From positions 130,969 through 194,968 of the forward strand of contig OZ253489.1 in assembly GCA_965261965.1 (NCBI GenBank): a stretch of DNA of 64,000 nt, given 5' to 3'. This document shows positions 1 through 64,000 of the stretch, one piece after another (positions within the stretch are counted from its first letter, which is position 1; every line of letters starts with the position of its first letter). Under the pieces are notes generated by a model. That model searched no databases and had not been told where the DNA came from. It saw nothing but the letters and a program-made list of their open reading frames with translations. The DNA comes from Dehalococcoidia bacterium. GTDB lineage: Bacteria; Chloroflexota; Dehalococcoidia; Lucifugimonadales; JAGWBF01. Position numbers and translations under genes: made by a program.

Positions 1-1
1 A

Positions 2-1783
2 GTGATCGCTGCTCTTCGGGTGGTGGAAGGCGCTGTGATCGTGGTGGCCGCCGCAGCCGGGGTTGAGGTTGGCGCCATCCGAAGCTGGAACCAGTGCTCA
101 GAAGCTGGAATTCCCCGCATTATCTTTGTGAATAAGCTGGACAGGGAAAACAGCGACTTTCAACAAGCCCTAGAAAGCATCCGCTCCAACTTCGGCCGCA
201 GTTGTGTGCCCTTTCAGATACCTGTGGGATCTGAGCAGAATTTCACCGGTATGATAGATGTGCTGAACCCGGGCGATGAGGTTCCAGCCGAACTGGCGTC
301 ACAGGTGGAAGAGGCCCGGGAGATGCTTATCGAAGCTGTTGCTGAAACCGATGATGATCTCGCCACCAAGTACATTGAAGGCGAAGAGCTGTCCCAAGAA
401 GAGATATCGGGCGCCGTACGAGAAGCGATCATTTCGGGGCATATCGTGCCCGTCTTTTTGGGTTCGGCCATTATGAACATAGGCGCCGAAGAGCTGATGT
501 CCGGGGTGCTGCGTTATATGCCCTCTCCTGCTGAAGGGAAAGGCGTCCCCTTCTTGGACCCGATATCTGGAGATTCGGTGGTGTCGGAACCTGATCCTTC
601 GGGGGCCTTGGCAGCTTTTGTGTTCAAGACCACAGCCGATCCTTTTGTGGGCAAGCTTTCGTTGTTCCGGGTGTTCGGTGGGATGCTGCGCAGCAACTCC
701 GAGGTGTGGAATGAGGCGCGGAATACATCCGAGCGCATCGGCCAAGTCTATACTATACGGGGAAAGACTCAAGAGCAGACCCAGGAGATAGGGCCGGGGG
801 ACATAGGGGCGGTGGCCAAGCTGGCTGGCACCGTTACGGGGGATACCCTCACCCAAAAAGAAAAACCCATCTCCGTAAAACCCATAGGGTTCCCCAAAGG
901 CTTCTACACGATGTCCGTTCAACCGAAGTCCAAAGCCGATGTGGATAAGATGTCAATGGCCCTGAGCCGGGTGCTGGAAGAAGACCCCAGCTTGCACCTG
1001 ACCCGTGAACCCAATACCGGAGAAACCTTGGTTTCCGGCTTTGGAGAAACGCAGCTAGAGGTGGCGATGGAAAGGGTCAAGCGCAAGTTTGGGACCGAGT
1101 TGGAGCTTCAGTTGCCCAAGGTCCCATACAAAGAAACCATCAGCTCCGTGACCAAGGCTGAATACAAACATAAGAAGCAGAGCGGCGGGCATGGTCAGTA
1201 CGGGCATGTGATCCTGCGCCTCGAACCTTTGGGCACCGGTCAGAGCTACGAGTTCGGCCAGGAGCTTGTGGGTGGTTCGATACCCAAAGAGTATGTCCCT
1301 TCGGTAGAAAAGGGTGTTGTGAAAGCCCTTCAAGAGGGGGTGCTGGCAGGATTTCCGATGGTGGGCGTAAAAGCTGTTCTCTATGATGGCAGCTTCCATG
1401 ATGTGGATTCATCGGGTATATGCTTCGAGATCGCCGGCTCTTATGCTTTGCGGAAAGGCGTATCTGAAGCTGGGCCCAAGCTACTGGAACCAATAGTGAG
1501 GCTGACGGTGACCGTTCCAGATGCTTACAACGGGGATGTGATAGGCGACCTTAATGGCAAGCGGGGCAGAATCATAGGGATGATCCCGCAAAACGGTGAA
1601 ACGGTCATAGAAGCTGAAGCTCCCCAGAGCGAGGTGCTGCGCTATGCTACCGATCTGCGCTCCCTGACCCAAGGCCGCGGCTCGTATGTGCTGGAGTTCG
1701 ACCGCTACGAAGAAGCCCCCGCCCATGTCACCCAGCGAGTATCAGAAGAAGCCAAAAAGGCCAAAGAGGCTCAGCGGGCCTAA
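2..1783 (+). CDS. fusA: Elongation factor G-type translational GTPase, 5' end outside window
   Basis: 593-aa ORF open at the window edge. It has the G-domain tail (IIFVNKLDRE), EF-G domains II-V (GETQLEVAMERVKRKFG, KKQSGGHGQYGHV, FHDVDSS) and a Lys/Ala-rich C-terminus. Confidence 0.9.
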   Translation: MIAALRVVEGAVIVVAAAAGVEVGAIRSWNQCSEAGIPRIIFVNKLDRENSDFQQALESIRSNFGRSCVPFQIPVGSEQNFTGMIDVLNPGDEVPAELASQVEEAREMLIEAVAETDDDLATKYIEGEELSQEEISGAVREAIISGHIVPVFLGSAIMNIGAEELMSGVLRYMPSPAEGKGVPFLDPISGDSVVSEPDPSGALAAFVFKTTADPFVGKLSLFRVFGGMLRSNSEVWNEARNTSERIGQVYTIRGKTQEQTQEIGPGDIGAVAKLAGTVTGDTLTQKEKPISVKPIGFPKGFYTMSVQPKSKADVDKMSMALSRVLEEDPSLHLTREPNTGETLVSGFGETQLEVAMERVKRKFGTELELQLPKVPYKETISSVTKAEYKHKKQSGGHGQYGHVILRLEPLGTGQSYEFGQELVGGSIPKEYVPSVEKGVVKALQEGVLAGFPMVGVKAVLYDGSFHDVDSSGICFEIAGSYALRKGVSEAGPKLLEPIVRLTVTVPDAYNGDVIGDLNGKRGRIIGMIPQNGETVIEAEAPQSEVLRYATDLRSLTQGRGSYVLEFDRYEEAPAHVTQRVSEEAKKAKEAQRA

Positions 1784-1885
1784 AGCGAGTGGCAGAAGAA
1801 GCCAAAAAGGCCAAGGAGGCTCAGCGGGCCTAAAGTGAGTGGCAGAAGAAGCCAAAAAAGCCAAGGAGGCTCAGCGGGCTCAATA
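1744..1885 (+). repeat. 50-bp tandem repeat (about 2.8 copies) made of the fusA 3' end
   Basis: The unit AGAAGAAGCCAAAAAGGCCAAAGAGGCTCAGCGGGCCTAAAGCGAGTGGC starts at 1744, 1794 and 1844. It carries the last codons plus the TAA stop. Copies differ by a few SNPs. Confidence 0.85.
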
Positions 1886-1899
1886 AGAGCATCTTTCGG

Positions 1900-3330
1900 A
1901 TTTCGGGTCCTGGCAAGATCATCGGCCATCCGACGCCCCTGCCGTCATTGCCATGAAAATAGGCAGTGCCGGTGGGGGTCGCGCTCCCCAGAATGACAGG
2001 AGGCGCGCGCTCCTCAGAACGACACCAATAAAGTGTCATTCCGAACGTCCCCTTGTCATTCCGAGCGCCCCCTGTCATTCCGAACGGAGTGAGGAATCTA
2101 AGATCTGGCTCTGACGCCATGTCCATTACTACGACGAGGCTTCGTGTGAGCAGGCATCTTAGATTCTTCGGCGTGCGCGCCTCAGAATGACAGGAAGGGC
2201 ACTCTCCTCATAATGACAGGAGGGAGGCACTCCGAACGCCACGAACCAAGTGTCGTTCCGAACGCCCCCCCGTCATTCCGAATGCCCCCCTGTCATTCCG
2301 AACGGAGTGAGGAATCTAAGATCTGGCTCTGACGCCATGTCCATTACTACGACGAGGCTTCGTGTGAATAGGCATCTTAGATTCTTCGTCGTGCGCGCCT
2401 CAGAATGACAGGAGGGGTGCGCTCCTCAGAACGACAACGATGGGGTGTGTCTCAGAACGACATTATCATAGAGGCATTCCGAACGCGCCCCCTTGTCATT
2501 CCGAACGGAGTGAGGAATCTAAGATCTGGCTCTGACGCCATGTCCATTACTGCGACGAGGCTTCGTGTGAGCGGGCACCTTAGATTCTTCGTCGTGCGCT
2601 CCTCAGAATGACAGGAGGGGGAGGCACTCCGAACGCCACGAACAAAGTGTCATTCCGAACGCCCCCCTGTCATTCCGAACGGAGTGAGGAACCTGAGATC
2701 TGGCTCTGACGCCATGTCCATTACTACGACGAGGCTTCGTGTGAGCGGGCACCTTAGATTCTTCGTCGTGCGCTCCTCAGAATGACAGGAGGGGGAGGCA
2801 CTCCGAACGCCACGAACAAAGTGTCATTCCGAACGCCCCCCTGTCATTCCGAACGGAGTGAGGAATCTGAGATCTGGCTCTGACGCCATGTCCATTACTA
2901 CGACGAGGCTTCGTGTGAGCGGGCACCTTAGATTCTTCGGCGTGCGCGCCTCAGAATGACAGGGGGGGTGCGCTCCTCAGAATGACAATGGATGGCGCGC
3001 TCCTCAGAACGACAACGATGGGGTGTGTGCCTCAGAACTACAAATGGGGGGTGTCTCAGAACGACATTATCATAGAGGCATTCCGAACGTGCCCCCTTGT
3101 CATTCCGAACGGAGTGAGGAATCTAAGATCTGGCTTTGACGCCATGTCCATTACTACGACGAGGCTTCGTGTGAGCGGGCATCTTAGATTCTTCGTCGTG
3201 CGCTCCTCAGAATGACATAAAGAAACTGCCCCTCAGAACGACAGGGAGGGTGGTGTGCCTCAGAATGACAAAGGGGGGCGGGGCGTTCAGAATGACGACT
3301 GTGGGGTGTGCACGTCTTTGCGGGCCGATG
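1900..3330 (+). repeat. Array 1 of the 118-bp GTCATTC...GAATGAC element (family A), six copies plus sub-repeats
   Basis: Six copies of exactly 118 bp: 2074-2191, 2292-2409, 2495-2612, 2669-2786, 2843-2960, 3099-3216. Structure: GTCATTCCGAACGGAGTGAGGAATCTAAGAT-[~50-bp core with TTACTACGACG]-ATCTTAGATTCTTCGTCGTGCGCTCCTCAGAATGAC. Spacers are built from GTCATTCCGAAC.. and ..CTCAGAATGACAG sub-repeats. ORFs called here (2405-2611, 2982-3215) are repeat artefacts. Confidence 0.85.
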
Positions 3331-3484
3331 TTTTCATCGGACTAATGGGGAGGGGCGTTCCTCATTGCACTTGGCGCTCGGGTGAGGGATGGGGGCATTG
3401 ATGCAAGCTTCAAGGACCATCCTCCAGTTTTCGGGGGCGTTATGTTCACTCCTTATTTATCTTCGGAATCGTTGCCGGATCACG

Positions 3485-3514
3485 TTGACACCGAGAAACC
3501 CTCCCATTTATAGT
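3485..3514 (+). promoter_or_regulatory. Candidate sigma70-type promoter for the AAA+/VWA operon
   Basis: TTGACA (3485-3490), 18 nt, TATAGT (3509-3514), about 135 nt upstream of the ATG at 3650. Confidence 0.35.
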
Positions 3515-3649
3515 GCACCGTGCTCCGACCAGACTTTCGGTTCCACATGTGGGTCGTTTAGGTTCGGACAAAGGTATCTCAGACAAGTCTAATGATTGTA
3601 TCCGATCTTCCGGCACCATCGCTTGTGCTAGGATCAAGGAGCTTCTTCT

Positions 3650-5050
3650 ATGGTGGCAAGCGCCAAACCCCGAACAATCAAAGCTTTGAGAGAGAGCCGA
3701 TACAAGGTCCTTTCTGTCCGGGAAGAACTGCGGAAAAACCTGGTCAACAAGCTCAAGAACAGGGAGCCTCTGTTTCCTGGAATCATAGGTTTCGATGACA
3801 CGGTGATACCCCAGCTGGAGAACGCGATCTTGGCGGGCCAAGATATCGTCCTGTTGGGCGAACGGGGACAAGCAAAGTCCCGGCTTATCCGAATGCTGGT
3901 GAGCTTGCTGGACGATGAAGTGCCGGCCATAGCTGGCTGTGAGATCAACGACAACCCGTATGACCCTATCTGCAAAAGCTGCCGCGACCAGGTGAAGAAG
4001 GATGGAGGAAAGGGAGAGATCAGGTGGCTGTCCCGAAGCGACAGGTACTCAGAGAAACTGGCCACGCCGGACATTTCCATAGCCGACCTGATCGGCGAGG
4101 TGGACCCAATCAAGGTGGCCGAAGGAAGATACCTTTCCGACGAGCTCACCATGCACTACGGCCTGATTCCCCGTACCAACCGAGGCATATTTTCCATCAA
4201 TGAGCTGCCGGACCTGGCAGAACGCATTCAGGTGGGTATGTTCAATCTGATGGAAGAACGGGATGTGCAGATCCGGGGATACCGCATCCGTATGCCCTTG
4301 GATGTGTATACCATCGCCACCGCCAACCCGGAAGATTACACCAACCGCGGTCGAATCATTACACCTTTGAAGGACAGATATGGGGCCCAGATCAGGACCC
4401 ACTATCCCAAGGCCATGGAAGATGAAATGATCATCATGGAACAGGAACGGTCCCGTTTCCATAATGAGAAGGATATCACGGTCCCCCCGTACATGAAGGA
4501 GATCATCGCAGAAATAACGTTCTTGGCTCGCCGCAGCCCCGACATCAACCAGCGGTCCGGGGTCAGCGTTCGGGTGTCCATTGCAAACTATGAGACCCTG
4601 ATCAGCAATGCGGTCCGGCGTTCTATCATCCAGAAAGAAAAGAAAGTCAGCCCCAGGATCAGCGACCTGCCCTACATCATTTCTTCCTTTGCCGGGAAGG
4701 TCGAACTGGAGACCTTCGAAGAAGGCAGAGAAACCAAGGTGATGGATGATCTTGCCAAGAAAGCTGTCCTCAACGTGTTCGGAAGATACTTCAATGTGAA
4801 AGACCTGGAAGAGGTGGTCCAACAGTTTGAAGGCGGGCTGGAGATTGAAACCGGCAGCGACTTGCCTTCCAGCCGGTATGTGGATATTCAGAAGCAGATG
4901 GCTGGACTTGCTGAAGGTGTGAAAGGCTTGGGCGCTGGGAAACATCCCGAGCTGATCGCTTCGGCTTCGGAGTTCATCCTCGAAGGACTGCACCTCAACC
5001 GGCGGCTAAATCGGGACCAGTTGGGTGGAAGCTTCCGCTACAGGAGCTAA
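3650..5050 (+). CDS. AAA+ ATPase of the Mg-chelatase ChlI/BchI-like type
   Basis: 466-aa ORF with AAGGAG 8 nt upstream. Walker A is GERGQAKS and the Walker B region is GIFSINELPDL. It is followed 2 nt later by a VWA gene. Confidence 0.8.
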   Translation: MVASAKPRTIKALRESRYKVLSVREELRKNLVNKLKNREPLFPGIIGFDDTVIPQLENAILAGQDIVLLGERGQAKSRLIRMLVSLLDDEVPAIAGCEINDNPYDPICKSCRDQVKKDGGKGEIRWLSRSDRYSEKLATPDISIADLIGEVDPIKVAEGRYLSDELTMHYGLIPRTNRGIFSINELPDLAERIQVGMFNLMEERDVQIRGYRIRMPLDVYTIATANPEDYTNRGRIITPLKDRYGAQIRTHYPKAMEDEMIIMEQERSRFHNEKDITVPPYMKEIIAEITFLARRSPDINQRSGVSVRVSIANYETLISNAVRRSIIQKEKKVSPRISDLPYIISSFAGKVELETFEEGRETKVMDDLAKKAVLNVFGRYFNVKDLEEVVQQFEGGLEIETGSDLPSSRYVDIQKQMAGLAEGVKGLGAGKHPELIASASEFILEGLHLNRRLNRDQLGGSFRYRS

Positions 5051-5052
5051 CC

Positions 5053-7104
5053 ATGTTCTCCTATCTGTACTCCAGATGGGATGGAGCTCAGCAGGTCTTC
5101 GACTTCGATGATGAAGACCTGATGGAGCAGCTATCCGAATACCTGGTGAACTACAGCGACATCTCCCAGTCCTTGGATGCTCTGGCCCACAGGGGTTTGC
5201 ACGGCAAGTACGGCCAAGATGTACCCGGCCTGGAAGAGATCCTTGACCGGCTGCACAAGCACGAACAACGCATCTTAAACCGGTACAACCTCGACCACAT
5301 CCTGGAAGATATGGAAGGCCGGCTCCGCCGGATAGTGGATGCCGAGCGGCTGGGCATGGAGCAGCGCCTCCGTGAAGCTCAGGAACGACTCACCGGTGTC
5401 GACCCCAATGACACTGCTGCCCCAACCCCAGAGCAGATATCCAAAATGTTGAAACACCTGGAACAGATGACCAAGCGCAATCGGAAGTTCTTGGAGAAGC
5501 TGCCTTCTGATCCGGCGGGCGCCATCGACCAGCTCCGCCAGTATGAATTTATGGACGAACAAGCCCTGTCTGCCTTCAATGATCTGCGAAGCTCCCTAGA
5601 GCAGAAGGTCTTGGATGCCAGTATAAACGAGCTGACAGCAGGGTTTGCAAGTGGAGACCAGAACCAGCGTAACTTCCTGAGGGAGATGCTTCAGGAGCTC
5701 AATCACCTCATAGACGAGCACCTAGAAGGAAGCAGCCAATCTTCCCGTCTCATGTTCGACAGGTTCATGCAAAAGTACGGGCAGAAGTTCAATCTGGGTA
5801 ATCCTTCAAACATGGAAGAGCTGGCAGACCTGCTGCACGGGCAGATGTGCCAGATGGATATGCTGCTGCGCAGTTTGTCCGAGGAGCATCGCAGGCAGTT
5901 GGAAGCTGCTTTCAGCTCCGTTCTTCAAGATGCGGAGCTTCAAGACGAGATGTCCAAGCTGTCCCAGAACCTCCAGCGTTTGTCACCCGGACGGGACCCG
6001 TCATCCGCCTACGATTTTAGCGGCGACCAATGTATAGGCTTGGAACGAGCACTGGAGCTTATTGCAGACCTGAACCATATGGCGGAGCTAGGCGGTCAGA
6101 TCAAGAAGGCACAGCAGGGTAGGAGCAACAGCAGCGTCGACATGATGCTGCTAAAGAAATACTTGGGGGAAGAAGCCTGCCAAGCCCTGGAGCAGCTCCA
6201 ATCTTTGGCAGAAATATTGGAAAGAGCGGGGTACCTCCGAAACGGCGGGACCCGTTTGGAGCTAACGCCGAAGGGGGTCCGGAAGATCGGCCAAAAAGCT
6301 CTTCAGGAGGTCTTCCATGTGATCCGAAAAGACCGGGAAGGCAACCACCGAACAATAGAAAAGGGGATCGGCGGCGACCCGACGGAAGACACCCACCCTT
6401 ACCGGTTCGGCGACCCTTTCAACCTGCACCTCCAGCGGACCATCATGAATGGGGTGCTGCGTTCTCCCGGCACGCCCGTCACGTTGAGCCCCCGGGATTT
6501 CGAGGTCCAGCAGCTGGAACAAGCTTCTCAAGCTTCCACGGTGTTGATGTTGGACTTAAGCTTGTCCATGGCTACACGCGGGAACTTCCCATCTGCCAAA
6601 AAAATGACCCTTGCTCTGGACAACCTGATACGCACCCAGTTCCCCACAGATTCTCTTCAAATAGTGGGGTTTTCCACCTATGCCCGGGAAGTAAAGCCCG
6701 AGGAGGTGGCTTACCTGACATGGGACCAGTTCGATTCTTACACCAACATCCAGCATGGTCTGTCGACTGCCCGCAAGCTGCTGGCCAACAGCCGGGGCAG
6801 CGCCAAGCAGATCATCATGATCTCCGATGGAGAACCGACCGCCCACATCGAAGGCGGCGAGCTGTTCTCTCAATTTCCACCGACTCCCCGGACCATCCGC
6901 GAAACCTTGAAAGAGGTTAAGCGGTGCACCCGGCAGGGAATCATGATCAACATGTTCATGCTGGACCGTAATTCCGCCTTGGTGGAGTTCGTTGAGCAGA
7001 TGACCAAGATAAATCGCGGCAAGGTCTTCTACACCAGCCCCAACAAGCTGGGAGAGTATATCTTGGTGGACTACCTTACCAGCCGCCGCAAGCTGCTGGC
7101 GTAG
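5053..7104 (+). CDS. von Willebrand factor A (VWA) domain protein, partner of the upstream AAA+ ATPase
   Basis: 683 aa. Long coiled-coil-like N-terminal part. C-terminal VWA domain with a MIDAS-type DxSxS (LDLSLSM) and SDGEPT. AGGAG RBS. Confidence 0.8.
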   Translation: MFSYLYSRWDGAQQVFDFDDEDLMEQLSEYLVNYSDISQSLDALAHRGLHGKYGQDVPGLEEILDRLHKHEQRILNRYNLDHILEDMEGRLRRIVDAERLGMEQRLREAQERLTGVDPNDTAAPTPEQISKMLKHLEQMTKRNRKFLEKLPSDPAGAIDQLRQYEFMDEQALSAFNDLRSSLEQKVLDASINELTAGFASGDQNQRNFLREMLQELNHLIDEHLEGSSQSSRLMFDRFMQKYGQKFNLGNPSNMEELADLLHGQMCQMDMLLRSLSEEHRRQLEAAFSSVLQDAELQDEMSKLSQNLQRLSPGRDPSSAYDFSGDQCIGLERALELIADLNHMAELGGQIKKAQQGRSNSSVDMMLLKKYLGEEACQALEQLQSLAEILERAGYLRNGGTRLELTPKGVRKIGQKALQEVFHVIRKDREGNHRTIEKGIGGDPTEDTHPYRFGDPFNLHLQRTIMNGVLRSPGTPVTLSPRDFEVQQLEQASQASTVLMLDLSLSMATRGNFPSAKKMTLALDNLIRTQFPTDSLQIVGFSTYAREVKPEEVAYLTWDQFDSYTNIQHGLSTARKLLANSRGSAKQIIMISDGEPTAHIEGGELFSQFPPTPRTIRETLKEVKRCTRQGIMINMFMLDRNSALVEFVEQMTKINRGKVFYTSPNKLGEYILVDYLTSRRKLLA

Positions 7105-7109
7105 CCCGC

Positions 7110-7596
7110 ACACACCGTACCGGATCGCAGGCATCAACATCATCAGGGCACCCGGAAGTCCTTCGCCACCGGGGCCGCTGGAAGTCCTTCGACGGTCCGA
7201 GGCGTGCTCCTTAGAATGACGGTGGAAAATGGTCATCCCGCCTTCCCCCAACGTCATTCCGCCTTCCCGCAATGTCATCCCGCCTTCCCGCACTGTCATC
7301 CCGAACCGCATCCTCCACTGTCATTCAGGGGAGAGCCTCCCCCCCCTGTCATTCCGAGGAGCGCACGACGAGGAATCTAAGATGCCCCTCTAGAGGAGGG
7401 TCCGTTGCTTCGAAGAGTCCCCCATGTCGCCGGGATTTTAGATTCCTCACTGCGTTCGGAATGACAGGAGGGGGATTGTCATTCCGAATCCCCCCTTTCA
7501 TTCCGAGGAGTGCCTTCCCCCTCTGTCATTCCGGGGAGCGCCCCCCCCCTGTCATTCCGAGGAGCGCACGACGAGGAATCTGAGATGCCCCTTAAG
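7110..7596 (-). repeat. Family A array 2, part left of the IS1380 insertion
   Basis: One complete 118-bp copy in reverse orientation (7348-7465). The first 46 bp of a second copy (7551-7596) are cut by the IS. GTCATYCCGCC/GTCATTCCG sub-repeats lie at 7200-7340 and 7470-7550. Confidence 0.8.
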
Positions 7597-9314
7597 CCCG
7601 AATCCACCGATGGACAGGGATGGACGGCGTGAGGACAGCGGAAGGGGGTGAGGGAGTTACAGGCGCGATGATCCGGGCTCGAATTTGGGTAGACGGGAGG
7701 TTGGCGGGCGGTCTGCAGGCGCTTTTGGGGGCACCGATGGCGGCCTACAGTGGCTGTGGAGAGCGAGATGGCGGGATAGGACACGGCAAGAGGCGCTCGC
7801 GGACTGGGCTGGCGCGAGTTTGCGGGGACGTTGGGTTGGCTGGCGAGTCAGTGGCGGACGGGCGCCGTCAGGCAGGGAGTGGCAGGGCGCGCAATCGGGC
7901 CAGGGCACGATCGAACTGGGCTTCCCAAGGCCAGCGCTGTGGCAGATGCAGTGTGAGGCGGCGTGCCGAGCGGGTGATCCGTCCGGCCAGGGAGAAGAAC
8001 CGTCGTCTGAGGGTCTTGGTGGTCACGATCTGCTCGCCCAGACCGATGCGCGCTGTCCAGCGGGCGAGGTTGTGGGCCATCACCTGTACCGCCAGCCAGG
8101 CGGCGTTGGCGGCGAAGCGGCCCGAGGGGAGATGGTTCAACCCCACACCGTGCTTGAGGTCTCGGATGGCATTCTCGATCTCGGCGTGGCGGCGATGGTC
8201 GGCCTCCAGTTCGAGCATCTCCCCGTCCCGGTCGGTGATGAAGCCGTGATAGCTGTAGGAGGCGAAGAGGGCCAGCTGGGAACCGGGCGTGGGCTTCACA
8301 CGCCGGACGATGAGCCGCACCGGTGCGGCGTCAGGTTCACTCTGGAACGGAGTGCAGGTGGTCTCGGCCACATCGGCGGCGCCGTCCATCCAGTAGGGAA
8401 TGGGAGTCCAGGCATCCTCTGGTATCGCCTCGATGAGATTGCGCAGGCTCTTGTGCTGGCGGATGGTGATGGAGAAGCGGACATCCATCTTGCGGCAGAC
8501 GGATACCACGCCATGAGTGTAGAACCCGCTGTCGGCCCGTAGCGTGAGTCGTCCGTTGGCCCCGGCGTAGCGCACCCGTCCCACCGTCTCCCGCAGGAAG
8601 TGGGCGGCGCCGCGGGCGGTGTTGGCCCGGCCCTCGCGCAGCCGGGACATCAGCACGTCTCCGGTGCCGGCGGCGATGGCCAGCAGCGGGTGGTAGCCCC
8701 GCTTGCCGGTATAGCCGTGGTGGCGGGCGCCCTCCTTGGCCAGTCCGTAGGTCTCGCAGATGGTGGAATCGAGGTCGATGGTGAACGGCGCGTCGCCGGG
8801 TCCGGCACCGGCCTTCCAGACCCGGGCCAGCAACTCGCGGCTCACCCGGTCCAGTTGGCGGACATGGCCCCACCTGAAGCTGCGCAGGAAGGTCCCCAGG
8901 GTGGAGGGCGCCTTAGCCGTGAAACCGAGCACGCGGGCGGTCCCGCCGGCGCGCAGCACATCGGCGTCGTCGATGCAATCTCCGCCGGCTAGGGCGGAGG
9001 CCACCAGGGTCATCATCTTGTCGCCGGTGTTCGCCCGGCCCGGTGCGCCGCCGAGGTCGAGGTCCTTCCGGAGGAGTTGGGGCAGGCCAAGGCGCAGGGC
9101 GAGGGTGGCGGGAAGGATCAGCCCGGCATTGGCCACCAGGCGGTGATCGTCGAAGGCGATTTGGATGCGGTCGGGGTGGTTACGTGGTAGCATCTATCGG
9201 GTGCTCCTTTTCTGGGACCGGTTTTCTGTTACAAAACCATTATCCCAGATTCAGAGGCGCACCCTTTTGTTTCTTCAGCAGGCCTCCTACACGCCGTCCT
9301 TCGGTGGATTAGGG
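7597..9314 (-). mobile_element. IS1380-family insertion sequence, intact copy
   Basis: Terminal inverted repeats: CCCGAATCCACCGATGG at 7597 and the reverse complement of CCTTCGGTGGATTAGGG ending at 9314. TTAAG is present on both flanks (7592-7596, 9315-9319). A single transposase ORF lies inside. Confidence 0.85.
7868..9193 (-). CDS. IS1380-family DDE transposase
   Basis: 441 aa. The N-terminus MLPRNHPDRIQIAFDDHRLVANAGLILPATLALRLGL is typical of IS1380 transposases (recognised from memory). The region looks visibly GC-richer than its surroundings. Confidence 0.9.
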   Translation of the reverse strand: MLPRNHPDRIQIAFDDHRLVANAGLILPATLALRLGLPQLLRKDLDLGGAPGRANTGDKMMTLVASALAGGDCIDDADVLRAGGTARVLGFTAKAPSTLGTFLRSFRWGHVRQLDRVSRELLARVWKAGAGPGDAPFTIDLDSTICETYGLAKEGARHHGYTGKRGYHPLLAIAAGTGDVLMSRLREGRANTARGAAHFLRETVGRVRYAGANGRLTLRADSGFYTHGVVSVCRKMDVRFSITIRQHKSLRNLIEAIPEDAWTPIPYWMDGAADVAETTCTPFQSEPDAAPVRLIVRRVKPTPGSQLALFASYSYHGFITDRDGEMLELEADHRRHAEIENAIRDLKHGVGLNHLPSGRFAANAAWLAVQVMAHNLARWTARIGLGEQIVTTKTLRRRFFSLAGRITRSARRLTLHLPQRWPWEAQFDRALARLRALPLPA

Positions 9315-10470
9315 TTAAGAGGAGAGTCCGTTGCTTCGAAGAGTCCCCCATGTCGCCGGGATTTTAGATTCCTCACTGCGTTCGGAATGACATAAAGGGG
9401 GCTGATCCTCAGAATGACGGTGGAGAATGGTCATCCCGCCTTCCCCCATTGCCATTCCCCATTCCCCCCTGTCATTCCCGGGAGCGCCTCCCCCCCTGTC
9501 ATTCCGAGGAGCGCCTTCCCCCCCTGTCATTCCGAGGAGCGCACGACGAGGAATCTGAGATGCCTCCTTAAGAGGAGAGTCCGTTGCTTCGAAGAGTCCC
9601 CCATGTCGCCGGGATTTTAGATTCCTCACTACGTTCGGAATGACAGGGGGGGAAGGCAGAATGACAGGGGGGAATTGTCATTCCGAGGCCCCACTGTCAT
9701 TCCGAGGGGCGCCCTCCCCCTCTGTCATTCCGAGGAGCGCACGACGAGGAATCTAAGATGCCTCCTTAAGAGGAGAGTCTGTGGCTTCGAAGAGTCCCCT
9801 ATGTCGCCGGGATTTTAGATTCCTCACTGCGTTCGGAATGACAGGGGGGCACTCGGAATGACAATTCCCCCCTGTCATTCTGCCTTCCCCCCCTGTCATT
9901 CCCAGGAGCCCTTCCCCCCCTGTCATTCCGAGGAGCGCCTCCCCCCTGTCATTCCGAGGAGCGCACGACGAGGAATCTGAGATGCCTCCTAAGAGGAGAG
10001 TCCGTTGCTTCGAAGAGTCCCCCATGTCGCCGGGATTTTAGATTCCTCACTGCGTTCGGAATGACAGGGGGGCACTCGGAATGACAATCCCCCCCTGTCA
10101 TTCTGCCTTCCCCCCCTGTCATTCCCAGGAGCCCTTCCCCCCTGTCATTCCGAGGAGCGCACGACGAGGAATCTAAGATGCCCCTTAAGAGGAGAGTCCG
10201 TTGCTTCGAAGAGTCCCCCATGTCGCCGGGATTTTAGATTCCTCACTGCGTTCGGAATGACAGTGGAGGGGTTCGGAATGACATAAAGGGGGGTGCTTCT
10301 TAGAATGACATAAAGGGGGGGGCTTCTTAGAATGACACAAAGGGAGGGGCTTCTTAGAATGACACAAAGGGAGGGGCTTCTTAGAATGACAATAGTTGGA
10401 GGGGTTCGGAATGACGGTGGGAGAGGGCCCGCGGCGTGACGGTAAGGAAGAGAGGGGGGCCGCAGCATGA
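9315..10470 (-). repeat. Family A array 2, part right of the IS1380 insertion
   Basis: Remainder of the interrupted copy (9320-9391), then copies at 9526-9644, 9724-9842, 9948-10065 and 10144-10261, all in reverse orientation. About five 30-bp CTTCTTAGAATGACA-type sub-repeats follow at 10262-10420. Confidence 0.85.
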
Positions 10471-10538
10471 CAACAGGGGGGAGGGCGACTGGCTGAACGC
10501 CTCAGTACGTCTGAACGGTTATCCACCACCTTTGGTCG

Positions 10539-10565
10539 TTGCATGTACGGGCGAGGTGATATAAT
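10539..10565 (+). promoter_or_regulatory. Candidate promoter with extended -10 for htpX
   Basis: TTGCAT (10539-10544), 15 nt, then TGaTATAAT (TG at 10557-10558, TATAAT at 10560-10565). Confidence 0.4.
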
Positions 10566-10583
10566 GAATGCGGTCTTTCCATT

Positions 10584-10671
10584 CTAGGATCCAGCATAAG
10601 AGGAAGCTGAAATTGAATACCGTCAAGCTAGGATCCGGCATAAGAGGAAGCTGAAATTGAATACCGTCAAG
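10584..10671 (+). repeat. 44-bp tandem duplication of the htpX translation start region
   Basis: CTAGGATCCRGCATAAGAGGAAGCTGAAATTGAATACCGTCAAG occurs twice (10584-10627, 10628-10671). Each copy carries the RBS-like AAGAGGAAG, the TTG start and five codons. Confidence 0.85.
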
Positions 10672-11565
10672 ACCTTCGTCCTGATGCTCGTTATGAGTGG
10701 CCTACTGTTATTGGCAGGGCTTCTGACGTATGGCATTACCGGCGTTATAGTTGCTGCTGCTGTGGCTATGGGCCTGAACTTCTTTGCCTACTGGAACAGC
10801 GATAAAATCGCTTTGAAAATGGCTCATGCCAAGTTGGTTTCCTACGAGGAAGACCGGGAGTTGCACCAGATCGTTGAAGAGCAGGTGCGGCGGGCAGCGA
10901 TACCGATGCCCAAGGTGTACGCGATCGAAGATGCTTCTCCCAACGCTTTTGCCACCGGACGCAACCCCGCCAATGCCACCATAGCAGTAACCACCGGCAT
11001 CCGGCGTTTGCTGAACCGAGAAGAGCTCGGCGGTGTGATCGCTCACGAGTTGGCTCATGTCGGGAACCGCGATACCCTGATAATGTCCATGGTCGCCACC
11101 ATGGCGATGGCTATCAGCCTCATTGCTATCGCAGCCCAGTTTGCAATGTGGTTCGGTGGGTTTGGCCGCGGCCGTGGCGGTGGAGGCGGCAGCGGCGTGA
11201 TGATCGGCATCATTGGGCTGTTGGTCGTGGCCATAGTGCTGCCAATAGTTGCTTCCATGGTGCGCTTGTCCATCTCCAGGGCTAGGGAATTCCAAGCTGA
11301 TGCTACCGGCGCCCGCACATCGGGTAATCCAAACGCGCTGGCCAGTGCTTTGGAGAAGCTGGAAATGGGCACTGGTCGTCAGGCGATGGAGGTGAACAAC
11401 GCCATAGCTCACCTATACATAGTCAACCCCCTGAAGGGGCAACACACAGGAGACCATCAGGTCAGCGCCCTGGGCGGTGGCGGGGGCTTGTCCCGGCTGT
11501 TTTCCACCCATCCACCAATCTCCGAAAGAGTACGGCGGCTGAGAAACATGCGGTCGGATTGGTAG
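10657..11565 (+). CDS. htpX: Zinc metalloprotease HtpX (peptidase M48)
   Basis: 302 aa with a TTG start. HELAHV zinc motif, four hydrophobic segments and a Gly-rich loop. Confidence 0.9.
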   Translation: MNTVKTFVLMLVMSGLLLLAGLLTYGITGVIVAAAVAMGLNFFAYWNSDKIALKMAHAKLVSYEEDRELHQIVEEQVRRAAIPMPKVYAIEDASPNAFATGRNPANATIAVTTGIRRLLNREELGGVIAHELAHVGNRDTLIMSMVATMAMAISLIAIAAQFAMWFGGFGRGRGGGGGSGVMIGIIGLLVVAIVLPIVASMVRLSISRAREFQADATGARTSGNPNALASALEKLEMGTGRQAMEVNNAIAHLYIVNPLKGQHTGDHQVSALGGGGGLSRLFSTHPPISERVRRLRNMRSDW

Positions 11566-11575
11566 AGAGATAGCT

Positions 11576-12523
11576 TTGGATTCCAAGGTTGTTCTGGTAA
11601 CGGGCGGAGCGGGCTTCATCGGTTCTCACCTAGTGGATAAGCTGCTTTCTTTGGGCCACCGGGCAGTGGTCGTCGATGACCTCAGCACCGGGCGGCTCCA
11701 AAACCTGAACAAGGGGGCAGTTTTCTACCACACCAACATCAACCACCCTTCTGTCGAAGAGATCATCGAACATGAGCAACCGGACATCATCGCCCATCAT
11801 GCTGCTCAGATCAGCGTAGCCGAATCGGTGAAGGACCCTGTCCACGATGCTGAAATCAACATACAAGGCACCCTGCGGCTGATAGAGCTTTCCCGGCGTT
11901 ATGGTATCGGCAAGTTCATCTTTGCTTCCTCAGGAGGCACTCTCTACGGGGAACCTGAGGAGAACCCATGCACCGAACAACACCCCGTCCAGCCGTTATC
12001 ACCCTATGGGCTTTCCAAGTTCTCAGCCGAACGATACTTGGAGATGTACTACCATATCTACCGGCTGAACTATGTAACCCTACGCTATGGCAATGTGTAC
12101 GGCCCCAGGCAATCTCCCCACGGTGAAGCAGGCGTCATCGCCATATTTGCCAAGGCGATGTTGGAGGGCAAGCAGCCCAAGATCTACGGGACCGGCACAC
12201 AGGAGCGGGACTTCGTCTATGTCGATGATGTGGTTGATGCCAACATCGCAGCAATGGAAGAAGGGCAGGGAGAATACAACGTGGGGACGGGCCGCGCCAC
12301 ATCGGTAACCCAGATCTTCGAAATGCTAAAAACCATTGTGAAATACAAGTGGGGTCCTACCTACGGACCCTCGCGCCCCGGCGAGGTGTTTAGCATTAGC
12401 TTGGATAGCTCCAAGCTGCAAAAGGAGATGGGCTGGGGCCCCCAACTCACTTTGGAAGAAGGCCTTGCCCTGACGGTTGAATATTTCCGCGGTCCCAACC
12501 GGGACTCCAACGTGGAAAGGTGA
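11576..12523 (+). CDS. NAD-dependent epimerase/dehydratase (UDP-glucose 4-epimerase-like extended SDR)
   Basis: 315 aa with a TTG start. GGAGFIGSH Rossmann motif and YGLSK (YxxxK) catalytic motif. Confidence 0.85.
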   Translation: MDSKVVLVTGGAGFIGSHLVDKLLSLGHRAVVVDDLSTGRLQNLNKGAVFYHTNINHPSVEEIIEHEQPDIIAHHAAQISVAESVKDPVHDAEINIQGTLRLIELSRRYGIGKFIFASSGGTLYGEPEENPCTEQHPVQPLSPYGLSKFSAERYLEMYYHIYRLNYVTLRYGNVYGPRQSPHGEAGVIAIFAKAMLEGKQPKIYGTGTQERDFVYVDDVVDANIAAMEEGQGEYNVGTGRATSVTQIFEMLKTIVKYKWGPTYGPSRPGEVFSISLDSSKLQKEMGWGPQLTLEEGLALTVEYFRGPNRDSNVER

Positions 12524-12526
12524 ACG

Positions 12527-13465
12527 ATGCAACATCCTCCAAGCCAAGCCGACTATGATGTGGCAATCATAGGAGGAGGAGCGGCAGGTCTTAGCGCTGC
12601 CATATACGCCTCCCGTGCTGCCTTGAAAACTCTGATCCTTGACGGTATCGGATGCGGTGGGCAGATCCTTACCACAGATGTGATCGAGAACTACCCAGGA
12701 TTCCCCGAAGGCGTCAAGGGCCCCGACCTGTCCATTGCTATGTGCACCCAAGCTCAGAAGTTTGGGGCTGTCATGGAACATGAGCAGGTGCTGAACGTAT
12801 CGGCCATAGACCAAACGGTAAAGCTAATATCGACGGATTCGGGCACGATTGGTGCCAAAGCCCTGATAATTACCGCCGGAGGTTCGCCCAACAAGCTGGC
12901 TGTTCCGGGGGAGTATGAGTTCACAGGAAGGGGCGTTTCTTATTGTGCCGTCTGCGATGGAAACTTCTTTCGAGGTCAGGATGTTGCGGTTGTTGGGGGT
13001 GGCGATGCAGCCCTTGATGAAGGACTATATCTTAGCAACCTTGTGAACCGGGTAACGCTAATACACCGGCGAGACCAATTGAGGGGGAAACCCATATCCC
13101 AAGAGCGGGCAAAAGAAAACCCCAAGTTCAATTTTTTGTATAGCCATGTTGTCGAAGAGGTTCTGGGAAATGGAGAGGTCAAAGCGGTCAAGGTAAGAAA
13201 TCTGAAAACCGATGAAGCTTATCTATACCCAACCGCCGGAGTCTTCATCTACGTCGGGTTCCACTCCAACATCAGCTTCTTGGAAGGCCAGCTGCCCGCC
13301 GACGAAGGTGGGCACATCTACACCAACATCGACATGGAAACCCAACATCCCGGAGTGTATGCTGCTGGCGACATCCGGGCCTCCTCTTTTCGACAGCTAG
13401 GCACAGCTGTAGGAGATGGTATCACCGCTGCTTTGGCAGCTTACCGTTATCTCGGCGAAAGCTAA
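12527..13465 (+). CDS. trxB: Thioredoxin-disulfide reductase
   Basis: 312 aa. IIGGGAAG FAD motif, redox-active CAVCDG, second dinucleotide motif VVGGGDAA. Confidence 0.9.
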   Translation: MQHPPSQADYDVAIIGGGAAGLSAAIYASRAALKTLILDGIGCGGQILTTDVIENYPGFPEGVKGPDLSIAMCTQAQKFGAVMEHEQVLNVSAIDQTVKLISTDSGTIGAKALIITAGGSPNKLAVPGEYEFTGRGVSYCAVCDGNFFRGQDVAVVGGGDAALDEGLYLSNLVNRVTLIHRRDQLRGKPISQERAKENPKFNFLYSHVVEEVLGNGEVKAVKVRNLKTDEAYLYPTAGVFIYVGFHSNISFLEGQLPADEGGHIYTNIDMETQHPGVYAAGDIRASSFRQLGTAVGDGITAALAAYRYLGES

Positions 13466-13491
13466 CCTACCCCGACAGCGCCAGCTTCCTC

Positions 13492-14292
13492 CTACACTCT
13501 CGCTGCCTCTCTTACTAACAAGGTGATGCTGGCTATCACAATCACGATCAACACCACCTGCCGTAGCTTGCCATCATCAATGTAACGCACCAGCCAAGAT
13601 GCAATTCCCACCCCCAGCAGCACGATTGGAGCCATCTTGAGGACCAGCCCAATCCGCTCTTCTGTGTAGAAGCCCATTGCTCCGTACATGGCGACTGCTG
13701 CTACGGCCACCACCAAAGAAAAGAAAGCTATCGATGATCTTATAGTGCTGCCAGCCCACTTTTGATTGACCAGATGAAGGACCACCAAGGGTGTCCCCAC
13801 ACCCATCCCGGTAACCAGCAGAGCACCTAAAAACCCGAAGAAGGGCGTTGTGAACCAGGTCCGGCTGAAGGGCCGTTCCACACGCAGGGCCATAGGTAAG
13901 ACCAGTGCAAGAATGAGAACCGCGATACCAACACGCAGACCTCCGGGACTCGCAGAATTCAGGATCAGTACGCCGATGGGTACACCTGCCACCCCGGCAA
14001 CCGCCATAGGCAGAACCTGCTTGAAGGGCAGCAGATGCTTGGTGCGGAAGAGGACCACTCCCAGAATAGGAATGGTCAAGCTATTTATGGCGACCACCAC
14101 AGTGCGGGGTTCCAGAATCAGAAGAAGCAGGGGCGACAGCACCATTCCAAAACCGAAGCTAACCAGCCCCATAACCATGGAGCCAACAAAACCCACCAGC
14201 AACGCCAGCATCAGTTCCAGGCCTGAGAGCAACCGGATATCCTGCTTTCTGAAACCGCGGTTCAGCGCTGTTTCTTCCGACCTCGGAAACAA
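13492..14292 (-). CDS. TauE/SafE-family (sulfite exporter-like) membrane protein
   Basis: 266 aa, highly hydrophobic with about 7-8 predicted helices and a Gly/Val/Leu-rich composition typical of TauE/SafE. The true start may be an internal Met. Confidence 0.7.
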   Translation of the reverse strand: MFPRSEETALNRGFRKQDIRLLSGLELMLALLVGFVGSMVMGLVSFGFGMVLSPLLLLILEPRTVVVAINSLTIPILGVVLFRTKHLLPFKQVLPMAVAGVAGVPIGVLILNSASPGGLRVGIAVLILALVLPMALRVERPFSRTWFTTPFFGFLGALLVTGMGVGTPLVVLHLVNQKWAGSTIRSSIAFFSLVVAVAAVAMYGAMGFYTEERIGLVLKMAPIVLLGVGIASWLVRYIDDGKLRQVVLIVIVIASITLLVREAARV

Positions 14293-14334
14293 GAAAAAGC
14301 GCCGGGTGGCAAGCTCCGTCCTTTCACCCGGCGC
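14291..14334 (-). terminator. Intrinsic terminator downstream of the DUF1501 gene
   Basis: 10-bp perfect stem GCGCCGGGTG (14299-14308) / CACCCGGCGC (14325-14334). On the minus strand it is followed by TTTTTCTT. Confidence 0.6.
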
Positions 14335-14380
14335 GTTTGATACGAAGGTCGTCAGAGCAGGGAAGGTTGGTTGTGCTGCC

Positions 14381-15511
14381 CTAGCTCTTTAGATAATCAA
14401 GTTTTTCGAAGCGTCCACCAACGATGGGCGCTGCATCCAGCCCCAACCAATCTTCCAGCAAGGTCGAATAGAACCCTCTGAAATCGAAGTTGGGGGCTAG
14501 GTCGCCGGTTTGCAGTTCTTCGGGCTTCAAGGAAGGATACTCGCTGTAATGCCCACCTCGCACCGGATCGCCAATGACGAAAGCGACGCCCCCGGCGCCA
14601 TGGTCCGTGCCCGAACCATTGTCATGGACACGGCGTCCGAACTCGGAGAACATCATTAAGACGACATTATCAGCAGCATCGTGCTCTCGTAGGTCCTCAA
14701 AGAAGTCGCTGACTGCGAGGGATACTTCGTTCCATAGCTGTCCATGGACCGGCAGTTGGCTGGCATGGGTATCGAAGCTGGCGTGGGAGGTGTAGAAGAC
14801 CTTGGTCCCCAGATCGGCCAGATGAACCTGGGCAATATCCCGCATCTTCTTACCTATGGAAGAAGGCGCATATTCCACACTTGAAGAGTAACGTTCGGGG
14901 GCTGTGCTGAGTATGTCGGCGCCCATCAGAGCATCCAAGCCAGTCTGACTTAGGTAGTCCATGACATACCCGCTCCCCACGCTGGGAGCGTACATATTGG
15001 CGAATCGACCCAGGGCGGTTTCCCGTTGGTCTGCAGCCATGCCCGAGAGGAGACCGTAGGTAGCTAGGTCTGAGACCGAGGCTACCGAAACCCCCGCCAA
15101 AGCCAATGCTCTGGGTAGTCCGGCGCCAAAGTTCACCGCGGTTAGCACATTTTCCTTGTTGGGATCAAGGTCCCGGACCGCCCTGGCCAACCAGCCTTCG
15201 ACGCCAACCTTATCAGGTTCGCAGGTGTGCCAAATATCCATAGACCGGAAGTGAGAGCGGGGTGAGTTTTCGTACCCGATGCCGTGGATGACCGCCACCT
15301 GGTCTTGGTCCCACAGGTCCTTGATGGGCTTCAAGCTGGGATGAAACCCATACCGGTCGTCCATTGGCATGATCCGGTCTTCGGGCACGTGCACAACCGG
15401 GCGATTATCCCAGTACAAGGGATCGTTGTAGGGGATCACGGTGTTGAGGTAGTCGTTGCCCCCGGTGATCTGCAGTACCACGAGCACCGTGTCTTTTCGG
15501 TCTGATGTCAT
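14381..15511 (-). CDS. DUF1501 (sulfatase-like) domain protein
   Basis: The ORF track gives 14381-15601. The start preferred here is the ATG at 15511 (MTSDRKD...), preceded by GGAGG 5 nt upstream. Motifs ITGGNDYLN and GTDHGAGG. Confidence 0.8.
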   Translation of the reverse strand: MTSDRKDTVLVVLQITGGNDYLNTVIPYNDPLYWDNRPVVHVPEDRIMPMDDRYGFHPSLKPIKDLWDQDQVAVIHGIGYENSPRSHFRSMDIWHTCEPDKVGVEGWLARAVRDLDPNKENVLTAVNFGAGLPRALALAGVSVASVSDLATYGLLSGMAADQRETALGRFANMYAPSVGSGYVMDYLSQTGLDALMGADILSTAPERYSSSVEYAPSSIGKKMRDIAQVHLADLGTKVFYTSHASFDTHASQLPVHGQLWNEVSLAVSDFFEDLREHDAADNVVLMMFSEFGRRVHDNGSGTDHGAGGVAFVIGDPVRGGHYSEYPSLKPEELQTGDLAPNFDFRGFYSTLLEDWLGLDAAPIVGGRFEKLDYLKS

Positions 15512-15830
15512 ATGAACCTCCCTACACCAGGCAATCCTCAATGCGAAGGCACGATCATGCCTGCTGCTCATTGGCCGGCAGGTTGGTCGGAAGCGTCGCA
15601 CCTAAGCACGATTTTAGATTAGCTGCATTCCAGTGTCAAACCGCGGGGGATAGCATAAATTCCCCATGTAAATCGCCGTCTTCACCCGTCGTTCCCGTCA
15701 CCACCGTGCCAAGGCGAGATTCCCAATTAAGCTAGCCGTAACCAGCGAAGAGCGCCGTCTTGATCCGCGAAACAGCTCGTGATAACGCTCGTCCGAATCG
15801 GGTGAGGAATTAAGGTTGGCTTTTGGATGC

Positions 15831-16667
15831 TCAGATTGCCAAATCAAATGGCAAGTCGCTGATGTCGCGCAGTCGGCGGCCAGTCACCAGGGTCCCCAAC
15901 AATTCAGCATCCGAATCACTATCCGAGGCGGCGCCGATCAATTCTCTCAGGGCAAAGTGATAGATGCAGTCGATATCGCCTGTACCATAGGCAAGCGATG
16001 CGATTCGTCCGGGCAGGGGTTCTCCTACGACGACCACTATGTGCGGTGTCTTGCCCTTCCGGTTGCGAACAAGGTTCAAGCCCTCAGTACGTGCGTTTTG
16101 CGAGCGGTCGCTGCGAATCGTCCATTTGCAAGAAACACTGGCATGCATGATACCCACTTGCGAATTCGTGCGCCGCAAAGGGGTATGGACTGCCGTTTCG
16201 TCATCTGCCAACAGGACCTGGTTTTCGTTGATCTTGGAGTCGGGGACCGGTTTTCTGCAAATAACAATGTCGGGCTTTACTATGTAGTCGCCGAAGATGG
16301 TCCGCAGTTCCTCATGCTCATCCAATACCCGTCGCAGGTCTGACAGATGTGTGTATTGCTCATAGTCTCGAATGTTTCTTCCCAAAGAGAATTCCCATTC
16401 GCCCGGACGCAAATGAGGTAGAAGGCCAAAAGCATCGCGCAAAAAGTCCCTTGTCGCCGCCTCGAACTGATGGCCCACTGTTTGCCCTGCCAGTTTTTCG
16501 CCTTTTATCTGAATCCCAATTCTGGCAACAATGCCTTTACCAAGTCTGACGCTTGCAGTGCTTCCGCTATCGGCGTTATTCGGAATCCCGGACGTGGTCT
16601 CACGCAATACATCGCGGCAAATCCGGCGATGATAGGCTCGTCGAAGAGTTTCCATTCTGCCAGCCAT
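15831..16667 (-). CDS. Type II restriction endonuclease, PD-(D/E)xK with S-x-K variant (Cfr10I/NgoMIV/Bse634I-like)
   Basis: The long ORF 15831-17117 is trimmed to the ATG at 16667, because the Arg-rich N-terminal extension overlaps the methylase gene. KPDIVI and VSCKWTIRSDRSQN motifs. The ATG overlaps the methylase TAA (TAATG). Confidence 0.7.
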   Translation of the reverse strand: MAGRMETLRRAYHRRICRDVLRETTSGIPNNADSGSTASVRLGKGIVARIGIQIKGEKLAGQTVGHQFEAATRDFLRDAFGLLPHLRPGEWEFSLGRNIRDYEQYTHLSDLRRVLDEHEELRTIFGDYIVKPDIVICRKPVPDSKINENQVLLADDETAVHTPLRRTNSQVGIMHASVSCKWTIRSDRSQNARTEGLNLVRNRKGKTPHIVVVVGEPLPGRIASLAYGTGDIDCIYHFALRELIGAASDSDSDAELLGTLVTGRRLRDISDLPFDLAI

Positions 16668-18028
16668 TACGACTTCACCAGACCGATCACATACTCTTCG
16701 TGCATACGCTCCTCGATCTGCGAGTACCGCAGGTCGCCCCAACGGGCAGGCATCATCCGTTTGTCTCGGTCGAGGCGGCGAACTCCGATTTCTGCGAGGT
16801 CGAAGCCAGCGCTTGCGCCGATGGCGGCAAGCCCCTTGTGCGTCTCTACGTCGACGCCGCGCAGATTCGAGGTCCCGACGACGATTACTGCCGCCTTGCC
16901 TTGCTTCAGTACCCGCCGCATTTCCGCAATCACGCCGGACATCTCGCCGAAATAACGGCGCAAGCTGGCAGCTTTCTTGGCATCTCGTTCTGTCAGTCTT
17001 GACAATGTCTTTTCGCACTGGTCCGGCAGGTTGTTGTACTCTGTCCCGGATGCGCCGTCGTGTCCCAGGTACTGAGCCCGAATTCTGGAAAGGTCGCTGA
17101 TCTTCCAGCCGAACCACACCAGGGAGAACTTATGGGCCCTCATGTAGTCGATGGCGTTGTTGGCGTATGGCGGCGATGTGATGATCAGATCTACGCTTGC
17201 AGGCGGCAGGCCGGTGTCGGCCGCACCGGCCGCGCGAATTTCTGCATCGCGGTGTAGTTCCCCCAAAGCCATCACGTCGGGCCCCTTTAAAGAAGGGGGC
17301 TTGCCGCTGTCATGCGGCCTGCTCTTGCCGAGAGCGGCCACATTCCGCTCCAGCCGTTTCCCAAACTCCACGAACGCTGAGGCCGGCGTCTTCTTGGGGT
17401 CCCTGTGGGGGCGCGTGTGCGCAAGGTCCCGCGCCAGTGAGACTCCGCCCGACTTGGCGATGATGGTCGAAGAAAACACCACGCGGAGAAATTCTCCAGT
17501 CCCTCCTTTGGGCAACGCTTCGATTCGCTGTAGAATGGCCAGCAATTCCAGCTGCTGTTGTGGCAGGAACCAATAGTCAATGAACTCCGCTGTCTTCGCG
17601 TCGAACCGCAATTCGCAGTCCCGTCGCAGCCTGGGGCCGTCCTCCCGATAATCGGTCCAAGCGGCCTTCAGGACACTTCGCCCAGTTTGCAGGGCAGTTG
17701 ACGGGTCGATGGTTGTCAGCTTGGCTGCTGCGATCATTCTTGCCAGAGGGTCGATGTCACAACCAACGGTGCGTCTGCCCAGCCGCACAGCCTCCACGAG
17801 CGTGGTCCCGGAGCCGAGCATCGGGTCGAAGACAACGTCGTTCGGGCTTGAGAGCTGCGAGATCAGGAATTCCGGTAGTTGGGGTGGAAACTTCGCCGGA
17901 AAGGGGTGCCAAGCATGAGAGCCATAGCTGCCGTTCGAGCCGTGAAAATCCAGATTGGCCCGCAATGCTGCCATGCCCGCCGGGTTCTTACCTCCCGCAT
18001 ACCAAAGAGGCAGCACGCCTTGCGTCAT
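16667..18028 (-). CDS. DNA amino-methyltransferase (N4-cytosine or N6-adenine)
   Basis: 453 aa. Motif I is VFDPMLGSGTT and motif IV is IITSPPY, about 200 aa apart, so the target-recognition region probably lies between them. Confidence 0.85.
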   Translation of the reverse strand: MTQGVLPLWYAGGKNPAGMAALRANLDFHGSNGSYGSHAWHPFPAKFPPQLPEFLISQLSSPNDVVFDPMLGSGTTLVEAVRLGRRTVGCDIDPLARMIAAAKLTTIDPSTALQTGRSVLKAAWTDYREDGPRLRRDCELRFDAKTAEFIDYWFLPQQQLELLAILQRIEALPKGGTGEFLRVVFSSTIIAKSGGVSLARDLAHTRPHRDPKKTPASAFVEFGKRLERNVAALGKSRPHDSGKPPSLKGPDVMALGELHRDAEIRAAGAADTGLPPASVDLIITSPPYANNAIDYMRAHKFSLVWFGWKISDLSRIRAQYLGHDGASGTEYNNLPDQCEKTLSRLTERDAKKAASLRRYFGEMSGVIAEMRRVLKQGKAAVIVVGTSNLRGVDVETHKGLAAIGASAGFDLAEIGVRRLDRDKRMMPARWGDLRYSQIEERMHEEYVIGLVKS

Positions 18029-18223
18029 ACCAGACTCACCTCGTTGGTGATGGTTTTGTGCTCTTGGTGAACATCATAACATGCCCGACTGCCAGCCAGA
18101 CAAGAATCTCATCGAGCTCAAACGAGGTCGCTTCTTCCGTTATGCACGGAATGCGGCCTGATTGAAAGCTGTGATGATGCCTCGTTTCAGTCTGAGCGGG
18201 GGAGAACCTGACGCCTGCTATTG

Positions 18224-18249
18224 GGGGCCGTCCATTCATCGACGGCCCC
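18224..18249. other. Strong hairpin between the R-M pair and the LLM gene
   Basis: GGGGCCGTC (18224-18232), 8-nt loop, GACGGCCCC (18241-18249). There is no U-tract on either strand. Confidence 0.5.
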
Positions 18250-18321
18250 TGAACAGTTACGTGGCAGCCCCCAGTAGCTTCGATGACCGGAACCGCATGG
18301 CCACATAGCATCCACGCTGGA

Positions 18322-18330
18322 TGCTATAAT
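18322..18330 (+). promoter_or_regulatory. Candidate extended -10 element for the LLM gene
   Basis: TGcTATAAT, 41 nt upstream of the ATG at 18371. AAGGAGG RBS at 18354-18360. No convincing -35. Confidence 0.35.
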
Positions 18331-18370
18331 TCCCTTCACCTTGACCTAAACACAAGGAGGCTGTCCGAAG

Positions 18371-19324
18371 ATGTCTGAACGCAGGATCAACTTCGGAGTT
18401 TCGGCTCCTGACAATTACGGCGCCATCGCTGCTTATGCTGAAGAAGCTGAGTCCCTCGGGTTTGACCGTCTGAGCTTGGGAGAGCACATCATGGATGAGA
18501 ACCCTCCACGCCCCACCGTGATGAGCATACCAGCCTTGGCTGCTGCCGGAGGAGCCACCCGGTCCCTGCGTCTTCTTACGGGCATAGTCCTGATCCCCCT
18601 CTACCACCCGGTCATGTTGGCCAAGCTTGCCACGACGTTGGATGTGGTGAGCGGTGGACGGTTGGACTTCGGCATCGGCGTGGGAGGCCAACGCGATACC
18701 CGGGGCGAGTTCGAAGCTATGGGAGTGCCCGTCGAAGAGCGGGGCCGCAGGGCCAACGAAGCAATCCGCTTGATAAAACACCTCTGGACCGGAGAATCGG
18801 TTACGTTCGAAGGCCGCTTCTACAGTTGCCGGGATGTAACACTGCTGCCCACTCCTATCCAAACGCCCCATCCGCCAATATGGGTTGCGGGTCGGGAAGA
18901 TGCAGCGATGCGCAGGGCTGCAAGGTATGGGGATGGATGGTACCCATACCTGTTCACCAAGCGAAGGCTCGAAGCCAGCATACAAAAAGTGCGGACCGAA
19001 GCTTCAGCAGCAGGAAGGGATTTGGAGGGGTTTCGGTGGGGTTTGCTTCAACCCACCTGCATAGCCGACACCCGAGATGAAGCGCTCAAGATAGCTGCGG
19101 CCAACGTTGGGCAAAGGTATGTTACAGCCGAACGAAGCGCCGAAGATATAGCTCAGGCGCTGTGCATTGCAGGCACAGCCGCGGATTGTATCCGGAAGAT
19201 CGAAGAACGAGTGGAGATGGGAATAACCGATATTACATTACAATGGATTGCGCCGGACCTAGGATCTGTGCGGGACCAGATGCGTGCGGCGGCAGCAAGC
19301 ATCTTACCATACTTCAACACATGA
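18371..19324 (+). CDS. Luciferase-like monooxygenase (LLM) class, F420/flavin-dependent oxidoreductase
   Basis: 317 aa. LLM hallmarks: LGFDRLSLGEH, GGRLDFGIGVG, PPIWVAG. Confidence 0.85.
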   Translation: MSERRINFGVSAPDNYGAIAAYAEEAESLGFDRLSLGEHIMDENPPRPTVMSIPALAAAGGATRSLRLLTGIVLIPLYHPVMLAKLATTLDVVSGGRLDFGIGVGGQRDTRGEFEAMGVPVEERGRRANEAIRLIKHLWTGESVTFEGRFYSCRDVTLLPTPIQTPHPPIWVAGREDAAMRRAARYGDGWYPYLFTKRRLEASIQKVRTEASAAGRDLEGFRWGLLQPTCIADTRDEALKIAAANVGQRYVTAERSAEDIAQALCIAGTAADCIRKIEERVEMGITDITLQWIAPDLGSVRDQMRAAAASILPYFNT

Positions 19325-20090
19325 CCTGGGAAGCTCAATCTGCCGATAATATAGAGCCACTAGCGGCCTTTGCGGGAAAGAAAGTCCTTGAATGCCTGCT
19401 CCACACCGAACTCTTTGACCGTGGTAGAAAGAAGCTCCCGTTCATTCCGCCACAACGGATTGCGCCGGACCTAGGGTCTGTGCGGGACCAGATGCGGAAG
19501 GCGGCAGCCAGCATCTTACCATACTTCAACACATGACCTGAGAAGCTCAATCCGCCGATAATATAGAGCCACTAGCGGCCTTTGCGGGAAAGAAAGTCCT
19601 TGAATGCCTGCTCCACACCGAACTCTTTGACCGTGGTGGAAAGAAGCTCCCGTTCATTCCGCCACAAAGGATTGCGCCGGACCTAGGATCCGTGCGGGAC
19701 CAGATGCGTACGGCGGCAGCCAGCATCTTACCATACTTCAAAGCATGATTTAGGAATCTCAATCCGCCGGTAATATAGAGCCACTAGCGGCCTTTGCGGG
19801 AAAGAAAGTCCTTGAATGCCTGCTCCACACCGAACTCTTTGACCTTGGTGGAAAGAAGCTCCCGTTCATTCCGCCACAACGGATTGCGCCGGACCTAGGA
19901 TCTGTGCGGGACCAGATGCGTACGGCGGCAGCTAGCATCTTACCCTACTTCAAAGCATGATTTAGGAATCTCAATCTGCCGATAATATAGAGCCACTAGC
20001 GGCCTTTGCGGGAAAGAAAGTCCTTGAATGCCTGCTCCACACCGAACTCTTTGACCTTGGTGGAAAGAAGCTCCCGTTCATTCCGCCACA
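19245..20090. repeat. 212-bp tandem repeat x4 containing the 3' ends of two convergent genes
   Basis: Units start at 19245, 19457, 19669 and 19881, an exact 212-bp period. Each unit contains the last ~26 codons and stop of the LLM gene, the spacer, and the last ~31 codons and stop of the crotonase gene. Copies carry SNPs. Confidence 0.9.
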
Positions 20091-20766
20091 TCTCTTCCCA
20101 GGTTAAACCCACGTTGTGAGACATCAGGTATTTGGCGCCTTGGACCGATTCAGCCCTATTGGCTGCGATGGTCGACGCTATCTCCATGGATTTATCGAGA
20201 AGCTGATCGTTAGGGACCAGGTGGTTGAGGAGGCCGATCCGGTAAGCTTCGTCAGCTTGCACCGCCCTGCCGGTGAACAACAGCTCTTTGGCGATGGGCC
20301 AACCCACCTGCATGGGCAGCGTCCAAGTGCAGTTCAAGCGGCCATAAGCTGCGGCGAGAAACCGGAAGCTGGTGCGTTCGCAACCCACCCTGATATCCAC
20401 CGATGTGGCGATGACGCTACCGCCACCGTAGGCCAAGCCGTTCATCGCTCCTACCGTGGGTTTGGTACAGTTGGCCAGGTGCCAGCTATACCCAGCTTTT
20501 AGGGCTTTACGCCTCTCATCCTCTTCTTCAGTGAGTTCCACAGCATCCCGCCGTTGTTCGTGGATATCTCCACCGGCCGAGAAGGCCCGCTCACCAGAGC
20601 CGGACAAGATGATCGCGCCGACATTTTCGTCTTCCTCAGCATCAGATAAAGCAGAATCAACCTCCGAAACCAGCTGAAAGCTCAATGCATTGAGCACATC
20701 AGGCCGGTTTAGGGTGATGGTGGCTACTCCCTGTTCTTTGGATACGATAATAGTTTCATAGTCCAC
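19996..20766 (-). CDS. Enoyl-CoA hydratase/isomerase (crotonase) family protein
   Basis: 256 aa with a GTG start. The crotonase fold signature is visible (ITLNRPDVLNALS, FSAGGDI, GLAYGGG). Confidence 0.85.
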   Translation of the reverse strand: MDYETIIVSKEQGVATITLNRPDVLNALSFQLVSEVDSALSDAEEDENVGAIILSGSGERAFSAGGDIHEQRRDAVELTEEEDERRKALKAGYSWHLANCTKPTVGAMNGLAYGGGSVIATSVDIRVGCERTSFRFLAAAYGRLNCTWTLPMQVGWPIAKELLFTGRAVQADEAYRIGLLNHLVPNDQLLDKSMEIASTIAANRAESVQGAKYLMSHNVGLTWEEMWRNERELLSTKVKEFGVEQAFKDFLSRKGR

Positions 20767-20809
20767 GTTGTTACTCCGGTGGTTGGTGTTAATCTCCGCG
20801 CAGACGATA

Positions 20810-20849
20810 TCCTGCAGGAGCAGATGATATCCTGCAGGAATGGTGGTGA
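20810..20849. promoter_or_regulatory. Two tandem 20-bp palindrome-containing boxes upstream of the crotonase gene (candidate operator)
   Basis: GCAGAYGATATCCTGCAGGA occurs twice (20810-20829, 20830-20849). Each box contains the perfect 10-bp palindrome TCCTGCAGGA. They lie 44-83 nt upstream of the GTG at 20766. Confidence 0.3.
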
Positions 20850-20896
20850 GATTATTATTTACAAATCCATTCTAATTGCCGAACAGTATTAGGTCA

Positions 20897-21090
20897 ACGA
20901 AGCTACCGGGGCCACTGCGTAAACGAAGCTACCGGGGCCACTGCGTAAACGAAGCTACCGGGGCCACTATGTAAATGAAGCTTAGCGGGGTCGCTGCGTA
21001 AATGAAGCTTAGTGGGGTCACTGTGTAAACGAAGCTTAGCGGGGTCACTGCGTAAATGAAGCTTAGTGGGGTCACTGTGTAAATGTTCAG
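20897..21090. repeat. 26-bp tandem repeat, about 7 copies
   Basis: AGCTACCGGGGCCACTGCGTAAACGA-type units start at 20901, 20927 and 20953. Three units of one variant are followed by four of a second variant (AGCTTAGYGGGGTCRCTGYGTAAAYGA). There are no unique spacers. Confidence 0.85.
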
Positions 21091-21129
21091 ACTTCAAGGG
21101 GTCAACCTTGAGGGCCTCTTCGAATTATC

Positions 21130-21945
21130 ATCCCGAACGCCGGCTTATCACGCCGAGCCGCCCACTGTAATTCCGAACCCCCTACTGTCATTCCGAACCG
21201 CAGTGAGGAATCTAAAATGCCCCGACCAAAGCCTCGTCCAATACTACGATAAGCCATAGGGTGAGCAGGCATCTTAGATTCTTCGTCGTGCGCTCCTCAG
21301 AATGACAGTGAAGGGGCGCACTCCTCAGAACGACAGTGAAGGGGCGCACTCCTCAGAATGACAGTGAGGAGGGTGCTCCTCAGAATGACAGTGGGGGGCG
21401 CGCTCCTCAGAATGACAGTGAGGAGGGTGCTCCTCAGAATGACAGTGGGGGGCGCACTCCTCAGAATGACAGTGAAGGGGCGCGCTCCTCAGAATGACAG
21501 TGAGGAGGGTGCTCCTCAGAATGACAGTGAAGGAGGGTGCTCCTCAGAATGACGATAAGGGGGCGCTACTCAGAATGAGAATAAGGGGAGGCGCCAGCTG
21601 TAATTCCGAACCCTCCCCCTGTCATTCCGAACCGCAGTGAGGAATCTAAGATGCCCCGACCGAAGCCTAGTCCATTTCTACGACGAACCATAGGGTGAGC
21701 CAGCATCTTAGATTCTTCGTCGTGCGCTCCTCAGAATGACAGTGAGGGGGGCGCGCTCCTCAGAATGACAATAAGGGGAGGCGCCAGCTGTGATTCCGAA
21801 CCCTCTCCCTGTCATTCCGAACCGCAGTGAGGAATCTAATATGCCCCGACCAAAGCCTCGTCCAATACTACGATGAGCCGTCGGGTGAGCAGGCATCTTA
21901 GATTCTTCGTCGTGCGCTCCTCAGAATGACATGGAGGGGAGGGCG
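21130..21945 (+). repeat. Family A array 3
   Basis: Three 120-bp copies (21187-21306, 21621-21740, 21811-21930) and about ten ~31-bp CTCCTCAGAATGACAGTGARGRGGGYGC sub-repeats (21296-21600). Confidence 0.85.
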
Positions 21946-22101
21946 CTCCTCAGAAGGTGGGGTGCGGGGAAACGCGGCGGCCTCAGCTGGTAGCGCCCGG
22001 CCTTGGCTGGGTGGCGCTGCGGGCGCAGATGGGTGGCGGTCGGGCGCAGCGGGGAGGCGCTGCGGGCGCGAGTGGGTGGCGGTGGGGAGGCTGGCTTACC
22101 T

Positions 22102-22695
22102 TTAGTAGGTTGTGGGGTTGGTTTCTGCTGTCAAAGCGTTCTGTATCTGTTCTTCCAGCTTACCCGCAGTTACGAAGCCGCCGTATTTTCGGACTATGTT
22201 GTGGCTGCGGTCCAAGAAGAATGTGGTCGGAAAGCTTATTACACCATACTCCTCGAAGATAGAACCGTTGGGGTCAGCTCCTATGGCGTAGGTGATACCC
22301 AGTTCATTGATAAATTTCTGACCATCTTCTTTGGAATCCAGACCCACCAGTTGGATGCCTATAAACTCCAAGCCGTCGGCGCGATGCCTACGGAAAGAAT
22401 CTTCCATCTCGGGCATCTCTGCCCGACAGGGGGCACAAGAAGGAAACCAGAAGTTCACAACCAGCGCTTTTCCCGAAAACCGGTCCAAGCTGATCAGTTC
22501 CCCCGCTTCATAGTTTTCGTTGCCGAACGCACCGAACTGGAAGGGGGGCGCCGGATCATCATCTGCAGTCTTGGCCGAATCACCCCCGCCGCCGCAGGCG
22601 CCAGCTATCAAAAAACTGGCTATCATAACCGCAAACCATGTTGGAAACCGTAGCTGTTTCATCGCTTCAAAGGTAAATGTCGCTGCTGTTCTCAA
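22102..22695 (-). CDS. TlpA/ResA-like thiol-disulfide oxidoreductase, probable lipoprotein
   Basis: The thioredoxin-fold motif is WFPSCAPC. Lipobox-like FLIAGAC. The start is either the TTG at 22695 (overlapping the upstream stop) or the ATG at 22662. Confidence 0.8.
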   Translation of the reverse strand: MRTAATFTFEAMKQLRFPTWFAVMIASFLIAGACGGGGDSAKTADDDPAPPFQFGAFGNENYEAGELISLDRFSGKALVVNFWFPSCAPCRAEMPEMEDSFRRHRADGLEFIGIQLVGLDSKEDGQKFINELGITYAIGADPNGSIFEEYGVISFPTTFFLDRSHNIVRKYGGFVTAGKLEEQIQNALTAETNPTTY

Positions 22696-23282
22696 TTTCC
22701 GGCGGGTTGGTGGGGAAGGGGATTTGTCAGCACCTTCACCACCTCATCATAAGCAGCCAGGGCATGTTGCTCCACCAAGGCTGGGGCGATGCCTCCCAAG
22801 GGATGAGGTATGGTCACCGCCTGAAAGCCCGCCCGGCCGAAGCTGCGGGCCTGCACGTTGGCAGAATTGACAAAGGGTTCGGTACAGATCACCACAGTAG
22901 GGATTCCCCGGTTTTCCAAGGTCATAGTGTCGTGCACACTGCACGCGGTACAAGACCCTCAATCGGCGATAGCTGTAATAACATAATCGCACCGTTCTGC
23001 CAAGGCACCCAATACATCATCGCTGGCTGGGCGGGAGTAGATGAACTTGTCCAAAACCACCGAATCTTCCAACTCGAAGTTCTTGTCCAGCATGTCTTTG
23101 ATTGTCACAAGCAGCAGGTTTGCATTGGCTTTCCTGTTGCCCAGAAACCCTCCCACCTTGCCGTGGAGGCTCGGTAGCGCCGGCGCAGCCCGCCACCGAT
23201 CGTTGGCATCCGGGTCCACAGGGGCTAGGATATCCATTTGTCGGAGTTGCTCTCGAATGGCGCTGTTGGGCATTGTTCCCAT
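22692..23282 (-). CDS. UGSC-motif selenoprotein candidate (in-frame UGA at 22959-22961 read as Sec)
   Basis: ORFs 22959-23360 and 22692-22937 are in the same frame, separated by a TGA plus 7 sense codons. Read-through gives ...ITAIAD-U-GSCTACSVHDTMTLENRG... A hairpin CGTGCA-GTG-TGCACG (22931-22945) lies 13 nt after the UGA. The preferred start is the ATG at 23282 with AGGAGGA upstream. Confidence 0.65.
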
Positions 23283-23317
23283 ATCTTCCTCCTCAGGTTT
23301 AAGGCCCCTTGGTCCTG

Positions 23318-24358
23318 CTAGGGCAACTCTATCTTCCGGGTAGCTTTCCTGGAACCCCAACCCGGCAGATACACCGAATGAGGCCCCCCGCTGCCGCCTG
23401 CGACGATGATGTTGATATCTTCAGGACGCCGGACCACGGGCACCATAGCTTCATCGTCGTTGGGATCGACGAACTTCGGCCACAGCATCTCGCGGCGGGC
23501 ATCCCCTTGGGGCGGCCCACCCCGTTTGAGCAGCTTGACCGGTTTGCGGGCATGTTCGAAAAGGTACTGCTTCAGATCGGATTTCCGCCAGCCATTTTGA
23601 GCAAAGATGCGCGCATGTTCCGGCCCCAATGCTAGAAACGTATCTCCCATCACATACATCTGGACATTGCCCAAGGTGCACATGGTGTCTGCAATGCACA
23701 TCAGCAGGTCCCTTGGAGCCCCTGCATGATACATGATGTTGTGGGGAGCTTCTCCGGGGAACACAGTAACCGTGCTGTCGGATTGCTGGTAGCCAAGCTC
23801 GACGTGCAGGGGTTCCCAAGGATTGGCTGCTTCGTATTCGGCGATGCAGTAGGTGAAAGCCCCGGGATGGCCGAAGGTGGCTTTGTTGGTGGTCCCCGGA
23901 ATCGCCCCGCCCAAGTTCACCAGAGCAAGCTTCACCCCTCGGCCGATGGTTGCGTTGGCCCTCCAACCTTGACCAAAGCAGTTGTATCCGCCGTTGATAT
24001 CCAGTTGTTGGATGATGGGCCCGTTGATGATCATCAAGGGTGAATGTATGCCGGTCGAGCATTGGACGCCCCGTAAGTTGAAACGGTCGTCCATCAGCGC
24101 CTGGATGGATGCGATGATCACCGGCATGTACTCGGGCAAGCAGCCAGCCATAACTGCGTTGACGGCCAACCGTTCCACCGTGGCTTTGCCACCCAATGGC
24201 GGTATCTCCGCAATAAGCTCGTCAGCATCCCGCCCTGTAGCTGTGATATGCTGGCGGACCCGGTCTTTGGTGGGCGGTGCCACCGGCAGACCGTCGGTCC
24301 AGCCGGTGCTGTACATAAGTTCCACCATGTCCGTCATATGGGCCGAAGGCGCTTGCAT
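23318..24358 (-). CDS. Conserved hypothetical protein (346 aa), function unknown
   Basis: Long ORF co-directional with ggt and the selenoprotein candidate. No motif recognised. Confidence 0.7.
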   Translation of the reverse strand: MQAPSAHMTDMVELMYSTGWTDGLPVAPPTKDRVRQHITATGRDADELIAEIPPLGGKATVERLAVNAVMAGCLPEYMPVIIASIQALMDDRFNLRGVQCSTGIHSPLMIINGPIIQQLDINGGYNCFGQGWRANATIGRGVKLALVNLGGAIPGTTNKATFGHPGAFTYCIAEYEAANPWEPLHVELGYQQSDSTVTVFPGEAPHNIMYHAGAPRDLLMCIADTMCTLGNVQMYVMGDTFLALGPEHARIFAQNGWRKSDLKQYLFEHARKPVKLLKRGGPPQGDARREMLWPKFVDPNDDEAMVPVVRRPEDINIIVAGGSGGPHSVYLPGWGSRKATRKIELP

Positions 24359-24455
24359 TATCTCACTTCACTCCAAGTAAACTCTGCTGGGCATTGGGGA
24401 GTCTTATGCTCATCCACCGCCGGCAAGGCGGAACGGAGAGGTGCGCTCACAGCAG

Positions 24456-26192
24456 CTACCAGCCGATGGCATAGCTGTCCCTGTGCGGGCCGGCGCCGGC
24501 GATCAAGGTCCCATGTTCTTGGTCCACCACGATAGCGCTGGGGCTTCCGGCCGTGGACATCCAATCATCCCGCACCGCTATGTTGTGCCCCATCTCTTGC
24601 AGCTTGTGCGCCACGTCGCTGTCCAGCCGTCCTTCTACGTTCAGTTCCCCGGGCACGTAGGGGTGGGGCCAACCCGAGCCGGGGAAGCTGCTGCTGCGGA
24701 ACCTGGGTTCTTCCACTGCCTGCTGGGGGTCGAAGCCGAACTCCAATATGTTCAGAAGGGTCTGGAGTTGGGCTTGCACCTGCATATCTTCTCCTGGGCT
24801 GCCGAAGGGCATGAACAACCTGCCGTCCTTCAGGGCCATCGCTGCACAAGGGGTCATGCGAGGTCGTTTGCCCGGCCCCAAGCAGTTGGGATTTTCGGGG
24901 TCCAACCAGGTTTGACCTCCCCGGCCTGAGATAGCGACACCTACGCCGGGTACGATGGGGGTGCTGGTGAATGAGTCGCTGGGGGTGGCTGAAAAACCGT
25001 TGCCCCACCGGTCCACCACACAGGTGTACGCGGTGTCAGGATCGGAGCGCCCGGACTTGGGGATTGCCTCAACAGGGTTTATGGTTTTTAGCTTTCCTTC
25101 CAAGGACCAGGGATTGCCGGGAGGAGGCATCCGGGTCCATGCAGCCTCGGGGTCAATCCCGTCTCGGCGTTGGTCCGCATACTCTTTCATCATAAGCCCG
25201 CGGATGGGCACCTCGATGATTTTCGGGTCGCCGTAATACTGATGCCGGTCTGCGAAGGACAGCTTGATTGCTTCCACAACCGTATGCACGTACTGGGCTG
25301 TGTTGTGGCCCATTCCCTGAAGATCGAAAGCTTCCAGCAGGTTCAGCGCCTGTACCAAGGTGGGTCCTTGGCACCACGGCCCGCTGGTGTGCACTGAATA
25401 ACCCCTGTAATTGGCAACTTGGGGGACTTCCACATCCACATGGAAATCAGCTAGATCATCCATCTCCAAAAGCCCATCTTGTTCTTGGCAAAAACGGACC
25501 ATCTCTTCTGCTATCTCACCTTTGTAGAACAGGTCACGGGCTGCCCGGATGGCACATTCCCGACCATTGTAGCTGCTTGCTCGTTCGGCATCCACCATCT
25601 TTCTGAATGTGCGGCCCATATCAACCTGTCGGACGATTTCCCCGACGCGAAGGAGTCTGCCCTCGGGAAGAAAAATTGACGATGTTGTGGGATAACCTGC
25701 TATGAAGTCCCGTTGGAGATTGGTTATCCGCGCCATGCGGGGGGTCACGGGGAACCCTTTCTCGCACAGCTCAATGGAAGGACCAACCACCTGCTCAAAG
25801 GTCATTGTGCCGAAACGTTCCAGAGCTGTCAGCCAAGCATCGCACGCAGCAGGCGCCACAGCCCGGGCCATGCCCCGCGGGATGATTCCGCCATGGCGTT
25901 TGACATATGGTTCGAGCTCTGCAGCTTTACCCCAAGGGCCAACGCCGCTGATGCTGTACACCTCACGGGCGTCGGAACGGTAGACCATGATGGGAGCAAC
26001 TCCGGCAAAGTTGGTCTGCTCCGCTATGGTGATGTTGAGGGCGATACCGGAAGCAACGCCTGCATCTATGGCACTGCCCCCCATTTGGAGTATTTGGAAG
26101 CCGGCGGCAGTAGCCAGATAATGACCTGTGGAGATCATGTGATGGGAGGCCATCACAGCCGGCCTGTAGGATGATATGCCCTTGGGAGGCAT
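24456..26192 (-). CDS. ggt: Gamma-glutamyltransferase
   Basis: 578 aa. GGT family features: the region around DTAYTCVVDRWGN (autoprocessing Thr) and PGEDMQ near the C-terminus. Confidence 0.88.
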   Translation of the reverse strand: MPPKGISSYRPAVMASHHMISTGHYLATAAGFQILQMGGSAIDAGVASGIALNITIAEQTNFAGVAPIMVYRSDAREVYSISGVGPWGKAAELEPYVKRHGGIIPRGMARAVAPAACDAWLTALERFGTMTFEQVVGPSIELCEKGFPVTPRMARITNLQRDFIAGYPTTSSIFLPEGRLLRVGEIVRQVDMGRTFRKMVDAERASSYNGRECAIRAARDLFYKGEIAEEMVRFCQEQDGLLEMDDLADFHVDVEVPQVANYRGYSVHTSGPWCQGPTLVQALNLLEAFDLQGMGHNTAQYVHTVVEAIKLSFADRHQYYGDPKIIEVPIRGLMMKEYADQRRDGIDPEAAWTRMPPPGNPWSLEGKLKTINPVEAIPKSGRSDPDTAYTCVVDRWGNGFSATPSDSFTSTPIVPGVGVAISGRGGQTWLDPENPNCLGPGKRPRMTPCAAMALKDGRLFMPFGSPGEDMQVQAQLQTLLNILEFGFDPQQAVEEPRFRSSSFPGSGWPHPYVPGELNVEGRLDSDVAHKLQEMGHNIAVRDDWMSTAGSPSAIVVDQEHGTLIAGAGPHRDSYAIGW

Positions 26193-26289
26193 GATCCACC
26201 TCCGTTTTTACTGGCTGTAGGATACTCTCGATATCTGGAATTGGAAAGGACAGATGGATACCGAAGCTTCCCGGAACAGCTGTTGCGGG

Positions 26290-26318
26290 TTGACAGCTAT
26301 CAACTGGCTTCCTAACAT
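26290..26318 (+). promoter_or_regulatory. Candidate promoter for mogA/moaB
   Basis: TTGACA (26290-26295), 17 nt, TAACAT (26313-26318), 33 nt upstream of the GTG at 26351. Confidence 0.3.
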
Positions 26319-26350
26319 AATACGACTACCAAGATGAATGGGAAGGGAAT

Positions 26351-26875
26351 GTGTTCAAGCTAGGCGTTCTCACAATCAGCACAGCGGGTTTTCATGGTCA
26401 GCGGGAAGACACCAGCGGCGCAGCGATCCAGAACATGCTGTGTGAACCCGACTACCAGGTCGTACGTTATGAGATTGTATCCGACGAAACCGATATGATC
26501 GTCGACCGCCTGACAAAATGGGCGGACGAATATGATGTTGATCTGATCATAACCACCGGCGGAACGGGTGTGGCCCCCCGGGATGTAACCCCCGAAGCTT
26601 GCAAGCTGGTGTTTGAACGGGAAGTGCCCGGCTTGGCTGAAGCGATGAGGGCAGGCACCCTGAGCAAAACACCCATGGCGATGCTCAGCCGATCGGTCGC
26701 TGGTATCAGGGGCAATACCTTGATAATCACCCTTCCGGGCAGTCCCAAAGGCGTAGTTGAGTGCTTGGAGGTCGTCAAGCCCGTATTGCCCCATGCCCTC
26801 CAGCTTCTCCGGGGAGATGCCATTGGGCATCCGGCAGCCTCGGAAGGAAAAAACAGCGGAGACGGTCCCAAGTAG
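26351..26875 (+). CDS. Molybdenum cofactor biosynthesis protein MogA/MoaB family
   Basis: 174 aa. TTGGTGVAPRDVTPEA motif and LPGSPKG. Confidence 0.85.
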   Translation: MFKLGVLTISTAGFHGQREDTSGAAIQNMLCEPDYQVVRYEIVSDETDMIVDRLTKWADEYDVDLIITTGGTGVAPRDVTPEACKLVFEREVPGLAEAMRAGTLSKTPMAMLSRSVAGIRGNTLIITLPGSPKGVVECLEVVKPVLPHALQLLRGDAIGHPAASEGKNSGDGPK

Positions 26876-26985
26876 GCCTGGCAGATTAGTATTGAGGCTG
26901 CTGGATTCTGGCTTTAGCTGGAAGGACGAGGCGGAGTAAACGGCGCCGGCAAGCATCCAACGGGCCTTGTAGCGACACAGCGACA

Positions 26986-27735
26986 ATGAATATCCATATT
27001 CTGACATTGTTTCCTGATCTGTTTCACGGTCCCTTGCATACCAGCATGATGGGTCGAGCGCTGGAGCGGGGGCTGGTGCAGGCGCACGTGGATGATATCC
27101 GCAGCCACACCTCCGATATCCACAAGACCGCCGATGATTATCAGTACGGCGGCGGTCCGGGGATGGTGATGAAACCCGAACCCATCTTTGAAGCAGTCGA
27201 AGCTGCACTGGGCAGCTTTTCTACCGAGGCCGCCCCCGGTGTTCCCGTCATCCTGCTATCTCCTCAAGGCAGGATATTCACCCAGGCAGTTGCAGGAGAA
27301 TTGGCATCCAAGGAAGGGATGGTTCTCATCTGCGGCCACTACGGGGGTGTGGATGAACGAGTACGGGCGCATCTGGCGACCGACGAGCTCAGCATTGGAG
27401 ACTACATCCTGACCGGCGGCGAGTTGCCGGCGATGGTCATGATAGATGCAATAGCCCGGCTGATCCCAGGCGTGGTGGGTTCGGAGGACAGCGTATCCGA
27501 AGATTCCCTGACAACAGGCTTCTTGCAGCATCCCCTGTACACCCGGCCCCAATGGTACCGAGACCTTGAGGTGCCGCCGGTGTTGCTATCGGGCAATCAT
27601 GGAGAGGTCAACCGTTGGAGGCGGGAACGTTCATTGCTTAGGACCTTGCAGCAGCGGCCCGATCTGTTGGAGAAAGCCGACCTGAGCAACGATGATCTGA
27701 AGTACCTGCGCTCCCAAGGTTACGAGCGCCCATAG
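26986..27735 (+). CDS. trmD: tRNA (guanine37-N1)-methyltransferase
   Basis: 249 aa. ILTLFPDLF, DDYQYGGGPGMVMKPEP, ICGHYGGVDERV. Confidence 0.92.
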   Translation: MNIHILTLFPDLFHGPLHTSMMGRALERGLVQAHVDDIRSHTSDIHKTADDYQYGGGPGMVMKPEPIFEAVEAALGSFSTEAAPGVPVILLSPQGRIFTQAVAGELASKEGMVLICGHYGGVDERVRAHLATDELSIGDYILTGGELPAMVMIDAIARLIPGVVGSEDSVSEDSLTTGFLQHPLYTRPQWYRDLEVPPVLLSGNHGEVNRWRRERSLLRTLQQRPDLLEKADLSNDDLKYLRSQGYERP

Positions 27736-27778
27736 GGCAGCCCCACGGCCTCCCTAGTAGGAGCTTGGTAAACTCTCG

Positions 27779-29245
27779 TTAGTGATCGCCGCACAGGTGC
27801 AGCCATCTGCGGCCGTCTTCGGCAATCAGGGCGTCCGCAGCTTCTGGCCCCCATGTTCCCGGCTGATAGTAGTGCAGCGGGGGAGCATCGGGGTCGTTCC
27901 AACCCTCCAGCAAGGGATCTACGATGCTCCAAGCTTCTTCGATATGATCGTTTCGGATGAATAACCTGGAATTCCCTTCCAGAGAATCTTGAAGCAGGCG
28001 CTGGTATGCTTCGGGAATCTCCTGACCCCTGAAAGCGGAATCGTAGTGAAACTCCATATTGACCGGCCGGAGGGTTATATCTTGGCCGGGAACCTTAGCT
28101 TCCAACCGCAGGTGGGCGCCCTCGTTCGGCTGGACGCATATCGACAGTATATTCGAGGAAGACCGGTCTTCGCCCCCCAAAGAAAACATGAGACGGGGCG
28201 GCGCTCTGAACTGGATGACGATCTCAGAAACTTTGGATGTCAAGCTTTTTCCTGATCGTAAATAGAAGGGCACCCCTTGCCACCGCCAGTTATCGACGTA
28301 TAGGCGCATAGCTACGAATGTAGGAGTTGTGGAATCGGGGGGCACCCCTTTTTCATCCAGGTAGCCTATGTACTGGCCCCTGGTTGAGCTGGCAGCCGAA
28401 TCTTTGGGTGATTGCCTGCGAATAGCCTTCAGTACATCCACCTTCTTGTCCCTCAACGATTCCGCATCCAGCACACTGGGGGGTTCCATAGCTACGATGG
28501 TCAGGAGTTGTAGCAGGTGGTTCTGCACCATATCGCGGACTACTCCCGACTGATCATAGTAGCCGCCCCGTTCCCCGACAGGGATGTCTTCCGCCACGGT
28601 GATCTGGATGTTGTCCACGAAGTTGCGGTTCCATACCGGCTCGAAGACCGCATTGGCAAACCTGAGTACCAGCAGGTTCTGGACCGTTTCTTTGCCCAAG
28701 AAATGGTCGATGCGAAACACCTGGCGTTCTTCGAAGTGCTCTCGCACACTACCATTGAGCTCTTGGGCTGATTCCAGGTCCCGTCCAAAGGGTTTCTCGA
28801 TGACAACCCTGCGCCAACCTGTATCTTCCTTGGCTGCCCCTGAAGCGCCAAGGCTTTGGATAGCTGCTTGATACAAATTGGGGGCGATGGAAAGGTAAAA
28901 CAAGCGGTTGGCGGGGCGCCGGTCGCCCTCCAGTTCCAGCAGCCGGTCGGATAAACTCCTCAGGTCCTCTGGGGAGTCCACATTGCCCCTCACATAGAAG
29001 ATGCGCTGGGCAAACTGCTCCCACTCTTCCTTCTGGGCTCTGAAGGCGCCAATCTGACCCATTTTGTCCCAAGAGTACTGCCTGAAAGCTTCGTCCGAGT
29101 AATCCGACCTGGCAAACCCGATCATGTTGAACTCTTCGGGCAAGTGCCCTTTGCAGCGAAGGTTGAACAGCTCAGGCAACAACCGCCGCTGGGTCAAGTC
29201 TCCGGTAGCCCCCATGATGACCACAGATGTGGTTTCTCCAGCCAT
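27779..29245 (-). CDS. zwf: Glucose-6-phosphate 1-dehydrogenase
   Basis: The ORF track extends to 29344. The start preferred here is the ATG at 29245 (MAGETTSVVIMGATGDL), with GGAGGTG upstream. RIDHFLGKE active-site motif. Confidence 0.9.
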   Translation of the reverse strand: MAGETTSVVIMGATGDLTQRRLLPELFNLRCKGHLPEEFNMIGFARSDYSDEAFRQYSWDKMGQIGAFRAQKEEWEQFAQRIFYVRGNVDSPEDLRSLSDRLLELEGDRRPANRLFYLSIAPNLYQAAIQSLGASGAAKEDTGWRRVVIEKPFGRDLESAQELNGSVREHFEERQVFRIDHFLGKETVQNLLVLRFANAVFEPVWNRNFVDNIQITVAEDIPVGERGGYYDQSGVVRDMVQNHLLQLLTIVAMEPPSVLDAESLRDKKVDVLKAIRRQSPKDSAASSTRGQYIGYLDEKGVPPDSTTPTFVAMRLYVDNWRWQGVPFYLRSGKSLTSKVSEIVIQFRAPPRLMFSLGGEDRSSSNILSICVQPNEGAHLRLEAKVPGQDITLRPVNMEFHYDSAFRGQEIPEAYQRLLQDSLEGNSRLFIRNDHIEEAWSIVDPLLEGWNDPDAPPLHYYQPGTWGPEAADALIAEDGRRWLHLCGDH

Positions 29246-29390
29246 CTTCCCATACACCTCCGGGCCTCGATGTTGCTTCCATCGGCTGCTTATCTTCAAA
29301 AGAACAAGGAACAGTCGGTATCGTAACCAGCAGCAGCTTGCCAAGTCAACCAGATAGCATTGCAGGGCAACCCCATTTTATACCCCCCAT

Positions 29391-30986
29391 GAGTTTGTCT
29401 CATAGACCGGTGGGCGGGTTGAGTAACACAGGTGTGGGAGCGATGCGCCTCAACAGAGGTTGGCCCGTCCAGTTGCACCGGCCACTTGTCGGCCCCCAGA
29501 AAGGTCGTCTACTCTCTTAGTTCCATGGCGCCTTGACCCAGTCCCAAGGCGCTTGGCCGCTGCGCCATAGCTTGAGCAAGTTATGGGTCGTCCCTGCCAG
29601 CGACCACTCACTCTGTGCAGCGCCCAACCCCCGTCTCATAAACCGTCGGAACCCCTGGCCTTCCTTGACCTGTCCGAACACCGGCTCCACCAGTACACCC
29701 CGCTTCTTGTACAGAGCTCGGCCTCGCTTTGTCAGCAGCTTGCGCTCCATCCTGTCCCTCGGGCTCAGTCCTTTTGGTATACGCCCTCGGGGACACCCCT
29801 TCTCCCATAGCAGCTTCCGCTGTTTCCAATCCTTGGTGGTGGCAATAAGAAGCTCAGGCATCTCTGGCCAGGGGCAAGCCCTGATGTTGGCCTCACTCCA
29901 GTACCCGGCATCGGCCAAGCCCGCTTTGGGCCGGTCCTCTATGCCGGCTGCTTCCAGAGTATGCGCCATGGTTTGGAGCATCGGCTCCAGTTGCTGCACA
30001 TCGTTGGCCTCTTGGGTCACTCCAACGGCTACTATGATCTGCTCCTCGCTCACCACCGCCTGGGCATTGTAGCCCTGCACGTACCCTTGCCTGGTCTTCA
30101 TGATACGACTGTCCGGGTCGGTGGTATTAGCCTTCGCCCCTTCGGTAGGAAGTGGCTCTACCACCTTGGGCTTTCGCCCTCGCTTCTTTTTGCCTGTGAC
30201 ATCTTCTTCTGCCCGCCGTCGCTCCACGTGCTCTTGGACAGCCTTGGCTCCTGCTTCAGCCTCCCGCTGCAGACGTTCCTTGGCTTCCTTCAGGCGCTTG
30301 AGCCGCTCCGTCCGTCCCCCTAGCCCTTCCGGTAGCTCATCCCCTCGCCGGTCGGGACCATAATGGGCATCCTCTTCAGCATCCGTTGCCTTGGCCTCTG
30401 CCAACATGCGCCGCACTTCTTCTTCAATGGCCTGGTGGCTCCGGTTGGTGGCCAGGGCCGCGTTGGCTGCCACCTTCGTCCCATCAAGAGCCACTACCCC
30501 CAACTTCACCAGACCCGCTTCATGGCATAACCTCAGTACCTCTACAAAGAGCTCCTCGAACGCCTCCTCGCGCTCCGCCCTAAAGCGACAGATGGTACGG
30601 AAGTCTGGCTGCCGGTTGGCCGCCACCACCCGGAATCCTACATCTTCCTCCAGAGCACGGGCTATGCGCCTGGAACTGCGTACACCCAGGCAGTAGCCGT
30701 ACAACAGGATGGCCACCATCATCCCCGGATCGTAGGCCGCTGCACCCCATCCATCACTTCGATAGACTGCATAGAACTCCCTCAGATCCATCTGGCCTAC
30801 TGCATCTACAATGAACCAAGCCAAGTGACCCTCACTCAGCCAATCCCTCATGGACGGCGGCATCAAGTAGCTCTGGTCTCGCTCGCAACTCAGAAGGTTA
30901 TAAGCCATAGTGTCCTACCTGCCTGATGTTTCTATGAGCTTACTGCTTCGCCAACCCCGCAGGAAGGGGGTTTATGGGACACGCTC
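29391..30986 (-). mobile_element. IS1182/IS5-like insertion sequence, copy 1 (1596 bp)
   Basis: Imperfect terminal inverted repeats GAGTTTGTCTCATAGACC (left end) and GAGCGTGTCCCATAAACC (reverse complement of the right end). A 4-bp direct repeat CCAT lies on both flanks (29387-29390, 30987-30990). Confidence 0.85.
29517..30908 (-). CDS. IS1182/IS5-family DDE transposase
   Basis: 463 aa. N-terminal DUF772-like region (YDPGMMVAILLYGYCLGVRSSRRI), a central charged coiled segment and a C-terminal DDE region. The family name is from memory. Confidence 0.88.
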   Translation of the reverse strand: MAYNLLSCERDQSYLMPPSMRDWLSEGHLAWFIVDAVGQMDLREFYAVYRSDGWGAAAYDPGMMVAILLYGYCLGVRSSRRIARALEEDVGFRVVAANRQPDFRTICRFRAEREEAFEELFVEVLRLCHEAGLVKLGVVALDGTKVAANAALATNRSHQAIEEEVRRMLAEAKATDAEEDAHYGPDRRGDELPEGLGGRTERLKRLKEAKERLQREAEAGAKAVQEHVERRRAEEDVTGKKKRGRKPKVVEPLPTEGAKANTTDPDSRIMKTRQGYVQGYNAQAVVSEEQIIVAVGVTQEANDVQQLEPMLQTMAHTLEAAGIEDRPKAGLADAGYWSEANIRACPWPEMPELLIATTKDWKQRKLLWEKGCPRGRIPKGLSPRDRMERKLLTKRGRALYKKRGVLVEPVFGQVKEGQGFRRFMRRGLGAAQSEWSLAGTTHNLLKLWRSGQAPWDWVKAPWN

Positions 30987-31095
30987 CCATACAGGAAATT
31001 ATTCAGAAGCGCTTGTTCGGCTGGGGACGATTCCGAAATTCAGTTCAACAGGAAAGCGCACCGGACCTACCTCCGGGTAATGTAGAATATCGAAC

Positions 31096-32406
31096 GTGAT
31101 GACCAGTATCCACAAAACAGCAGCTTTCATGATGTTGGCGTTGGCGGGGGCTATGGGTGTGGTTGCTGTAGCATCTGTGGTCGGGTGCGGGACAAACAGC
31201 CGTGGCCCAGATGCTGAGGTGGCGCCTCAAGTAGAACCTGTCGAAACCCGTGGGCTGACACCGGAGGACACCCCGCCAGCCCATGAGGCGACCCCAACCT
31301 TGGGCCGGTTTGCGCCACTGGTCGATCCAGACCCCAACTACCAAGATGCGTTGGATAATGCCCAGTTCCATGACGGTTTCTGGACCCTCACGGATTTCAG
31401 CAGGCATACGGTTCCTTTGCGAGAGATCATGTCAGGCGGCCCGCCTCCTGATGGCATCCCAGCCATCAACGATCCCCAGTTCGTTCCGTTATCTGAAGCT
31501 GACTCTTGGCTGCGAAATGAAGAGCCAGTAGTTGCTATCGAAATCGAAGGTGATGCCAGAGCTTATCCTCTGCAGATACTGATCTATCATGAGATCGTCA
31601 ACGATGTTGTGGGCGGCGTTCCGGTGATGATAACCTTCTGCCCCCTGTGCAACTCAGCTGTCATGTTCGAACGGACCGTGGATGGCGAGGTGCTCAGCTT
31701 CGGGACCACTGGGAACCTGCGAAACAGCGACCTGATAATGTATGACCGCCAGACCCAGTCTTGGTGGCAGCAGATCACCGGCGAAGGGATCGTCGGCCTG
31801 ATGGCCGGCCGCCAGCTGACCTTCCTGCCTGCCTCCATCATTTCTTGGCCGGACTTCAAGGCTGCCTACCCAGATGGAAAGGTGTTGTCGAAAGACACCG
31901 GGTACCGGCGGGACTATGGCATCAACCCCTACCGCGGATACGATAAAGCTGATAAACCTCCCATCTTCTTCGATGGTGTAGTCGACGGCCGCTTGCCTCC
32001 CAAGGAGCGAATTGTTGCGGTGACGCTGAATGATGTCGATGTAGCATTTCCGTTCACCATCTTGAAGGAAGAAAGGGTGGTGACCTACCGAGTAGGCCAA
32101 CGTGACATGGTGGTGTTCTTCCAGGATGGCGCCCAATCAGCTTTGGATTCGGAGCTATTCGGATTCTCCAAGGATGTGGGCTCTACGGGAGTGTTCGATC
32201 CGGTTCTGGAAGGTAGGGAGCTTGGTTTCAGCTATTCGGACGGGCGAATTATCGACGACCAGACGGGCAGCGCCTGGAACATCTTGGGACATGCTGTGGC
32301 TGGAGAGCTCGTCGGCAAAATGCTGACCCAGATCATTCATGGCAACCACTTCTGGTTCGCATGGGCTGCTTTCAAACCCTCAACGATAATCTATCCAGGC
32401 AGATGA
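31096..32406 (+). CDS. DUF3179 domain protein, secreted
   Basis: 436 aa. N-terminal signal/lipobox-like segment (VASVVGCG). PPDGIPAINDPQF and YHEIVND motifs typical of DUF3179. Confidence 0.8.
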   Translation: MMTSIHKTAAFMMLALAGAMGVVAVASVVGCGTNSRGPDAEVAPQVEPVETRGLTPEDTPPAHEATPTLGRFAPLVDPDPNYQDALDNAQFHDGFWTLTDFSRHTVPLREIMSGGPPPDGIPAINDPQFVPLSEADSWLRNEEPVVAIEIEGDARAYPLQILIYHEIVNDVVGGVPVMITFCPLCNSAVMFERTVDGEVLSFGTTGNLRNSDLIMYDRQTQSWWQQITGEGIVGLMAGRQLTFLPASIISWPDFKAAYPDGKVLSKDTGYRRDYGINPYRGYDKADKPPIFFDGVVDGRLPPKERIVAVTLNDVDVAFPFTILKEERVVTYRVGQRDMVVFFQDGAQSALDSELFGFSKDVGSTGVFDPVLEGRELGFSYSDGRIIDDQTGSAWNILGHAVAGELVGKMLTQIIHGNHFWFAWAAFKPSTIIYPGR

Positions 32407-32439
32407 TCTATCCAGGCATCAGCTAAGCCCTGCCGCAAC

Positions 32440-33860
32440 CAGTCATCCTCCATAAACTAAATCTCGAGCGCCTCCCCCCTCCGTCATCCCGCCCTCCCTC
32501 CCCCCCGTCATCCCGCCCGCCCTCCCCCCCGTCATCCCGCCCGCCCTCCTCACTGTCATTCCGAACGCCCTCCTCACTGTCATTCCGAACCTCCCCCGCT
32601 GTCATTCCGAACCGCAGCGAGGAATCTAAAATCCCGGCGACCCACAATGGCCCGTCATAGTAACCAACCAGACATCAGAGCGGCATCTTAGATTCCTCGT
32701 CGTGCGCTCCTCGGAATGACATAAAGAAACTGCTCCTCAGAATGACAATAAAGGAAGGCGCCCCTCAGGACGACAACAAAAGAAGGGCGCTCTTCGGAAT
32801 GACAGTGAGGGATCTCGCCCTCCTTATCGTCATCCCCATTCCGAGGAGTGCCTCCCCCGCTGTCATTCCGAACCGCGGTGAGGAATCTAAAATCCCGGCG
32901 ACCCACAATGGCCCGTCGTAGTAACCAACCAGACATCAGAGCGGCATCTTAGATTCCTCGTCGTGCGCTCCTCGGAATGACAGTAAGGGAGGCGCCCCTC
33001 AGAATGACAGGGCGGAGGCACTCCTCGGAATGACAGTGCAGGAAGGGCGCTCCTCGGAATGACAGTGCAGGAAGGGCGCTCCTCGGAATGACAGTGAGGG
33101 AGGCGCTCCTCGGAATGACAGTGCGGGGAGCTCGCCCTCCTTATCGTCATCCCCATTCCGAGGAGTGCCTCCGCCCTGTCATTCCGAACCTCCCCCGCCG
33201 TCATTCCGAACGGACTCTCTGTCCGTCCGACCCTCCCCTCGCTGTCATTCCGAACCGCGGTGAGGAATCTAAAATCCCGGCGACCCACAATGGCCCGTCG
33301 TAGTAACCAACCAGACATCAAAGCGGCATCTTAGATTCCTCGTCGTGCGCTCCTCGGAATGACATAAAGAAGGTGCTCCGCGGAATGACAGTGAGGGAGG
33401 CGCTCCTCGGAATGACAGTGCAGGGAGGCGCTCGTCGGAATGACAGTGAGGGGAGGCGCTCCTCGGAATGACAGCGAGGGGAGGTGCTCCTCGGAATGAC
33501 AGTGAGGGGAGGCGCTCCTCGGAATGACAGTGCAGGAACGGCACTCCTCGGAATGACAGCGAGGGAGCTCGCCCTCCTTATCGTCATCCCCATTCCGAGG
33601 AGCGCCTCTCCCAATGTCATTCCGAACCTCCCCCCTGTCATTCCGAACGGGCCCCCGTCATTCCGAACCTTCCCCGCTGTCATTCCGAACCGCAGTGAGG
33701 AATCTAAAATCTCCCTCCGATGGCCTGCCCGTTACTACGACGGTCCTTCAGGTGAGCCAGCAGCTTAGATTCCTTGTCGTGCGCGCCTCAGAATGACAGT
33801 AAAGGGAAGGCGGTCCGCAGAATGACGGTGATGGGAGGCACCCCGGAGGATAAAGATAAG
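32440..33860 (+). repeat. Family A array 4
   Basis: Copies at 32601-32720, 32862-32981 and 33244-33363 (core inverted relative to array 1) and at 33679-33797 (core as in array 1). About eight ~31-bp CTCCTCGGAATGACAG sub-repeats lie at 33340-33570. Confidence 0.85.
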
Positions 33861-33937
33861 GGGCGGGCTGTTGGCTGCGTTTCTGGCCGGGTGTGAACAG
33901 GTTACGTCTTGCTAATGTATCCTCAAACCCCTTCGCA

Positions 33938-33965
33938 TTGACTTTATTTTGGATAGATATATACT
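33938..33965 (+). promoter_or_regulatory. Candidate promoter for the second LLM gene
   Basis: TTGACT (33938-33943), 16 nt, TATACT (33960-33965). GAGGAG RBS before the ATG at 34014. Confidence 0.4.
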
Positions 33966-34013
33966 TCCAGTGTCGTACTTGGGACGACTGACCACATACA
34001 GAGGAGTTGGCAT

Positions 34014-35006
34014 ATGCCTGATACAAAATTTGGAATTCTAATAGGTGGCACATGGCCCCAAGGACTACCGTCGGGCAATGAGCTTATGGATTTTGTCCGC
34101 GGGGCTGAAGCTGCGGGCTACGATTCTATCCACACCAGCGATCATATCGCCAGCCCGCCCGAAGGGTTGGCCCCGTCGATCAATGCTTTCCCCTTCTTGG
34201 CCGCCTCCGCCGCAATTACCAAGAAGGTCAAACTGGGTCTCTATCCCGTGGCAATGCCTCTATACAATGCAACCATCGTGGGCAGCTTGATGCTCAGCAT
34301 CCACCACATATCCAACGGTCGTGCTATCTTCTGCACAGCATCCGGTTTCGGATTCCCGGTGGAGTTGGAAGCTGTGGGTGTCGCCTTGCCTGAGCGGCCC
34401 GTCAGAAACACGGAGGGCATGGACTTGGTTTCCAAGCTATGGACCGAAGATAATGTGACCTTCGAAGGGCAGTACAACAAGACCACCAACCTCAACATGA
34501 CCTTGAAGAATGCCGTCCCCAACACCATTCCCACATGGGTGAATGGACGCCACGATTCAGCTTTGCGCCGGGCTGTTAGCGCCGGGGAAGCTTGGGCGGC
34601 GCCGATGGTAACTCCCCAAGAGTTTGCCGAAAAGCGAGCTACCGTTCAGCAATACGCTGAAGAAGCAGGCCGAGACCTCGAGACGGGTTTTGAATGGGTC
34701 GTAGAGGTCGGATTTAACATAAATAACGACCGGAACAAGGCCGCAGCCGAAGCAGAAGGCTCCATTGAGCAGCGACCGGACAAGCAGAGCACCACGGGCC
34801 AAGCTCCCACCGAAGACCTCGTTGGTCAAGCTGCTGCGTTGGGCAGCCCTGAAGAATGCATCAGCAAGGTGCGGGAATATGTCGATGCCGGAGCCAGTTG
34901 GATCGTCGCCACACCGCTGTGCCCCTTGTCAGGCTTTGATGGCCAGATGCACCAGTTCGCTGAAAAGGTAATGTCCAGCTTCAAGGCGGTAAAGGCTACA
35001 GCTTAA
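34014..35006 (+). CDS. LLM-class F420/flavin-dependent oxidoreductase
   Basis: 330 aa. Paralogous in architecture to 18371-19324 and 51994-52941. Confidence 0.85.
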   Translation: MPDTKFGILIGGTWPQGLPSGNELMDFVRGAEAAGYDSIHTSDHIASPPEGLAPSINAFPFLAASAAITKKVKLGLYPVAMPLYNATIVGSLMLSIHHISNGRAIFCTASGFGFPVELEAVGVALPERPVRNTEGMDLVSKLWTEDNVTFEGQYNKTTNLNMTLKNAVPNTIPTWVNGRHDSALRRAVSAGEAWAAPMVTPQEFAEKRATVQQYAEEAGRDLETGFEWVVEVGFNINNDRNKAAAEAEGSIEQRPDKQSTTGQAPTEDLVGQAAALGSPEECISKVREYVDAGASWIVATPLCPLSGFDGQMHQFAEKVMSSFKAVKATA

Positions 35007-35063
35007 CCCGTTTCGGCGGCGCCTAGCCATCCAGTCTTTTCTGTGAAACCCGGAAACCAGCAA

Positions 35064-35098
35064 GATCACCCCGGCGAAGGCCGGGGTGATCTGTTATT
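35064..35098 (+). terminator. Intrinsic terminator hairpin after the LLM gene
   Basis: 12-bp perfect stem GATCACCCCGGC (35064-35075), GAAG loop, GCCGGGGTGATC (35080-35091), followed by TGTTATTAAAA. Confidence 0.6.
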
Positions 35099-35124
35099 AA
35101 AAGGCCGGGGGGTGGCGTGGCAGT

Positions 35125-35545
35125 GAAAAGCTGGGGCGCTACTCCGGCTGATGCACGGCGACGGGCATGGTGGGTCTGTCAGCAAACCAGATGGCAACTC
35201 CTCCCAGGGCGGTCAGTCCGGCAAACACCGAAAAGCTGGGGGCGCTACTCCGGCTGATGCACGGCGACAGGCATGGTGGATCTATCAGCAAACCAGATGG
35301 CAACCCCTCCTAGGGCGGTCAGTCCGGCAAACACCGAAAAGCTGGGGAGCTACTCTGGCTGATGCACGGCGACGGGCATGGTGGGTCTGTCAGCAAACCA
35401 GATGGCAACTCCTCCTAGGGCGGTCAGTCCGGCAAACACCAAAAAGCTGGGGCGCTACTCCGGCTGATGCACGGCGACGGGCATGGTGGGTCTGTCAGCA
35501 AACCAGATGGCAACTCCTCCCAGGGCGGTCAGTCCGGCAAACACC
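35125..35545. repeat. ~105-bp tandem repeat x4 made of the MFS gene 3' end
   Basis: Units start at 35125, 35230, 35336 and 35441. Each holds 14 nt of downstream sequence, the stop codon and the last ~29 codons (..[23 protein letters not shown]). Only the fourth unit is joined to the gene. Confidence 0.9.
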
Positions 35546-36777
35546 AAAAAGGGAATAAGATAGGACCCTCGGGTGTCGAACATGTAGCCGGCGAATAGGG
35601 GAGCCACCATCATGCCGATGTTGTTGGGCAGCTGAGACAGCCCCATGATGGTGGCAAAGGACTTCCGCCCGAAGTAATCTCCCCGGATTGCGGTCAGCAG
35701 AGGCACCCGTCCACCGAACCCTATGCCATAAAACACCGCGAACACGTAGACCATCGCCACATTATCCGCGAATGCTATCACCGTTATGCCCACCGTCTGG
35801 AACGCTATGAACACAAAAATCGCCGCCGGCTTGGATGTCCGGTCAGCCAGGTATCCGGCCATGGTCTGGGTTGGCAGCGCCACGGCGGTATAGGTCAACA
35901 CCACTATCCCGGCAGAGCTCAATGACATCCCCATATCCGTCAGCTTCGGCACCAAATGAAGAGCCAAGCTCACTATGGCTACGCTGGAAGATAGATGAAC
36001 AAAGGAGATGATCCAAAAAGCCCGGGTGCGCAGGGCTTGCCTGGCGGTGAACTCCGGTTCTTCGAACCCGGCGGATTCAGTCCTTGATCCCGTACTAGCC
36101 GGCCGTGGAGGATCGCCGTCAGGGAGGAGTCCGTGGTCTTCGGGACGGTTGCGAATGAACTTGGTTGCAGGCAAGCAGAACAGCAGGACGAAGACCCCGA
36201 TGCCAAGGGTAGCTTTATGAAAGCCCACCGTATCGATCACCACAGCCAGGACTGAAACCAGCAGCCCGGCAATATGAATGCCGGACATGGCGGACGACAT
36301 AGCAATGGACCGCTTTCTGATGAACCAGTTGTTGACGATGGTGATGGAAGCGAGCCAACCCCCCAGGCCGGAGCCCACGGTGAGAATGATGAACGCCAGG
36401 TAGAATTGCCAGATCTGTTCGACCGTGGAAAGATAGATGAAGCCGCACCCCATGATCGAGAAGCCGATGAAAATCATCCGGCGGCTGCCGAAGTGGTCGA
36501 TCAGAAATCCTTCTATGGGACCGATAGCTGCACCCTGCACCCGGGAAAAGGCGAAAGCTCCCGATAAGGCAGTCCGGCTCCAGCCGAACTGACGTTCCAG
36601 AGCTACCATGTATGTGCCCACACCTTGGAAAACCCCCAACGACATGACCGATATCAAGAAAGAGACCACAGCAACCATCTTCCAGCCATAGAAGATGCTG
36701 CCTTTCCCACCTGAACGGCCCAAGAACCGGTCATCCATCTCCTGGGAAGAGCGGCGGCTATCCTTGTCAGCGGACAT
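35455..36777 (-). CDS. MFS transporter
   Basis: 440 aa with about 12 hydrophobic segments in a 6+6 arrangement and a central hydrophilic loop. Confidence 0.85.
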
Positions 36778-37104
36778 GGAACACCGTCAACGAGGGGATA
36801 ATGACAAGACAGGCGCCAGCCGAGTACATTTCCCTGCAAGTATGCTTAGCCCGGACCATATGGAAGATTATCAACCCCACAAGCAAAACAGATATTACGT
36901 GTCCGCCAATATTATACAATGATGGGTGTCAAGAAGTGTTGCGACCAAGGGTGCAACATAGGATATTTTATTGTCATGTTGGACGGTGCGGTATCTTTGG
37001 AAGCGGCGGCGTTGTGGGGCTGTTAGAACAGCATTTGTCCGTTCGATTACCTCCCCGAAGCTTGATGGGGTGGCAGCCTTTGCTTCTGTGGATGATACTC
37101 TTTG

Positions 37105-37133
37105 TTGACTGGGAAGCATGGCGCCAATATCAT
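37105..37133 (+). promoter_or_regulatory. Candidate promoter placed to give a leaderless or near-leaderless tsaD mRNA
   Basis: TTGACT (37105-37110), 17 nt, TATCAT (37128-37133). The ATG is at 37143, only 9 nt after the -10 box, and there is no SD sequence. Confidence 0.4.
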
Positions 37134-37142
37134 CATACGGTT

Positions 37143-38189
37143 ATGCCGACGAAGATATTGGGAATCGAAACCTCCTGTGATGAAACAGCTGCCGCCGTGG
37201 TGGAAGATGGCACAAGGGTGCTGTCCAACATAATCTGCTCCCAAGTGGACCTCCATGCCCGCTACGGCGGTGTGGTGCCTGAAGTCGCATCCAGGCAGCA
37301 CGTTCTGGAGATATGCCCCGGTATACAGGAAGCTTTGGAATCCAGCTCCACCAGGTTTGAAGACCTGGATGCTGTGGCCGTCACCTACGGGCCGGGCTTG
37401 GCTGGATCGTTGCTCGTGGGATTGAATGCTGCCAAGGCGATCGCATTTTCCTTGGACATCCCCCTGCTGGGCATCAACCACCTGGAGGGCCACATATTTG
37501 CTGCTTGGCTAACCGGAGCAGCCGAGGATGATGCAACCGACCCAGGCGCCGAGCCGGGATTCCCCTTGGTCTGCTTGATTGCATCGGGGGGGCATACCGA
37601 TCTGGTGGTGATGAAAGGCTACGGAGACTACGAACTTTTGGGGCGTACCCGGGATGATGCAGCCGGAGAAGCTTTCGACAAAGCAGCCCGCATCTTGGGC
37701 CTTGGCTTCCCAGGCGGACCGGAGATACAGCGGAAATCCGCCGGCGTTCTTCATGGGGAGAAGCTTCCCAGGGCTTGGTTGAAGGGGACCCAAGACTTCA
37801 GTTTCAGCGGAGTTAAAACAGCCCTGCTCAAGAAAGCTCAGATTGCCGGGGTTTATCCTCCTCAGGAGTCGGTGGTGGATGACGGCGACCGCATCATCAG
37901 CGAGATGGCAGCAGGCTTCCAAGAATCCGTTGTGGATGTGCTGGTATACAAGACCTTGGAAGCGGCAGATATGGTTGGAGCCAAAGGAATCATTCTTGGA
38001 GGTGGTGTGGCTGCCAATTCTCTTCTGCGACAGGAGATGGTGCGTCAGTCGAGCCTTCCGGCGATGATCCCGCCTCCGAAGCTATGCACCGACAACGGAG
38101 CTATGATCGCAGCATCCGGTTACTACCACTTTACCCAGGGGTCGGGAGATTCCCTGACCTTGGATGTGGACCCCAGCTTGTCGTTGTAG
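37143..38189 (+). CDS. tsaD: tRNA N6-adenosine threonylcarbamoyltransferase
   Basis: The ORF track starts at 36801. The conserved N-terminus begins at [15 protein letters not shown] (ATG 37143). HLEGHI metal-binding motif. Confidence 0.9.
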
Positions 38190-38269
38190 TAGTTAAGCTG
38201 GAGAAGTCCTGCCCAACGTAGCTGGATATAGATGGGATAGTCCCTGGGGATGTGGAGACCGGCATATCC

Positions 38270-38845
38270 TCACAGTCGGCGCCCCCGGATGCCGCCCGTA
38301 GCTGCCTTCAGGTCGAAGAACCGGCTGACCATCCTATGAGCATCGGCCCCAGCTTTTCTGTTCCTGATGGGAAACGACAGTCCCACACCGGCGCCTTGGA
38401 ACATGATCTGCCCTTCTTCTTCCCACAGCACATGTTTAAGCGTCAACAGCAACCCAATCAGGGCTAGAGCTCCAACCAGCACATATGCCAGGGTCTCCTG
38501 GTGCAGGACGTAGCTCACCATAAAGATCACAAATGCCAGCAGGATCAGAATGGGGCCTTGAAGCATATCTTTGGTCCTGCGGCGGCTTTGTCTTAAAGAC
38601 ACACCCTCCAACTCTGTCAAGGATGCAACCGAGGCTTCTTTCTGATCTCCCGATTCCACAAAGGACATGACACGCAGGTTGGTGAAGACCAGGACATCCC
38701 CGGCAGGTGGGGTTCGGTGGACCACCCCATCTTCGGACGAGTACTGTTGGAATACCGCTTCGCCGTCCATCAGGGCAAGCCACCGGATGTGGTCCGTCGA
38801 TCCGGGAGGGTCGGGCTGTCTGTATAGCGAGGTGTATTCTTCCAA
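38270..38845 (-). CDS. Hypothetical membrane protein (two central TM helices)
   Basis: 191 aa. A soluble N-terminal part, then LILLAFVIFMVSYVL and VLVGALALIGLLLTL. No family recognised. Confidence 0.5.
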   Translation of the reverse strand: MEEYTSLYRQPDPPGSTDHIRWLALMDGEAVFQQYSSEDGVVHRTPPAGDVLVFTNLRVMSFVESGDQKEASVASLTELEGVSLRQSRRRTKDMLQGPILILLAFVIFMVSYVLHQETLAYVLVGALALIGLLLTLKHVLWEEEGQIMFQGAGVGLSFPIRNRKAGADAHRMVSRFFDLKAATGGIRGRRL

Positions 38846-39153
38846 GGCCGTTCCATCGTAACATAGTTGGTTTTTCTGCGCCCATCTGTTTGCTATGCTT
38901 CATAAACGGAAACCAGGCCTGAAGGCAGGTGGTCTCAGAACATCAGGCTAGAGATCTGAGGGTCTGGACCTTCTGGGTTTTGGAGGGATTGTATATGTTG
39001 GGTAATTCGTTGATGGAATGAACGGAGCATAGGCGGGCGCCAAGGAGTCGAGGGAGTGCGGAAAGGGCGGTTAGCCGCTTGGGCTGACTCCCTTTAAGTT
39101 AGGCTGTGCTTGTCTTGGTCTTCCCGGAATTGCTCCGGGCATTTTTGAGGATG

Positions 39154-39162
39154 TGCTATACT
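39154..39162 (+). promoter_or_regulatory. Candidate extended -10 element for the PD40 lipoprotein gene
   Basis: TGcTATACT, 57 nt upstream of the ATG at 39219. Confidence 0.3.
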
Positions 39163-39218
39163 CGGCTGGCTGGAGTGCCCGGCGTCTTGACAGAATCCGA
39201 GGTGAGGAGTACCGAGAG

Positions 39219-41087
39219 ATGCTTGAAAGTCCGACACGGAAATCCTCCTCGTTCCCCCACCGACTTCCCCTCCGAATCTTAGCACTTGCTCTGATTCTGC
39301 TGGTTACGCTCGCGGCCTGCGGACAGGAGGGCCAACCGGACGGTAGCGCAGCGACAGGCGGCACGGAAACGGCCGTCTCCACGGTTCCTCCCACGGCCAC
39401 AACCGCAGCCGCGCCCACCCTCGTGCCAGCGGCCACGCCTTACCCAACTCCAACGCCCGCGCCACAACCGACCTACACGCCCGTGCCCACGCCGACTTCC
39501 CTTCCGACGGCCACGCCGGTACCACCCGCACCTACACCTCAGCCCACGCCAACACCAACGCCTGCCCAGGCCGCCCGCCTCACCGACAACGACGCTGTTG
39601 ATGCGGGCCCAGACTGGTCGCCCGACGGCCGGCGCATCGCGTTCCATTCCGACCGCGACGGGAACCGGGAGATCTACGTGATGAACGCCGACGGCTCCGG
39701 CCTCGCCCGCCTCACCGACAACGACGCCTATGATTATGACCCCGACTGGTCGCCCGACGGCCAGCGCATCGCGTTCACTTCCGACCGCGACGGGAACTGG
39801 AAGATCTACGTGATGAACGCCGACGGCTCCGGCCTCGCCCGCCTCACCGACAACGACGCTGGTGATTGGGCCCCCGCCTGGTCGCCCGACGGCCGGCGCA
39901 TCGCGTTCCATTCCGGACGCGACCGGAGCCGGGAGATCTACGTGATGAACGCCGACGGCTCCGGCCTCGCCCGCCTCACCGACAACTACGCTGGTGATTA
40001 TGACCCCGCCTGGTCGCCCGACGGCCAGCGCATCGCGTTCCGTTCCAACCGCGACGGGTCCGATCACGATGGGAACTACGAGATCTACGTGATGAACGCC
40101 GACGGCTCCGGCCTCGCCCGCCTCACCGACAACTACGCTGGTGATTATGACCCCGCCTGGTCGCCCGACGGCCAGCGCATCGCGTTCCATTCCGACCGCG
40201 ACGGAAACTGGGAGATCTACGTGATGAACGCCGACGGCTCCGGCCTTGCCCGCCTCACCGACAACGACGCTGGTGATTGGGGGTCCGCCTGGTCGCCCGA
40301 CGGCCAGCGCATCGCGTTCCATTCCAACCGCGATGGGAACTGGGAAATCTATGTGATGAACGCCGACGGCTCCGGCCTCGCCCGCCTCACCGACAACGAC
40401 GCCGGTGATTATAGACCCGCCTGGTCGCCCGACGGCCAGCGCATCGCCTTCTATTCCGACCGCGACGGGAACTGGGGGGAGATCTACGTGATGAACGCCG
40501 ACGGCTCCGGCCTCGCCCGCCTCACCGACAACGACGCTGGTGATGGGGACCCCGACTGGTCGCCCGACGGCCGGCGCATCGTCTTCCATTCCAACCGCGA
40601 CGGGAACTGGGAGATCTACGTGATGAACGCCGACGGCTCCGGCCTCGCCCGCCTCACCGACAACAACGCTGATGATTTTCGACCCGACTGGTCGCCCGAC
40701 GGCCAGCGCATCGCGTTCACTTCCGACCGCGATGGGAACTACGAGACCTACGTGATGAACGCCGACGGCTCCGGCCTTGCCCGCCTCACCGACAACAACG
40801 CTGATGATTATAGACCCGACTGGTCGCCCGACGGCCAGCGCATCGCGTTCACTTCCGACCGCGATGGGGACTGGGAGATCTACGTGATGAACGCCGACGG
40901 CTCCGGCCTCGCCCGCCTCACCGACAACAACGCTGATGATTTTCGACCCGACTGGTCGCCCGACGGCCAGCGCATCGCGTTCACTTCTGACCGCGACGGG
41001 AACTACGAGACCTACGTGATGAACGCCGACGGCTCCGGCCTCGCCCGCCTCACCGACAACAACGCTGATGATTTTCGACCCGCCTAG
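39219..41087 (+). CDS. TolB-like PD40 beta-propeller repeat lipoprotein (12 blades; the last is interrupted by TAG)
   Basis: Start taken at MLESPTRK (GAGGAG upstream). Lipobox LTLAAC and a Pro/Thr-rich linker. Twelve ~44-aa units follow: RLTDNDAxDxxPxWSPDGxRIAFxSDRDGNxEIYVMNADGSGLA. The frame stays open for 27 codons past the TAG, to a TGA at 41169-41171. Confidence 0.8.
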   Translation: MLESPTRKSSSFPHRLPLRILALALILLVTLAACGQEGQPDGSAATGGTETAVSTVPPTATTAAAPTLVPAATPYPTPTPAPQPTYTPVPTPTSLPTATPVPPAPTPQPTPTPTPAQAARLTDNDAVDAGPDWSPDGRRIAFHSDRDGNREIYVMNADGSGLARLTDNDAYDYDPDWSPDGQRIAFTSDRDGNWKIYVMNADGSGLARLTDNDAGDWAPAWSPDGRRIAFHSGRDRSREIYVMNADGSGLARLTDNYAGDYDPAWSPDGQRIAFRSNRDGSDHDGNYEIYVMNADGSGLARLTDNYAGDYDPAWSPDGQRIAFHSDRDGNWEIYVMNADGSGLARLTDNDAGDWGSAWSPDGQRIAFHSNRDGNWEIYVMNADGSGLARLTDNDAGDYRPAWSPDGQRIAFYSDRDGNWGEIYVMNADGSGLARLTDNDAGDGDPDWSPDGRRIVFHSNRDGNWEIYVMNADGSGLARLTDNNADDFRPDWSPDGQRIAFTSDRDGNYETYVMNADGSGLARLTDNNADDYRPDWSPDGQRIAFTSDRDGDWEIYVMNADGSGLARLTDNNADDFRPDWSPDGQRIAFTSDRDGNYETYVMNADGSGLARLTDNNADDFRPA

Positions 41088-41404
41088 TCGCCCGACGGCC
41101 AGCGCATCGCGTTCACTTCCGACCGCGATGGGGACTGGGAGATCTACGTGATGAACGCACCCGAAGAGTGATGCCGCGTTGGCCTGGAATTGATTCCCGG
41201 AGACGGGTGTTCCGGTTCGGGTTTCTATATCAGAATCAACGAAAGCGGAGCGGCGGTTATTGACGGCAACTTCGGGGGCATCACTATGGGCAACACCACA
41301 ATGTCCGCGGGGAGCATAAACCTGAACCGGTTCAGTGCCAGCTCAATTGGTTCACTTCAGGGTGCGTGGACGATTCAGAGCCTCCCCTAGCCGGGTGTTC
41401 TGCC

Positions 41405-41452
41405 GGCGGGATTGGAGCGGCCCGGGCGATTCCCCGCCGCTCCAATCCCGCC
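41405..41452. other. 17-bp perfect inverted repeat (stem-loop)
   Basis: GGCGGGATTGGAGCGGC (41405-41421), 14-nt loop, GCCGCTCCAATCCCGCC (41436-41452). No U-tract. Confidence 0.6.
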
Positions 41453-41837
41453 CCCTTCCAGCGAGATGCGGAAGCAGTGAACCGCGGATATGTTCCGGGT
41501 TACGGCCCGGCCCGGATATTTTACTGGTAGGCGAATAATACGCTAAAACCGGCAACATTTCCCTGAATTAGAATGCGTTTGCTTGGCAGGGTCGCCCAAG
41601 GCAATAGCGTCTTAATTCCCGGTAGCTCCCCAAACCACCAGCTGCCTTTTCTTCGCTGCTTTGCACTGGTCTTTACGTAGCGCCAGGTCACTCTGATATG
41701 CTTGAGCTCTGTCAACGAACTGGCTAACACATACAGGAATGACCTGGGATCAAGGAAGGACATTGGCAGCATGTCCCCAAAAGTCCCTCATTGTCGTACG
41801 TCCACACCGGGAGGATGGGTGCGGTCTGTCATGTTTC

Positions 41838-42009
41838 TAGGGATAGTCTGAATAAGTCCCCGCGGATGCGGAGGATGGACGTGAAACCCGTCCCTACAGA
41901 GGGGCGAGGTTCCCGACTTCGCGGGAATGACGGGCTTCATGGGGCGGGAATGACGGTCTTCAGGGGGCGGGAATGACGGTCTTCAGGCGAGTTGTTCAGA
42001 GGTTCCCTA
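41838..42009 (+). mobile_element. Family B MITE, copy X1 (TA-flanked, GGGAnnnTCTGAA inverted ends)
   Basis: TA-GGGATAGTCTGAATAAG...GTTGTTCAGAGGTTCCC-TA. Internal hairpins GGACG-N7-CGTCC and TTCCCG-N-CGGGAA. Three internal GCGGGAATGACGGnCTTCA sub-repeats. The right end overlaps the carB stop codon. Confidence 0.7.
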
Positions 42010-45000
42010 GCTGACGGGCGTTGGGGGTTCGGCGCTTCCTTCCAGGTACTCTTCGATGCGCCTGACGTTGTAGGAGGTGTGATCCATCAGCAGGCTTTCC
42101 ACGGCAGCTCTGGCTGTGTCCAAGGATGTGAAACAAGGGACTCGCTTTTCTGCTGCTGCCCGGCGAATGTAGAAACCATCTCGTAGGGTGGCGGCAACAC
42201 CGGTGACGGTGTTGATCACCCCTCCCACCAACCCTTCGTTGATCACATCCACCACGTTGGGGTGGCCTTCGCTGAGCTTCTTGGTGATCATGGTGACGGG
42301 AGCTTTCATCGCCTCCAGCATTGCTGCGGTACCTTCGGTGGCATACAGCACAAAACCCGCCTGCAGAAGCTCTCGCACCAAGGTTGTAGCTTCTGCTTTG
42401 TCTTTGTCAGCGATGCTGAGCAGAATCCCGCTACTTGGGTTGAGGGTCAGCCCTGCTGCGGACAGTGCTTTGGCCAAGGCCTGTGAGAACTCATCATCCA
42501 CCCCCATAACCTCGCCGGTGGACTTCATCTCCGGCCCCATGTACCAGTCCACACCGATGAGCTTGGACATAGAAAACACCGGGGCTTTGATGGCTACAAT
42601 CTTCTGACGCTTCCATAGACCGCCTTGGTACCCCATCTCCCGCAGGGTCCTTCCCAGCATCGCCCGCGTAGCTAATTGCACAACAGGCACGCCGGTAACC
42701 TTGGAGATGAAGGGCACTGTCCTGCTTGACCGGGGATTGACCTCCAAGATGTAGATGGAGGTTTCGCCGTCCTGCTCCCTCGGCTGCCGCGGGCTGCGGT
42801 AGGGCGGCCCCCCCAGAATAACGAACTGGACATTCATAAGCCCGCGGATTCCAAGTCCCATCCCGATGCGTGTGGTGTAATCGACTATGGTGCCGACCTC
42901 CTTGGAGGTCAGGTTCAGACCGGGGTAGATGGTCATGGAATCGCCGCTATGGACCCCGGCCCGCTCAATGTGCTCCATGATGCCGGGAATCAGCACCTCT
43001 TGCCCGTCGCAGATAGCATCGACCTCGCACTCCTTGCCCTCCATGTACTTGTCGATGAGCACCGGCTTGCCCTGTCCCACCTCGGTGGCCATGGAAAGGT
43101 AGCGTATGAGTTCGGTGGCATTTTGGACGATCTCCATGGCACGACCCCCCAGCACATAGCTGGGGCGCACCACCACCGGATAATCGATATCCTGGGCTAC
43201 CCTGAGAGCTTCTTCGACGGAAGACACTCCCGCTCCGGGGGGTTGGGGTATGCCCAGACGGGACAGGAACTCTTCGAACCTGTGCCGGTCGGAAGCTATA
43301 TCTATGGCTTCAGCTCCCGACCCAAGGATGGGAAGCCCGGCCCGGTCCAAGCTTTGGGAAAGGTTTATGGCGGTCTGGCCCCCGAACTGGACTACCGAAG
43401 GCGGCGGATCGCCATCGCCCGTTTCGTTTTCGATAATATCCCGAAGCCCCTCTTCGTCCAAGGGTTCAAAATAGAGGCGCCTGCTGGTGTCGAAATCGGT
43501 AGAGACGGTTTCGGGGTTGGAGTTAACCAAGATGCTCTGGACATTTTCTTTTTCCAATGCCCAAGCAGCATGTACGCTGCAATAGTCGAACTCAATGCCC
43601 TGACCTATGCGGATTGGGCCGCTGCCAACCACCACAGCCTTGGGCCCTTCCAAGGGCATCGCCTCATTTTCCTGCTCATAGGTGCTGTAGTAGTAGGGAG
43701 TGACCGCCTCAAACTCGGCGGCGCACGTATCGACCATCTTGTACACCGGCCGGATGTTCCACCGTTGGCGGAGGTCGCGGACCTGCTCATCCAGCCTGTC
43801 CGCCAAGGTCCCCACCTGCTCGTCGGAAAATCCCAAGCGCTTGGCACGCCAGAGAAGGTCCGGGGTTAGGGATTCGCCCAAGAGCCGGGTTTCCATCTTG
43901 GTGATCCGTGACAGTGCGTTGACGAACCAAGGGTCGATGAGGGTGGCGACAGACGCATCTTTTGGCTCGGCGCCTTGGCGGAGCAGATACATGACTTCCC
44001 ACAGCCGCAGATCACTGGGCTGTTCAGGTCTGGCGGGACGACCGCCAACTCCACCGTTGCGCCAAGCGGGGTCTTCCCACAGGAGGGACCGCCCACCCAT
44101 CTCCAAGGACCGCACTGCTTTTTGAAGAGCAGCTTCGAAGCTGCGGTCGATGGCCATAACCTCGCCGGTTGCTTTCATCTGGGTTGTGGTGGTCCGGTCC
44201 CCGGCGGGGAATTTGTCGAATGGCCACCGGGGTATCTTCACCACACAATAGTCCAGAGCGGGCTCGAAAGCTGCGCGGGTGCGCATGGTTACAGCATTGG
44301 GAATCTCGTCCAGGCGCTTCCCGACGGCGATCTTGGCTGCCACCCGTGCGATGGGATATCCGGTCGCTTTGCTAGCCAGGGCGGAGCTGCGGCTGACCCT
44401 GGGGTTGACTTCGATCACATAGTAGGGGGCGTCCGGCTCCCAGTCCCCCCGAATGGCTTCAGCTATGATGGGATGGGGTGGCAATGCAAACTGGATGTTG
44501 CAACCGCCCTCAATGCCCAGTGCCCTGATGATCCTCAAGCTGGCTGACCTGAGCATCTGGTGTTCTTTGTCCGATAATGTTTGACTGGGCGCAACCACGA
44601 TGCTATCCCCGGTGTGTACCCCCATCGGGTCCAGGTTCTCCATATTGCAGATTGTTATGCAATTATCGGCCCCATCCCGCATCACCTCATACTCCAGCTC
44701 TTTCCAACCCACCAAGGAGCGTTCCAGGAGCACCTGATGAATGGGGCTGGCCGTCAAACCTCCGGTAGTTATAGCTTCGAAATCTTCTGTGTTGTTTGCG
44801 ATTCCCCCGCCGGTCCCACCCAACGTGTAGGCAGGCCGGACAACCAGGGGCAGTCCCATGCGGCTGGCCACATGGCGTGCTTCTTCCATCGACGAAACCG
44901 TGGCGCTGGGTGGTTGGGGTTCGCCTATGCCTGCCAGAAGCGTATGGAACAACTCACGGTCTTCTGCATTTCGAATGGTTTCTAGGGGTGTGCCCAGCAG

Positions 45001-45336
45001 GCGAACATTATGGCGGTCCAAGAGGCCGGCTTGGGCCATATCCACTGCCAGATTCAGGCCCGTTTGCCCTCCCAAGGTTGGAAGGATTCCATCCGGCTTC
45101 TCACGGGCCAATATCCGGTCCAACACATCAAGGGTGAGAGGTTCGATGTAGACCATGTCGGCGATGTCCCGGTCCGTCATGATGGTAGCTGGGTTGGAGT
45201 TGACCAAGACGGTGGTGACACCCTCTTCGCGGAGTGCTTTGCAAGCTTGGGTGCCAGCGTAGTCGAACTCTGCAGCTTGGCCGATGACGATGGCCCCCGA
45301 CCCGATAACCAGAACTTTAGACGGCTTGGTGGCCAT
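42007..45336 (-). CDS. carB: Carbamoyl-phosphate synthase large subunit
   Basis: 1109 aa. Duplicated ATP-grasp halves and a C-terminal MGS-like domain. Confidence 0.95.
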
Positions 45337-45498
45337 TCCCTCTCCCCCAGGTGCTGCCGGGTATCATACCTTGTCCGTGTAGGTGGCACAAGGCAGACCA
45401 CCTGTGGTCCAGCTGATGGGAGAACAGGACTGGGGCTATGGGCTCGGCCCGTAATGGTTACGGTTACAGGATGCTCATCTGGGGGCGATCCGGCGGGT

Positions 45499-45912
45499 TT
45501 AAGAGACGGGCAGATTGAGAGGTATATTGATCAACTGGCGAGCTTGAAAAGCGTTGAGAAGCTGAAAGATGAAGCTGGCAAAAAGGTCGCCTTCTTTCTG
45601 GAAAAGCTTTGACCTGGAATCAGCCCACTCATCCCATGGGGGAATCCGGAGTCGGGTTCGCCCGTCGGGCAGTTTGTCCACCTCAATGAACCCCACCGGT
45701 ATTACTGGTTTTTCCCCTTGACGGTCCTCTATAGCTTTAACTTGGAGCTTCCATTTGGAACCCACCACCCCGCCCAACGGCCTCACCTGAAATCGGTAAT
45801 CCTGATAGGAGAAGATCGGCACATCGGTGTCGAGAGCAACTATTATCTCTCTTATCTCGGGGTCGATATCCATCTCCACCCCTTCTTCCAGCACGAATTG
45901 GGCAAAGGACAT
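45499..45912 (-). CDS. Hypothetical protein (137 aa) between carA and carB
   Basis: GGGAGG RBS 7 nt upstream of the ATG at 45912. No recognisable motif. Confidence 0.55.
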   Translation of the reverse strand: MSFAQFVLEEGVEMDIDPEIREIIVALDTDVPIFSYQDYRFQVRPLGGVVGSKWKLQVKAIEDRQGEKPVIPVGFIEVDKLPDGRTRLRIPPWDEWADSRSKLFQKEGDLFASFIFQLLNAFQARQLINIPLNLPVS

Positions 45913-46094
45913 AACCGGACCTCCCGAATAGAGCGATATATGGTTTCCTTAAACTCCTTTAGTACAGGCTTGGATAGAGCGCCAGCTTATGGCCTTCCAC
46001 TGCATCCAAAGAAGATTACGGAGAGCATTTTCCCACTACGGAAGTTTTCGACGCTATCTGCACCTCAAGCATCTTTTCTTCATTTTGGTGGGGT

Positions 46095-47258
46095 CTAGCT
46101 CTGGCGGGAGTGGGCGGCAACTATATCCAAGAAGCGGTCGAAGAGGTATTCGTTGTCCCGGGGTCCGGGAGATGCTTCGGAATGGTACTGTATGGTGAGT
46201 ACCGGAAGGGACCGGTGACGGAGACCCTCCACCGTATCATCGTTCAGGTTCAGGTGGGTAACTTCCAGGTCGGCAGGCAGTGAATCTTTGTCCACTGCAT
46301 ACCCGTGATTCTGGGCTGTAATGTAGACCCGCCCTGTGTTCACATCCTGCACGGAATGGTTGGCTCCCCGGTGCCCGAACGTCAGCTTGAAGGTACTCGC
46401 ACCCAACGCCCTGGCAACTATCTGGTGGCCCAAACAGATGCCCATCAGCGGCACCTGACCAATGAGCTGACGGGCGCTTTCCACAATGTAGCTGAGCTTG
46501 GCGGGATTTCCCGGCCCGGGCGATAGCAGCACCCCGGACGGATTCAACGCCATCACCTCTTCAGCAGAAGCGGTGGAAGGAACGGTGATCACCTCACATC
46601 CCCGGCTCTGCAACAAGCGGAGGATGTTGTACTTGACCCCATAATCTCCCACAACGATACGACAGATGCCGTTCCCGTCATTCGAGCTTGGTTCCCAAGT
46701 GTAAGGTTCGCTGGTGGTCACACGCCGCACGTAGTCCACATCGCCGTAGGAGGGCACATCCCGAAGACGGGCCAGCGCAGCTTCCGACACCCTGGCGCAC
46801 AGCTCATCCGTTGTGGAATGCGTGATGCCCGGGTCGACGCCTTCAAGCTCATCGGCTGGGATGATCATGCCCATCATCACCCCTTGGCTGCGAAGTTTCT
46901 TGGTGATGGACCTGGTATCTACACCGCAGAGCCCGGCTGTCTGGCTATCTTTCAAAAACTGATGAAGGGTGGCATCGCTCAGAGCATGGCTGGGAGTCTC
47001 GCAATGCTCCCGAACGACAAATCCGGCCACCTGAACCTGGCGGGATTCGGTGTCCCGGCTGTTGGTCCCGTAGTTGCCCACCAGCGGATAGGTCAGCACC
47101 ACGATCTGTCCGGCATAGGATGGATCGGTCAACGCTTCCTGATATCCGGTCATGCCGGTGTTGAACACAACCTCGCCGTGGACGGACCGTACAGCCCCAA
47201 AGGATTCCCCTTGGTAAACCGAACCATCTTCGAGGACCAGATATGCAACCGTGCTCAT
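46095..47258 (-). CDS. carA: Carbamoyl-phosphate synthase small subunit (glutamine amidotransferase)
   Basis: 387 aa. GICLGHQ nucleophile elbow and the His/Glu region YHSEASPGP. Confidence 0.93.
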   Translation of the reverse strand: MSTVAYLVLEDGSVYQGESFGAVRSVHGEVVFNTGMTGYQEALTDPSYAGQIVVLTYPLVGNYGTNSRDTESRQVQVAGFVVREHCETPSHALSDATLHQFLKDSQTAGLCGVDTRSITKKLRSQGVMMGMIIPADELEGVDPGITHSTTDELCARVSEAALARLRDVPSYGDVDYVRRVTTSEPYTWEPSSNDGNGICRIVVGDYGVKYNILRLLQSRGCEVITVPSTASAEEVMALNPSGVLLSPGPGNPAKLSYIVESARQLIGQVPLMGICLGHQIVARALGASTFKLTFGHRGANHSVQDVNTGRVYITAQNHGYAVDKDSLPADLEVTHLNLNDDTVEGLRHRSLPVLTIQYHSEASPGPRDNEYLFDRFLDIVAAHSRQS

Positions 47259-47316
47259 AGCTACCTCAGTTTCCTAGTTCTGCTCTCAATGCTCAATGCC
47301 GCATCCGAGGAGCGGC

Positions 47317-48699
47317 CTATGCTTCTTGGACTATCCTTTTGGGACTGCGAAATCCCTTTGCCCGCGCGCCGGGCGCATCCCGGTAAAATCCGAACTTGGC
47401 AGGATCGACCGGGTGTTGGGGGAATTCTCCCACCGGATGATAGACCTCCCCGTAGGGGTAAGAAAAGTATGCTAGGATGGTCTCCCGTTCACAGTAGCTG
47501 CAAACCAAACGCAGGCTGGGTTGCAGGTAGAAAGAGTACCTGGGTGTCACACTCTGGGGTTCTTTTATAGCAACGCAGTCGGTGTTGGCGCACGTGATAT
47601 CCAGAGGTCCCTCCAGCGGAACACCGCGCAGAGGGACATCATTAGATTTTTCGGCGGCTTGGCTCCACGGCTTCAAGCCCAGCATCAGTGCAATCAGCGA
47701 CATGCGCACCGGCACACCGTTGCGGGCTTGTTGAAAATATATGCTTCGCGGGTCGGCATCAATGCTTGGTGAGACCTCATCGACCCTGGGGAGGGGGTGC
47801 ATCACAAAGGCTTTGGAAAATTCAGATCTGTGCAGGATGGACATATCTATCCGAGGGTAGGCTGTGGAGCTGCCTGTGGTTTCTGGAGTCTCCCTTTCTT
47901 TTTGTCTGCGGGTGGCATACAGGGCAATAGATTCGTCTACGTCCAACCGCAGATGCGTCGAATCGAACAAGGTGAGAGAGTAAGGCTTGCTGGGGGTCAT
48001 ATAGATAGCATCCACCACACTTTCAGAGCCGCCTTCGCTTTGAGAATACAAAGCTTCCAGCCCTGCCTGTTGTATCTTTTGGATGGGGGTCTCGTAATCT
48101 GCCTCCAGCTTGTGAAGGACATGGTCGGGCAGCCCCAAACCTTCCCCCGGAACGAAGATGATCATAGCGCCGAACCTGAGCAGCGCATACAGGAGAGAAT
48201 GAACGGTTCGACCATTCTTCAGGTCGCCGCAGAGGACGATCTTCTTACCCCGCAGATTTCCGAACTCTTTCCTGAGTGTGTACAGGTCCACCAAGGTCTG
48301 GGTTGGGTGCTCATGCGCGCCGTCGCCGGCGTTGATTATGGGAACATCGCTGTACTCGGCAGCCAGCTTGGCCGATCCTTCCCAAGGATGCCGGATGATC
48401 GCCAGGTCGGCATAGCTGCTCCAAATGCGAATCGTATCTGCCAAAGATTCACCCTTGGCCATGGAAGAAAGGCTGATATCTCCCGTGCTCACCACATCGC
48501 CGCCCAAGCGCTTCATGGCAGATTCGAAAGAACCCCGGGTCCGTGTGCTGGGCTCCAAGAACAAGCTGGCCATCAGCAGACGAGATGCCAACCCATAAAA
48601 AGCATCCCGGTCCTGTTCCATTTCCTGAGCCAGGTCCAGGACATCTTCGATCTGGCTGATGGACAGGTCTTCGATGGTAACCAAGCTGCCTTTAAACAT
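47317..48699 (-). CDS. pyrB: Aspartate carbamoyltransferase catalytic chain fused to a PyrI-like zinc domain
   Basis: 460 aa. STRTR and HPLPR motifs lie in the first ~310 aa. The C-terminal ~110 aa carry CxxxC...CxxC (CANTDC ... CSYC), like the PyrI regulatory-chain zinc domain. Confidence 0.88.
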   Translation of the reverse strand: MFKGSLVTIEDLSISQIEDVLDLAQEMEQDRDAFYGLASRLLMASLFLEPSTRTRGSFESAMKRLGGDVVSTGDISLSSMAKGESLADTIRIWSSYADLAIIRHPWEGSAKLAAEYSDVPIINAGDGAHEHPTQTLVDLYTLRKEFGNLRGKKIVLCGDLKNGRTVHSLLYALLRFGAMIIFVPGEGLGLPDHVLHKLEADYETPIQKIQQAGLEALYSQSEGGSESVVDAIYMTPSKPYSLTLFDSTHLRLDVDESIALYATRRQKERETPETTGSSTAYPRIDMSILHRSEFSKAFVMHPLPRVDEVSPSIDADPRSIYFQQARNGVPVRMSLIALMLGLKPWSQAAEKSNDVPLRGVPLEGPLDITCANTDCVAIKEPQSVTPRYSFYLQPSLRLVCSYCERETILAYFSYPYGEVYHPVGEFPQHPVDPAKFGFYRDAPGARAKGFRSPKRIVQEA

Positions 48700-48810
48700 C
48701 CCTCAGCCTTCCCCAAAACCCGGCGCAGATACGTTGAACATCTGCTGTTCTGGACCTCTCCTCGGGATGGACAACCACAACCTCATCTCTTCCCTCGACC
48801 TCGGAAAGAT

Positions 48811-49023
48811 GCGCTTGGGCCCCTTCGCTGGGAGCAGTGGCTTCGACCTTGATTCTGATAGTGCAGGGTACGCACTTGGCCCCTTCGCCGGGAGGAGTGA
48901 CTTCGACCTTGATTCTGATAGTACAGGGTACGCACTTGGCCCCCTTCGCAGGGAGGAGTGGCTTCGACCTTGATTCTGATAGTGCAGGGTGCGCACTTGG
49001 CCCACTTCGCCGGAAGCAGTGGG
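48811..49023. repeat. 60-61-bp tandem repeat, about 3.5 copies, in the pyrB 5' leader region
   Basis: CTTCGACCTTGATTCTGATAGT recurs at 48841, 48901 and 48962. The units carry SNPs and 1-nt length differences. Confidence 0.8.
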
Positions 49024-49289
49024 TATGTTCCTAAGTACATAATCATCCAGAACGGTGATTCCCGTTGCTGCGGCCATCCCTAACACACAAAGCCCTTGCT
49101 GATAAACGGCAAGGGTTCGAGATGATGACCCGGTATGGGCCGGGGAATCCGGTCCTTCAAGGATACTGCTCCTTTCCAGCGTCGCTGGTCTGTCCTTAAA
49201 GGGGTGCTTTTTCGCCCAAAAACGGGCTTAGAATCTTCGGAGGAGGGTCATAGAGAATCATAACATAAGCGATTTACGCTAACAACGAA

Positions 49290-49483
49290 CCAGCATTGTC
49301 ATACTGAGGAGCGCCTTCCTCCCTCCCCCCCGTCATTCTGAGGCTCCTCCTCCTCCCCTGTCATGCTGAGGCGCGCACGCCTCCCCCCTGTCATTCTGAG
49401 GAGCGCACGCCGAAGAATCTAATATGCCGGCTAACATCATGGCTCGTCGTAGTAATGGGCAGGCCATTGGAGGAGGACCTAAG
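49290..49483 (-). repeat. Family A sub-repeats plus one truncated copy abutting IS1380 copy 2
   Basis: GTCATWCTGAGG sub-repeats at 49296-49390. A copy starts at 49390 (GTCATTCTGAGGAGCGCACGCCGAAGAATCTAATATGCC, core with CGTCGTAGTAA) and ends at the IS boundary. Confidence 0.7.
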
Positions 49484-51200
49484 CCCGAATCCACCGATGG
49501 ACGGGGGGGGGACAGGGGAAGGGGGTAAGGGAGTTACAGGGGCGATGATCCGGGCTCGAATTCGGGTGGACGGGGGGTTGGCGGGCGGTCTGCAGGCGCT
49601 TTGGGGGCAGCGACGTCGGCCTGCGGTGGCTGTGGAGAGCGAGATGGCAGGATAGGCCACGGCAAGAGGCGCTCGCGGACCGGGATGGCGTGAGTTTGGG
49701 GGGCGTTCAGTTGACCGGATGACGGGTCGGTGGCAGAAGGGCGCCGTCAAGCTGGGAGTGGAATGGCTCGCAGCCGGGTCAGGGCGCGACTGAACTGCTC
49801 CTGCCACGGCCAATGCTTGGGAAGATGCAAAGTGAGCCGGGGCGCCGAGCGAGTGAGCCGTCCGGCCAGGGCGAAGACTCGTCGTCTGAGCGTCTTTGTA
49901 GTCGCGATCCGTTCACCCAGGCCGATGCGGGCTGTTGTCCAGCGGGCCAGGTTGTGGGCCATCGCCTGCACCGCCAGCCAGGCGCCGTTGGCGGCGAAGC
50001 GGCCGGACGGCATGTGGCTGAGTCCGACACCGTACTTGAGGTCGCGTATCGCATTTTCGATCTCGGCGCGGCGGCGATGATCAGCCTCCGGTTCGAGCAT
50101 CTCCCCATCGCGGTCGGTGATGAAGCCGTGATGGCTGCAGGTGGCGAAGAGGGCCAACTGGGAACCTGGCGTGGGCTTCACCCGCCGGACGATGAGCCGC
50201 GCCGGCGCGGCATCGGGCTCACTCTGGAAGGGGATATAGGTGGTCTCTGCCACATCGGCGGCGCCGTCCATCCAGCCGTCCATCCAGTGGGGAATCGGCG
50301 TCCAGGCATCTTCAGGTATGGCCTCGATGACATTGTGCAGGCTTTTGTGCTGGCGGATGGCGATGGAGAAGCGGGCATCCATCCTGCGGCAGACGGATGC
50401 CACGCCATGAGCGTAGAAACCGCTGTCGGCCCGCACCGTGATGTCCCCTGGCCCCGGCGTAGCGCACCCGCCCCACCGTCTCAGGCAGGAAGTGGGCGGC
50501 GCCGCGGGCGGTGTTGACGGGGCCCTCGCGCAGCCGGGCCATCAGCACGTCTCCGGCGCTGGCGGCGATAGCCAGCAGTGGGTGATAGCCCCGCTTGCCG
50601 GTGTAACCATGGTGTCGGGCCCCTTCCTTGTCCAGTCCGTAGGTCTCGCAGACGGTGGAATCGAGGTCGATAGTCAAGGGTGCGTCGCCGGGTCCGGCCT
50701 GCCATGCCCGTGCCAGCAGCTCGCGGCTCACCCGGTCCGGTTGGCGGACGTGGCCCCAGCGAAAGCTGCGCAGGAAAGCGCCCAGTGTGGATGGCGCCCT
50801 GACCAGGCAGTCGAGAACACCGGCCGTCCCACCGGCTCGCAGCGCATCGGCGTCGTCGATGCAGTCGCCGCCAGCCAGCGCGGAGGCGACCAGCGTCATT
50901 ATCTTGTCGCCGGTGTTGGCCCGGCCCGGCGCATCACCCAGGTCCAGGCGCTGCTGCACCAGTTGGGAAAGACCGGGGCGCAGGGCCAAGGCGGCTGGGA
51001 GGAGCGGGCCGGCATCGTCCACCAGGCGGTGATCGTCGAAGGCGACTTGGATGCGGTCGAGGTGGTTGCGTGGTAGCATCTATTGGGCGCTCCTTCTCTG
51101 GGGCCGGGTTGCCGTTACAAAACCATTATCCCAGATTCAGAGGAGCGCCCTCTCGCCGCTTTAGAACGCTGACCAGACCCACTCCTTCGGTGGATTCGGG
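49484..51200 (-). mobile_element. IS1380-family insertion sequence, decayed copy
   Basis: It has the same terminal repeats as copy 1 (CCCGAATCCACCGATGG ... CCTTCGGTGGATTCGGG). Flanks are CTAAG and CTAAT. The transposase reading frame is broken. Confidence 0.8.
49747..51079 (-). pseudogene. IS1380-family transposase pseudogene (frameshifted)
   Basis: ORFs 50312-51079 and 49747-50436 together cover the 441-aa protein of copy 1. Relative to copy 1 there is a 2-nt shortfall near 50430-50450 and a 12-nt WMDG duplication. Confidence 0.8.
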
Positions 51201-51385
51201 CTAATGCGTTGCCCGAACCGCCGGCTCCGGTCCCAGTTAGGGGGAACGTGCTTTTCTTGACTACCATGAGGGGTGCACCTATAATCGGCCCACCATGAAC
51301 CACCCCATCCCCTATGAAGAAGTTCATGGGCTATTGGCACGTTAGAAGCTGCTTGGGTGGGGCGCCAAAACTCCGCTTCGGAGGA

Positions 51386-51997
51386 ATGATGAAGATAGCT
51401 TTCATAGTGTTCGAAGGGCTAACCACCATGGATTTTTTGGGTGTCTACGATCCGGTTACCCGCCTGAAGACCATGGGATTTCGCGATGATATCGACTGGG
51501 ATATATGCGCCATGAGTCCGAAGGTGACCGACACAACGGGCAAGCTGACTATCGAAACTACCAGAATCAAGCCTGACTTGGCTGAGTATGACATGTTCGT
51601 TGTTCCAGGAGGTATGGGCGGCAGGGTTGTACAGGAAGACCCTGAGTTCATCAATTGGCTTCGCACCGGGCGAAATGCCGTTTACAAAACCGCGGTGTGC
51701 AACGGATCGATAATCATGGGTCATGCCGGTTATCTTGAGGGCAAGAAGGCTACAACAAACCGAAATGTCTTCGACCAGCTTCCGCCTCTGGGCGCTGAGA
51801 TTCTCACAGATCGAGTTGTAGAAGACGGTGATGTGATTACAGCAGGGGGAGTCAGCTCATCGTTGGATTTGGGTTTATACCTTGTGGGTAAGATAGCTGG
51901 GCGCGAGGTAATGGAGAAGATTAAATCCCAGATGGAGTACAACGGCTTCGAGCAAGCTAACATCAAGAGCTTTGGTGAGCCGCTGAAGATAGCTTAG
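51386..51997 (+). CDS. DJ-1/PfpI family protein
   Basis: The conserved N-terminus MMKIAFIVFEG starts at 51386; the ORF track starts at 51314. The nucleophile-elbow Cys is in AVCNGS. Confidence 0.8.
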   Translation: MMKIAFIVFEGLTTMDFLGVYDPVTRLKTMGFRDDIDWDICAMSPKVTDTTGKLTIETTRIKPDLAEYDMFVVPGGMGGRVVQEDPEFINWLRTGRNAVYKTAVCNGSIIMGHAGYLEGKKATTNRNVFDQLPPLGAEILTDRVVEDGDVITAGGVSSSLDLGLYLVGKIAGREVMEKIKSQMEYNGFEQANIKSFGEPLKIA

Positions 51998-52941
51998 GTG
52001 AAGCTGGGCATCACCTGCTCGGCAAATAGCTGAATTGATTCCACCCCGCCATCCCGGCGAAAATTCACGTACAGGTACTCCAACCCGGCGTTGAAGTGCT
52101 GCTGGTATAGCTCCGTAAGCTGCCCAGGCGTTCCGATGTCGAAGCTATCCAGCGATGAACGGTCCGAGCCGGTTTCGGTTAAATATCTTTCGATTTTGCC
52201 CTCGACCTCGGCTTCTGTTTCTCCTATGATGACGAAACTGTGGCGGGTCTTTAGTATCTTGCTTGGGTCCCGGCCGACTTCTTCGCAGTGGGCTTTCAAA
52301 GCATCCAGTTTGGTTTCTATCTCGCCGGGGCTGCCGTGTATGTTGCACATGTCCCCGTACTGGGCAACCAACCGCAGCGTAGCCTTCCGGCCATCTCCTC
52401 CCACCATTATGGGGGGATTCGGACTTTGGATAGGACGGGGACTACAGGTCGCACCTTCCAAAGAGTAGTACTTGCCCTGGTAACTCACCTCTTCTCCTGA
52501 CCATAGCCGCGTTATAACCTGCAGGGATTCTTCCAAGCGGCGCAGGCGCTCACCCGGTGTGCCGAACGAAAGCCCATACATCTGGTACTCCTTTGCCAGA
52601 TTCCCCGACCCTATTCCCATGATCAGCCGTCCGCCGCTTATGACGTCGACCGTTGCTCCCATCTTGGCCAACAGGGCCGGATTTCTGAACAGGTTGGACG
52701 AAACCAAGGAACCGAGCCGGATACGCTTCGTGGTGACGGAAAGAGCGGATAAGGTGGTCCAAAGCTCCATGAAAGGTTCTTCGGGAGGCCCCAAAGCCGA
52801 AAAGAAGTGGTCTGCCAAACAGAAAGAATCGAAGCCCAGACGTTCAGATTCCAAGGCGGCCTCGGAGATGCGGGAATAGATGTGCTCAGGTCCTTCGGGA
52901 TAGACGAAGCTGCTGTACTGAATCCCAAACTTCCCAGCCAT
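51994..52941 (-). CDS. LLM-class F420/flavin-dependent oxidoreductase
   Basis: 315 aa. LGFDSFCLADH, GGRLIMGIGSG, PPIMVGG. The 3' end overlaps the DJ-1 gene end by 4 nt. Confidence 0.85.
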   Translation of the reverse strand: MAGKFGIQYSSFVYPEGPEHIYSRISEAALESERLGFDSFCLADHFFSALGPPEEPFMELWTTLSALSVTTKRIRLGSLVSSNLFRNPALLAKMGATVDVISGGRLIMGIGSGNLAKEYQMYGLSFGTPGERLRRLEESLQVITRLWSGEEVSYQGKYYSLEGATCSPRPIQSPNPPIMVGGDGRKATLRLVAQYGDMCNIHGSPGEIETKLDALKAHCEEVGRDPSKILKTRHSFVIIGETEAEVEGKIERYLTETGSDRSSLDSFDIGTPGQLTELYQQHFNAGLEYLYVNFRRDGGVESIQLFAEQVMPSFT

Positions 52942-53082
52942 ATGTTCCTCCTCAATTAAGCGCTATCAACCTCAGAACATTCGTGCCGGGCGCCCCGCTA
53001 TGGTGCAAAGCTGAAAGCCTTGGTATTATACCATCGACATTGACGAGGTTCGTTCATCAAGACCGTTTTGGGGAGGTGGCCT

Positions 53083-53685
53083 GTGGCTTCAACCGTTCAA
53101 GTAACTGTGTGGTACGACTACACTTGACCCTTCTGCTATGTCGGTCTGGCAAGACTCGACAAGGTGGCTCAAGCTCATCCTCTGGATGTAGAACGTCTGC
53201 CGTTTCTGCTTTCTCCCAACAAACCGCCGGAGGGTGAACCTCGGCGCCTGTTAGACGGAGAAACCGAAACCGAGCTGTCTCCTGCCGCTCAGGAGCGGGC
53301 TCGGGCAGCGGGCTTGGTTATGCGGAGGCCTGCTTGGTCTCCCAACACCATGCTTGTCCATGAAGCGACGCTGTACACCAAAGAAAAGGGGCAGGATGAC
53401 CGGTTCCACCATGTTGCAGCCAAAGCATACTGGGAGGATGGCGCCGATCTGGCAAACATGGATGTGGTCCAGAGGCTTGCCAATGAATGCGGCTTGGATT
53501 GGGCAGAATTATCAGGGCGTCTGGAATCGGGGCATTACCGTCAGCAGGTGCTGGACACATACGAACAAGCCAAAGCAATTGGTGTCGGTGGCACGCCTAC
53601 TTACAGGATTTCAGGGGAGCTTCTGCCGGGTGACGTTAGCTACGAATCTCTGGAAGAGGCTGTTCAACAAGCTGAATCCAGCTAG
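53083..53685 (+). CDS. DsbA/FrnE-like oxidoreductase, selenocysteine candidate (UGA at 53125-53127)
   Basis: The ORF track begins at GTG 53164. The same frame is open upstream except for one TGA, giving (M)ASTVQVTVWYDYT-U-PFCYVGLARLDKVAQAH. This is the DsbA-family CPxC position. GGAGG lies 6 nt before the GTG at 53083. A bulged 8-bp hairpin at 53140-53160 lies 12 nt after the UGA. Confidence 0.65.
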
Positions 53686-53695
53686 CGGACTGTTT

Positions 53696-53844
53696 TAGGG
53701 AACCTCTGAACAACTCGGCTGAAGCCCGTCATTCCCGCCCCCTGAAGCCCGTCATTCCCGCGAAGGCGGGAACCTCGCCCCTCTGTAGGGACGGGTTTCA
53801 CGTCCATCCTCTGCATCCAAGGGGACTTATTCAGACTATCCTTA
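53696..53844 (-). mobile_element. Family B MITE, copy X2 (reverse orientation)
   Basis: TA-GGGAACCTCTGAACAAC...CTTATTCAGACTATCCT-TA. Two internal GAATGACGGG sub-repeats. Confidence 0.7.
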
Positions 53845-53881
53845 GAGTTGGTCTAACCTGGTTATCCTGTGTCGGGGGAGA

Positions 53882-54661
53882 ATGATGCCCTACGAGGGCT
53901 TGAATCTGGAAGGTAAAAATGCTCTGGTGACCGGATCGGCCCGCGGGATCGGCCGGGCCTTGGCTGTTGGTCTGGCTGAGGCGGGCGCCAATGTGGCTGT
54001 TTCCGATACATCGGAGCGGCTGGAAGAGTCGCGGGAAACCCAAGAGATGATAGAGAAGCTGGGAGCTAAGAGCGGAGCCTATCTCCTTGATGTTCTGGAT
54101 GTTGGTAAGATCCCGTCGACCCTTCAACAGGTGTCAGAGGATTTGGGCGGCTTGGACATTTTGATCAACAACGCAGGGGTTAGAGTGCGAAAGCTCGCCT
54201 TGGAAGTGACCGAAGATGAGTGGGATTATGTGGTCGATACCAACCTGAAGGGTGTCTTCTTCTGTGCCCAAGCAGCAGCGAAGCAGATGATTCCCCGTGG
54301 CAGCGGTCGAATCATAAACATTGCCTCCCAGTTTGCTATCGTTGCGCAGAATGACAGGGCACCTTATTGCGCCAGCAAGGGCGGGGTGGCCAACCTGACC
54401 AAAGCCCTCGCCTTGGAGTGGGCACGATATAAGATCACCGTGAATGCCATAGGCCCCGGACCCACCGATACTCCAGGCATTCAAATTGCCAATCCCCGGT
54501 CCCCTGAAGATATCCAACGCGAGATGGATGCCGATATGCCCTTGGGGCGGCGGATGGAGCCTGAAGAGCTGGTGGGTGGAGCGATTTATCTGGCGAGCCC
54601 ATCGGCGGTAGCTACCACGGGACACCTTCTGATCGTCGACGGTGGCTGGACAGCCCGGTAG
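53882..54661 (+). CDS. Short-chain dehydrogenase/reductase (classical SDR)
   Basis: 259 aa. TGSARGIG Rossmann motif, NNAG, YCASK (YxxxK). Confidence 0.9.
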   Translation: MMPYEGLNLEGKNALVTGSARGIGRALAVGLAEAGANVAVSDTSERLEESRETQEMIEKLGAKSGAYLLDVLDVGKIPSTLQQVSEDLGGLDILINNAGVRVRKLALEVTEDEWDYVVDTNLKGVFFCAQAAAKQMIPRGSGRIINIASQFAIVAQNDRAPYCASKGGVANLTKALALEWARYKITVNAIGPGPTDTPGIQIANPRSPEDIQREMDADMPLGRRMEPEELVGGAIYLASPSAVATTGHLLIVDGGWTAR

Positions 54662-54689
54662 GGTTCGAGTCCAAACCCTCGATGATATT

Positions 54690-54718
54690 TTGGATATTTT
54701 GCGTATTGGGCACATAGT
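54690..54718 (+). promoter_or_regulatory. Candidate promoter of the bPH-SHOCT cassette
   Basis: TTGGAT (54690-54695), 17 nt, CATAGT (54713-54718). AGGAGG lies 8 nt before the ATG at 54771. Confidence 0.3.
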
Positions 54719-54770
54719 ACAGTGTAGCTGTCCTACTTCATGTCTGTAATCAGTCTAGGAGGTACAACAG

Positions 54771-55361
54771 ATGACTGCCCAAGTTGACGCCATCAATGAC
54801 GCTATAGGTGATCTGAATGGATTTTATCGGATGGGGATGCGGGATGAGGTAAAGGAACTGCCGAACATCCTAGGGATGAACGAACTCCCAGAGAAGATAG
54901 TGGTCGCAGAATACCATGATAACGTGCCGTGCTTGCTGGTTGTTACAGACAGTCGGCTCATCCTTGTCGAGGCGAAGTTGAGCTTCTCCCGGAATGGAAA
55001 GGTGAGGGTGAAGGACTTCCTCTGTGACAAAATTACGTCCGTTGAATACTCGCCAGGAATGGCGAGGCACCAAATCACATTCTGGGTATATGGCAATAAA
55101 GAAACATTCAAGATATTGTGGTGGGATGGTAAATTCCAAGCAAGTCAGATCGCCGAATACCTGCGCTCGAAGGCAAACGCGCAAGCCGCCGTTTCTGACA
55201 CGCACACCGCCACACAAGTGGATGCCATCAATGACGCTTTTCGCTTGGGCGGTCACAAGCGTAAGATCAAGGCTAGGTTCGTGCAGCAGTTGGTGGACAT
55301 CCTGGGTCATGACGAGATCCCGAAGAGGATAATACCAACAGCATGGGGTGTGGGGGGCTGA
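54771..55361 (+). CDS. Bacterial PH (YokE-like) domain protein, 5' part of a gene split at a G6 run
   Basis: 196 aa. One complete unit (VDAINDAIGDL...LLVVTDSRLILVEA...ITSVEYS...) plus the first half of a second unit. It ends at a TGA immediately after GGGGGG (55352-55357). Confidence 0.6.
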   Translation: MTAQVDAINDAIGDLNGFYRMGMRDEVKELPNILGMNELPEKIVVAEYHDNVPCLLVVTDSRLILVEAKLSFSRNGKVRVKDFLCDKITSVEYSPGMARHQITFWVYGNKETFKILWWDGKFQASQIAEYLRSKANAQAAVSDTHTATQVDAINDAFRLGGHKRKIKARFVQQLVDILGHDEIPKRIIPTAWGVGG

Positions 55362-56164
55362 TTGCTACGGATAATCGGCTTATCGTTGCTAATGAAACGT
55401 TCTCACTAAAACTAAAAATAAAAGAATTTCCTTACAACAAGATTTCGTTCGTTCAATTTTCTACAGGTACCTGGAGAGGAGAACGCAACATCACCATTCA
55501 CGCGTACGATGGCAAAAAAGAGGTATTTAATGCGGCGAGTAACGACGAAGCCATCGGATTCACCGCACACTTGCGGGAGAAAATTCACTCAAATATCACT
55601 ACATCCGTCCCAGACGATTATAAAACCGCCAAAGTCTATGCCATCAATAATGCTATCCGCGGGCTGGACAACTTTGACCTAGCGCCGGTGCACAGAGGCG
55701 AGATCAAGCAGTTGCCGGACATTCTGGGAGAGAACGAACTCCCGGAGAAAATGATGTGTGTAATATATGATGGTTGGGACGGAATGCTGTTTGCTACGCC
55801 CAGTCGTCTCATCTTTGTCCCATCTGGGGGGAAGCGCTCACTAAGGATAGAGGCATTCCCCTACGATGCGATTACGTCCGTTGAGTCCTCTACGGGAATT
55901 GTCTTCGGCAAAATGACTATTTATTCATCCGGTATGGAAGCAACATTTGAAACGATAGTTGACCAGGAATTCGAAGAATACCTGCGAGCAAAGATTCCTG
56001 CCTCCGCCCCCAGTCCCGCCACCTCAGACTACGCTCCTGCACCGCCGATGATGGGTACTGTATCGGTTGCCGACGAACTGGAGAAACTCCATAATTTGGT
56101 GGATAAGGGCATTCTGATGCAGGAAGAATTCGAGGTTCTAAAAAAGAAACTGATCCAGATATAG
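55343..56164 (+). CDS. Bacterial PH domain x2 + SHOCT-like C-terminus, 3' part of the split gene
   Basis: 273 aa. It continues unit 2 (GLIATDNRLIVAN...ISFVQFSTG), has a full unit 3, a Pro/Ala linker and then ADELEKLHNLVDKGILMQEEFEVLKKKL (SHOCT-like). Confidence 0.6.
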   Translation: MGCGGLIATDNRLIVANETFSLKLKIKEFPYNKISFVQFSTGTWRGERNITIHAYDGKKEVFNAASNDEAIGFTAHLREKIHSNITTSVPDDYKTAKVYAINNAIRGLDNFDLAPVHRGEIKQLPDILGENELPEKMMCVIYDGWDGMLFATPSRLIFVPSGGKRSLRIEAFPYDAITSVESSTGIVFGKMTIYSSGMEATFETIVDQEFEEYLRAKIPASAPSPATSDYAPAPPMMGTVSVADELEKLHNLVDKGILMQEEFEVLKKKLIQI

Positions 56165-56373
56165 GCAACTGGAGTAGATTTTCGGTTTATCTGTTACGTT
56201 CTATGTTAATCAGCGACCAAAAATTGGTTCGGTGAAAGTGGCCCAGTGGGTGGATTCTAGCGTGGCTGGAAGGGTTCAGTCGTTTATCATTGTCGCACAT
56301 CTACGACTACGACGGGGTGACTCTAGGATTGGGTGAAGGGCCCCGAGAGGTGCTAAAAAGCCGGGCCTTGTAC

Positions 56374-56503
56374 ATGCCCTTGGGGCGGCGGATGGAGCTT
56401 GAAGAGCTGGTGGGTGCAGCGGTTTATCTGGCAAGCTCATCGGCGGTAGCTACCACGGGACACTTTCTCATAGTCGACGGAGGCTGGACAGCCCGGTAGG
56501 GTT
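56374..56503 (+). pseudogene. Orphan 3' fragment of an SDR gene
   Basis: 130 bp collinear with 54536-54665 (the last 41 codons, the stop and 4 nt), with 9 mismatches counted by eye. The sequence upstream is unrelated to an SDR. Confidence 0.75.
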
Positions 56504-56541
56504 GCTTCGTCCAAGGGTAGTTCCGTGGCCCGCTGGAAGAG

Positions 56542-57495
56542 CTACAACGCCACTTCCAGACCGACTCCCTCAGTCACGGCCAGATCATATGCCAGCTTGG
56601 CTGCTGCTATGTCGACGACGCCGATACCAAAGTGTTTTACACAAATGTTGTCCGAAGAGTGCCTTCGCCCGGGGGTCAGGCCGGCGACGACTTGGGGCAG
56701 TTCAACCACCTGGTCCCAGCTGATGATTCCCGATTCGATTCCGGCTGCCAATTCGCCCGCTTCATAACGTGCTTGCTCCAAGGAATCCACTATGATCCGG
56801 TTGGCGCGTCGGATCGATGTCGCATCCACCTCCTGTGCATCCAATGTGACAGGCCCGGCGCTCACCAGCAGTGCTCCCTCTTCCAGCCATGCTCCATCCA
56901 GCACCGGGTCTTTTGTGGTGGTGAGACAAACCACTATGCTGCTGCCCTCGACCGCTTCTTGGCTGCTGGCAACGGGTAGGACCTCTGTTTCCAAGGTCTG
57001 AGATAACCGTCGAGCAAAATCGGCGCGCGGCTCAGGGCGCCTGCTGAACACCTTGATAGTTTTAACCTGTCGAGCTTGAGCTACAGCCATCACCTGGGTC
57101 TGAGCTTGGTACCCTGTGCCGATCATGCCGAGGACATCGGCGTCGGCATTGGCCAAGTGGCGTACAGCAACGCCTGTGGTGGCGCCGGTACGCAATGCTC
57201 CAAGCCAGTTGGCGTGGATAAATGCCTTGAGCTGGCCGGTCGCCGCATCGTACAAAATGACATGGTACTGCTGAACGCCGCCCACGGTTGTGTAGGTCTT
57301 GGCTCCGAAAAGGCCTTCATAAGCTAGTCCGCCGCCCATGAGGGCCAACTGGCTATCGCCCAAAGCTATGGTGCGCCGGTCAGCATTGAATGCTTCCCCC
57401 GCAGCATAATGGCGGTGCATCTCCTCCACCTTATCCATCATACTGCCCATGGTTACGGTGTTCTTGATATCAGCGTCGGTCAAGATACGGGCCAT
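56542..57495 (-). CDS. Ornithine cyclodeaminase/mu-crystallin family protein
   Basis: The ORF track extends to 57636. The start preferred here is MARILTDADIKN (ATG 57495). Rossmann motif MIGTGYQAQTQ. Confidence 0.78.
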   Translation of the reverse strand: MARILTDADIKNTVTMGSMMDKVEEMHRHYAAGEAFNADRRTIALGDSQLALMGGGLAYEGLFGAKTYTTVGGVQQYHVILYDAATGQLKAFIHANWLGALRTGATTGVAVRHLANADADVLGMIGTGYQAQTQVMAVAQARQVKTIKVFSRRPEPRADFARRLSQTLETEVLPVASSQEAVEGSSIVVCLTTTKDPVLDGAWLEEGALLVSAGPVTLDAQEVDATSIRRANRIIVDSLEQARYEAGELAAGIESGIISWDQVVELPQVVAGLTPGRRHSSDNICVKHFGIGVVDIAAAKLAYDLAVTEGVGLEVAL

Positions 57496-57672
57496 AGCAA
57501 CCCTCATGGTCTTCAAAATCAGATGACCGATATTATGGCGCCGGTTGGCAATGGGAGCAACACTTGAGCTATGGCGCGCCCGCTGGGGGCGGCGGGAAGC
57601 TCGGCATCGGATATATGATACAATGCCCCGGACCAATCAATGGTCGTATGAATCAGCTCGGAGGGTGCGGCG

Positions 57673-58377
57673 TTGAATTCGGTGAACCAGCAAGAGCCCC
57701 CCAATATTTCCGAAGGATTCTACCGGGAACATGCGGACCGGTATGCGGAAGTATCTCACCAGATGTTGCAGTCGGTGTACATCAAGTCTTCCCATCCACG
57801 ACTTACCGGAGACCTTGATCTGCTCGCCAGACTCAAAGAACTTGTGCCCAGTGGAAGCGGTCTTGATGCTGGTTGCGGTGCGGGCGCCCGGGATGTTTTT
57901 TCGTTCTGGCAGGAGGGATACGATATCTATGGGGTCGATGCCATAGAAGAAAATATCCGGGTAGCCAAAACGGTCCACCCGGAGATATCAGACCGACTTT
58001 CGGTGGCAGACCTGCGGGAGCCGTTGGATTTAGTCGATGATTCCTTTGATTTTGTCATGTGCAACGCGGTGATCCAGCACATCGCACCCGAATATGTGAT
58101 GCAGGTAACGCTGAAGGAGTTTGCCCGTGTGTTGAAGCCGGGCGGCGTGATGCAGCTAATGTTCAAAAACGGTGACGGAGTGTCGACGGTTTTCGACCGT
58201 GATTACGGTGTGGACCGCTCTTTTCTGCTCTATGACGAGCAGGAGGTCCTATCTGCACTGAACAATTTGGGCTTGGACCTTATCGAAGATCCGGACCCCG
58301 AAGTCCTGTCTGGAATAATGTACTTGACCGATCCCAAGCCCGTTGAACATTGTGTGTTTTATACCCGTAAAACCTGA
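57673..58377 (+). CDS. Class I SAM-dependent methyltransferase
   Basis: 234 aa. TTG start with GGAGGG 7 nt upstream. Motif I is LDAGCGAGARD; LKPGGVMQL is the post-II motif. Confidence 0.8.
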   Translation: MNSVNQQEPPNISEGFYREHADRYAEVSHQMLQSVYIKSSHPRLTGDLDLLARLKELVPSGSGLDAGCGAGARDVFSFWQEGYDIYGVDAIEENIRVAKTVHPEISDRLSVADLREPLDLVDDSFDFVMCNAVIQHIAPEYVMQVTLKEFARVLKPGGVMQLMFKNGDGVSTVFDRDYGVDRSFLLYDEQEVLSALNNLGLDLIEDPDPEVLSGIMYLTDPKPVEHCVFYTRKT

Positions 58378-58403
58378 GGGACAACATACCGGTACTCGTT
58401 GAG

Positions 58404-58526
58404 AGATAGTCTGAATAAGTCCCCTTGGATGCGGAGGATGGACGTGAAACCCGTCCCTACGGAGGGGCGAGGTTCCCGCATTCGCGGGAATGACGGGTTT
58501 CAGGCGAGTTGTTCAGAGGTTCCTTA
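58404..58526 (+). mobile_element. Family B MITE, copy X3 (left end slightly truncated)
   Basis: AGATAGTCTGAATAAG...GTTGTTCAGAGGTTCCT-TA. A single internal GAATGACGGG unit. Confidence 0.7.
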
Positions 58527-58853
58527 GGTATGCTTACATAGGACCGGCTGGCCACAGGCATGGCATTTGAACATCTGCCTTCCTTCATGGTAGACTTACG
58601 CCTACATTATTCTATATCCGGTCAACGTGCACCTTCTCAGCCTACCGGTCCAGTAGGTCAACGGTTTGGTTCACTGGCAGCCATTCCGCTGGTGCAAATA
58701 CCCGCTTGTCTCTTAAGCCGCTCTGATGGCTGTCATCAAGTGGGGGAACTTGCGGATCTACGCCCGCAGTTGCGGGGACACAGGAGGTCATCGCGAGGGC
58801 GCCGGGTGACATGGCAGGCAATCCTCATGACGTAGCTCATCTCCTCCTCAACG

Positions 58854-58881
58854 TTTCAAACCTGAAGAACGACCTTATAAT
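58854..58881 (+). promoter_or_regulatory. Candidate promoter for proV
   Basis: TTTCAA (58854-58859), 16 nt, TATAAT (58876-58881), 67 nt upstream of the ATG at 58948. Confidence 0.3.
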
Positions 58882-58947
58882 CTGGTCAGCCCATGAATAT
58901 GGGCGGGTTGACCATGAGCAACAGCAGTTCAGAAAGGCAGGGAAACC

Positions 58948-60219
58948 ATGGCAATGGAAACTGCGACACAATCCCAGAACGGCGCCGGTCATCTCAACTC
59001 CGGCGAGGTAAGCATCTCCGTCAGGGGTCTTTGGAAAGTATTTGGAAAGAACCCGCTTCAAGCCTTGTCCGATGTGAATTCCGGTCTTGACAAGCGGGAG
59101 CTCCAAGAAACCCTCGGCCTGATCGTGGGCTTGCAAGAGGTTAGCTTTGATGTCCACCGTGGAGAGACATTCGTTGTAATGGGTCTCTCGGGAAGTGGAA
59201 AGTCCACATTGGTGCGTTGCTTAAACCGATTGATCGAGCCGACCGCGGGCGAGATCTATGTGGATGGAGAAGATATCCTCAAGGCTGGTCACCAACGCCT
59301 GACCGAGTTCCGGCGGGGTAAAATCGCCATGGTGTTCCAGCACTACGGACTGCTTCCACACCGCAACGTGGTGGACAATGCTTGCTTGGGTCTGGAGGTC
59401 CGGGGGATGGAGAAAACCGAGCGTTACTCCAAGACTCAGGATGTCCTCGACCTTGTGGGCTTGGATGGCTGGGAGCAGTCCTATCCGCGACAACTCAGCG
59501 GAGGCATGCAACAACGTGTGGGGCTGGCCCGGGCCTTGGCAATGGACCCGGATATTCTACTTCTGGACGAGCCCTTTAGCGGACTGGACCCACTCATCCG
59601 CAGGAATATGCAGGATGAGCTGATTCGCATACAACAAGAGCTCCACAGAACCATCGTCTTCATCACCCATGATCTTGCTGAAGCTGTCAAGCTGGGCGAC
59701 CGCATCGTAATAATGCGCGATGGTGCGGTAATCCAGATCGGTAAGCCTGAGGAGATAGTGCTCAACCCGGAAAATGATTATGTTGCAGAATTCACCCAAG
59801 ATGTTCGACGGGAGTCGATATTGACCGCCAACCATATCATGGTTGATCCGTCTTCGGTGGTCTCATCCTGCCATGGACCGGAAGAAGCCCTCCAGGTGAT
59901 GAACAGGAGCGAGTCCGCTTTCGCCTTCATGTTGGACGACGACGAAACATATTTGGGCATTCTAACCGAGCAACAAGCCCATACCGCCCTTCAGGCTGGA
60001 GTAGATAAGCTTGGCGACCACCTGGACAGCTACCTGGATACCGACACCGGACCCATCTCCTACAACATCGCATTGGAGCAGATCATCCCAGTTTGCATGA
60101 TATGTGATTATCCTGTACCGGTTGTGAACGAAGCGGGCAACCTGATTGGCGTGGTGGACCACCACATTCTTGCCGGAGCTCTTTCATCCAACCAGCCAAC
60201 CCAAGACCCCTCCCAATAG
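58948..60219 (+). CDS. proV: Glycine betaine/proline-type ABC transporter ATP-binding protein with C-terminal CBS pair
   Basis: 423 aa. Walker A GLSGSGKST, signature LSGGMQQRV, Walker B LLLDEPFS. The C-terminal ~130 aa look CBS-like. Confidence 0.88.
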   Translation: MAMETATQSQNGAGHLNSGEVSISVRGLWKVFGKNPLQALSDVNSGLDKRELQETLGLIVGLQEVSFDVHRGETFVVMGLSGSGKSTLVRCLNRLIEPTAGEIYVDGEDILKAGHQRLTEFRRGKIAMVFQHYGLLPHRNVVDNACLGLEVRGMEKTERYSKTQDVLDLVGLDGWEQSYPRQLSGGMQQRVGLARALAMDPDILLLDEPFSGLDPLIRRNMQDELIRIQQELHRTIVFITHDLAEAVKLGDRIVIMRDGAVIQIGKPEEIVLNPENDYVAEFTQDVRRESILTANHIMVDPSSVVSSCHGPEEALQVMNRSESAFAFMLDDDETYLGILTEQQAHTALQAGVDKLGDHLDSYLDTDTGPISYNIALEQIIPVCMICDYPVPVVNEAGNLIGVVDHHILAGALSSNQPTQDPSQ

Positions 60220-60259
60220 ACATCACTCTGCAGAAGACCGAACCTCAGGAGGTACACTC

Positions 60260-61333
60260 GTGGCTAAGGCTGTCTCAGGTGGCGAGAATCGGGGAACCGG
60301 CGGGCAAACGACAAACGGCTTCCTGACCAGACAGACGGTCCAATTGCTGGACCTACACACAGTCAGCTTCCTCACGTGGGTAGTGGTCTTCGTGGCATCT
60401 GTGCTGGCTGCGGGGATTGTCAGCTATATAGTGTGGGGGGCGGGCATGGACTTTCCCGCGAAATGGGGACGGCCGATCGGGGCCGAGGTCGATGCGGTCG
60501 TTAAATGGCTGACAACCAATCTAGCTTGGTTGTTCGACGGAATAAAAGAAATAGTGCTCCAGATGCTGGTCGCCTTGGAAGATGCTCTCTTGTGGCTGCC
60601 TTGGCCCGCTTTGATCTTGGCTGTAAGCTTGGTGGCTTGGAGAGTGTCAGGTGTGGCTCTAGGTGCTTTCTGTGGCGTAGCTCTGGTGGGTGTTGGGCTC
60701 ATGGGCAGGCTTCCCGGCAATCCGGAAACCCTGTGGGCAAGCTCAATGGAGACCTTGGCCCTCATCTTGGTGTCGGTCTTCATCTCTCTGTTGACAGGTA
60801 TCCCCCTTGGCGTACTGGGCGCAAAAAACCGGTGGGTAGACAATATCATTCGGCCTATTCTGGATGGCGCCCAGACCATGCCGAGCTTCGTATATTTGGT
60901 GCCGGCCTTGCTCTTCTTCGGATTGGGGACAGTGCCAGCTGTCATGGCCACAGTGATATATGCCATACCGCCGGTGATCCGTCTGACCAACCTTGGAATA
61001 AGACAGGTCTCACCCCAGACCGTGGAAGCGGCCCGCTCCTTTGGAGCTACGCCGATGCAGTTGCTGGTCAAAGTGCAGATTCCCATGGCCATCCCAACCA
61101 TAATGGCTGGTGTGAACCAGACCACGATGCTCGCCCTTTCGATGGTGGTGGTGGCTTCTCTGGTAGGGGCGGGTGGACTTGGCGAGGTGGTATTGAGAGC
61201 TCTTGGGCGCCAAGAACCCGGAAATGCTTTGATCGGAGGGCTGGCCATCGTATCCATCGCCATCGTCATAGATCGGATTACCCAAGCCCTGGCCAAGTCC
61301 AAGGCGGAAGCGTTGTCAGGTGGTGGCGGTTAG
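60260..61333 (+). CDS. proW: Glycine betaine/proline-type ABC transporter permease
   Basis: The ORF track starts at 60146, overlapping proV. The start preferred here is GTG 60260, with AGGAGG at 60247-60252. EAA-loop region EAARSFGATPMQLL. Confidence 0.85.
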   Translation: MAKAVSGGENRGTGGQTTNGFLTRQTVQLLDLHTVSFLTWVVVFVASVLAAGIVSYIVWGAGMDFPAKWGRPIGAEVDAVVKWLTTNLAWLFDGIKEIVLQMLVALEDALLWLPWPALILAVSLVAWRVSGVALGAFCGVALVGVGLMGRLPGNPETLWASSMETLALILVSVFISLLTGIPLGVLGAKNRWVDNIIRPILDGAQTMPSFVYLVPALLFFGLGTVPAVMATVIYAIPPVIRLTNLGIRQVSPQTVEAARSFGATPMQLLVKVQIPMAIPTIMAGVNQTTMLALSMVVVASLVGAGGLGEVVLRALGRQEPGNALIGGLAIVSIAIVIDRITQALAKSKAEALSGGGG

Positions 61334-61379
61334 AAGGAACCTCAAGGTTGCAACATGACATAAATATAGCGTTGCATAG

Positions 61380-62975
61380 GAGTTTGTCTCATAGACCGGT
61401 GGGCGGGTTGAGTAACACAGGTGTGGGAGCGATGCGCCTCAACAGAGGTTGGCCCGTCCAGTTGCACCGGCCACTTGTCGGCCCCCAGAAAGGTCGTCTA
61501 CTCTCTTAGTTCCATGGCGCCTTGACCCAGTCCCAAGGCGCTTGGCCGCTGCGCCATAGCTTGAGCAAGTTATGGGTCGTCCCTGCCAGCGACCACTCAC
61601 TCTGTGCAGTGCCCAACCCCCGTCTCATAAACCGTCGGAACCCCTGGCCTTCCTTGACCTGTCCGAACACCGGCTCCACCAGTACACCCCGCTTCTTGTA
61701 CAGAGCTCGGCCTCGCTTTGTCAGCAGCTTGCGCTCCATCCTGTCCCTCGGGCTCAGTCCTTTTGGTATACGCCCTCGGGGACACCCCTTCTCCCATAGC
61801 AGCTTCCGCTGTTTCCAATCCTTGGTGGTGGCAATAAGAAGCTCAGGCATCTCTGGCCAGGGGCAAGCCCTGATGTTGGCCTCACTCCAGTACCCGGCAT
61901 CGGCCAAGCCCGCTTTGGGCCGGTCCTCTATGCCGGCTGCTTCCAGAGTATGCGCCATGGTTTGGAGCATCGGCTCCAGTTGCTGCACATCGTTGGCCTC
62001 TTGGGTCACTCCAACGGCTACTATGATCTGCTCCTCGCTCACCACCGCCTGGGCATTGTAGCCCTGCACGTACCCTTGCCTGGTCTTCATGATACGACTG
62101 TCCGGGTCGGTGGTATTAGTCTTCGCCTCTTCGGTAGGAAGTGGCTCTACCACCTTGGGCTTTCGCCCTCGCTTCTTTTTGCCTGTGACATCTTCTTCTG
62201 CCCGCCGTCGCTCCACGTGCTCTTGGACAGCCTTGGCTCCTGCTTCAGCCTCCCGCTGCAGACGTTCCTTGGCTTCCTTCAGGCGCTTGAGCCGCTCCGT
62301 CCGTCCCCCTAGCCCTTCCGGTAGCTCATCCCCTCGCCGGTCGGGACCATAATGGGCATCCTCTTCAGCATCCGTTGCCTTGGCCTCTGCCAACATGCGC
62401 CGCACTTCTTCTTCAATGGCCTGGTGGCTCCGGTTGGTGGCCAGGGCCGCGTTGGCTGCCACCTTCGTCCCATCAAGAGCCACTACCCCCAACTTCACCA
62501 GACCCGCTTCATGGCATAACCTCAGTACCTCTACAAAGAGCTCCTCGAACGCCTCCTCGCGCTCCGCCCTAAAGCGACAGATGGTACGGAAGTCTGGCTG
62601 CCGGTTGGCCGCCACCACCCGGAATCCTACATCTTCCTCCAGAGCACGGGCTATGCGCCTGGAACTGCGTACACCCAGGCAGTAGCCGTACAACAGGATG
62701 GCCACCATCATCCCCGGATCGTAGGCCGCTGCACCCCATCCATCACTTCGATAGACTGCATAGAACTCCCTCAGATCCATCTGGCCTACTGCATCTACAA
62801 TGAACCAAGCCAAGTGACCCTCACTCAGCCAATCCCTCATGGACGGCGGCATCAAGTAGCTCTGGTCTCGCTCGCAACTCAGAAGGTTATAAGCCATAGT
62901 GTCCTACCTGCCTGATGTTTCTATGAGCTTACTGCTTCGCCAACCCCGCAGGAAGGGGGTTTATGGGACACGCTC
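61380..62975 (-). mobile_element. IS1182/IS5-like insertion sequence, copy 2 (1596 bp)
   Basis: Collinear with 29391-30986 over its full length. A 4-bp direct repeat ATAG lies on both flanks (61376-61379, 62976-62979). It sits between proW and the substrate-binding gene. Confidence 0.85.
61506..62897 (-). CDS. IS1182/IS5-family DDE transposase
   Basis: 463 aa. It differs from the 29517-30908 product at three residues in the supplied translations (G/E, A/T, A/T). Confidence 0.88.
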   Translation of the reverse strand: MAYNLLSCERDQSYLMPPSMRDWLSEGHLAWFIVDAVGQMDLREFYAVYRSDGWGAAAYDPGMMVAILLYGYCLGVRSSRRIARALEEDVGFRVVAANRQPDFRTICRFRAEREEAFEELFVEVLRLCHEAGLVKLGVVALDGTKVAANAALATNRSHQAIEEEVRRMLAEAKATDAEEDAHYGPDRRGDELPEGLGGRTERLKRLKEAKERLQREAEAGAKAVQEHVERRRAEEDVTGKKKRGRKPKVVEPLPTEEAKTNTTDPDSRIMKTRQGYVQGYNAQAVVSEEQIIVAVGVTQEANDVQQLEPMLQTMAHTLEAAGIEDRPKAGLADAGYWSEANIRACPWPEMPELLIATTKDWKQRKLLWEKGCPRGRIPKGLSPRDRMERKLLTKRGRALYKKRGVLVEPVFGQVKEGQGFRRFMRRGLGTAQSEWSLAGTTHNLLKLWRSGQAPWDWVKAPWN

Positions 62976-63065
62976 ATAGCTGTAAATTTGACAAGAGACC
63001 AAAAAAACGTTAAAAAGGCTTAAGGACGATCAACTTAACTAGGAGGAGATAGTTTATGGTTCGGG

Positions 63066-64000
63066 CATTAACGCTGAAAAGCATCTTCATCTTGATAGCT
63101 CTGCTTGCCGTATCCTTGACAGCTGTGGCATGTGGGAATGGTGATGATGCTTCCACCACAGAAGCACCTGCAACCGTAGAACCAACTGCAACCACAGAAG
63201 CACCTGCAATCGTAGAACCAACTGCAACCGCAGAACCGGAAAAATCTGAGATAGTCTTTTCTGACCTGAACTGGACAAGCGCCCAGGTCCAGAACAGAAT
63301 AGCCCAGTACGTAATAGAAAACGGTTACGGTTATGAGACCAGCGCCATTCTTGGCGGGACGTTGCCCAACTTCCAAGGCTTGCTAAAGGGAGATATCCAT
63401 GTGTCCATGGAGATCTGGCTCCCGAACCAGGTCGAGATTTGGGATCCGGCGGTAGCCAACGGCCAGGTGGTCTCCATAGGGGAGAGCCTTGGCGAAGACT
63501 GGCAAAGCTCTTTTGTCATACCCAAATACATTGCTGACGAATATCCCGGTCTGACAACCATCGAAGATCTGAAGTCGGATGAATTCAACAAGATCTTCCA
63601 AACTACCGATAGTGGCGGCAAAGCCCGCATGGTTGGTTGTATAATTGGGTGGTCCTGTGAAGTTGTGAACCAAACCCAGGTCGAAGCTTATGGTCTGAAC
63701 GACTATATCGACGTGGTAAGCCCCGGTTCCCAAGAAGCCCTTTTCTCCGACCTGCAGGGCAAATATGACAGGCAGGAGCCTTGGTTGGGGTACATGTGGG
63801 GGACAGGAGACCCGGCCTTGGTGCTTGATCTGGTGCGCCTGGAAGAACCGGCTTACACCGATGAGTGCTGGTCTACTACCAAGGCGTGTGCGTATAAGGA
63901 CGCAACCATACTCATCGGGGTACACCCAAGCGTGGTCACTGCTGCGCCTGATGTAATCGAGTTCCTTCGGAATTGGGGTTTCACCATCGACGTCTACAAA
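63066..64000 (+). CDS. proX: Glycine betaine-type ABC transporter substrate-binding lipoprotein, 3' end outside window
   Basis: Not in the ORF track because it is open at the window edge. AGGAGGAG lies 7 nt before the ATG at 63066. Signal peptide plus lipobox LTAVAC, a Thr/Pro/Glu linker with a 2x repeat, then FSDLNWTSAQVQN... Confidence 0.85.

Follow-up and report, generated by a model that had tools for sequence, protein, structure and literature searches.

A DsbA/FrnE-like oxidoreductase gene with a predicted selenocysteine in its active site and a SECIS-like hairpin in its coding sequence in a Dehalococcoidia genome

The DsbA-like selenoproteins were described as a Sargasso Sea selenoprotein family ("DsbA-like protein", COG2761, motif UxxC) of nine sequences with a predicted SECIS (Zhang, Fomenko & Gladyshev 2005, PMC1088965). 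Subsequent work added members from Anaeromyxobacter, Desulfovibrio, and Desulfotomaculum (PMC1794560), the family was known from 41 organisms by 2016 (PMC5029168), and a 2026 review carries the entry "DsbA-like protein form 1, PF01323, UxxC" (PMC13188914). The family is marked by the PF01323 domain, by selenocysteine (Sec, U) as the first residue of UxxC, and by a stem-loop with a G in the small apical loop, and the gene presented here was like it in all three. FrnE, the namesake of COG2761, is a cytoplasmic disulfide oxidoreductase/isomerase with several PDB structures (5cnw, 5co3, 5e59, and 5xwh). Literature searches turned up nothing specific linking FrnE to selenoproteins, or SAR202 to selenocysteine. 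The minimal element bound by the elongation factor SelB features a bulged U and a small apical loop with G's.

The gene was located on the plus strand at 53083-53685 of the window, which is the whole stretch of 64,000 nucleotides that was analysed and to which all positions refer. It contained 200 codons, from the start codon GTG (53083-53085) to the stop codon TAG (53683-53685), and translation of the window showed that this frame was interrupted by a single TGA at 53125-53127. A Shine-Dalgarno-like GGAGG was read from the sequence at 53072-53076, 6 nt 5' of the GTG. The frame, the TGA, and the spacing of the GGAGG reproduced the coordinates of the original prediction, which had also stated that the listed ORF (GTG 53164 to 53685, plus strand) lacks the active site; this ORF of the gene callers encoded 173 aa, was identical to database protein P0001, and contained no CxxC. 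The read-through product was (M)ASTVQVTVWYDYT-U-PFCYVGLARLDKV..., with V or M as the first residue, and U15, C18, and C136 were its only Cys or Sec residues. The predicted Sec at residue 15 replaces the first, nucleophilic Cys of CxxC, and the resolving Cys18 of UxxC was encoded by TGC at 53134-53136. The gene product is very probably a cytoplasmic thiol-disulfide oxidoreductase of the DsbA/FrnE type, 200 residues long, with Sec as the first residue of U15-P-F-C18.

With U changed to C, the product matched the Pfam PF01323 DSBA profile from 1 to 191 of 191 positions over residues 6-195 (E 1e-29), and its score of 104.2 bits against a gathering cut-off of 25.6 made it a full-length DSBA member. 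Since the whole profile was matched, the 27 residues gained by read-through were exactly the missing part of the domain. The nearest solved structure was FrnE of Deinococcus radiodurans (PDB 5cnw, E 4e-18). Its alignment placed "vtvwydytCPFCYvG" over "vdiwsdiaCPWCYiG" with U on the first Cys of CPWC, so the UGA was assigned to the first active-site Cys position, and in the Cys orthologues P0004, P0027, and P0058 the residue opposite U was likewise the first Cys, there of CP[FW]C. The original prediction had placed U on the first Cys of CPxC and had proposed aligning the read-through product to DsbA/FrnE members as a check; both alignments agreed with that placement.

An AlphaFold model was built for the Cys orthologue P0004, which is 62% identical to the window protein. 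The model had a pLDDT of 94.2, with C17-P-F-C20 lying between a strand (7-13) and a helix (18-31), and a Foldseek search with it returned FrnE, Streptomyces SCO1869, a kappa-class GST, and HCCA isomerase as top matches (TM 0.70-0.84). The model and the Foldseek matches showed a thioredoxin fold with an inserted helical domain, and the model and the FrnE alignment both put the redox motif behind strand 1, at the start of helix 1. G170 and P172 of the motif GTPT were invariant in alignment A1, as in a conserved Pro loop that faces the active site, and P172 is presumably in the cis form. Only 14 residues preceded U, with strand 1 beginning at about residue 5, so there was no room for a signal peptide. 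By its sequence, the protein is assigned to the cytoplasmic FrnE-like branch and not to periplasmic DsbA.

FrnE was the best match both in sequence (residues 4-180 against 11-200) and in structure (TM 0.74-0.83, P0004 model). The two proteins shared the context W-x-D-x-x-C-P-W-C-Y-I-G and had no signal peptide. Identity was about 24-27%, and FrnE uses Cys where the window protein has the predicted Sec. FrnE contains 260 aa, including a C-terminal extension with Cys239 (5cp1 is the C239S mutant), whereas the window protein stops at residue 200 and therefore has no such C-terminal Cys tail. The tail of FrnE presumably carries a CxxxxC motif. Membership of the Rcas_1661 family of thioredoxin-like (seleno)lipoproteins (NCBIfam NF041057) was rejected, as the match was confined to the C-terminal 93 residues and its 36.7 bits missed the equivalog cut-off of 190 bits. 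Among the NCBIfam selenoprotein models, none covered this clade. Judged by the family descriptions, the window gene carries every sequence-level feature of the DsbA-like UxxC family and is classed with it on that basis. The published DsbA-like sequences AACY01178397 and NIP15863.1 may be either orthologues from the Dehalococcoidia clade or independent Cys-to-Sec conversions elsewhere in PF01323.

The function of the window protein as a thiol-disulfide oxidoreductase is predicted from homology only. By the known bacterial Sec pathway, SelB-GTP loaded with Sec-tRNA(Sec) would bind the mRNA hairpin (the bacterial SECIS), compete with release factor 2 for the UGA in the A site of the ribosome, and insert Sec there. 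The protein would alternate between two states, one with a selenolate and a thiol and the other with a selenenylsulfide (Se-S) bond to Cys18, and this cycle would reduce or isomerise disulfides of cytoplasmic substrates. Sec would have a lower pKa than Cys and exchange faster.

Of the 131 relatives found by a protein search, nearly all were annotated with 145-181 aa and covered 71-88% of the query; three were full length and read ...VW[QY]DYTCP[FW]CYV.... In a search of 1.8 billion cluster representatives, the relatives formed a tight, mostly truncated clade within a large set of full-length Cys homologues with 28-40% identity and the context [DS]-[YF]-[VI]-C-P-W-C-Y-[VI]-G-L. The genome scan yielded 74 orthologous loci (41-77% identity) in metagenome-assembled genomes of Dehalococcoidia/Chloroflexota/SAR202, many of them closed long-read chromosomes. 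The codon aligned to 53125 was TGA at 73 of these loci and TGT at the remaining one (L046), predicted Sec thus being almost fixed in the Dehalococcoidia clade. Paralogue pairs were present in two genomes (L031/L063 and L036/L070), with TGA in both copies of each pair. A Sec/Cys pair was therefore found at the functional site, formed by the 73 TGA codons, the single TGT, and the Cys orthologues P0004, P0027, and P0058.

The peptide 5' of the TGA was conserved as VTVW-x-DY-[TI], followed by U-P[FW]C, and varied mainly at third codon positions. Entropy over the nine codons before the TGA was three-periodic (0.50, 0.32, and 1.16 for the first, second, and third codon positions, respectively), and downstream of the TGA the third position had 0.87 compared with 0.21 and 0.37 for the others, which demonstrated coding conservation on either side of the UGA. 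In the codon of Cys18, columns T10 and G11 were invariant and C12 nearly so among 53 distinct aligned sequences. A start codon with a Shine-Dalgarno-like motif was present 12-24 codons 5' of the TGA in nearly all loci. Most loci begin with ATG; GTG or TTG serves in some others, among them the window, L001, and L002. The closest orthologues, L001 and L002, had GTG 14 codons 5' of the TGA together with a Shine-Dalgarno-like motif, while most other loci had ATG with such a motif 16 codons before it.

These loci bear on whether the true start is instead GTG 53164, in which case the product would be a DsbA-domain protein of 173 aa lacking the redox site, and the upstream frame would be a chance occurrence or a decayed remnant. 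Such a start matches the ORF listing, the public annotation, and more than 100 database homologues at 145-181 aa. However, the annotated starts of the homologues vary (145, 173, and 180 aa), falling at the first ATG/GTG after the TGA, and the DNA of 73 of the 74 loci retains the TGA, the open frame ahead of it, and the peptide VTVWxDY[TI]-U-P[FW]C, with the start codon and Shine-Dalgarno-like motif 12-24 codons ahead of the TGA. A thioredoxin fold deprived of strand 1 and the CxxC turn would also be incomplete, and a start at 53164 was considered very improbable. Close homologues beginning at its equivalent, which the original prediction had named as counter-evidence, exist only on paper as entries of 145-181 aa; their DNA keeps the upstream frame and the TGA.

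TGA differs from TGC and TGT by one base only, so that a Cys codon miscalled in sequencing or assembly, or mutated in a pseudogene, might also account for the interruption. The recurrence of TGA at 73 loci in separate species-level genomes, many of which were closed from long reads, speaks against this, as does the gene itself, which was otherwise intact and under purifying selection; the probability of such an error or pseudogene is negligible. Because the TGA, the upstream coding constraint, and the starts are shared across the orthologous loci, the readings as a pseudogene, as a sequencing error, or as a gene starting at 53164 were for practical purposes excluded.

The SECIS-like hairpin GTCGGTCT-GGCA-AGAC(U)CGAC was located within the coding sequence at 53140-53160 on the plus strand. 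It consisted of 8 bp with a bulged U at 53156 and an apical loop GGCA at 53148-53151, and the distance from the UGA was 12 nt to the stem and 20 nt to the loop. The original prediction had described an 8-bp hairpin 12 nt downstream with a bulged U and a loop starting with GG, and this element was recovered within the MFE structure. RNAfold gave -20.5 kcal/mol compared with -15.7 kcal/mol for dinucleotide shuffles; at z = -1.8, the stability of the window hairpin taken alone was a modest signal. Like the SECIS of the E. coli fdhF type, the hairpin was part of the ORF itself and stood roughly 11-12 nt 3' of the UGA. Its bulged U was on the 3' arm, unlike that of the fdhF SECIS, which is on the 5' arm, and binding of SelB to the window hairpin is predicted. 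The geometry (12 nt, 20 nt, and a small loop opening with G) fitted the bacterial SECIS consensus cited in PMC1088965. Rfam searches returned no SECIS family, either for the whole window at gathering thresholds or for 53050-53250 at E <= 10, where the sole match was a chance lncRNA with 11 bits.

Alignment of the hairpin region included 53 distinct sequences and was gap-free over 42 nt from the TGA. When the window structure was imposed on the alignment, 84% of cells were standard pairs, compared with 28-48% when the 3' partner was slid by 1-3 columns. Pair 21-30, which unites the synonymous third positions of Gly GGY and Arg AGR, was C-G in 48 sequences, U-A in 3 (window, L001, and L002), G-C in 1, and U-G in 1. 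The upper stem CC/GG was replaced by GG/CC in L056, with the amino acids changed too. The bulged U shifted or vanished in other subfamilies, some of which paired in a shifted register without a bulge. Loop G24 was invariant and G25 was present in at least 90% of the 53 sequences. The sequences thus show what is expected of a SECIS, a stem-loop directly 3' of the UGA whose small apical loop carries G.

Codon choice was the most telling signal, as it differed within the hairpin from that elsewhere in the same genes. Arg +9 was AGG/AGA in 40 of 52 sequences (16% of Arg codons elsewhere), Leu +10 was CTC in 28 of 38 (15% elsewhere), and Leu +7 was CTG in all 52 (60% elsewhere), so that the first loop base stays G. 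The rarest Arg codon, AGA (2% of Arg codons), was used by three sequences (window, L001, and L002), each of which had GGT at Gly +6. The Leu codon was followed by G in almost every Sec form, whether the next residue was A, G, V, E, or D, and by the base A in the Cys form L046, where that residue is Ile. Synonymous recoding gave a mean z of -1.44 over 51 distinct sequences, and for 22 of the 51 no more than 5% of the recodings folded equally well, with the caveat that synonymous recodings still reach about -10 kcal/mol.

As recodings still fold and the peptide CYVGLxR[LV]D was found in distant Cys homologues too, the hairpin is in part a by-product of the peptide. An origin solely from the peptide was rejected, being partly true, but with synonymous-codon biases exceeding what the peptide explains. 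The pattern at synonymous sites argues that the hairpin is maintained by selection for pairing, and the SECIS appears to have evolved by refinement of a peptide context that already favoured it. Conservation of the hairpin at orthologous loci, a check suggested with the original prediction, was seen as pairing in register, compensatory changes, and selection at synonymous sites. Taken with the alignment of U to the active-site Cys and the TGA at 73 of 74 loci, the conserved hairpin supports the original interpretation of the UGA as a Sec codon served by a SECIS.

The three Cys forms retained a weaker hairpin with a 6-nt loop. The Cys-containing loci L046, L078, and L079 had CGG in place of AGG at the hairpin Arg codon, which widened the loop to 6 nt, and L046 additionally lacked the second loop G (Ile ATT). 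The pattern at these three loci (n = 3) fits a relaxation of the SECIS after a conversion of Sec to Cys.

The UGA might alternatively be decoded as an amino acid other than Sec, either because a near-cognate tRNA for Trp, Cys, or Arg reads through it or because of reassignment in this lineage. The Sec machinery was not found in the 64-kb window: Pfam scans of 39 long window ORFs detected no SelA, SelB, or SelD, and a tRNA search of the window and 60 related loci gave no tRNA, hence no tRNA-Sec. The GTPase at 2-1783 was tried as a SelB candidate and rejected, as the Pfam scan identified it as EF-G. The position would also tolerate Cys, as shown by TGT in one orthologue. Against such decoding, TGA ended 7 of the 34 Pfam-supported window genes (TAG 19, TAA 8, and TGA 7), so UGA has not been reassigned, and a selected downstream hairpin with loop G's at SECIS spacing would be superfluous for plain read-through. 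A UGA/Cys pair at the catalytic redox Cys is a selenoprotein signature, the family is catalogued as UxxC, and the class is documented as rich in Sec: BSepDB credits two Dehalococcoidia MAGs, with 49 and 46 selenoproteins, with a place among the most selenoprotein-rich bacteria (PMC13326102). Decoding as anything other than Sec was accordingly rated as highly unlikely. The window had a G+C content of 57%, with TAG unusually dominant as a stop codon and TGA relatively rare; this bias may be linked to the frequent use of UGA as a Sec codon in the lineage.

The original prediction had also counted a second redox-site UGA in the window, and this was confirmed in a UGSC family (seleno)protein gene at 23282-22692 on the minus strand. 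Its TGA (22961-22959) lay at the Sec position of the family, in the motif AIAD-U-GSC, and the product with U changed to C matched the NCBIfam equivalog NF041046 with 131.4 bits against a cut-off of 125 bits. A hairpin CGUGCA-GUG-UGCACG began 13 nt after this UGA. Together with the selenoprotein-rich Dehalococcoidia MAGs, the gene lends indirect support to the use of Sec in this genome. The gene was overlooked by the ORF listing because the TGA splits it. It shares with the DsbA-like gene the genome and the predicted recoding device, but it belongs to an unrelated, distantly GrdB-like protein family with the motif U-G-S-C.

With Sec decoding as the preferred reading, the 173-aa ORF and the shortened database relatives are annotation artefacts without an active site. 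The orthologues are named in GenBank as 'DsbA family protein' or 'thioredoxin domain-containing protein' with 176-181 aa, and more than 100 database relatives share the loss of the active site with the Dehalococcoidia/Chloroflexota GenBank entries. The shortening is systematic because no NCBIfam selenoprotein model exists for the clade; adding the 27 N-terminal residues back gives a complete U-P-F-C oxidoreductase. As the family has been known since 2005 and the gene is a new member of it, the result is mainly an annotation correction and represents neither a new mechanism nor a new protein family. It adds evidence that marine/subsurface Dehalococcoidia invest heavily in selenium-based thiol redox chemistry, and the 74 loci provide a well-sampled set on the upkeep of a SECIS inside a conserved coding helix.

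A further proposal, which is tentative and rather doubtful, is that the Dehalococcoidia/SAR202 proteins form a distinct FrnE-like subfamily in which Sec is essentially fixed (73 of 74 loci, including two paralogous lineages that occur side by side in certain genomes), which has no C-terminal Cys tail, and whose SECIS is built on the helix-1 peptide CYVGLxRLD with codons predisposed to pair. The missing FrnE-like Cys tail would imply a different recycling partner. If the proposal were true, the subfamily would be a clean natural case of a Cys codon context turning Sec-competent, and it would mark a blind spot of annotation pipelines, as no NCBIfam selenoprotein model covers the clade.

The neighbourhood was compared at 75 loci, where the neighbours included a luciferase-like monooxygenase (31), an Abhydrolase_3 hydrolase (28), and a DAO-type FAD oxidoreductase (26). 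It was conserved within subfamilies only, and at the 75 loci no thioredoxin reductase or other obvious redox partner was linked to the gene and no family-wide partner was present.

Short repeats of the type 'gtcattcccgcgaaggcgggaac' crowded the intergenic regions at about 1800-3600, 9200-10600, 20800-22000, 32400-34000, and 53690-53800, with one repeat pair directly 3' of the stop codon of the DsbA-like gene. Their six-frame translations recurred as CHSE.., VIPN.., and FGMT.., and the repeats look like REP/MITE-like elements. Two transposase ORFs on the minus strand (29517-30908 and 61506-62897) had an equal length of 463 aa, the domains DUF772 and DDE_Tnp_1_6, and near-identical Pfam scores, and are probably two copies of one IS. 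A DDE_Tnp_1_4 transposase was present at 7868-9193 and 49747-51079, both on the minus strand; one copy was intact and the second, split into two ORFs, is probably a disrupted IS. The window also contained a DUF3179 (PF11376) protein at 31096-32406 on the plus strand, which matched the whole profile and had no internal TGA. DUF3179 is listed with the selenoprotein forms UxxC/T in the 2026 review (PMC13188914), and the window copy is probably a Cys or Thr form. On the minus strand, an ORF for an NgoMIV-type restriction endonuclease (15831-17117) shared about 450 nt with an N6/N4 DNA methylase ORF (16667-18028) that runs in a different frame, and the pair at 15831-18028 looks like a type II restriction-modification module with provisional gene boundaries.

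Follow-up and report, generated by a model that had tools for sequence, protein, structure and literature searches.

The question raised by this locus is how an intact short-chain dehydrogenase/reductase (SDR) gene came to be followed by a single-gene segment and then by a second copy of its own 3' end. The locus lies in a 64,000-nt stretch (hereafter, the window) of a contig from a Dehalococcoidia bacterium. For this stretch, a first-pass annotation had proposed that a cassette either replaced most of a second SDR paralogue or inserted with duplication of the SDR tail. In this study, the repeat, the cassette, its gene and the corresponding sites in related genomes were analyzed, and the features are collected in Table 1.

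Table 1. Features of the SDR-OCD junction and the inserted cassette (positions in the window)
Feature	Position	Strand	Basis
SDR gene, intact, 259 aa	53882..54661	+	Pfam adh_short_C2, orthologues
Repeat copy 1, functional SDR tail (42 codons, stop, 4 nt)	54536..54665	+	repeat comparison
Cassette 5' non-coding end	54666..54770	+	sequence
Gene for 464-aa protein, three tandem bPH_3 units and SHOCT	54771..56164	+	Pfam, phrog_2700, homologues, AlphaFold model
Unit 1: N-terminal helices (QVDAINDA...), 7-strand PH-like sandwich, C-terminal helix	54771..55199	+	model residues 1-143, repeats
Unit 2, contains the frameshift; counterpart is unit 2 of five-unit relative P0001	55200..55615	+	alignment, model
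G6 run, one base short of an intact frame (-1 shift)	55352..55357	+	ORFs, alignment
Unit 3, best Pfam bPH_3 stretch (residues 320-402)	55616..55999	+	Pfam, model
Pro/Ala/Ser-rich linker	56000-56059	+	
SHOCT-like C-terminal helix pair (SVADELEKL...GILMQEEFEVLKKKL)	56060..56161	+	Pfam, model
Cassette 3' non-coding end	56165..56373	+	no notable ORF
Repeat copy 2, orphan SDR tail fragment	56374..56503	+	repeat and orthologue comparison
Native SDR-OCD intergenic spacer	56504..56541	.	L153 alignment through 56531; same spacing in L008-L010
Ornithine cyclodeaminase/mu-crystallin (OCD) gene, convergent with SDR, ancestral neighbour	56542..57504	-	Pfam OCD_Mu_crystall, E 2e-53

A lineage-specific insertion that duplicates the SDR tail

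The SDR gene matches Pfam adh_short_C2 over its full length (1-236/236, E 2e-59), and its orthologues are 84-97% identical with conserved synteny. The final 126 nt of the gene lie inside copy 1 of a 130-nt direct repeat, which ends 4 nt past the TAG stop; the two copies are 93.1% identical with nine mismatches, exactly as the first-pass annotation had counted. It had also noted that copy 2 lacks an SDR body, and indeed the 100 nt preceding copy 2 are only 24% identical (ungapped) to the 100 nt before 54536, which is the chance level. BLAST alignments of relatives to the window resume at 56372-56374. Pfam and tblastn alignments extend 11-23 residues 5' of copy 2, and this apparent residual SDR homology was rejected, given the DNA identity of that segment and residues unlike those of the orthologues.

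At eight of the nine sites that differ between the copies, copy 1 carries the state of the closest relative, L153; its single private change, Ala to Gly, falls at a position invariant in 20 orthologues. Copy 2 carries eight private changes, three of which (Pro to Leu, Pro to Ser and Leu to Phe) alter residues that do not vary among 20 orthologues, so that, judged by its substitutions, it is effectively a decaying pseudogene remnant comparable to icdC of Escherichia coli. Four of these eight private states are found in outgroup orthologues, and with regard to whether one of the alleles is element-derived, the site patterns are mixed, with too few sites to polarise. Three states (T54, A87 and the GTT after the stop) are common to both copies and differ from L153; they are equally compatible with duplication in situ and with a tail brought by a donor.

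Four related Dehalococcoidia assemblies were compared, namely L153 (SDR identity 96-97%) and L008, L009 and L010 (84-85%). The latter three share the order LLM-DsbA-SDR-OCD-ProV, with a convergent OCD gene and about 41 nt from the SDR stop to the OCD stop, and they possess neither the bPH gene nor a second tail. In L153, a single tail is followed by the sequence found at 56504-56531 of the window. Copy 2 stands 42 nt from the OCD stop, matching the spacing of the single tail in relatives. Moreover, no second SDR tail was found among 27 SDR loci, and no related element at the SDR site in 28 relatives. A single tail without the cassette in all four relatives indicates that this lineage gained an insertion of 1,838 bp that duplicated the tail; it comprises a 1,708-bp single-gene cassette and the second 130-nt tail copy. 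The left copy completes the SDR frame, and the right copy is an orphan at the position of the single tail in relatives. Identity is 93% between the copies but only about 78% to the tails of the 85% relatives, suggesting that this lineage, or one very near to it, was the source of the tail copy. Of the two proposals in the first-pass annotation, it is thus the second, insertion with tail duplication, that the empty sites bear out. An exact-protein look-up of the window's SDR and ORF2 returned no match.

The interval between the repeats has a GC content of 48.5%, against 56.9% for the window, and is the lowest of all sampled 1,708-nt windows (0.08% are equally low). The AT-richness that had been remarked on is therefore real, although it is a weaker sign of foreign origin than was assumed, because low GC is largely a property of the family (members 48-52%, with one distant member at 55.5%, versus 56-62% for their hosts) and GC3 deviates only partly, being host-like in the first half of the gene. 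Low GC thus does not prove a recent transfer. The strong ribosome-binding site that had been pointed out is present (AGGAGG at 54757-54762, 8 nt 5' of the ATG). The candidate promoter was not recovered: a sigma-70 scan was empty upstream of the gene, and matches in the region did not exceed shuffled expectation. Likewise, a weak terminator-like hairpin at the left junction (54665-54682) came from a scan whose matches were not above chance.

ORF and Pfam searches between the repeats revealed no integrase, excisionase, transposase or other element gene, only the bPH_3/SHOCT gene; the nearest transposase genes lie 3.5-5 kb away as part of separate IS copies. No terminal inverted repeats were found between the 5' and 3' cassette ends, both non-coding ends showed no similarity to any relative or homologue locus compared, and the 3' non-coding end had no significant structure (z = -0.67). 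The T-arm-like left end GGTTCGAGTCC was considered as a tRNA-like att site. ARAGORN found no tRNA in the window and Rfam gave no match in 53000-59000 at E<=1, and the resemblance is taken as chance.

The surroundings are themselves rich in insertions. A 143-nt MITE-like element is present three times in the window, which also contains several IS copies; where the first 143-nt repeat stands, L153 has a cleanly empty site. L153 also carries a different insertion, with a GmrSD fragment, just past the same SDR gene, and altogether four lineage-specific insertions occur within 10 kb around the SDR-OCD junction. A composite element bounded by the inverted 143-nt repeats (53.7 and 58.4 kb) was rejected, as relatives keep SDR and OCD without these repeats. 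The true start of OCD is probably near 57504 rather than 57636, as alignments with relatives begin only at residue 47-48 of the long ORF.

The bPH_3/SHOCT gene and its phage-associated family

The cassette gene presently reads as two overlapping ORFs in different frames (54771-55361 and 55343-56164). Adding one G to the G6 run yields a 464-aa frame, restoring ...WGVGGLIATDNRLIV..., and the restored frame aligns over a strand conserved in all six homologues. Either the gene has lost one nucleotide from the G6 run and is broken, or the missing base is a consensus error in the homopolymer. Programmed -1 frameshifting at G_GGG_GGC followed by TGA is only remotely conceivable, since no homologue is frameshifted there. 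The DsbA-like gene, considered as a second frameshift with which to gauge assembly error, has instead an in-frame TGA that is conserved in relatives. In simulations, an unconstrained ORF of 464 codons stays stop-free in about 6% of cases at the 6% private divergence of copy 2, which points to past purifying selection on the cargo gene, provided that the cassette is as old as the divergence of copy 2 suggests.

The first-pass reading of a split gene with three YokE-like bPH units agrees with the three stretches matched by Pfam bPH_3 (PF14470; E 6e-26, 91.2 bits against a gathering threshold of 23). The V(D/Y)AINxA segments said to precede the units are also real, appearing as 29-nt repeats at 54781, 55216 and 55632. 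In the AlphaFold2 model, the protein forms three PH-like seven-stranded beta-sandwiches, each capped by a C-terminal helix, with pLDDT mostly 70-85 in this predicted sandwich block. The SHOCT-like tail is partly supported: PF09851 scores 19.1 bits (E 0.0011, residues 435-461), below the 27-bit cut-off, whereas the model has a short amphipathic helix pair at the C-terminus (433-445 and 451-463) and most close homologues have a precomputed PF09851 match, in some cases a weak one. The SHOCT-like block is, as well, the most conserved part of the family alignment. The 464-aa protein is soluble and without an enzymatic domain, with a flexible linker before the bi-helical SHOCT tail.

The protein matches phrog_2700, a family of phage proteins annotated as function unknown, in three stretches (E 1.7e-49, 170 bits), and these profile matches place the predicted cargo in a phage-associated family. 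Its homologues are 37-49% identical and 483-760 aa long; no closer cassette copy or donor, above 49% protein identity, was found among 5.8 billion proteins, and scans of IMG/VR and JGI metagenomes returned distant single-unit relatives only. The broader bPH and SHOCT family is common (4,722 representatives at E<=1e-3), and most of its members consist of one unit and about 170-250 aa. The close relatives, in contrast, have three to five units and form a small Dehalococcoidia-type clade, and each unit of the 464-aa protein has an extra helical lead-in compared with the usual members.

Relatives occur in 46 phage genomes, including temperate phages such as Staphylococcus aureus phages SA13, X2 and 187, and BFVD matches are phage proteins named 'Bacterial PH domain' and 'Short C-terminal domain'. 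In phage SA13, the relative lies within the lysogeny module, two genes from the integrase, where integrase, MazE-like, PH-domain protein, ImmA and cI-like regulator genes are all co-oriented. Elsewhere, the neighbours of relatives encode ThsB-like TIR proteins, transposases, SNF2 and type I RM; some relatives adjoin HEC-03B or AriA-like (AriA/NsnB-like) ATPases, some reside in resolvase or D5-primase elements, and one (L154) is inside a suf operon. The family is patchy everywhere, and its sites are scattered, as lone insertions or within mobile or defence islands. With its absence from relatives, its scattered contexts and its matches only to families of unknown function, the gene fits the earlier description as an accessory module of unknown function.

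The 464-aa protein matched no family of PADLOC-DB 2.0 at E<=0.1 and had no match in NCBIfam; PADLOC-type matches are confined to neighbours of some homologues (HEC-03B, AriA/NsnB-like and ThsB-like TIR), and the association with defence amounts to a handful of neighbourhoods. A literature search on bPH_3, YokE and PH-domain phage proteins found no member with a tested function. According to previous studies, SHOCT was proposed to act in oligomerisation or inner-leaflet anchoring (PMC3581485, PMC11237479), and bPH domains form oligomeric rings (Xu et al. 2010, as cited in PMC3581485). However, SHOCT oligomerisation was unsupported in the one published test (PMC3581485). From domain content and context, we infer that the cargo may be a multivalent, probably oligomeric, membrane-proximal binding or scaffold protein, which would be expressed from the resident element and would serve phage-host conflict (as an exclusion or defence-type moron) rather than metabolism. 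The relative in the lysogeny module of SA13, together with phrog_2700, provides a reasonable lead for such a role.

Possible routes of insertion

The best overall explanation, to which we give about even confidence, combines the lineage-specific insertion with a single-crossover (Campbell-type) integration and a cargo from a phage family. In this most likely route, a circular DNA with a close copy of the SDR tail beside the cargo gene would have recombined within the SDR tail, in the manner by which prophage e14 and phage 21 occupy E. coli icd. A recombinase and other element genes might later have been deleted, or might never have been present, in which case RecA-mediated recombination on the 130 nt of homology would have joined the two DNAs. 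The remnant would not be autonomously mobile.

A possible but clearly less probable alternative is a one-off illegitimate insertion, in which a linear foreign fragment was captured with an in-situ target duplication of 130 nt, via nicks spaced about 130 nt on opposite strands, or via template switching during replication, followed by fill-in; no element-borne tail and no recombinase would ever have been involved, and survival would have been favoured because the duplication left SDR intact. Consistent with this are the lack, in the searches above, of a recombinase, an att-like core, terminal inverted repeats and a structured end, the lineage-specific states common to both copies (among them the 3 nt past the stop, where L153 is different), and the absence of an element at the SDR site in the other genomes compared. 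The three other lineage-specific insertions in the same 10 kb also agree with it, suggesting that the region is insertion-prone. Furthermore, at another family locus, L002, 51 nt of the upstream HpaB gene lie orphaned beyond the bPH cassette and resemble repair filler more than an att site. Against the illegitimate route, a stagger of 130 nt is unusually long for bacterial insertion events, the geometry and identity of the repeat closely match those of prophage e14, and the four private states that copy 2 shares with outgroups, against about one expected by a rough hand estimate, hint at different alleles.

Flanking duplications were also considered as a family-wide signature. Only one of the nine other family loci (L002) has a flanking direct repeat, so the duplication is not a signature of the family; local repeats occur at about four per 520 kb in control loci, making the L002 repeat suggestive at most. 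A broader and more speculative reading, which we regard as a long shot, is that the multi-bPH/SHOCT genes of these Dehalococcoidia are solitary, self-sufficient conflict genes, for defence or exclusion, which spread as single-gene cassettes lacking a recombinase, through a mechanism that copies part of the adjacent host gene. The host-gene pieces in such a reading would be the 130 nt of SDR here and the 51 nt of HpaB in L002. If true, these cassettes would land in or beside essential genes, even operons (suf, in L154), without killing them, representing an undescribed mode of insertion and a new standalone conflict protein built of PH-like modules only.

Ancestral presence of the cassette and the duplicated tail, with later loss from relatives, is improbable, even though recombination between 130-nt direct repeats would excise the cassette precisely and restore what looks like a normal site. 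Independent losses would be needed in L153 and in the lineage of L008-L010, the gene family is patchy everywhere, and each copy resembles the other far more than it does the tails of L008-L010, which indicates that the duplication postdates that split.

Replacement of the body of a second tandem SDR paralogue, the other proposal of the first-pass annotation, is very improbable. It would account for a tail without a body as a leftover, for the 11 residues 5' of the DNA repeat that Pfam aligns to the SDR profile, and SAR202-type genomes are said to be paralogue-rich. However, all four syntenic relatives have one SDR gene with OCD about 41 nt on, copy 2 stands at exactly the ancestral distance from OCD, nothing SDR-like beyond the chance level precedes 56374, and the 93% identity between the copies is far above that of any paralogue pair in the 27 loci.

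It is hardly credible that the structure is an artefact of assembly, whether through chimeric joining or through collapse or expansion of a repeat. The assembly is of metagenome scale and a frameshift in a homopolymer is a typical consensus error, but duplications created by assembly are almost identical, and here 9 of the 130 sites differ in the manner of a pseudogene. In addition, synteny with relatives holds at both outer junctions, and the cassette gene has real homologues.

Significance and comparison with known systems

For annotation, the locus offers a clean, dated case of a conserved gene surviving an insertion in its coding end, and it accounts for a 42-codon SDR fragment, an orphan that annotation would otherwise list as a gene. 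In uncultured Dehalococcoidia/SAR202-type bacteria, the SDR-OCD junction and its surroundings emerge as an insertion-prone spot, and for phage biology, a clade of bPH/SHOCT proteins with three to five units is tied to phrog_2700. Nothing established is overturned; the value lies in a well-defined candidate and a hypothesis.

The tandem PH-like sandwiches of the 464-aa protein recall those of the eukaryotic histone chaperones FACT (Spt16/Pob3) and Rtt106, tandem-PH proteins that were the best PDB matches in Foldseek, where matches to PH-domain proteins also included the bacterial 3dcx. At about 10% identity and TM-scores of 0.15-0.33, the resemblance is limited to a repeated fold and lends no support to a common function or to common ancestry beyond the PH superfold.

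As a small, promoter-poor, single-gene insert in a genome with many insertions, the cassette resembles integron cassettes and MITE/IS elements. An integron gene cassette was rejected, with no attC-like structure in its 3' non-coding end, no integron integrase and junctions that do not fit GTTRRRY. An IS, MITE or transposon was rejected as well: there are no terminal inverted repeats and no transposase of its own, and 130 nt are duplicated instead of 2-15 nt.

The tail-duplicating arrangement is already known from E. coli prophage e14, which, with phage 21 in icd (leaving icdC behind), has the closest known architecture. In E. coli K-12, e14 starts 165 nt before the icd stop, and the 165-nt icdC fragment lies past its other end; these copies have 12 mismatches over 165 nt (92.7% identical), close to the 93.1% over 130 nt of the SDR repeat. 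e14 is 15 kb long and carries an integrase, an excisionase and phage genes, whereas the SDR cassette has 1.7 kb, one gene and no recombinase; what it shares with e14-type elements are the direct repeats of the target tail and the empty site. Both insertions are placed in a conserved metabolic gene, within its 3' end, with the left copy completing the gene and the right copy left as an orphan followed by native downstream DNA, and in both the doubling of the tail keeps the target gene whole.

The duplicated SDR tail and its empty site

The cassette between two tails of a short-chain dehydrogenase/reductase (SDR) gene was confirmed and is explained in outline as an insertion, specific to this lineage, that brought a single phage-family gene into the conserved SDR 3' end, spared the SDR gene and left an orphan tail. 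The 130-nt direct repeat reported in the first-pass annotation was correctly placed (see table), and its copies share 93% identity with 9 mismatches; besides SDR codons, it spans the TAG stop and the 4 bases after it. An SDR body is indeed missing from copy 2: compared in register, the 100-nt stretches 5' of the two copies show 24% identity, and the alignments of relatives' DNA to the window resume at 56372-56374.

Scanning the SDR protein against species-representative genomes led to three Dehalococcoidia MAGs (loci L008, L009 and L010), in which the SDR is 84-85% identical and the gene order is LLM(-), DsbA-like(+), SDR(+), OCD(-), ProV(+), where OCD denotes an ornithine cyclodeaminase/mu-crystallin family gene. 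The SDR stop lies ~41 nt from the convergent OCD stop there, and no bPH gene, second SDR tail or methyltransferase is present at the locus. In the window, copy 2 is 42 nt from the OCD stop, i.e., in the ancestral position. A closer locus, L153, was found by protein search (SDR 97% identical, flanks 96.6% nucleotide identity); it possesses one SDR tail followed by the same sequence as 3' of copy 2, matching through 56531, beyond which lies a different insertion, consisting of a GmrSD_N fragment and IS copies. A second SDR tail occurs in none of 27 SDR loci. Because the relatives are single-tailed, the window's lineage gained an insertion of 1,838 bp, made up of the cassette and one copy of the tail, and the earlier suggestion of an insertion with duplication of the SDR tail is borne out by the cassette-free sites of L008-L010 and L153.

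Features of the window around the cassette and elsewhere
Feature	Position	Strand	Remark
SDR gene	53882-54661		last 42 codons in repeat copy 1
Direct repeat, copies 1 and 2	54536-54665; 56374-56503
Cassette	54666-56373
Cassette ORFs	54771-55361; 55343-56164		overlapping
MITE-like 143-nt repeat	53699-53841; 41841-42006; 58405-58523	+; -; -	95-96% identical, internal hairpin (TTCCCGCGAAGGCGGGAA)
Class I SAM-dependent methyltransferase gene + one MITE copy	~57497-58920		ORF 57673-58377; between OCD and ProV
IS with DUF772/DDE_Tnp_1 transposase	61379-62977; 29391-30986		also L153 4075-5673
65-71% GC block (window 57%)	49350-51150		truncated DDE_Tnp_1_4 transposase ORF 50312-51079 (-)
OCD ORF	56542-57636	-	called start TTG, 44 codons upstream of homology onset (residue 47-48)
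Local direct/tandem repeats	19240-20090; 35125-35551; 21155-21955; 7311-10271

Comparison with relatives also revealed three further lineage-specific insertions within 10 kb. The MITE copy at 53699-53841 has a clean empty site in L153, with TTAG once instead of twice; target duplication of the TTAG type is typical of IS5-type elements. The methyltransferase insertion is missing in L008-L010, which have ~280-330 nt between OCD and ProV, and no flanking direct repeat was found at it. The IS insertion at ~61.3-63.25 kb is absent from L009 and L010; the L153 copy of this IS is 96.7% identical and lies just 3' of the L153 SDR gene. The GC-rich block, of which a more diverged copy is found at 7802-9335 and which has a related IS in L153 (81-88% identical), looks like a high-GC IS of foreign origin. 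Local repeats in the window include periods of ~212 nt and ~105 nt at 93-99% identity, as well as dispersed 78-178-nt repeats. The true OCD start is probably an ATG near 57504, judging from the onset of homology, which would make the OCD-methyltransferase gap larger than the ORF list indicates. The DsbA-like gene (~53080-53685) carries an in-frame TGA (53125-53127) at the first Cys of CxxC (...VWYDYT-TGA-PFCYVG...); since the TGA replaces this Cys and the same TGA precedes PFCY in L009 and L010, it is a candidate selenocysteine codon and the gene a candidate DsbA-like selenoprotein. Starting 14 nt 3' of this TGA is a GGCA-loop hairpin whose folding energy is not significant (z = -1.35).

The cassette gene and its protein

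Between the repeat copies lies one gene, now split into two overlapping ORFs, and lengthening the G6 run at 55352-55357 by one G yields an open frame for a 464-aa protein. The missing base belongs to a strand that all homologues conserve (G-[GS]-L-I-A-T-[DN]-x-R-L-I), and both halves are intact apart from this frameshift, which reflects either inactivation in the very recent past or an error in the homopolymer consensus. Formally, the sequence there matches X_XXY_YYZ with a stop after it; since no homologue shifts at the corresponding site, programmed frameshifting would deserve little weight.

Most of the features first read from the DNA were recovered. The three bacterial PH units correspond to three stretches of Pfam bPH_3 (PF14470, YokE-like; 91 bits against a cut-off of 23), each with its V(D/Y)AINxA lead-in belonging to a 29-nt repeat family, and AGGAGG 8 nt 5' of the ATG agrees with the strong RBS. 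The SHOCT-like tail stood in part: the structural model ends in two helices, whereas the Pfam SHOCT match (PF09851) is sub-threshold (19 bits against 27). The gene's own promoter was not confirmed, as a consensus scan gave no site upstream of the gene and regional matches did not exceed shuffled expectation.

The AlphaFold2 model (mean pLDDT 70 and pTM 0.33, values expected of a beads-on-a-string chain) consists of three units, in each of which short helices lead into a seven-strand PH-like sandwich capped by a C-terminal helix, and unit 3 is followed by a disordered Pro/Ala/Ser linker before the terminal helices. The best PDB fold matches are the tandem-PH proteins FACT subunits and Rtt106 at ~10% identity, a likeness of repeated fold only, and sequence-profile matches to solved structures were marginal (bacterial PH proteins 3dcx and 3hsa, E 0.3-0.8). 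A viral structure library returned phage proteins named 'Bacterial PH domain protein' and 'Short C-terminal domain', and the protein falls in PHROGs family phrog_2700 (function unknown, E 1.7e-49); PADLOC and NCBIfam searches gave no match. The close relatives, 12 matches among 5.8 billion proteins with the nearest 49% identical, have three to five units each, and the cassette protein corresponds to units 1, 2 and 5 of a five-unit relative (P0001). The wider bPH+SHOCT family (4,722 representatives at E<=1e-3, 65 at E<=1e-30) is mostly of one unit and 170-250 aa.

The AT-richness noted at first is also real, as GC falls from 56.9% in the window as a whole to 48.5% in the 1,708-nt interval that the copies enclose, the lowest among the 1,708-nt stretches sampled. 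However, it is weak evidence for recent transfer. Six of the seven family genes examined have 48-52% GC (a distant member at L151 has 55.5%) within flanks of 56-62%, the low-GC ones including two in a shared syntenic site, and GC3 of the first ORF (0.62) is close to that of SDR (0.63) and OCD (0.63), with 0.53 for the second ORF. The family-wide low GC and the host-like GC3 of the first ORF attribute much of the deviation to a protein rich in Lys, Ile, Asn, Phe and Glu.

Route and age of the insertion

No recombinase or transposase, terminal inverted repeats or structured attC-type 3' end was found in the cassette, nor any tRNA or Rfam match, and its non-coding ends showed no similarity to any locus fetched; the cassette is thus without any pointer to an autonomous element. 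Campbell-type integration is ranked first among the possible routes, because of its e14-like geometry and of a cargo relative in a phage lysogeny module. A circular DNA with an SDR tail would have recombined with the chromosomal tail by a single crossover, placing the cassette between two tails, and the element's other genes would then have been lost; alternatively, RecA could have recombined the 130 homologous nt unaided by any element recombinase. In the main rival account, a linear fragment would have been captured once, at a break with staggered ends, and 130 nt filled in; this agrees with the lack of element features and with the states common to both tail copies, but would require an unusually long stagger. 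Overwriting of a second SDR paralogue by the cassette is rejected, given the single tails of the relatives and of all 27 loci.

The tails themselves are more alike than either is to those of L008-L010 (~78%), and therefore both stem from the window's lineage or one very near to it. Of the nine sites that differ, L153 shares the copy 1 state at eight; the exception is position 44, where it sides with copy 2 and only copy 1 carries an Ala to Gly change, in a residue that 20 orthologues keep invariant. The eight states private to copy 2 include three replacements of invariant residues (Pro to Leu, Pro to Ser, Leu to Phe), which suits a fragment freed from selection. T54, A87 and the post-stop GTT, common to both copies and different from L153, would favour one sequence duplicated in place, whereas four of copy 2's private states are outgroup states and would favour two different alleles; over so few sites, this finer pattern is mixed as to whether one copy was imported.

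Between the window and L153, 4.5% of SDR sites differ, mostly at third codon positions (28 of 35 differences), so that copy 2's 6% private divergence approximates neutral decay over the same time span. For a cassette of that age, only ~6% of simulation runs would keep a 464-codon frame stop-free without constraint, which suggests that selection acted on the gene through most of the time it has resided there; this reasoning fails if copy 2's differences predate the insertion.

Among the other family loci, only L002 shows anything like this duplication. There, 51 nt of HpaB (residues 351-367; 9413-9463) recur at 98% identity ~4 kb downstream (13400-13450), past a five-unit bPH gene and a 211-aa membrane-anchored ORF, with no other HpaB homology around, and the same is seen in L003. 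The contig ends 112 nt after the downstream repeat, and three independent assemblies end within ~120 nt of it; control loci give a background of ~4 such local repeats per 520 kb. The HpaB repeat may parallel the window's SDR tail duplication.

Relatives, possible function and known systems

No conserved partner gene was found across the relatives' neighbourhoods. The L001 relative lies in an island with a ThsB-like TIR protein, PIN, transposases, SNF2 and type I RM genes, those of L005 and L150 adjoin a HEC-03B ATPase and an AriA/NsnB-like ATPase, respectively, and those of L151 and L155 belong to resolvase- or D5-primase-bearing elements. Lone relatives occur between RsfS and thiolase (L006, L007) and 3' of HpaB (L002). 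A further lone case, in a core locus, is that of L154 (8001-9584), a 527-aa bPH_3/SHOCT relative that, together with two small ORFs, separates the sufC-like ABC ATPase and sufD-like genes of a suf operon, with no flanking repeat found. As well, L005 carries a perfect 267-nt duplication (1330-1596 / 1701-1967) of the 5' end and upstream region of the HEC-03B-type ATPase gene, 250 nt upstream of its bPH/SHOCT gene (P0006), which creates a 92-aa N-terminal ATPase fragment ORF and could be recent or an assembly artefact.

Proposals for SHOCT comprise a module for oligomerisation or binding, with oligomerisation not borne out in the sole test (PMC3581485), and, later, an inner-leaflet membrane anchor (PMC11237479). 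bPH domains form oligomeric rings according to Xu et al. 2010, as cited in PMC3581485, and in some homologues of the defence nuclease SNIPE, PH-like domains are predicted to serve in membrane targeting (bioRxiv 10.1101/2025.11.03.685801). As a working model from fold, phage association and context, the cassette protein would be a non-enzymatic, multivalent, probably membrane-proximal scaffold or decoy in phage-host conflict.

The lysogeny module of S. aureus phage SA13 includes a PH-domain/SHOCT relative near the att end, in the co-oriented order integrase, MazE-like gene, PH-domain gene, ImmA, cI-like regulator. The protein family, though uncharacterised, is already known, and so is the icd/e14/icdC architecture; what is new here is the empty-site proof, the lack of a recombinase, the small multi-unit clade and the lysogeny-module place of the phage relative. 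When checked directly, e14 of E. coli K-12 starts 165 nt before the icd stop and is followed at its far end by a 165-nt icdC fragment, the two copies differing at 12 sites (92.7% identity), nearly the same as the window's tail pair.
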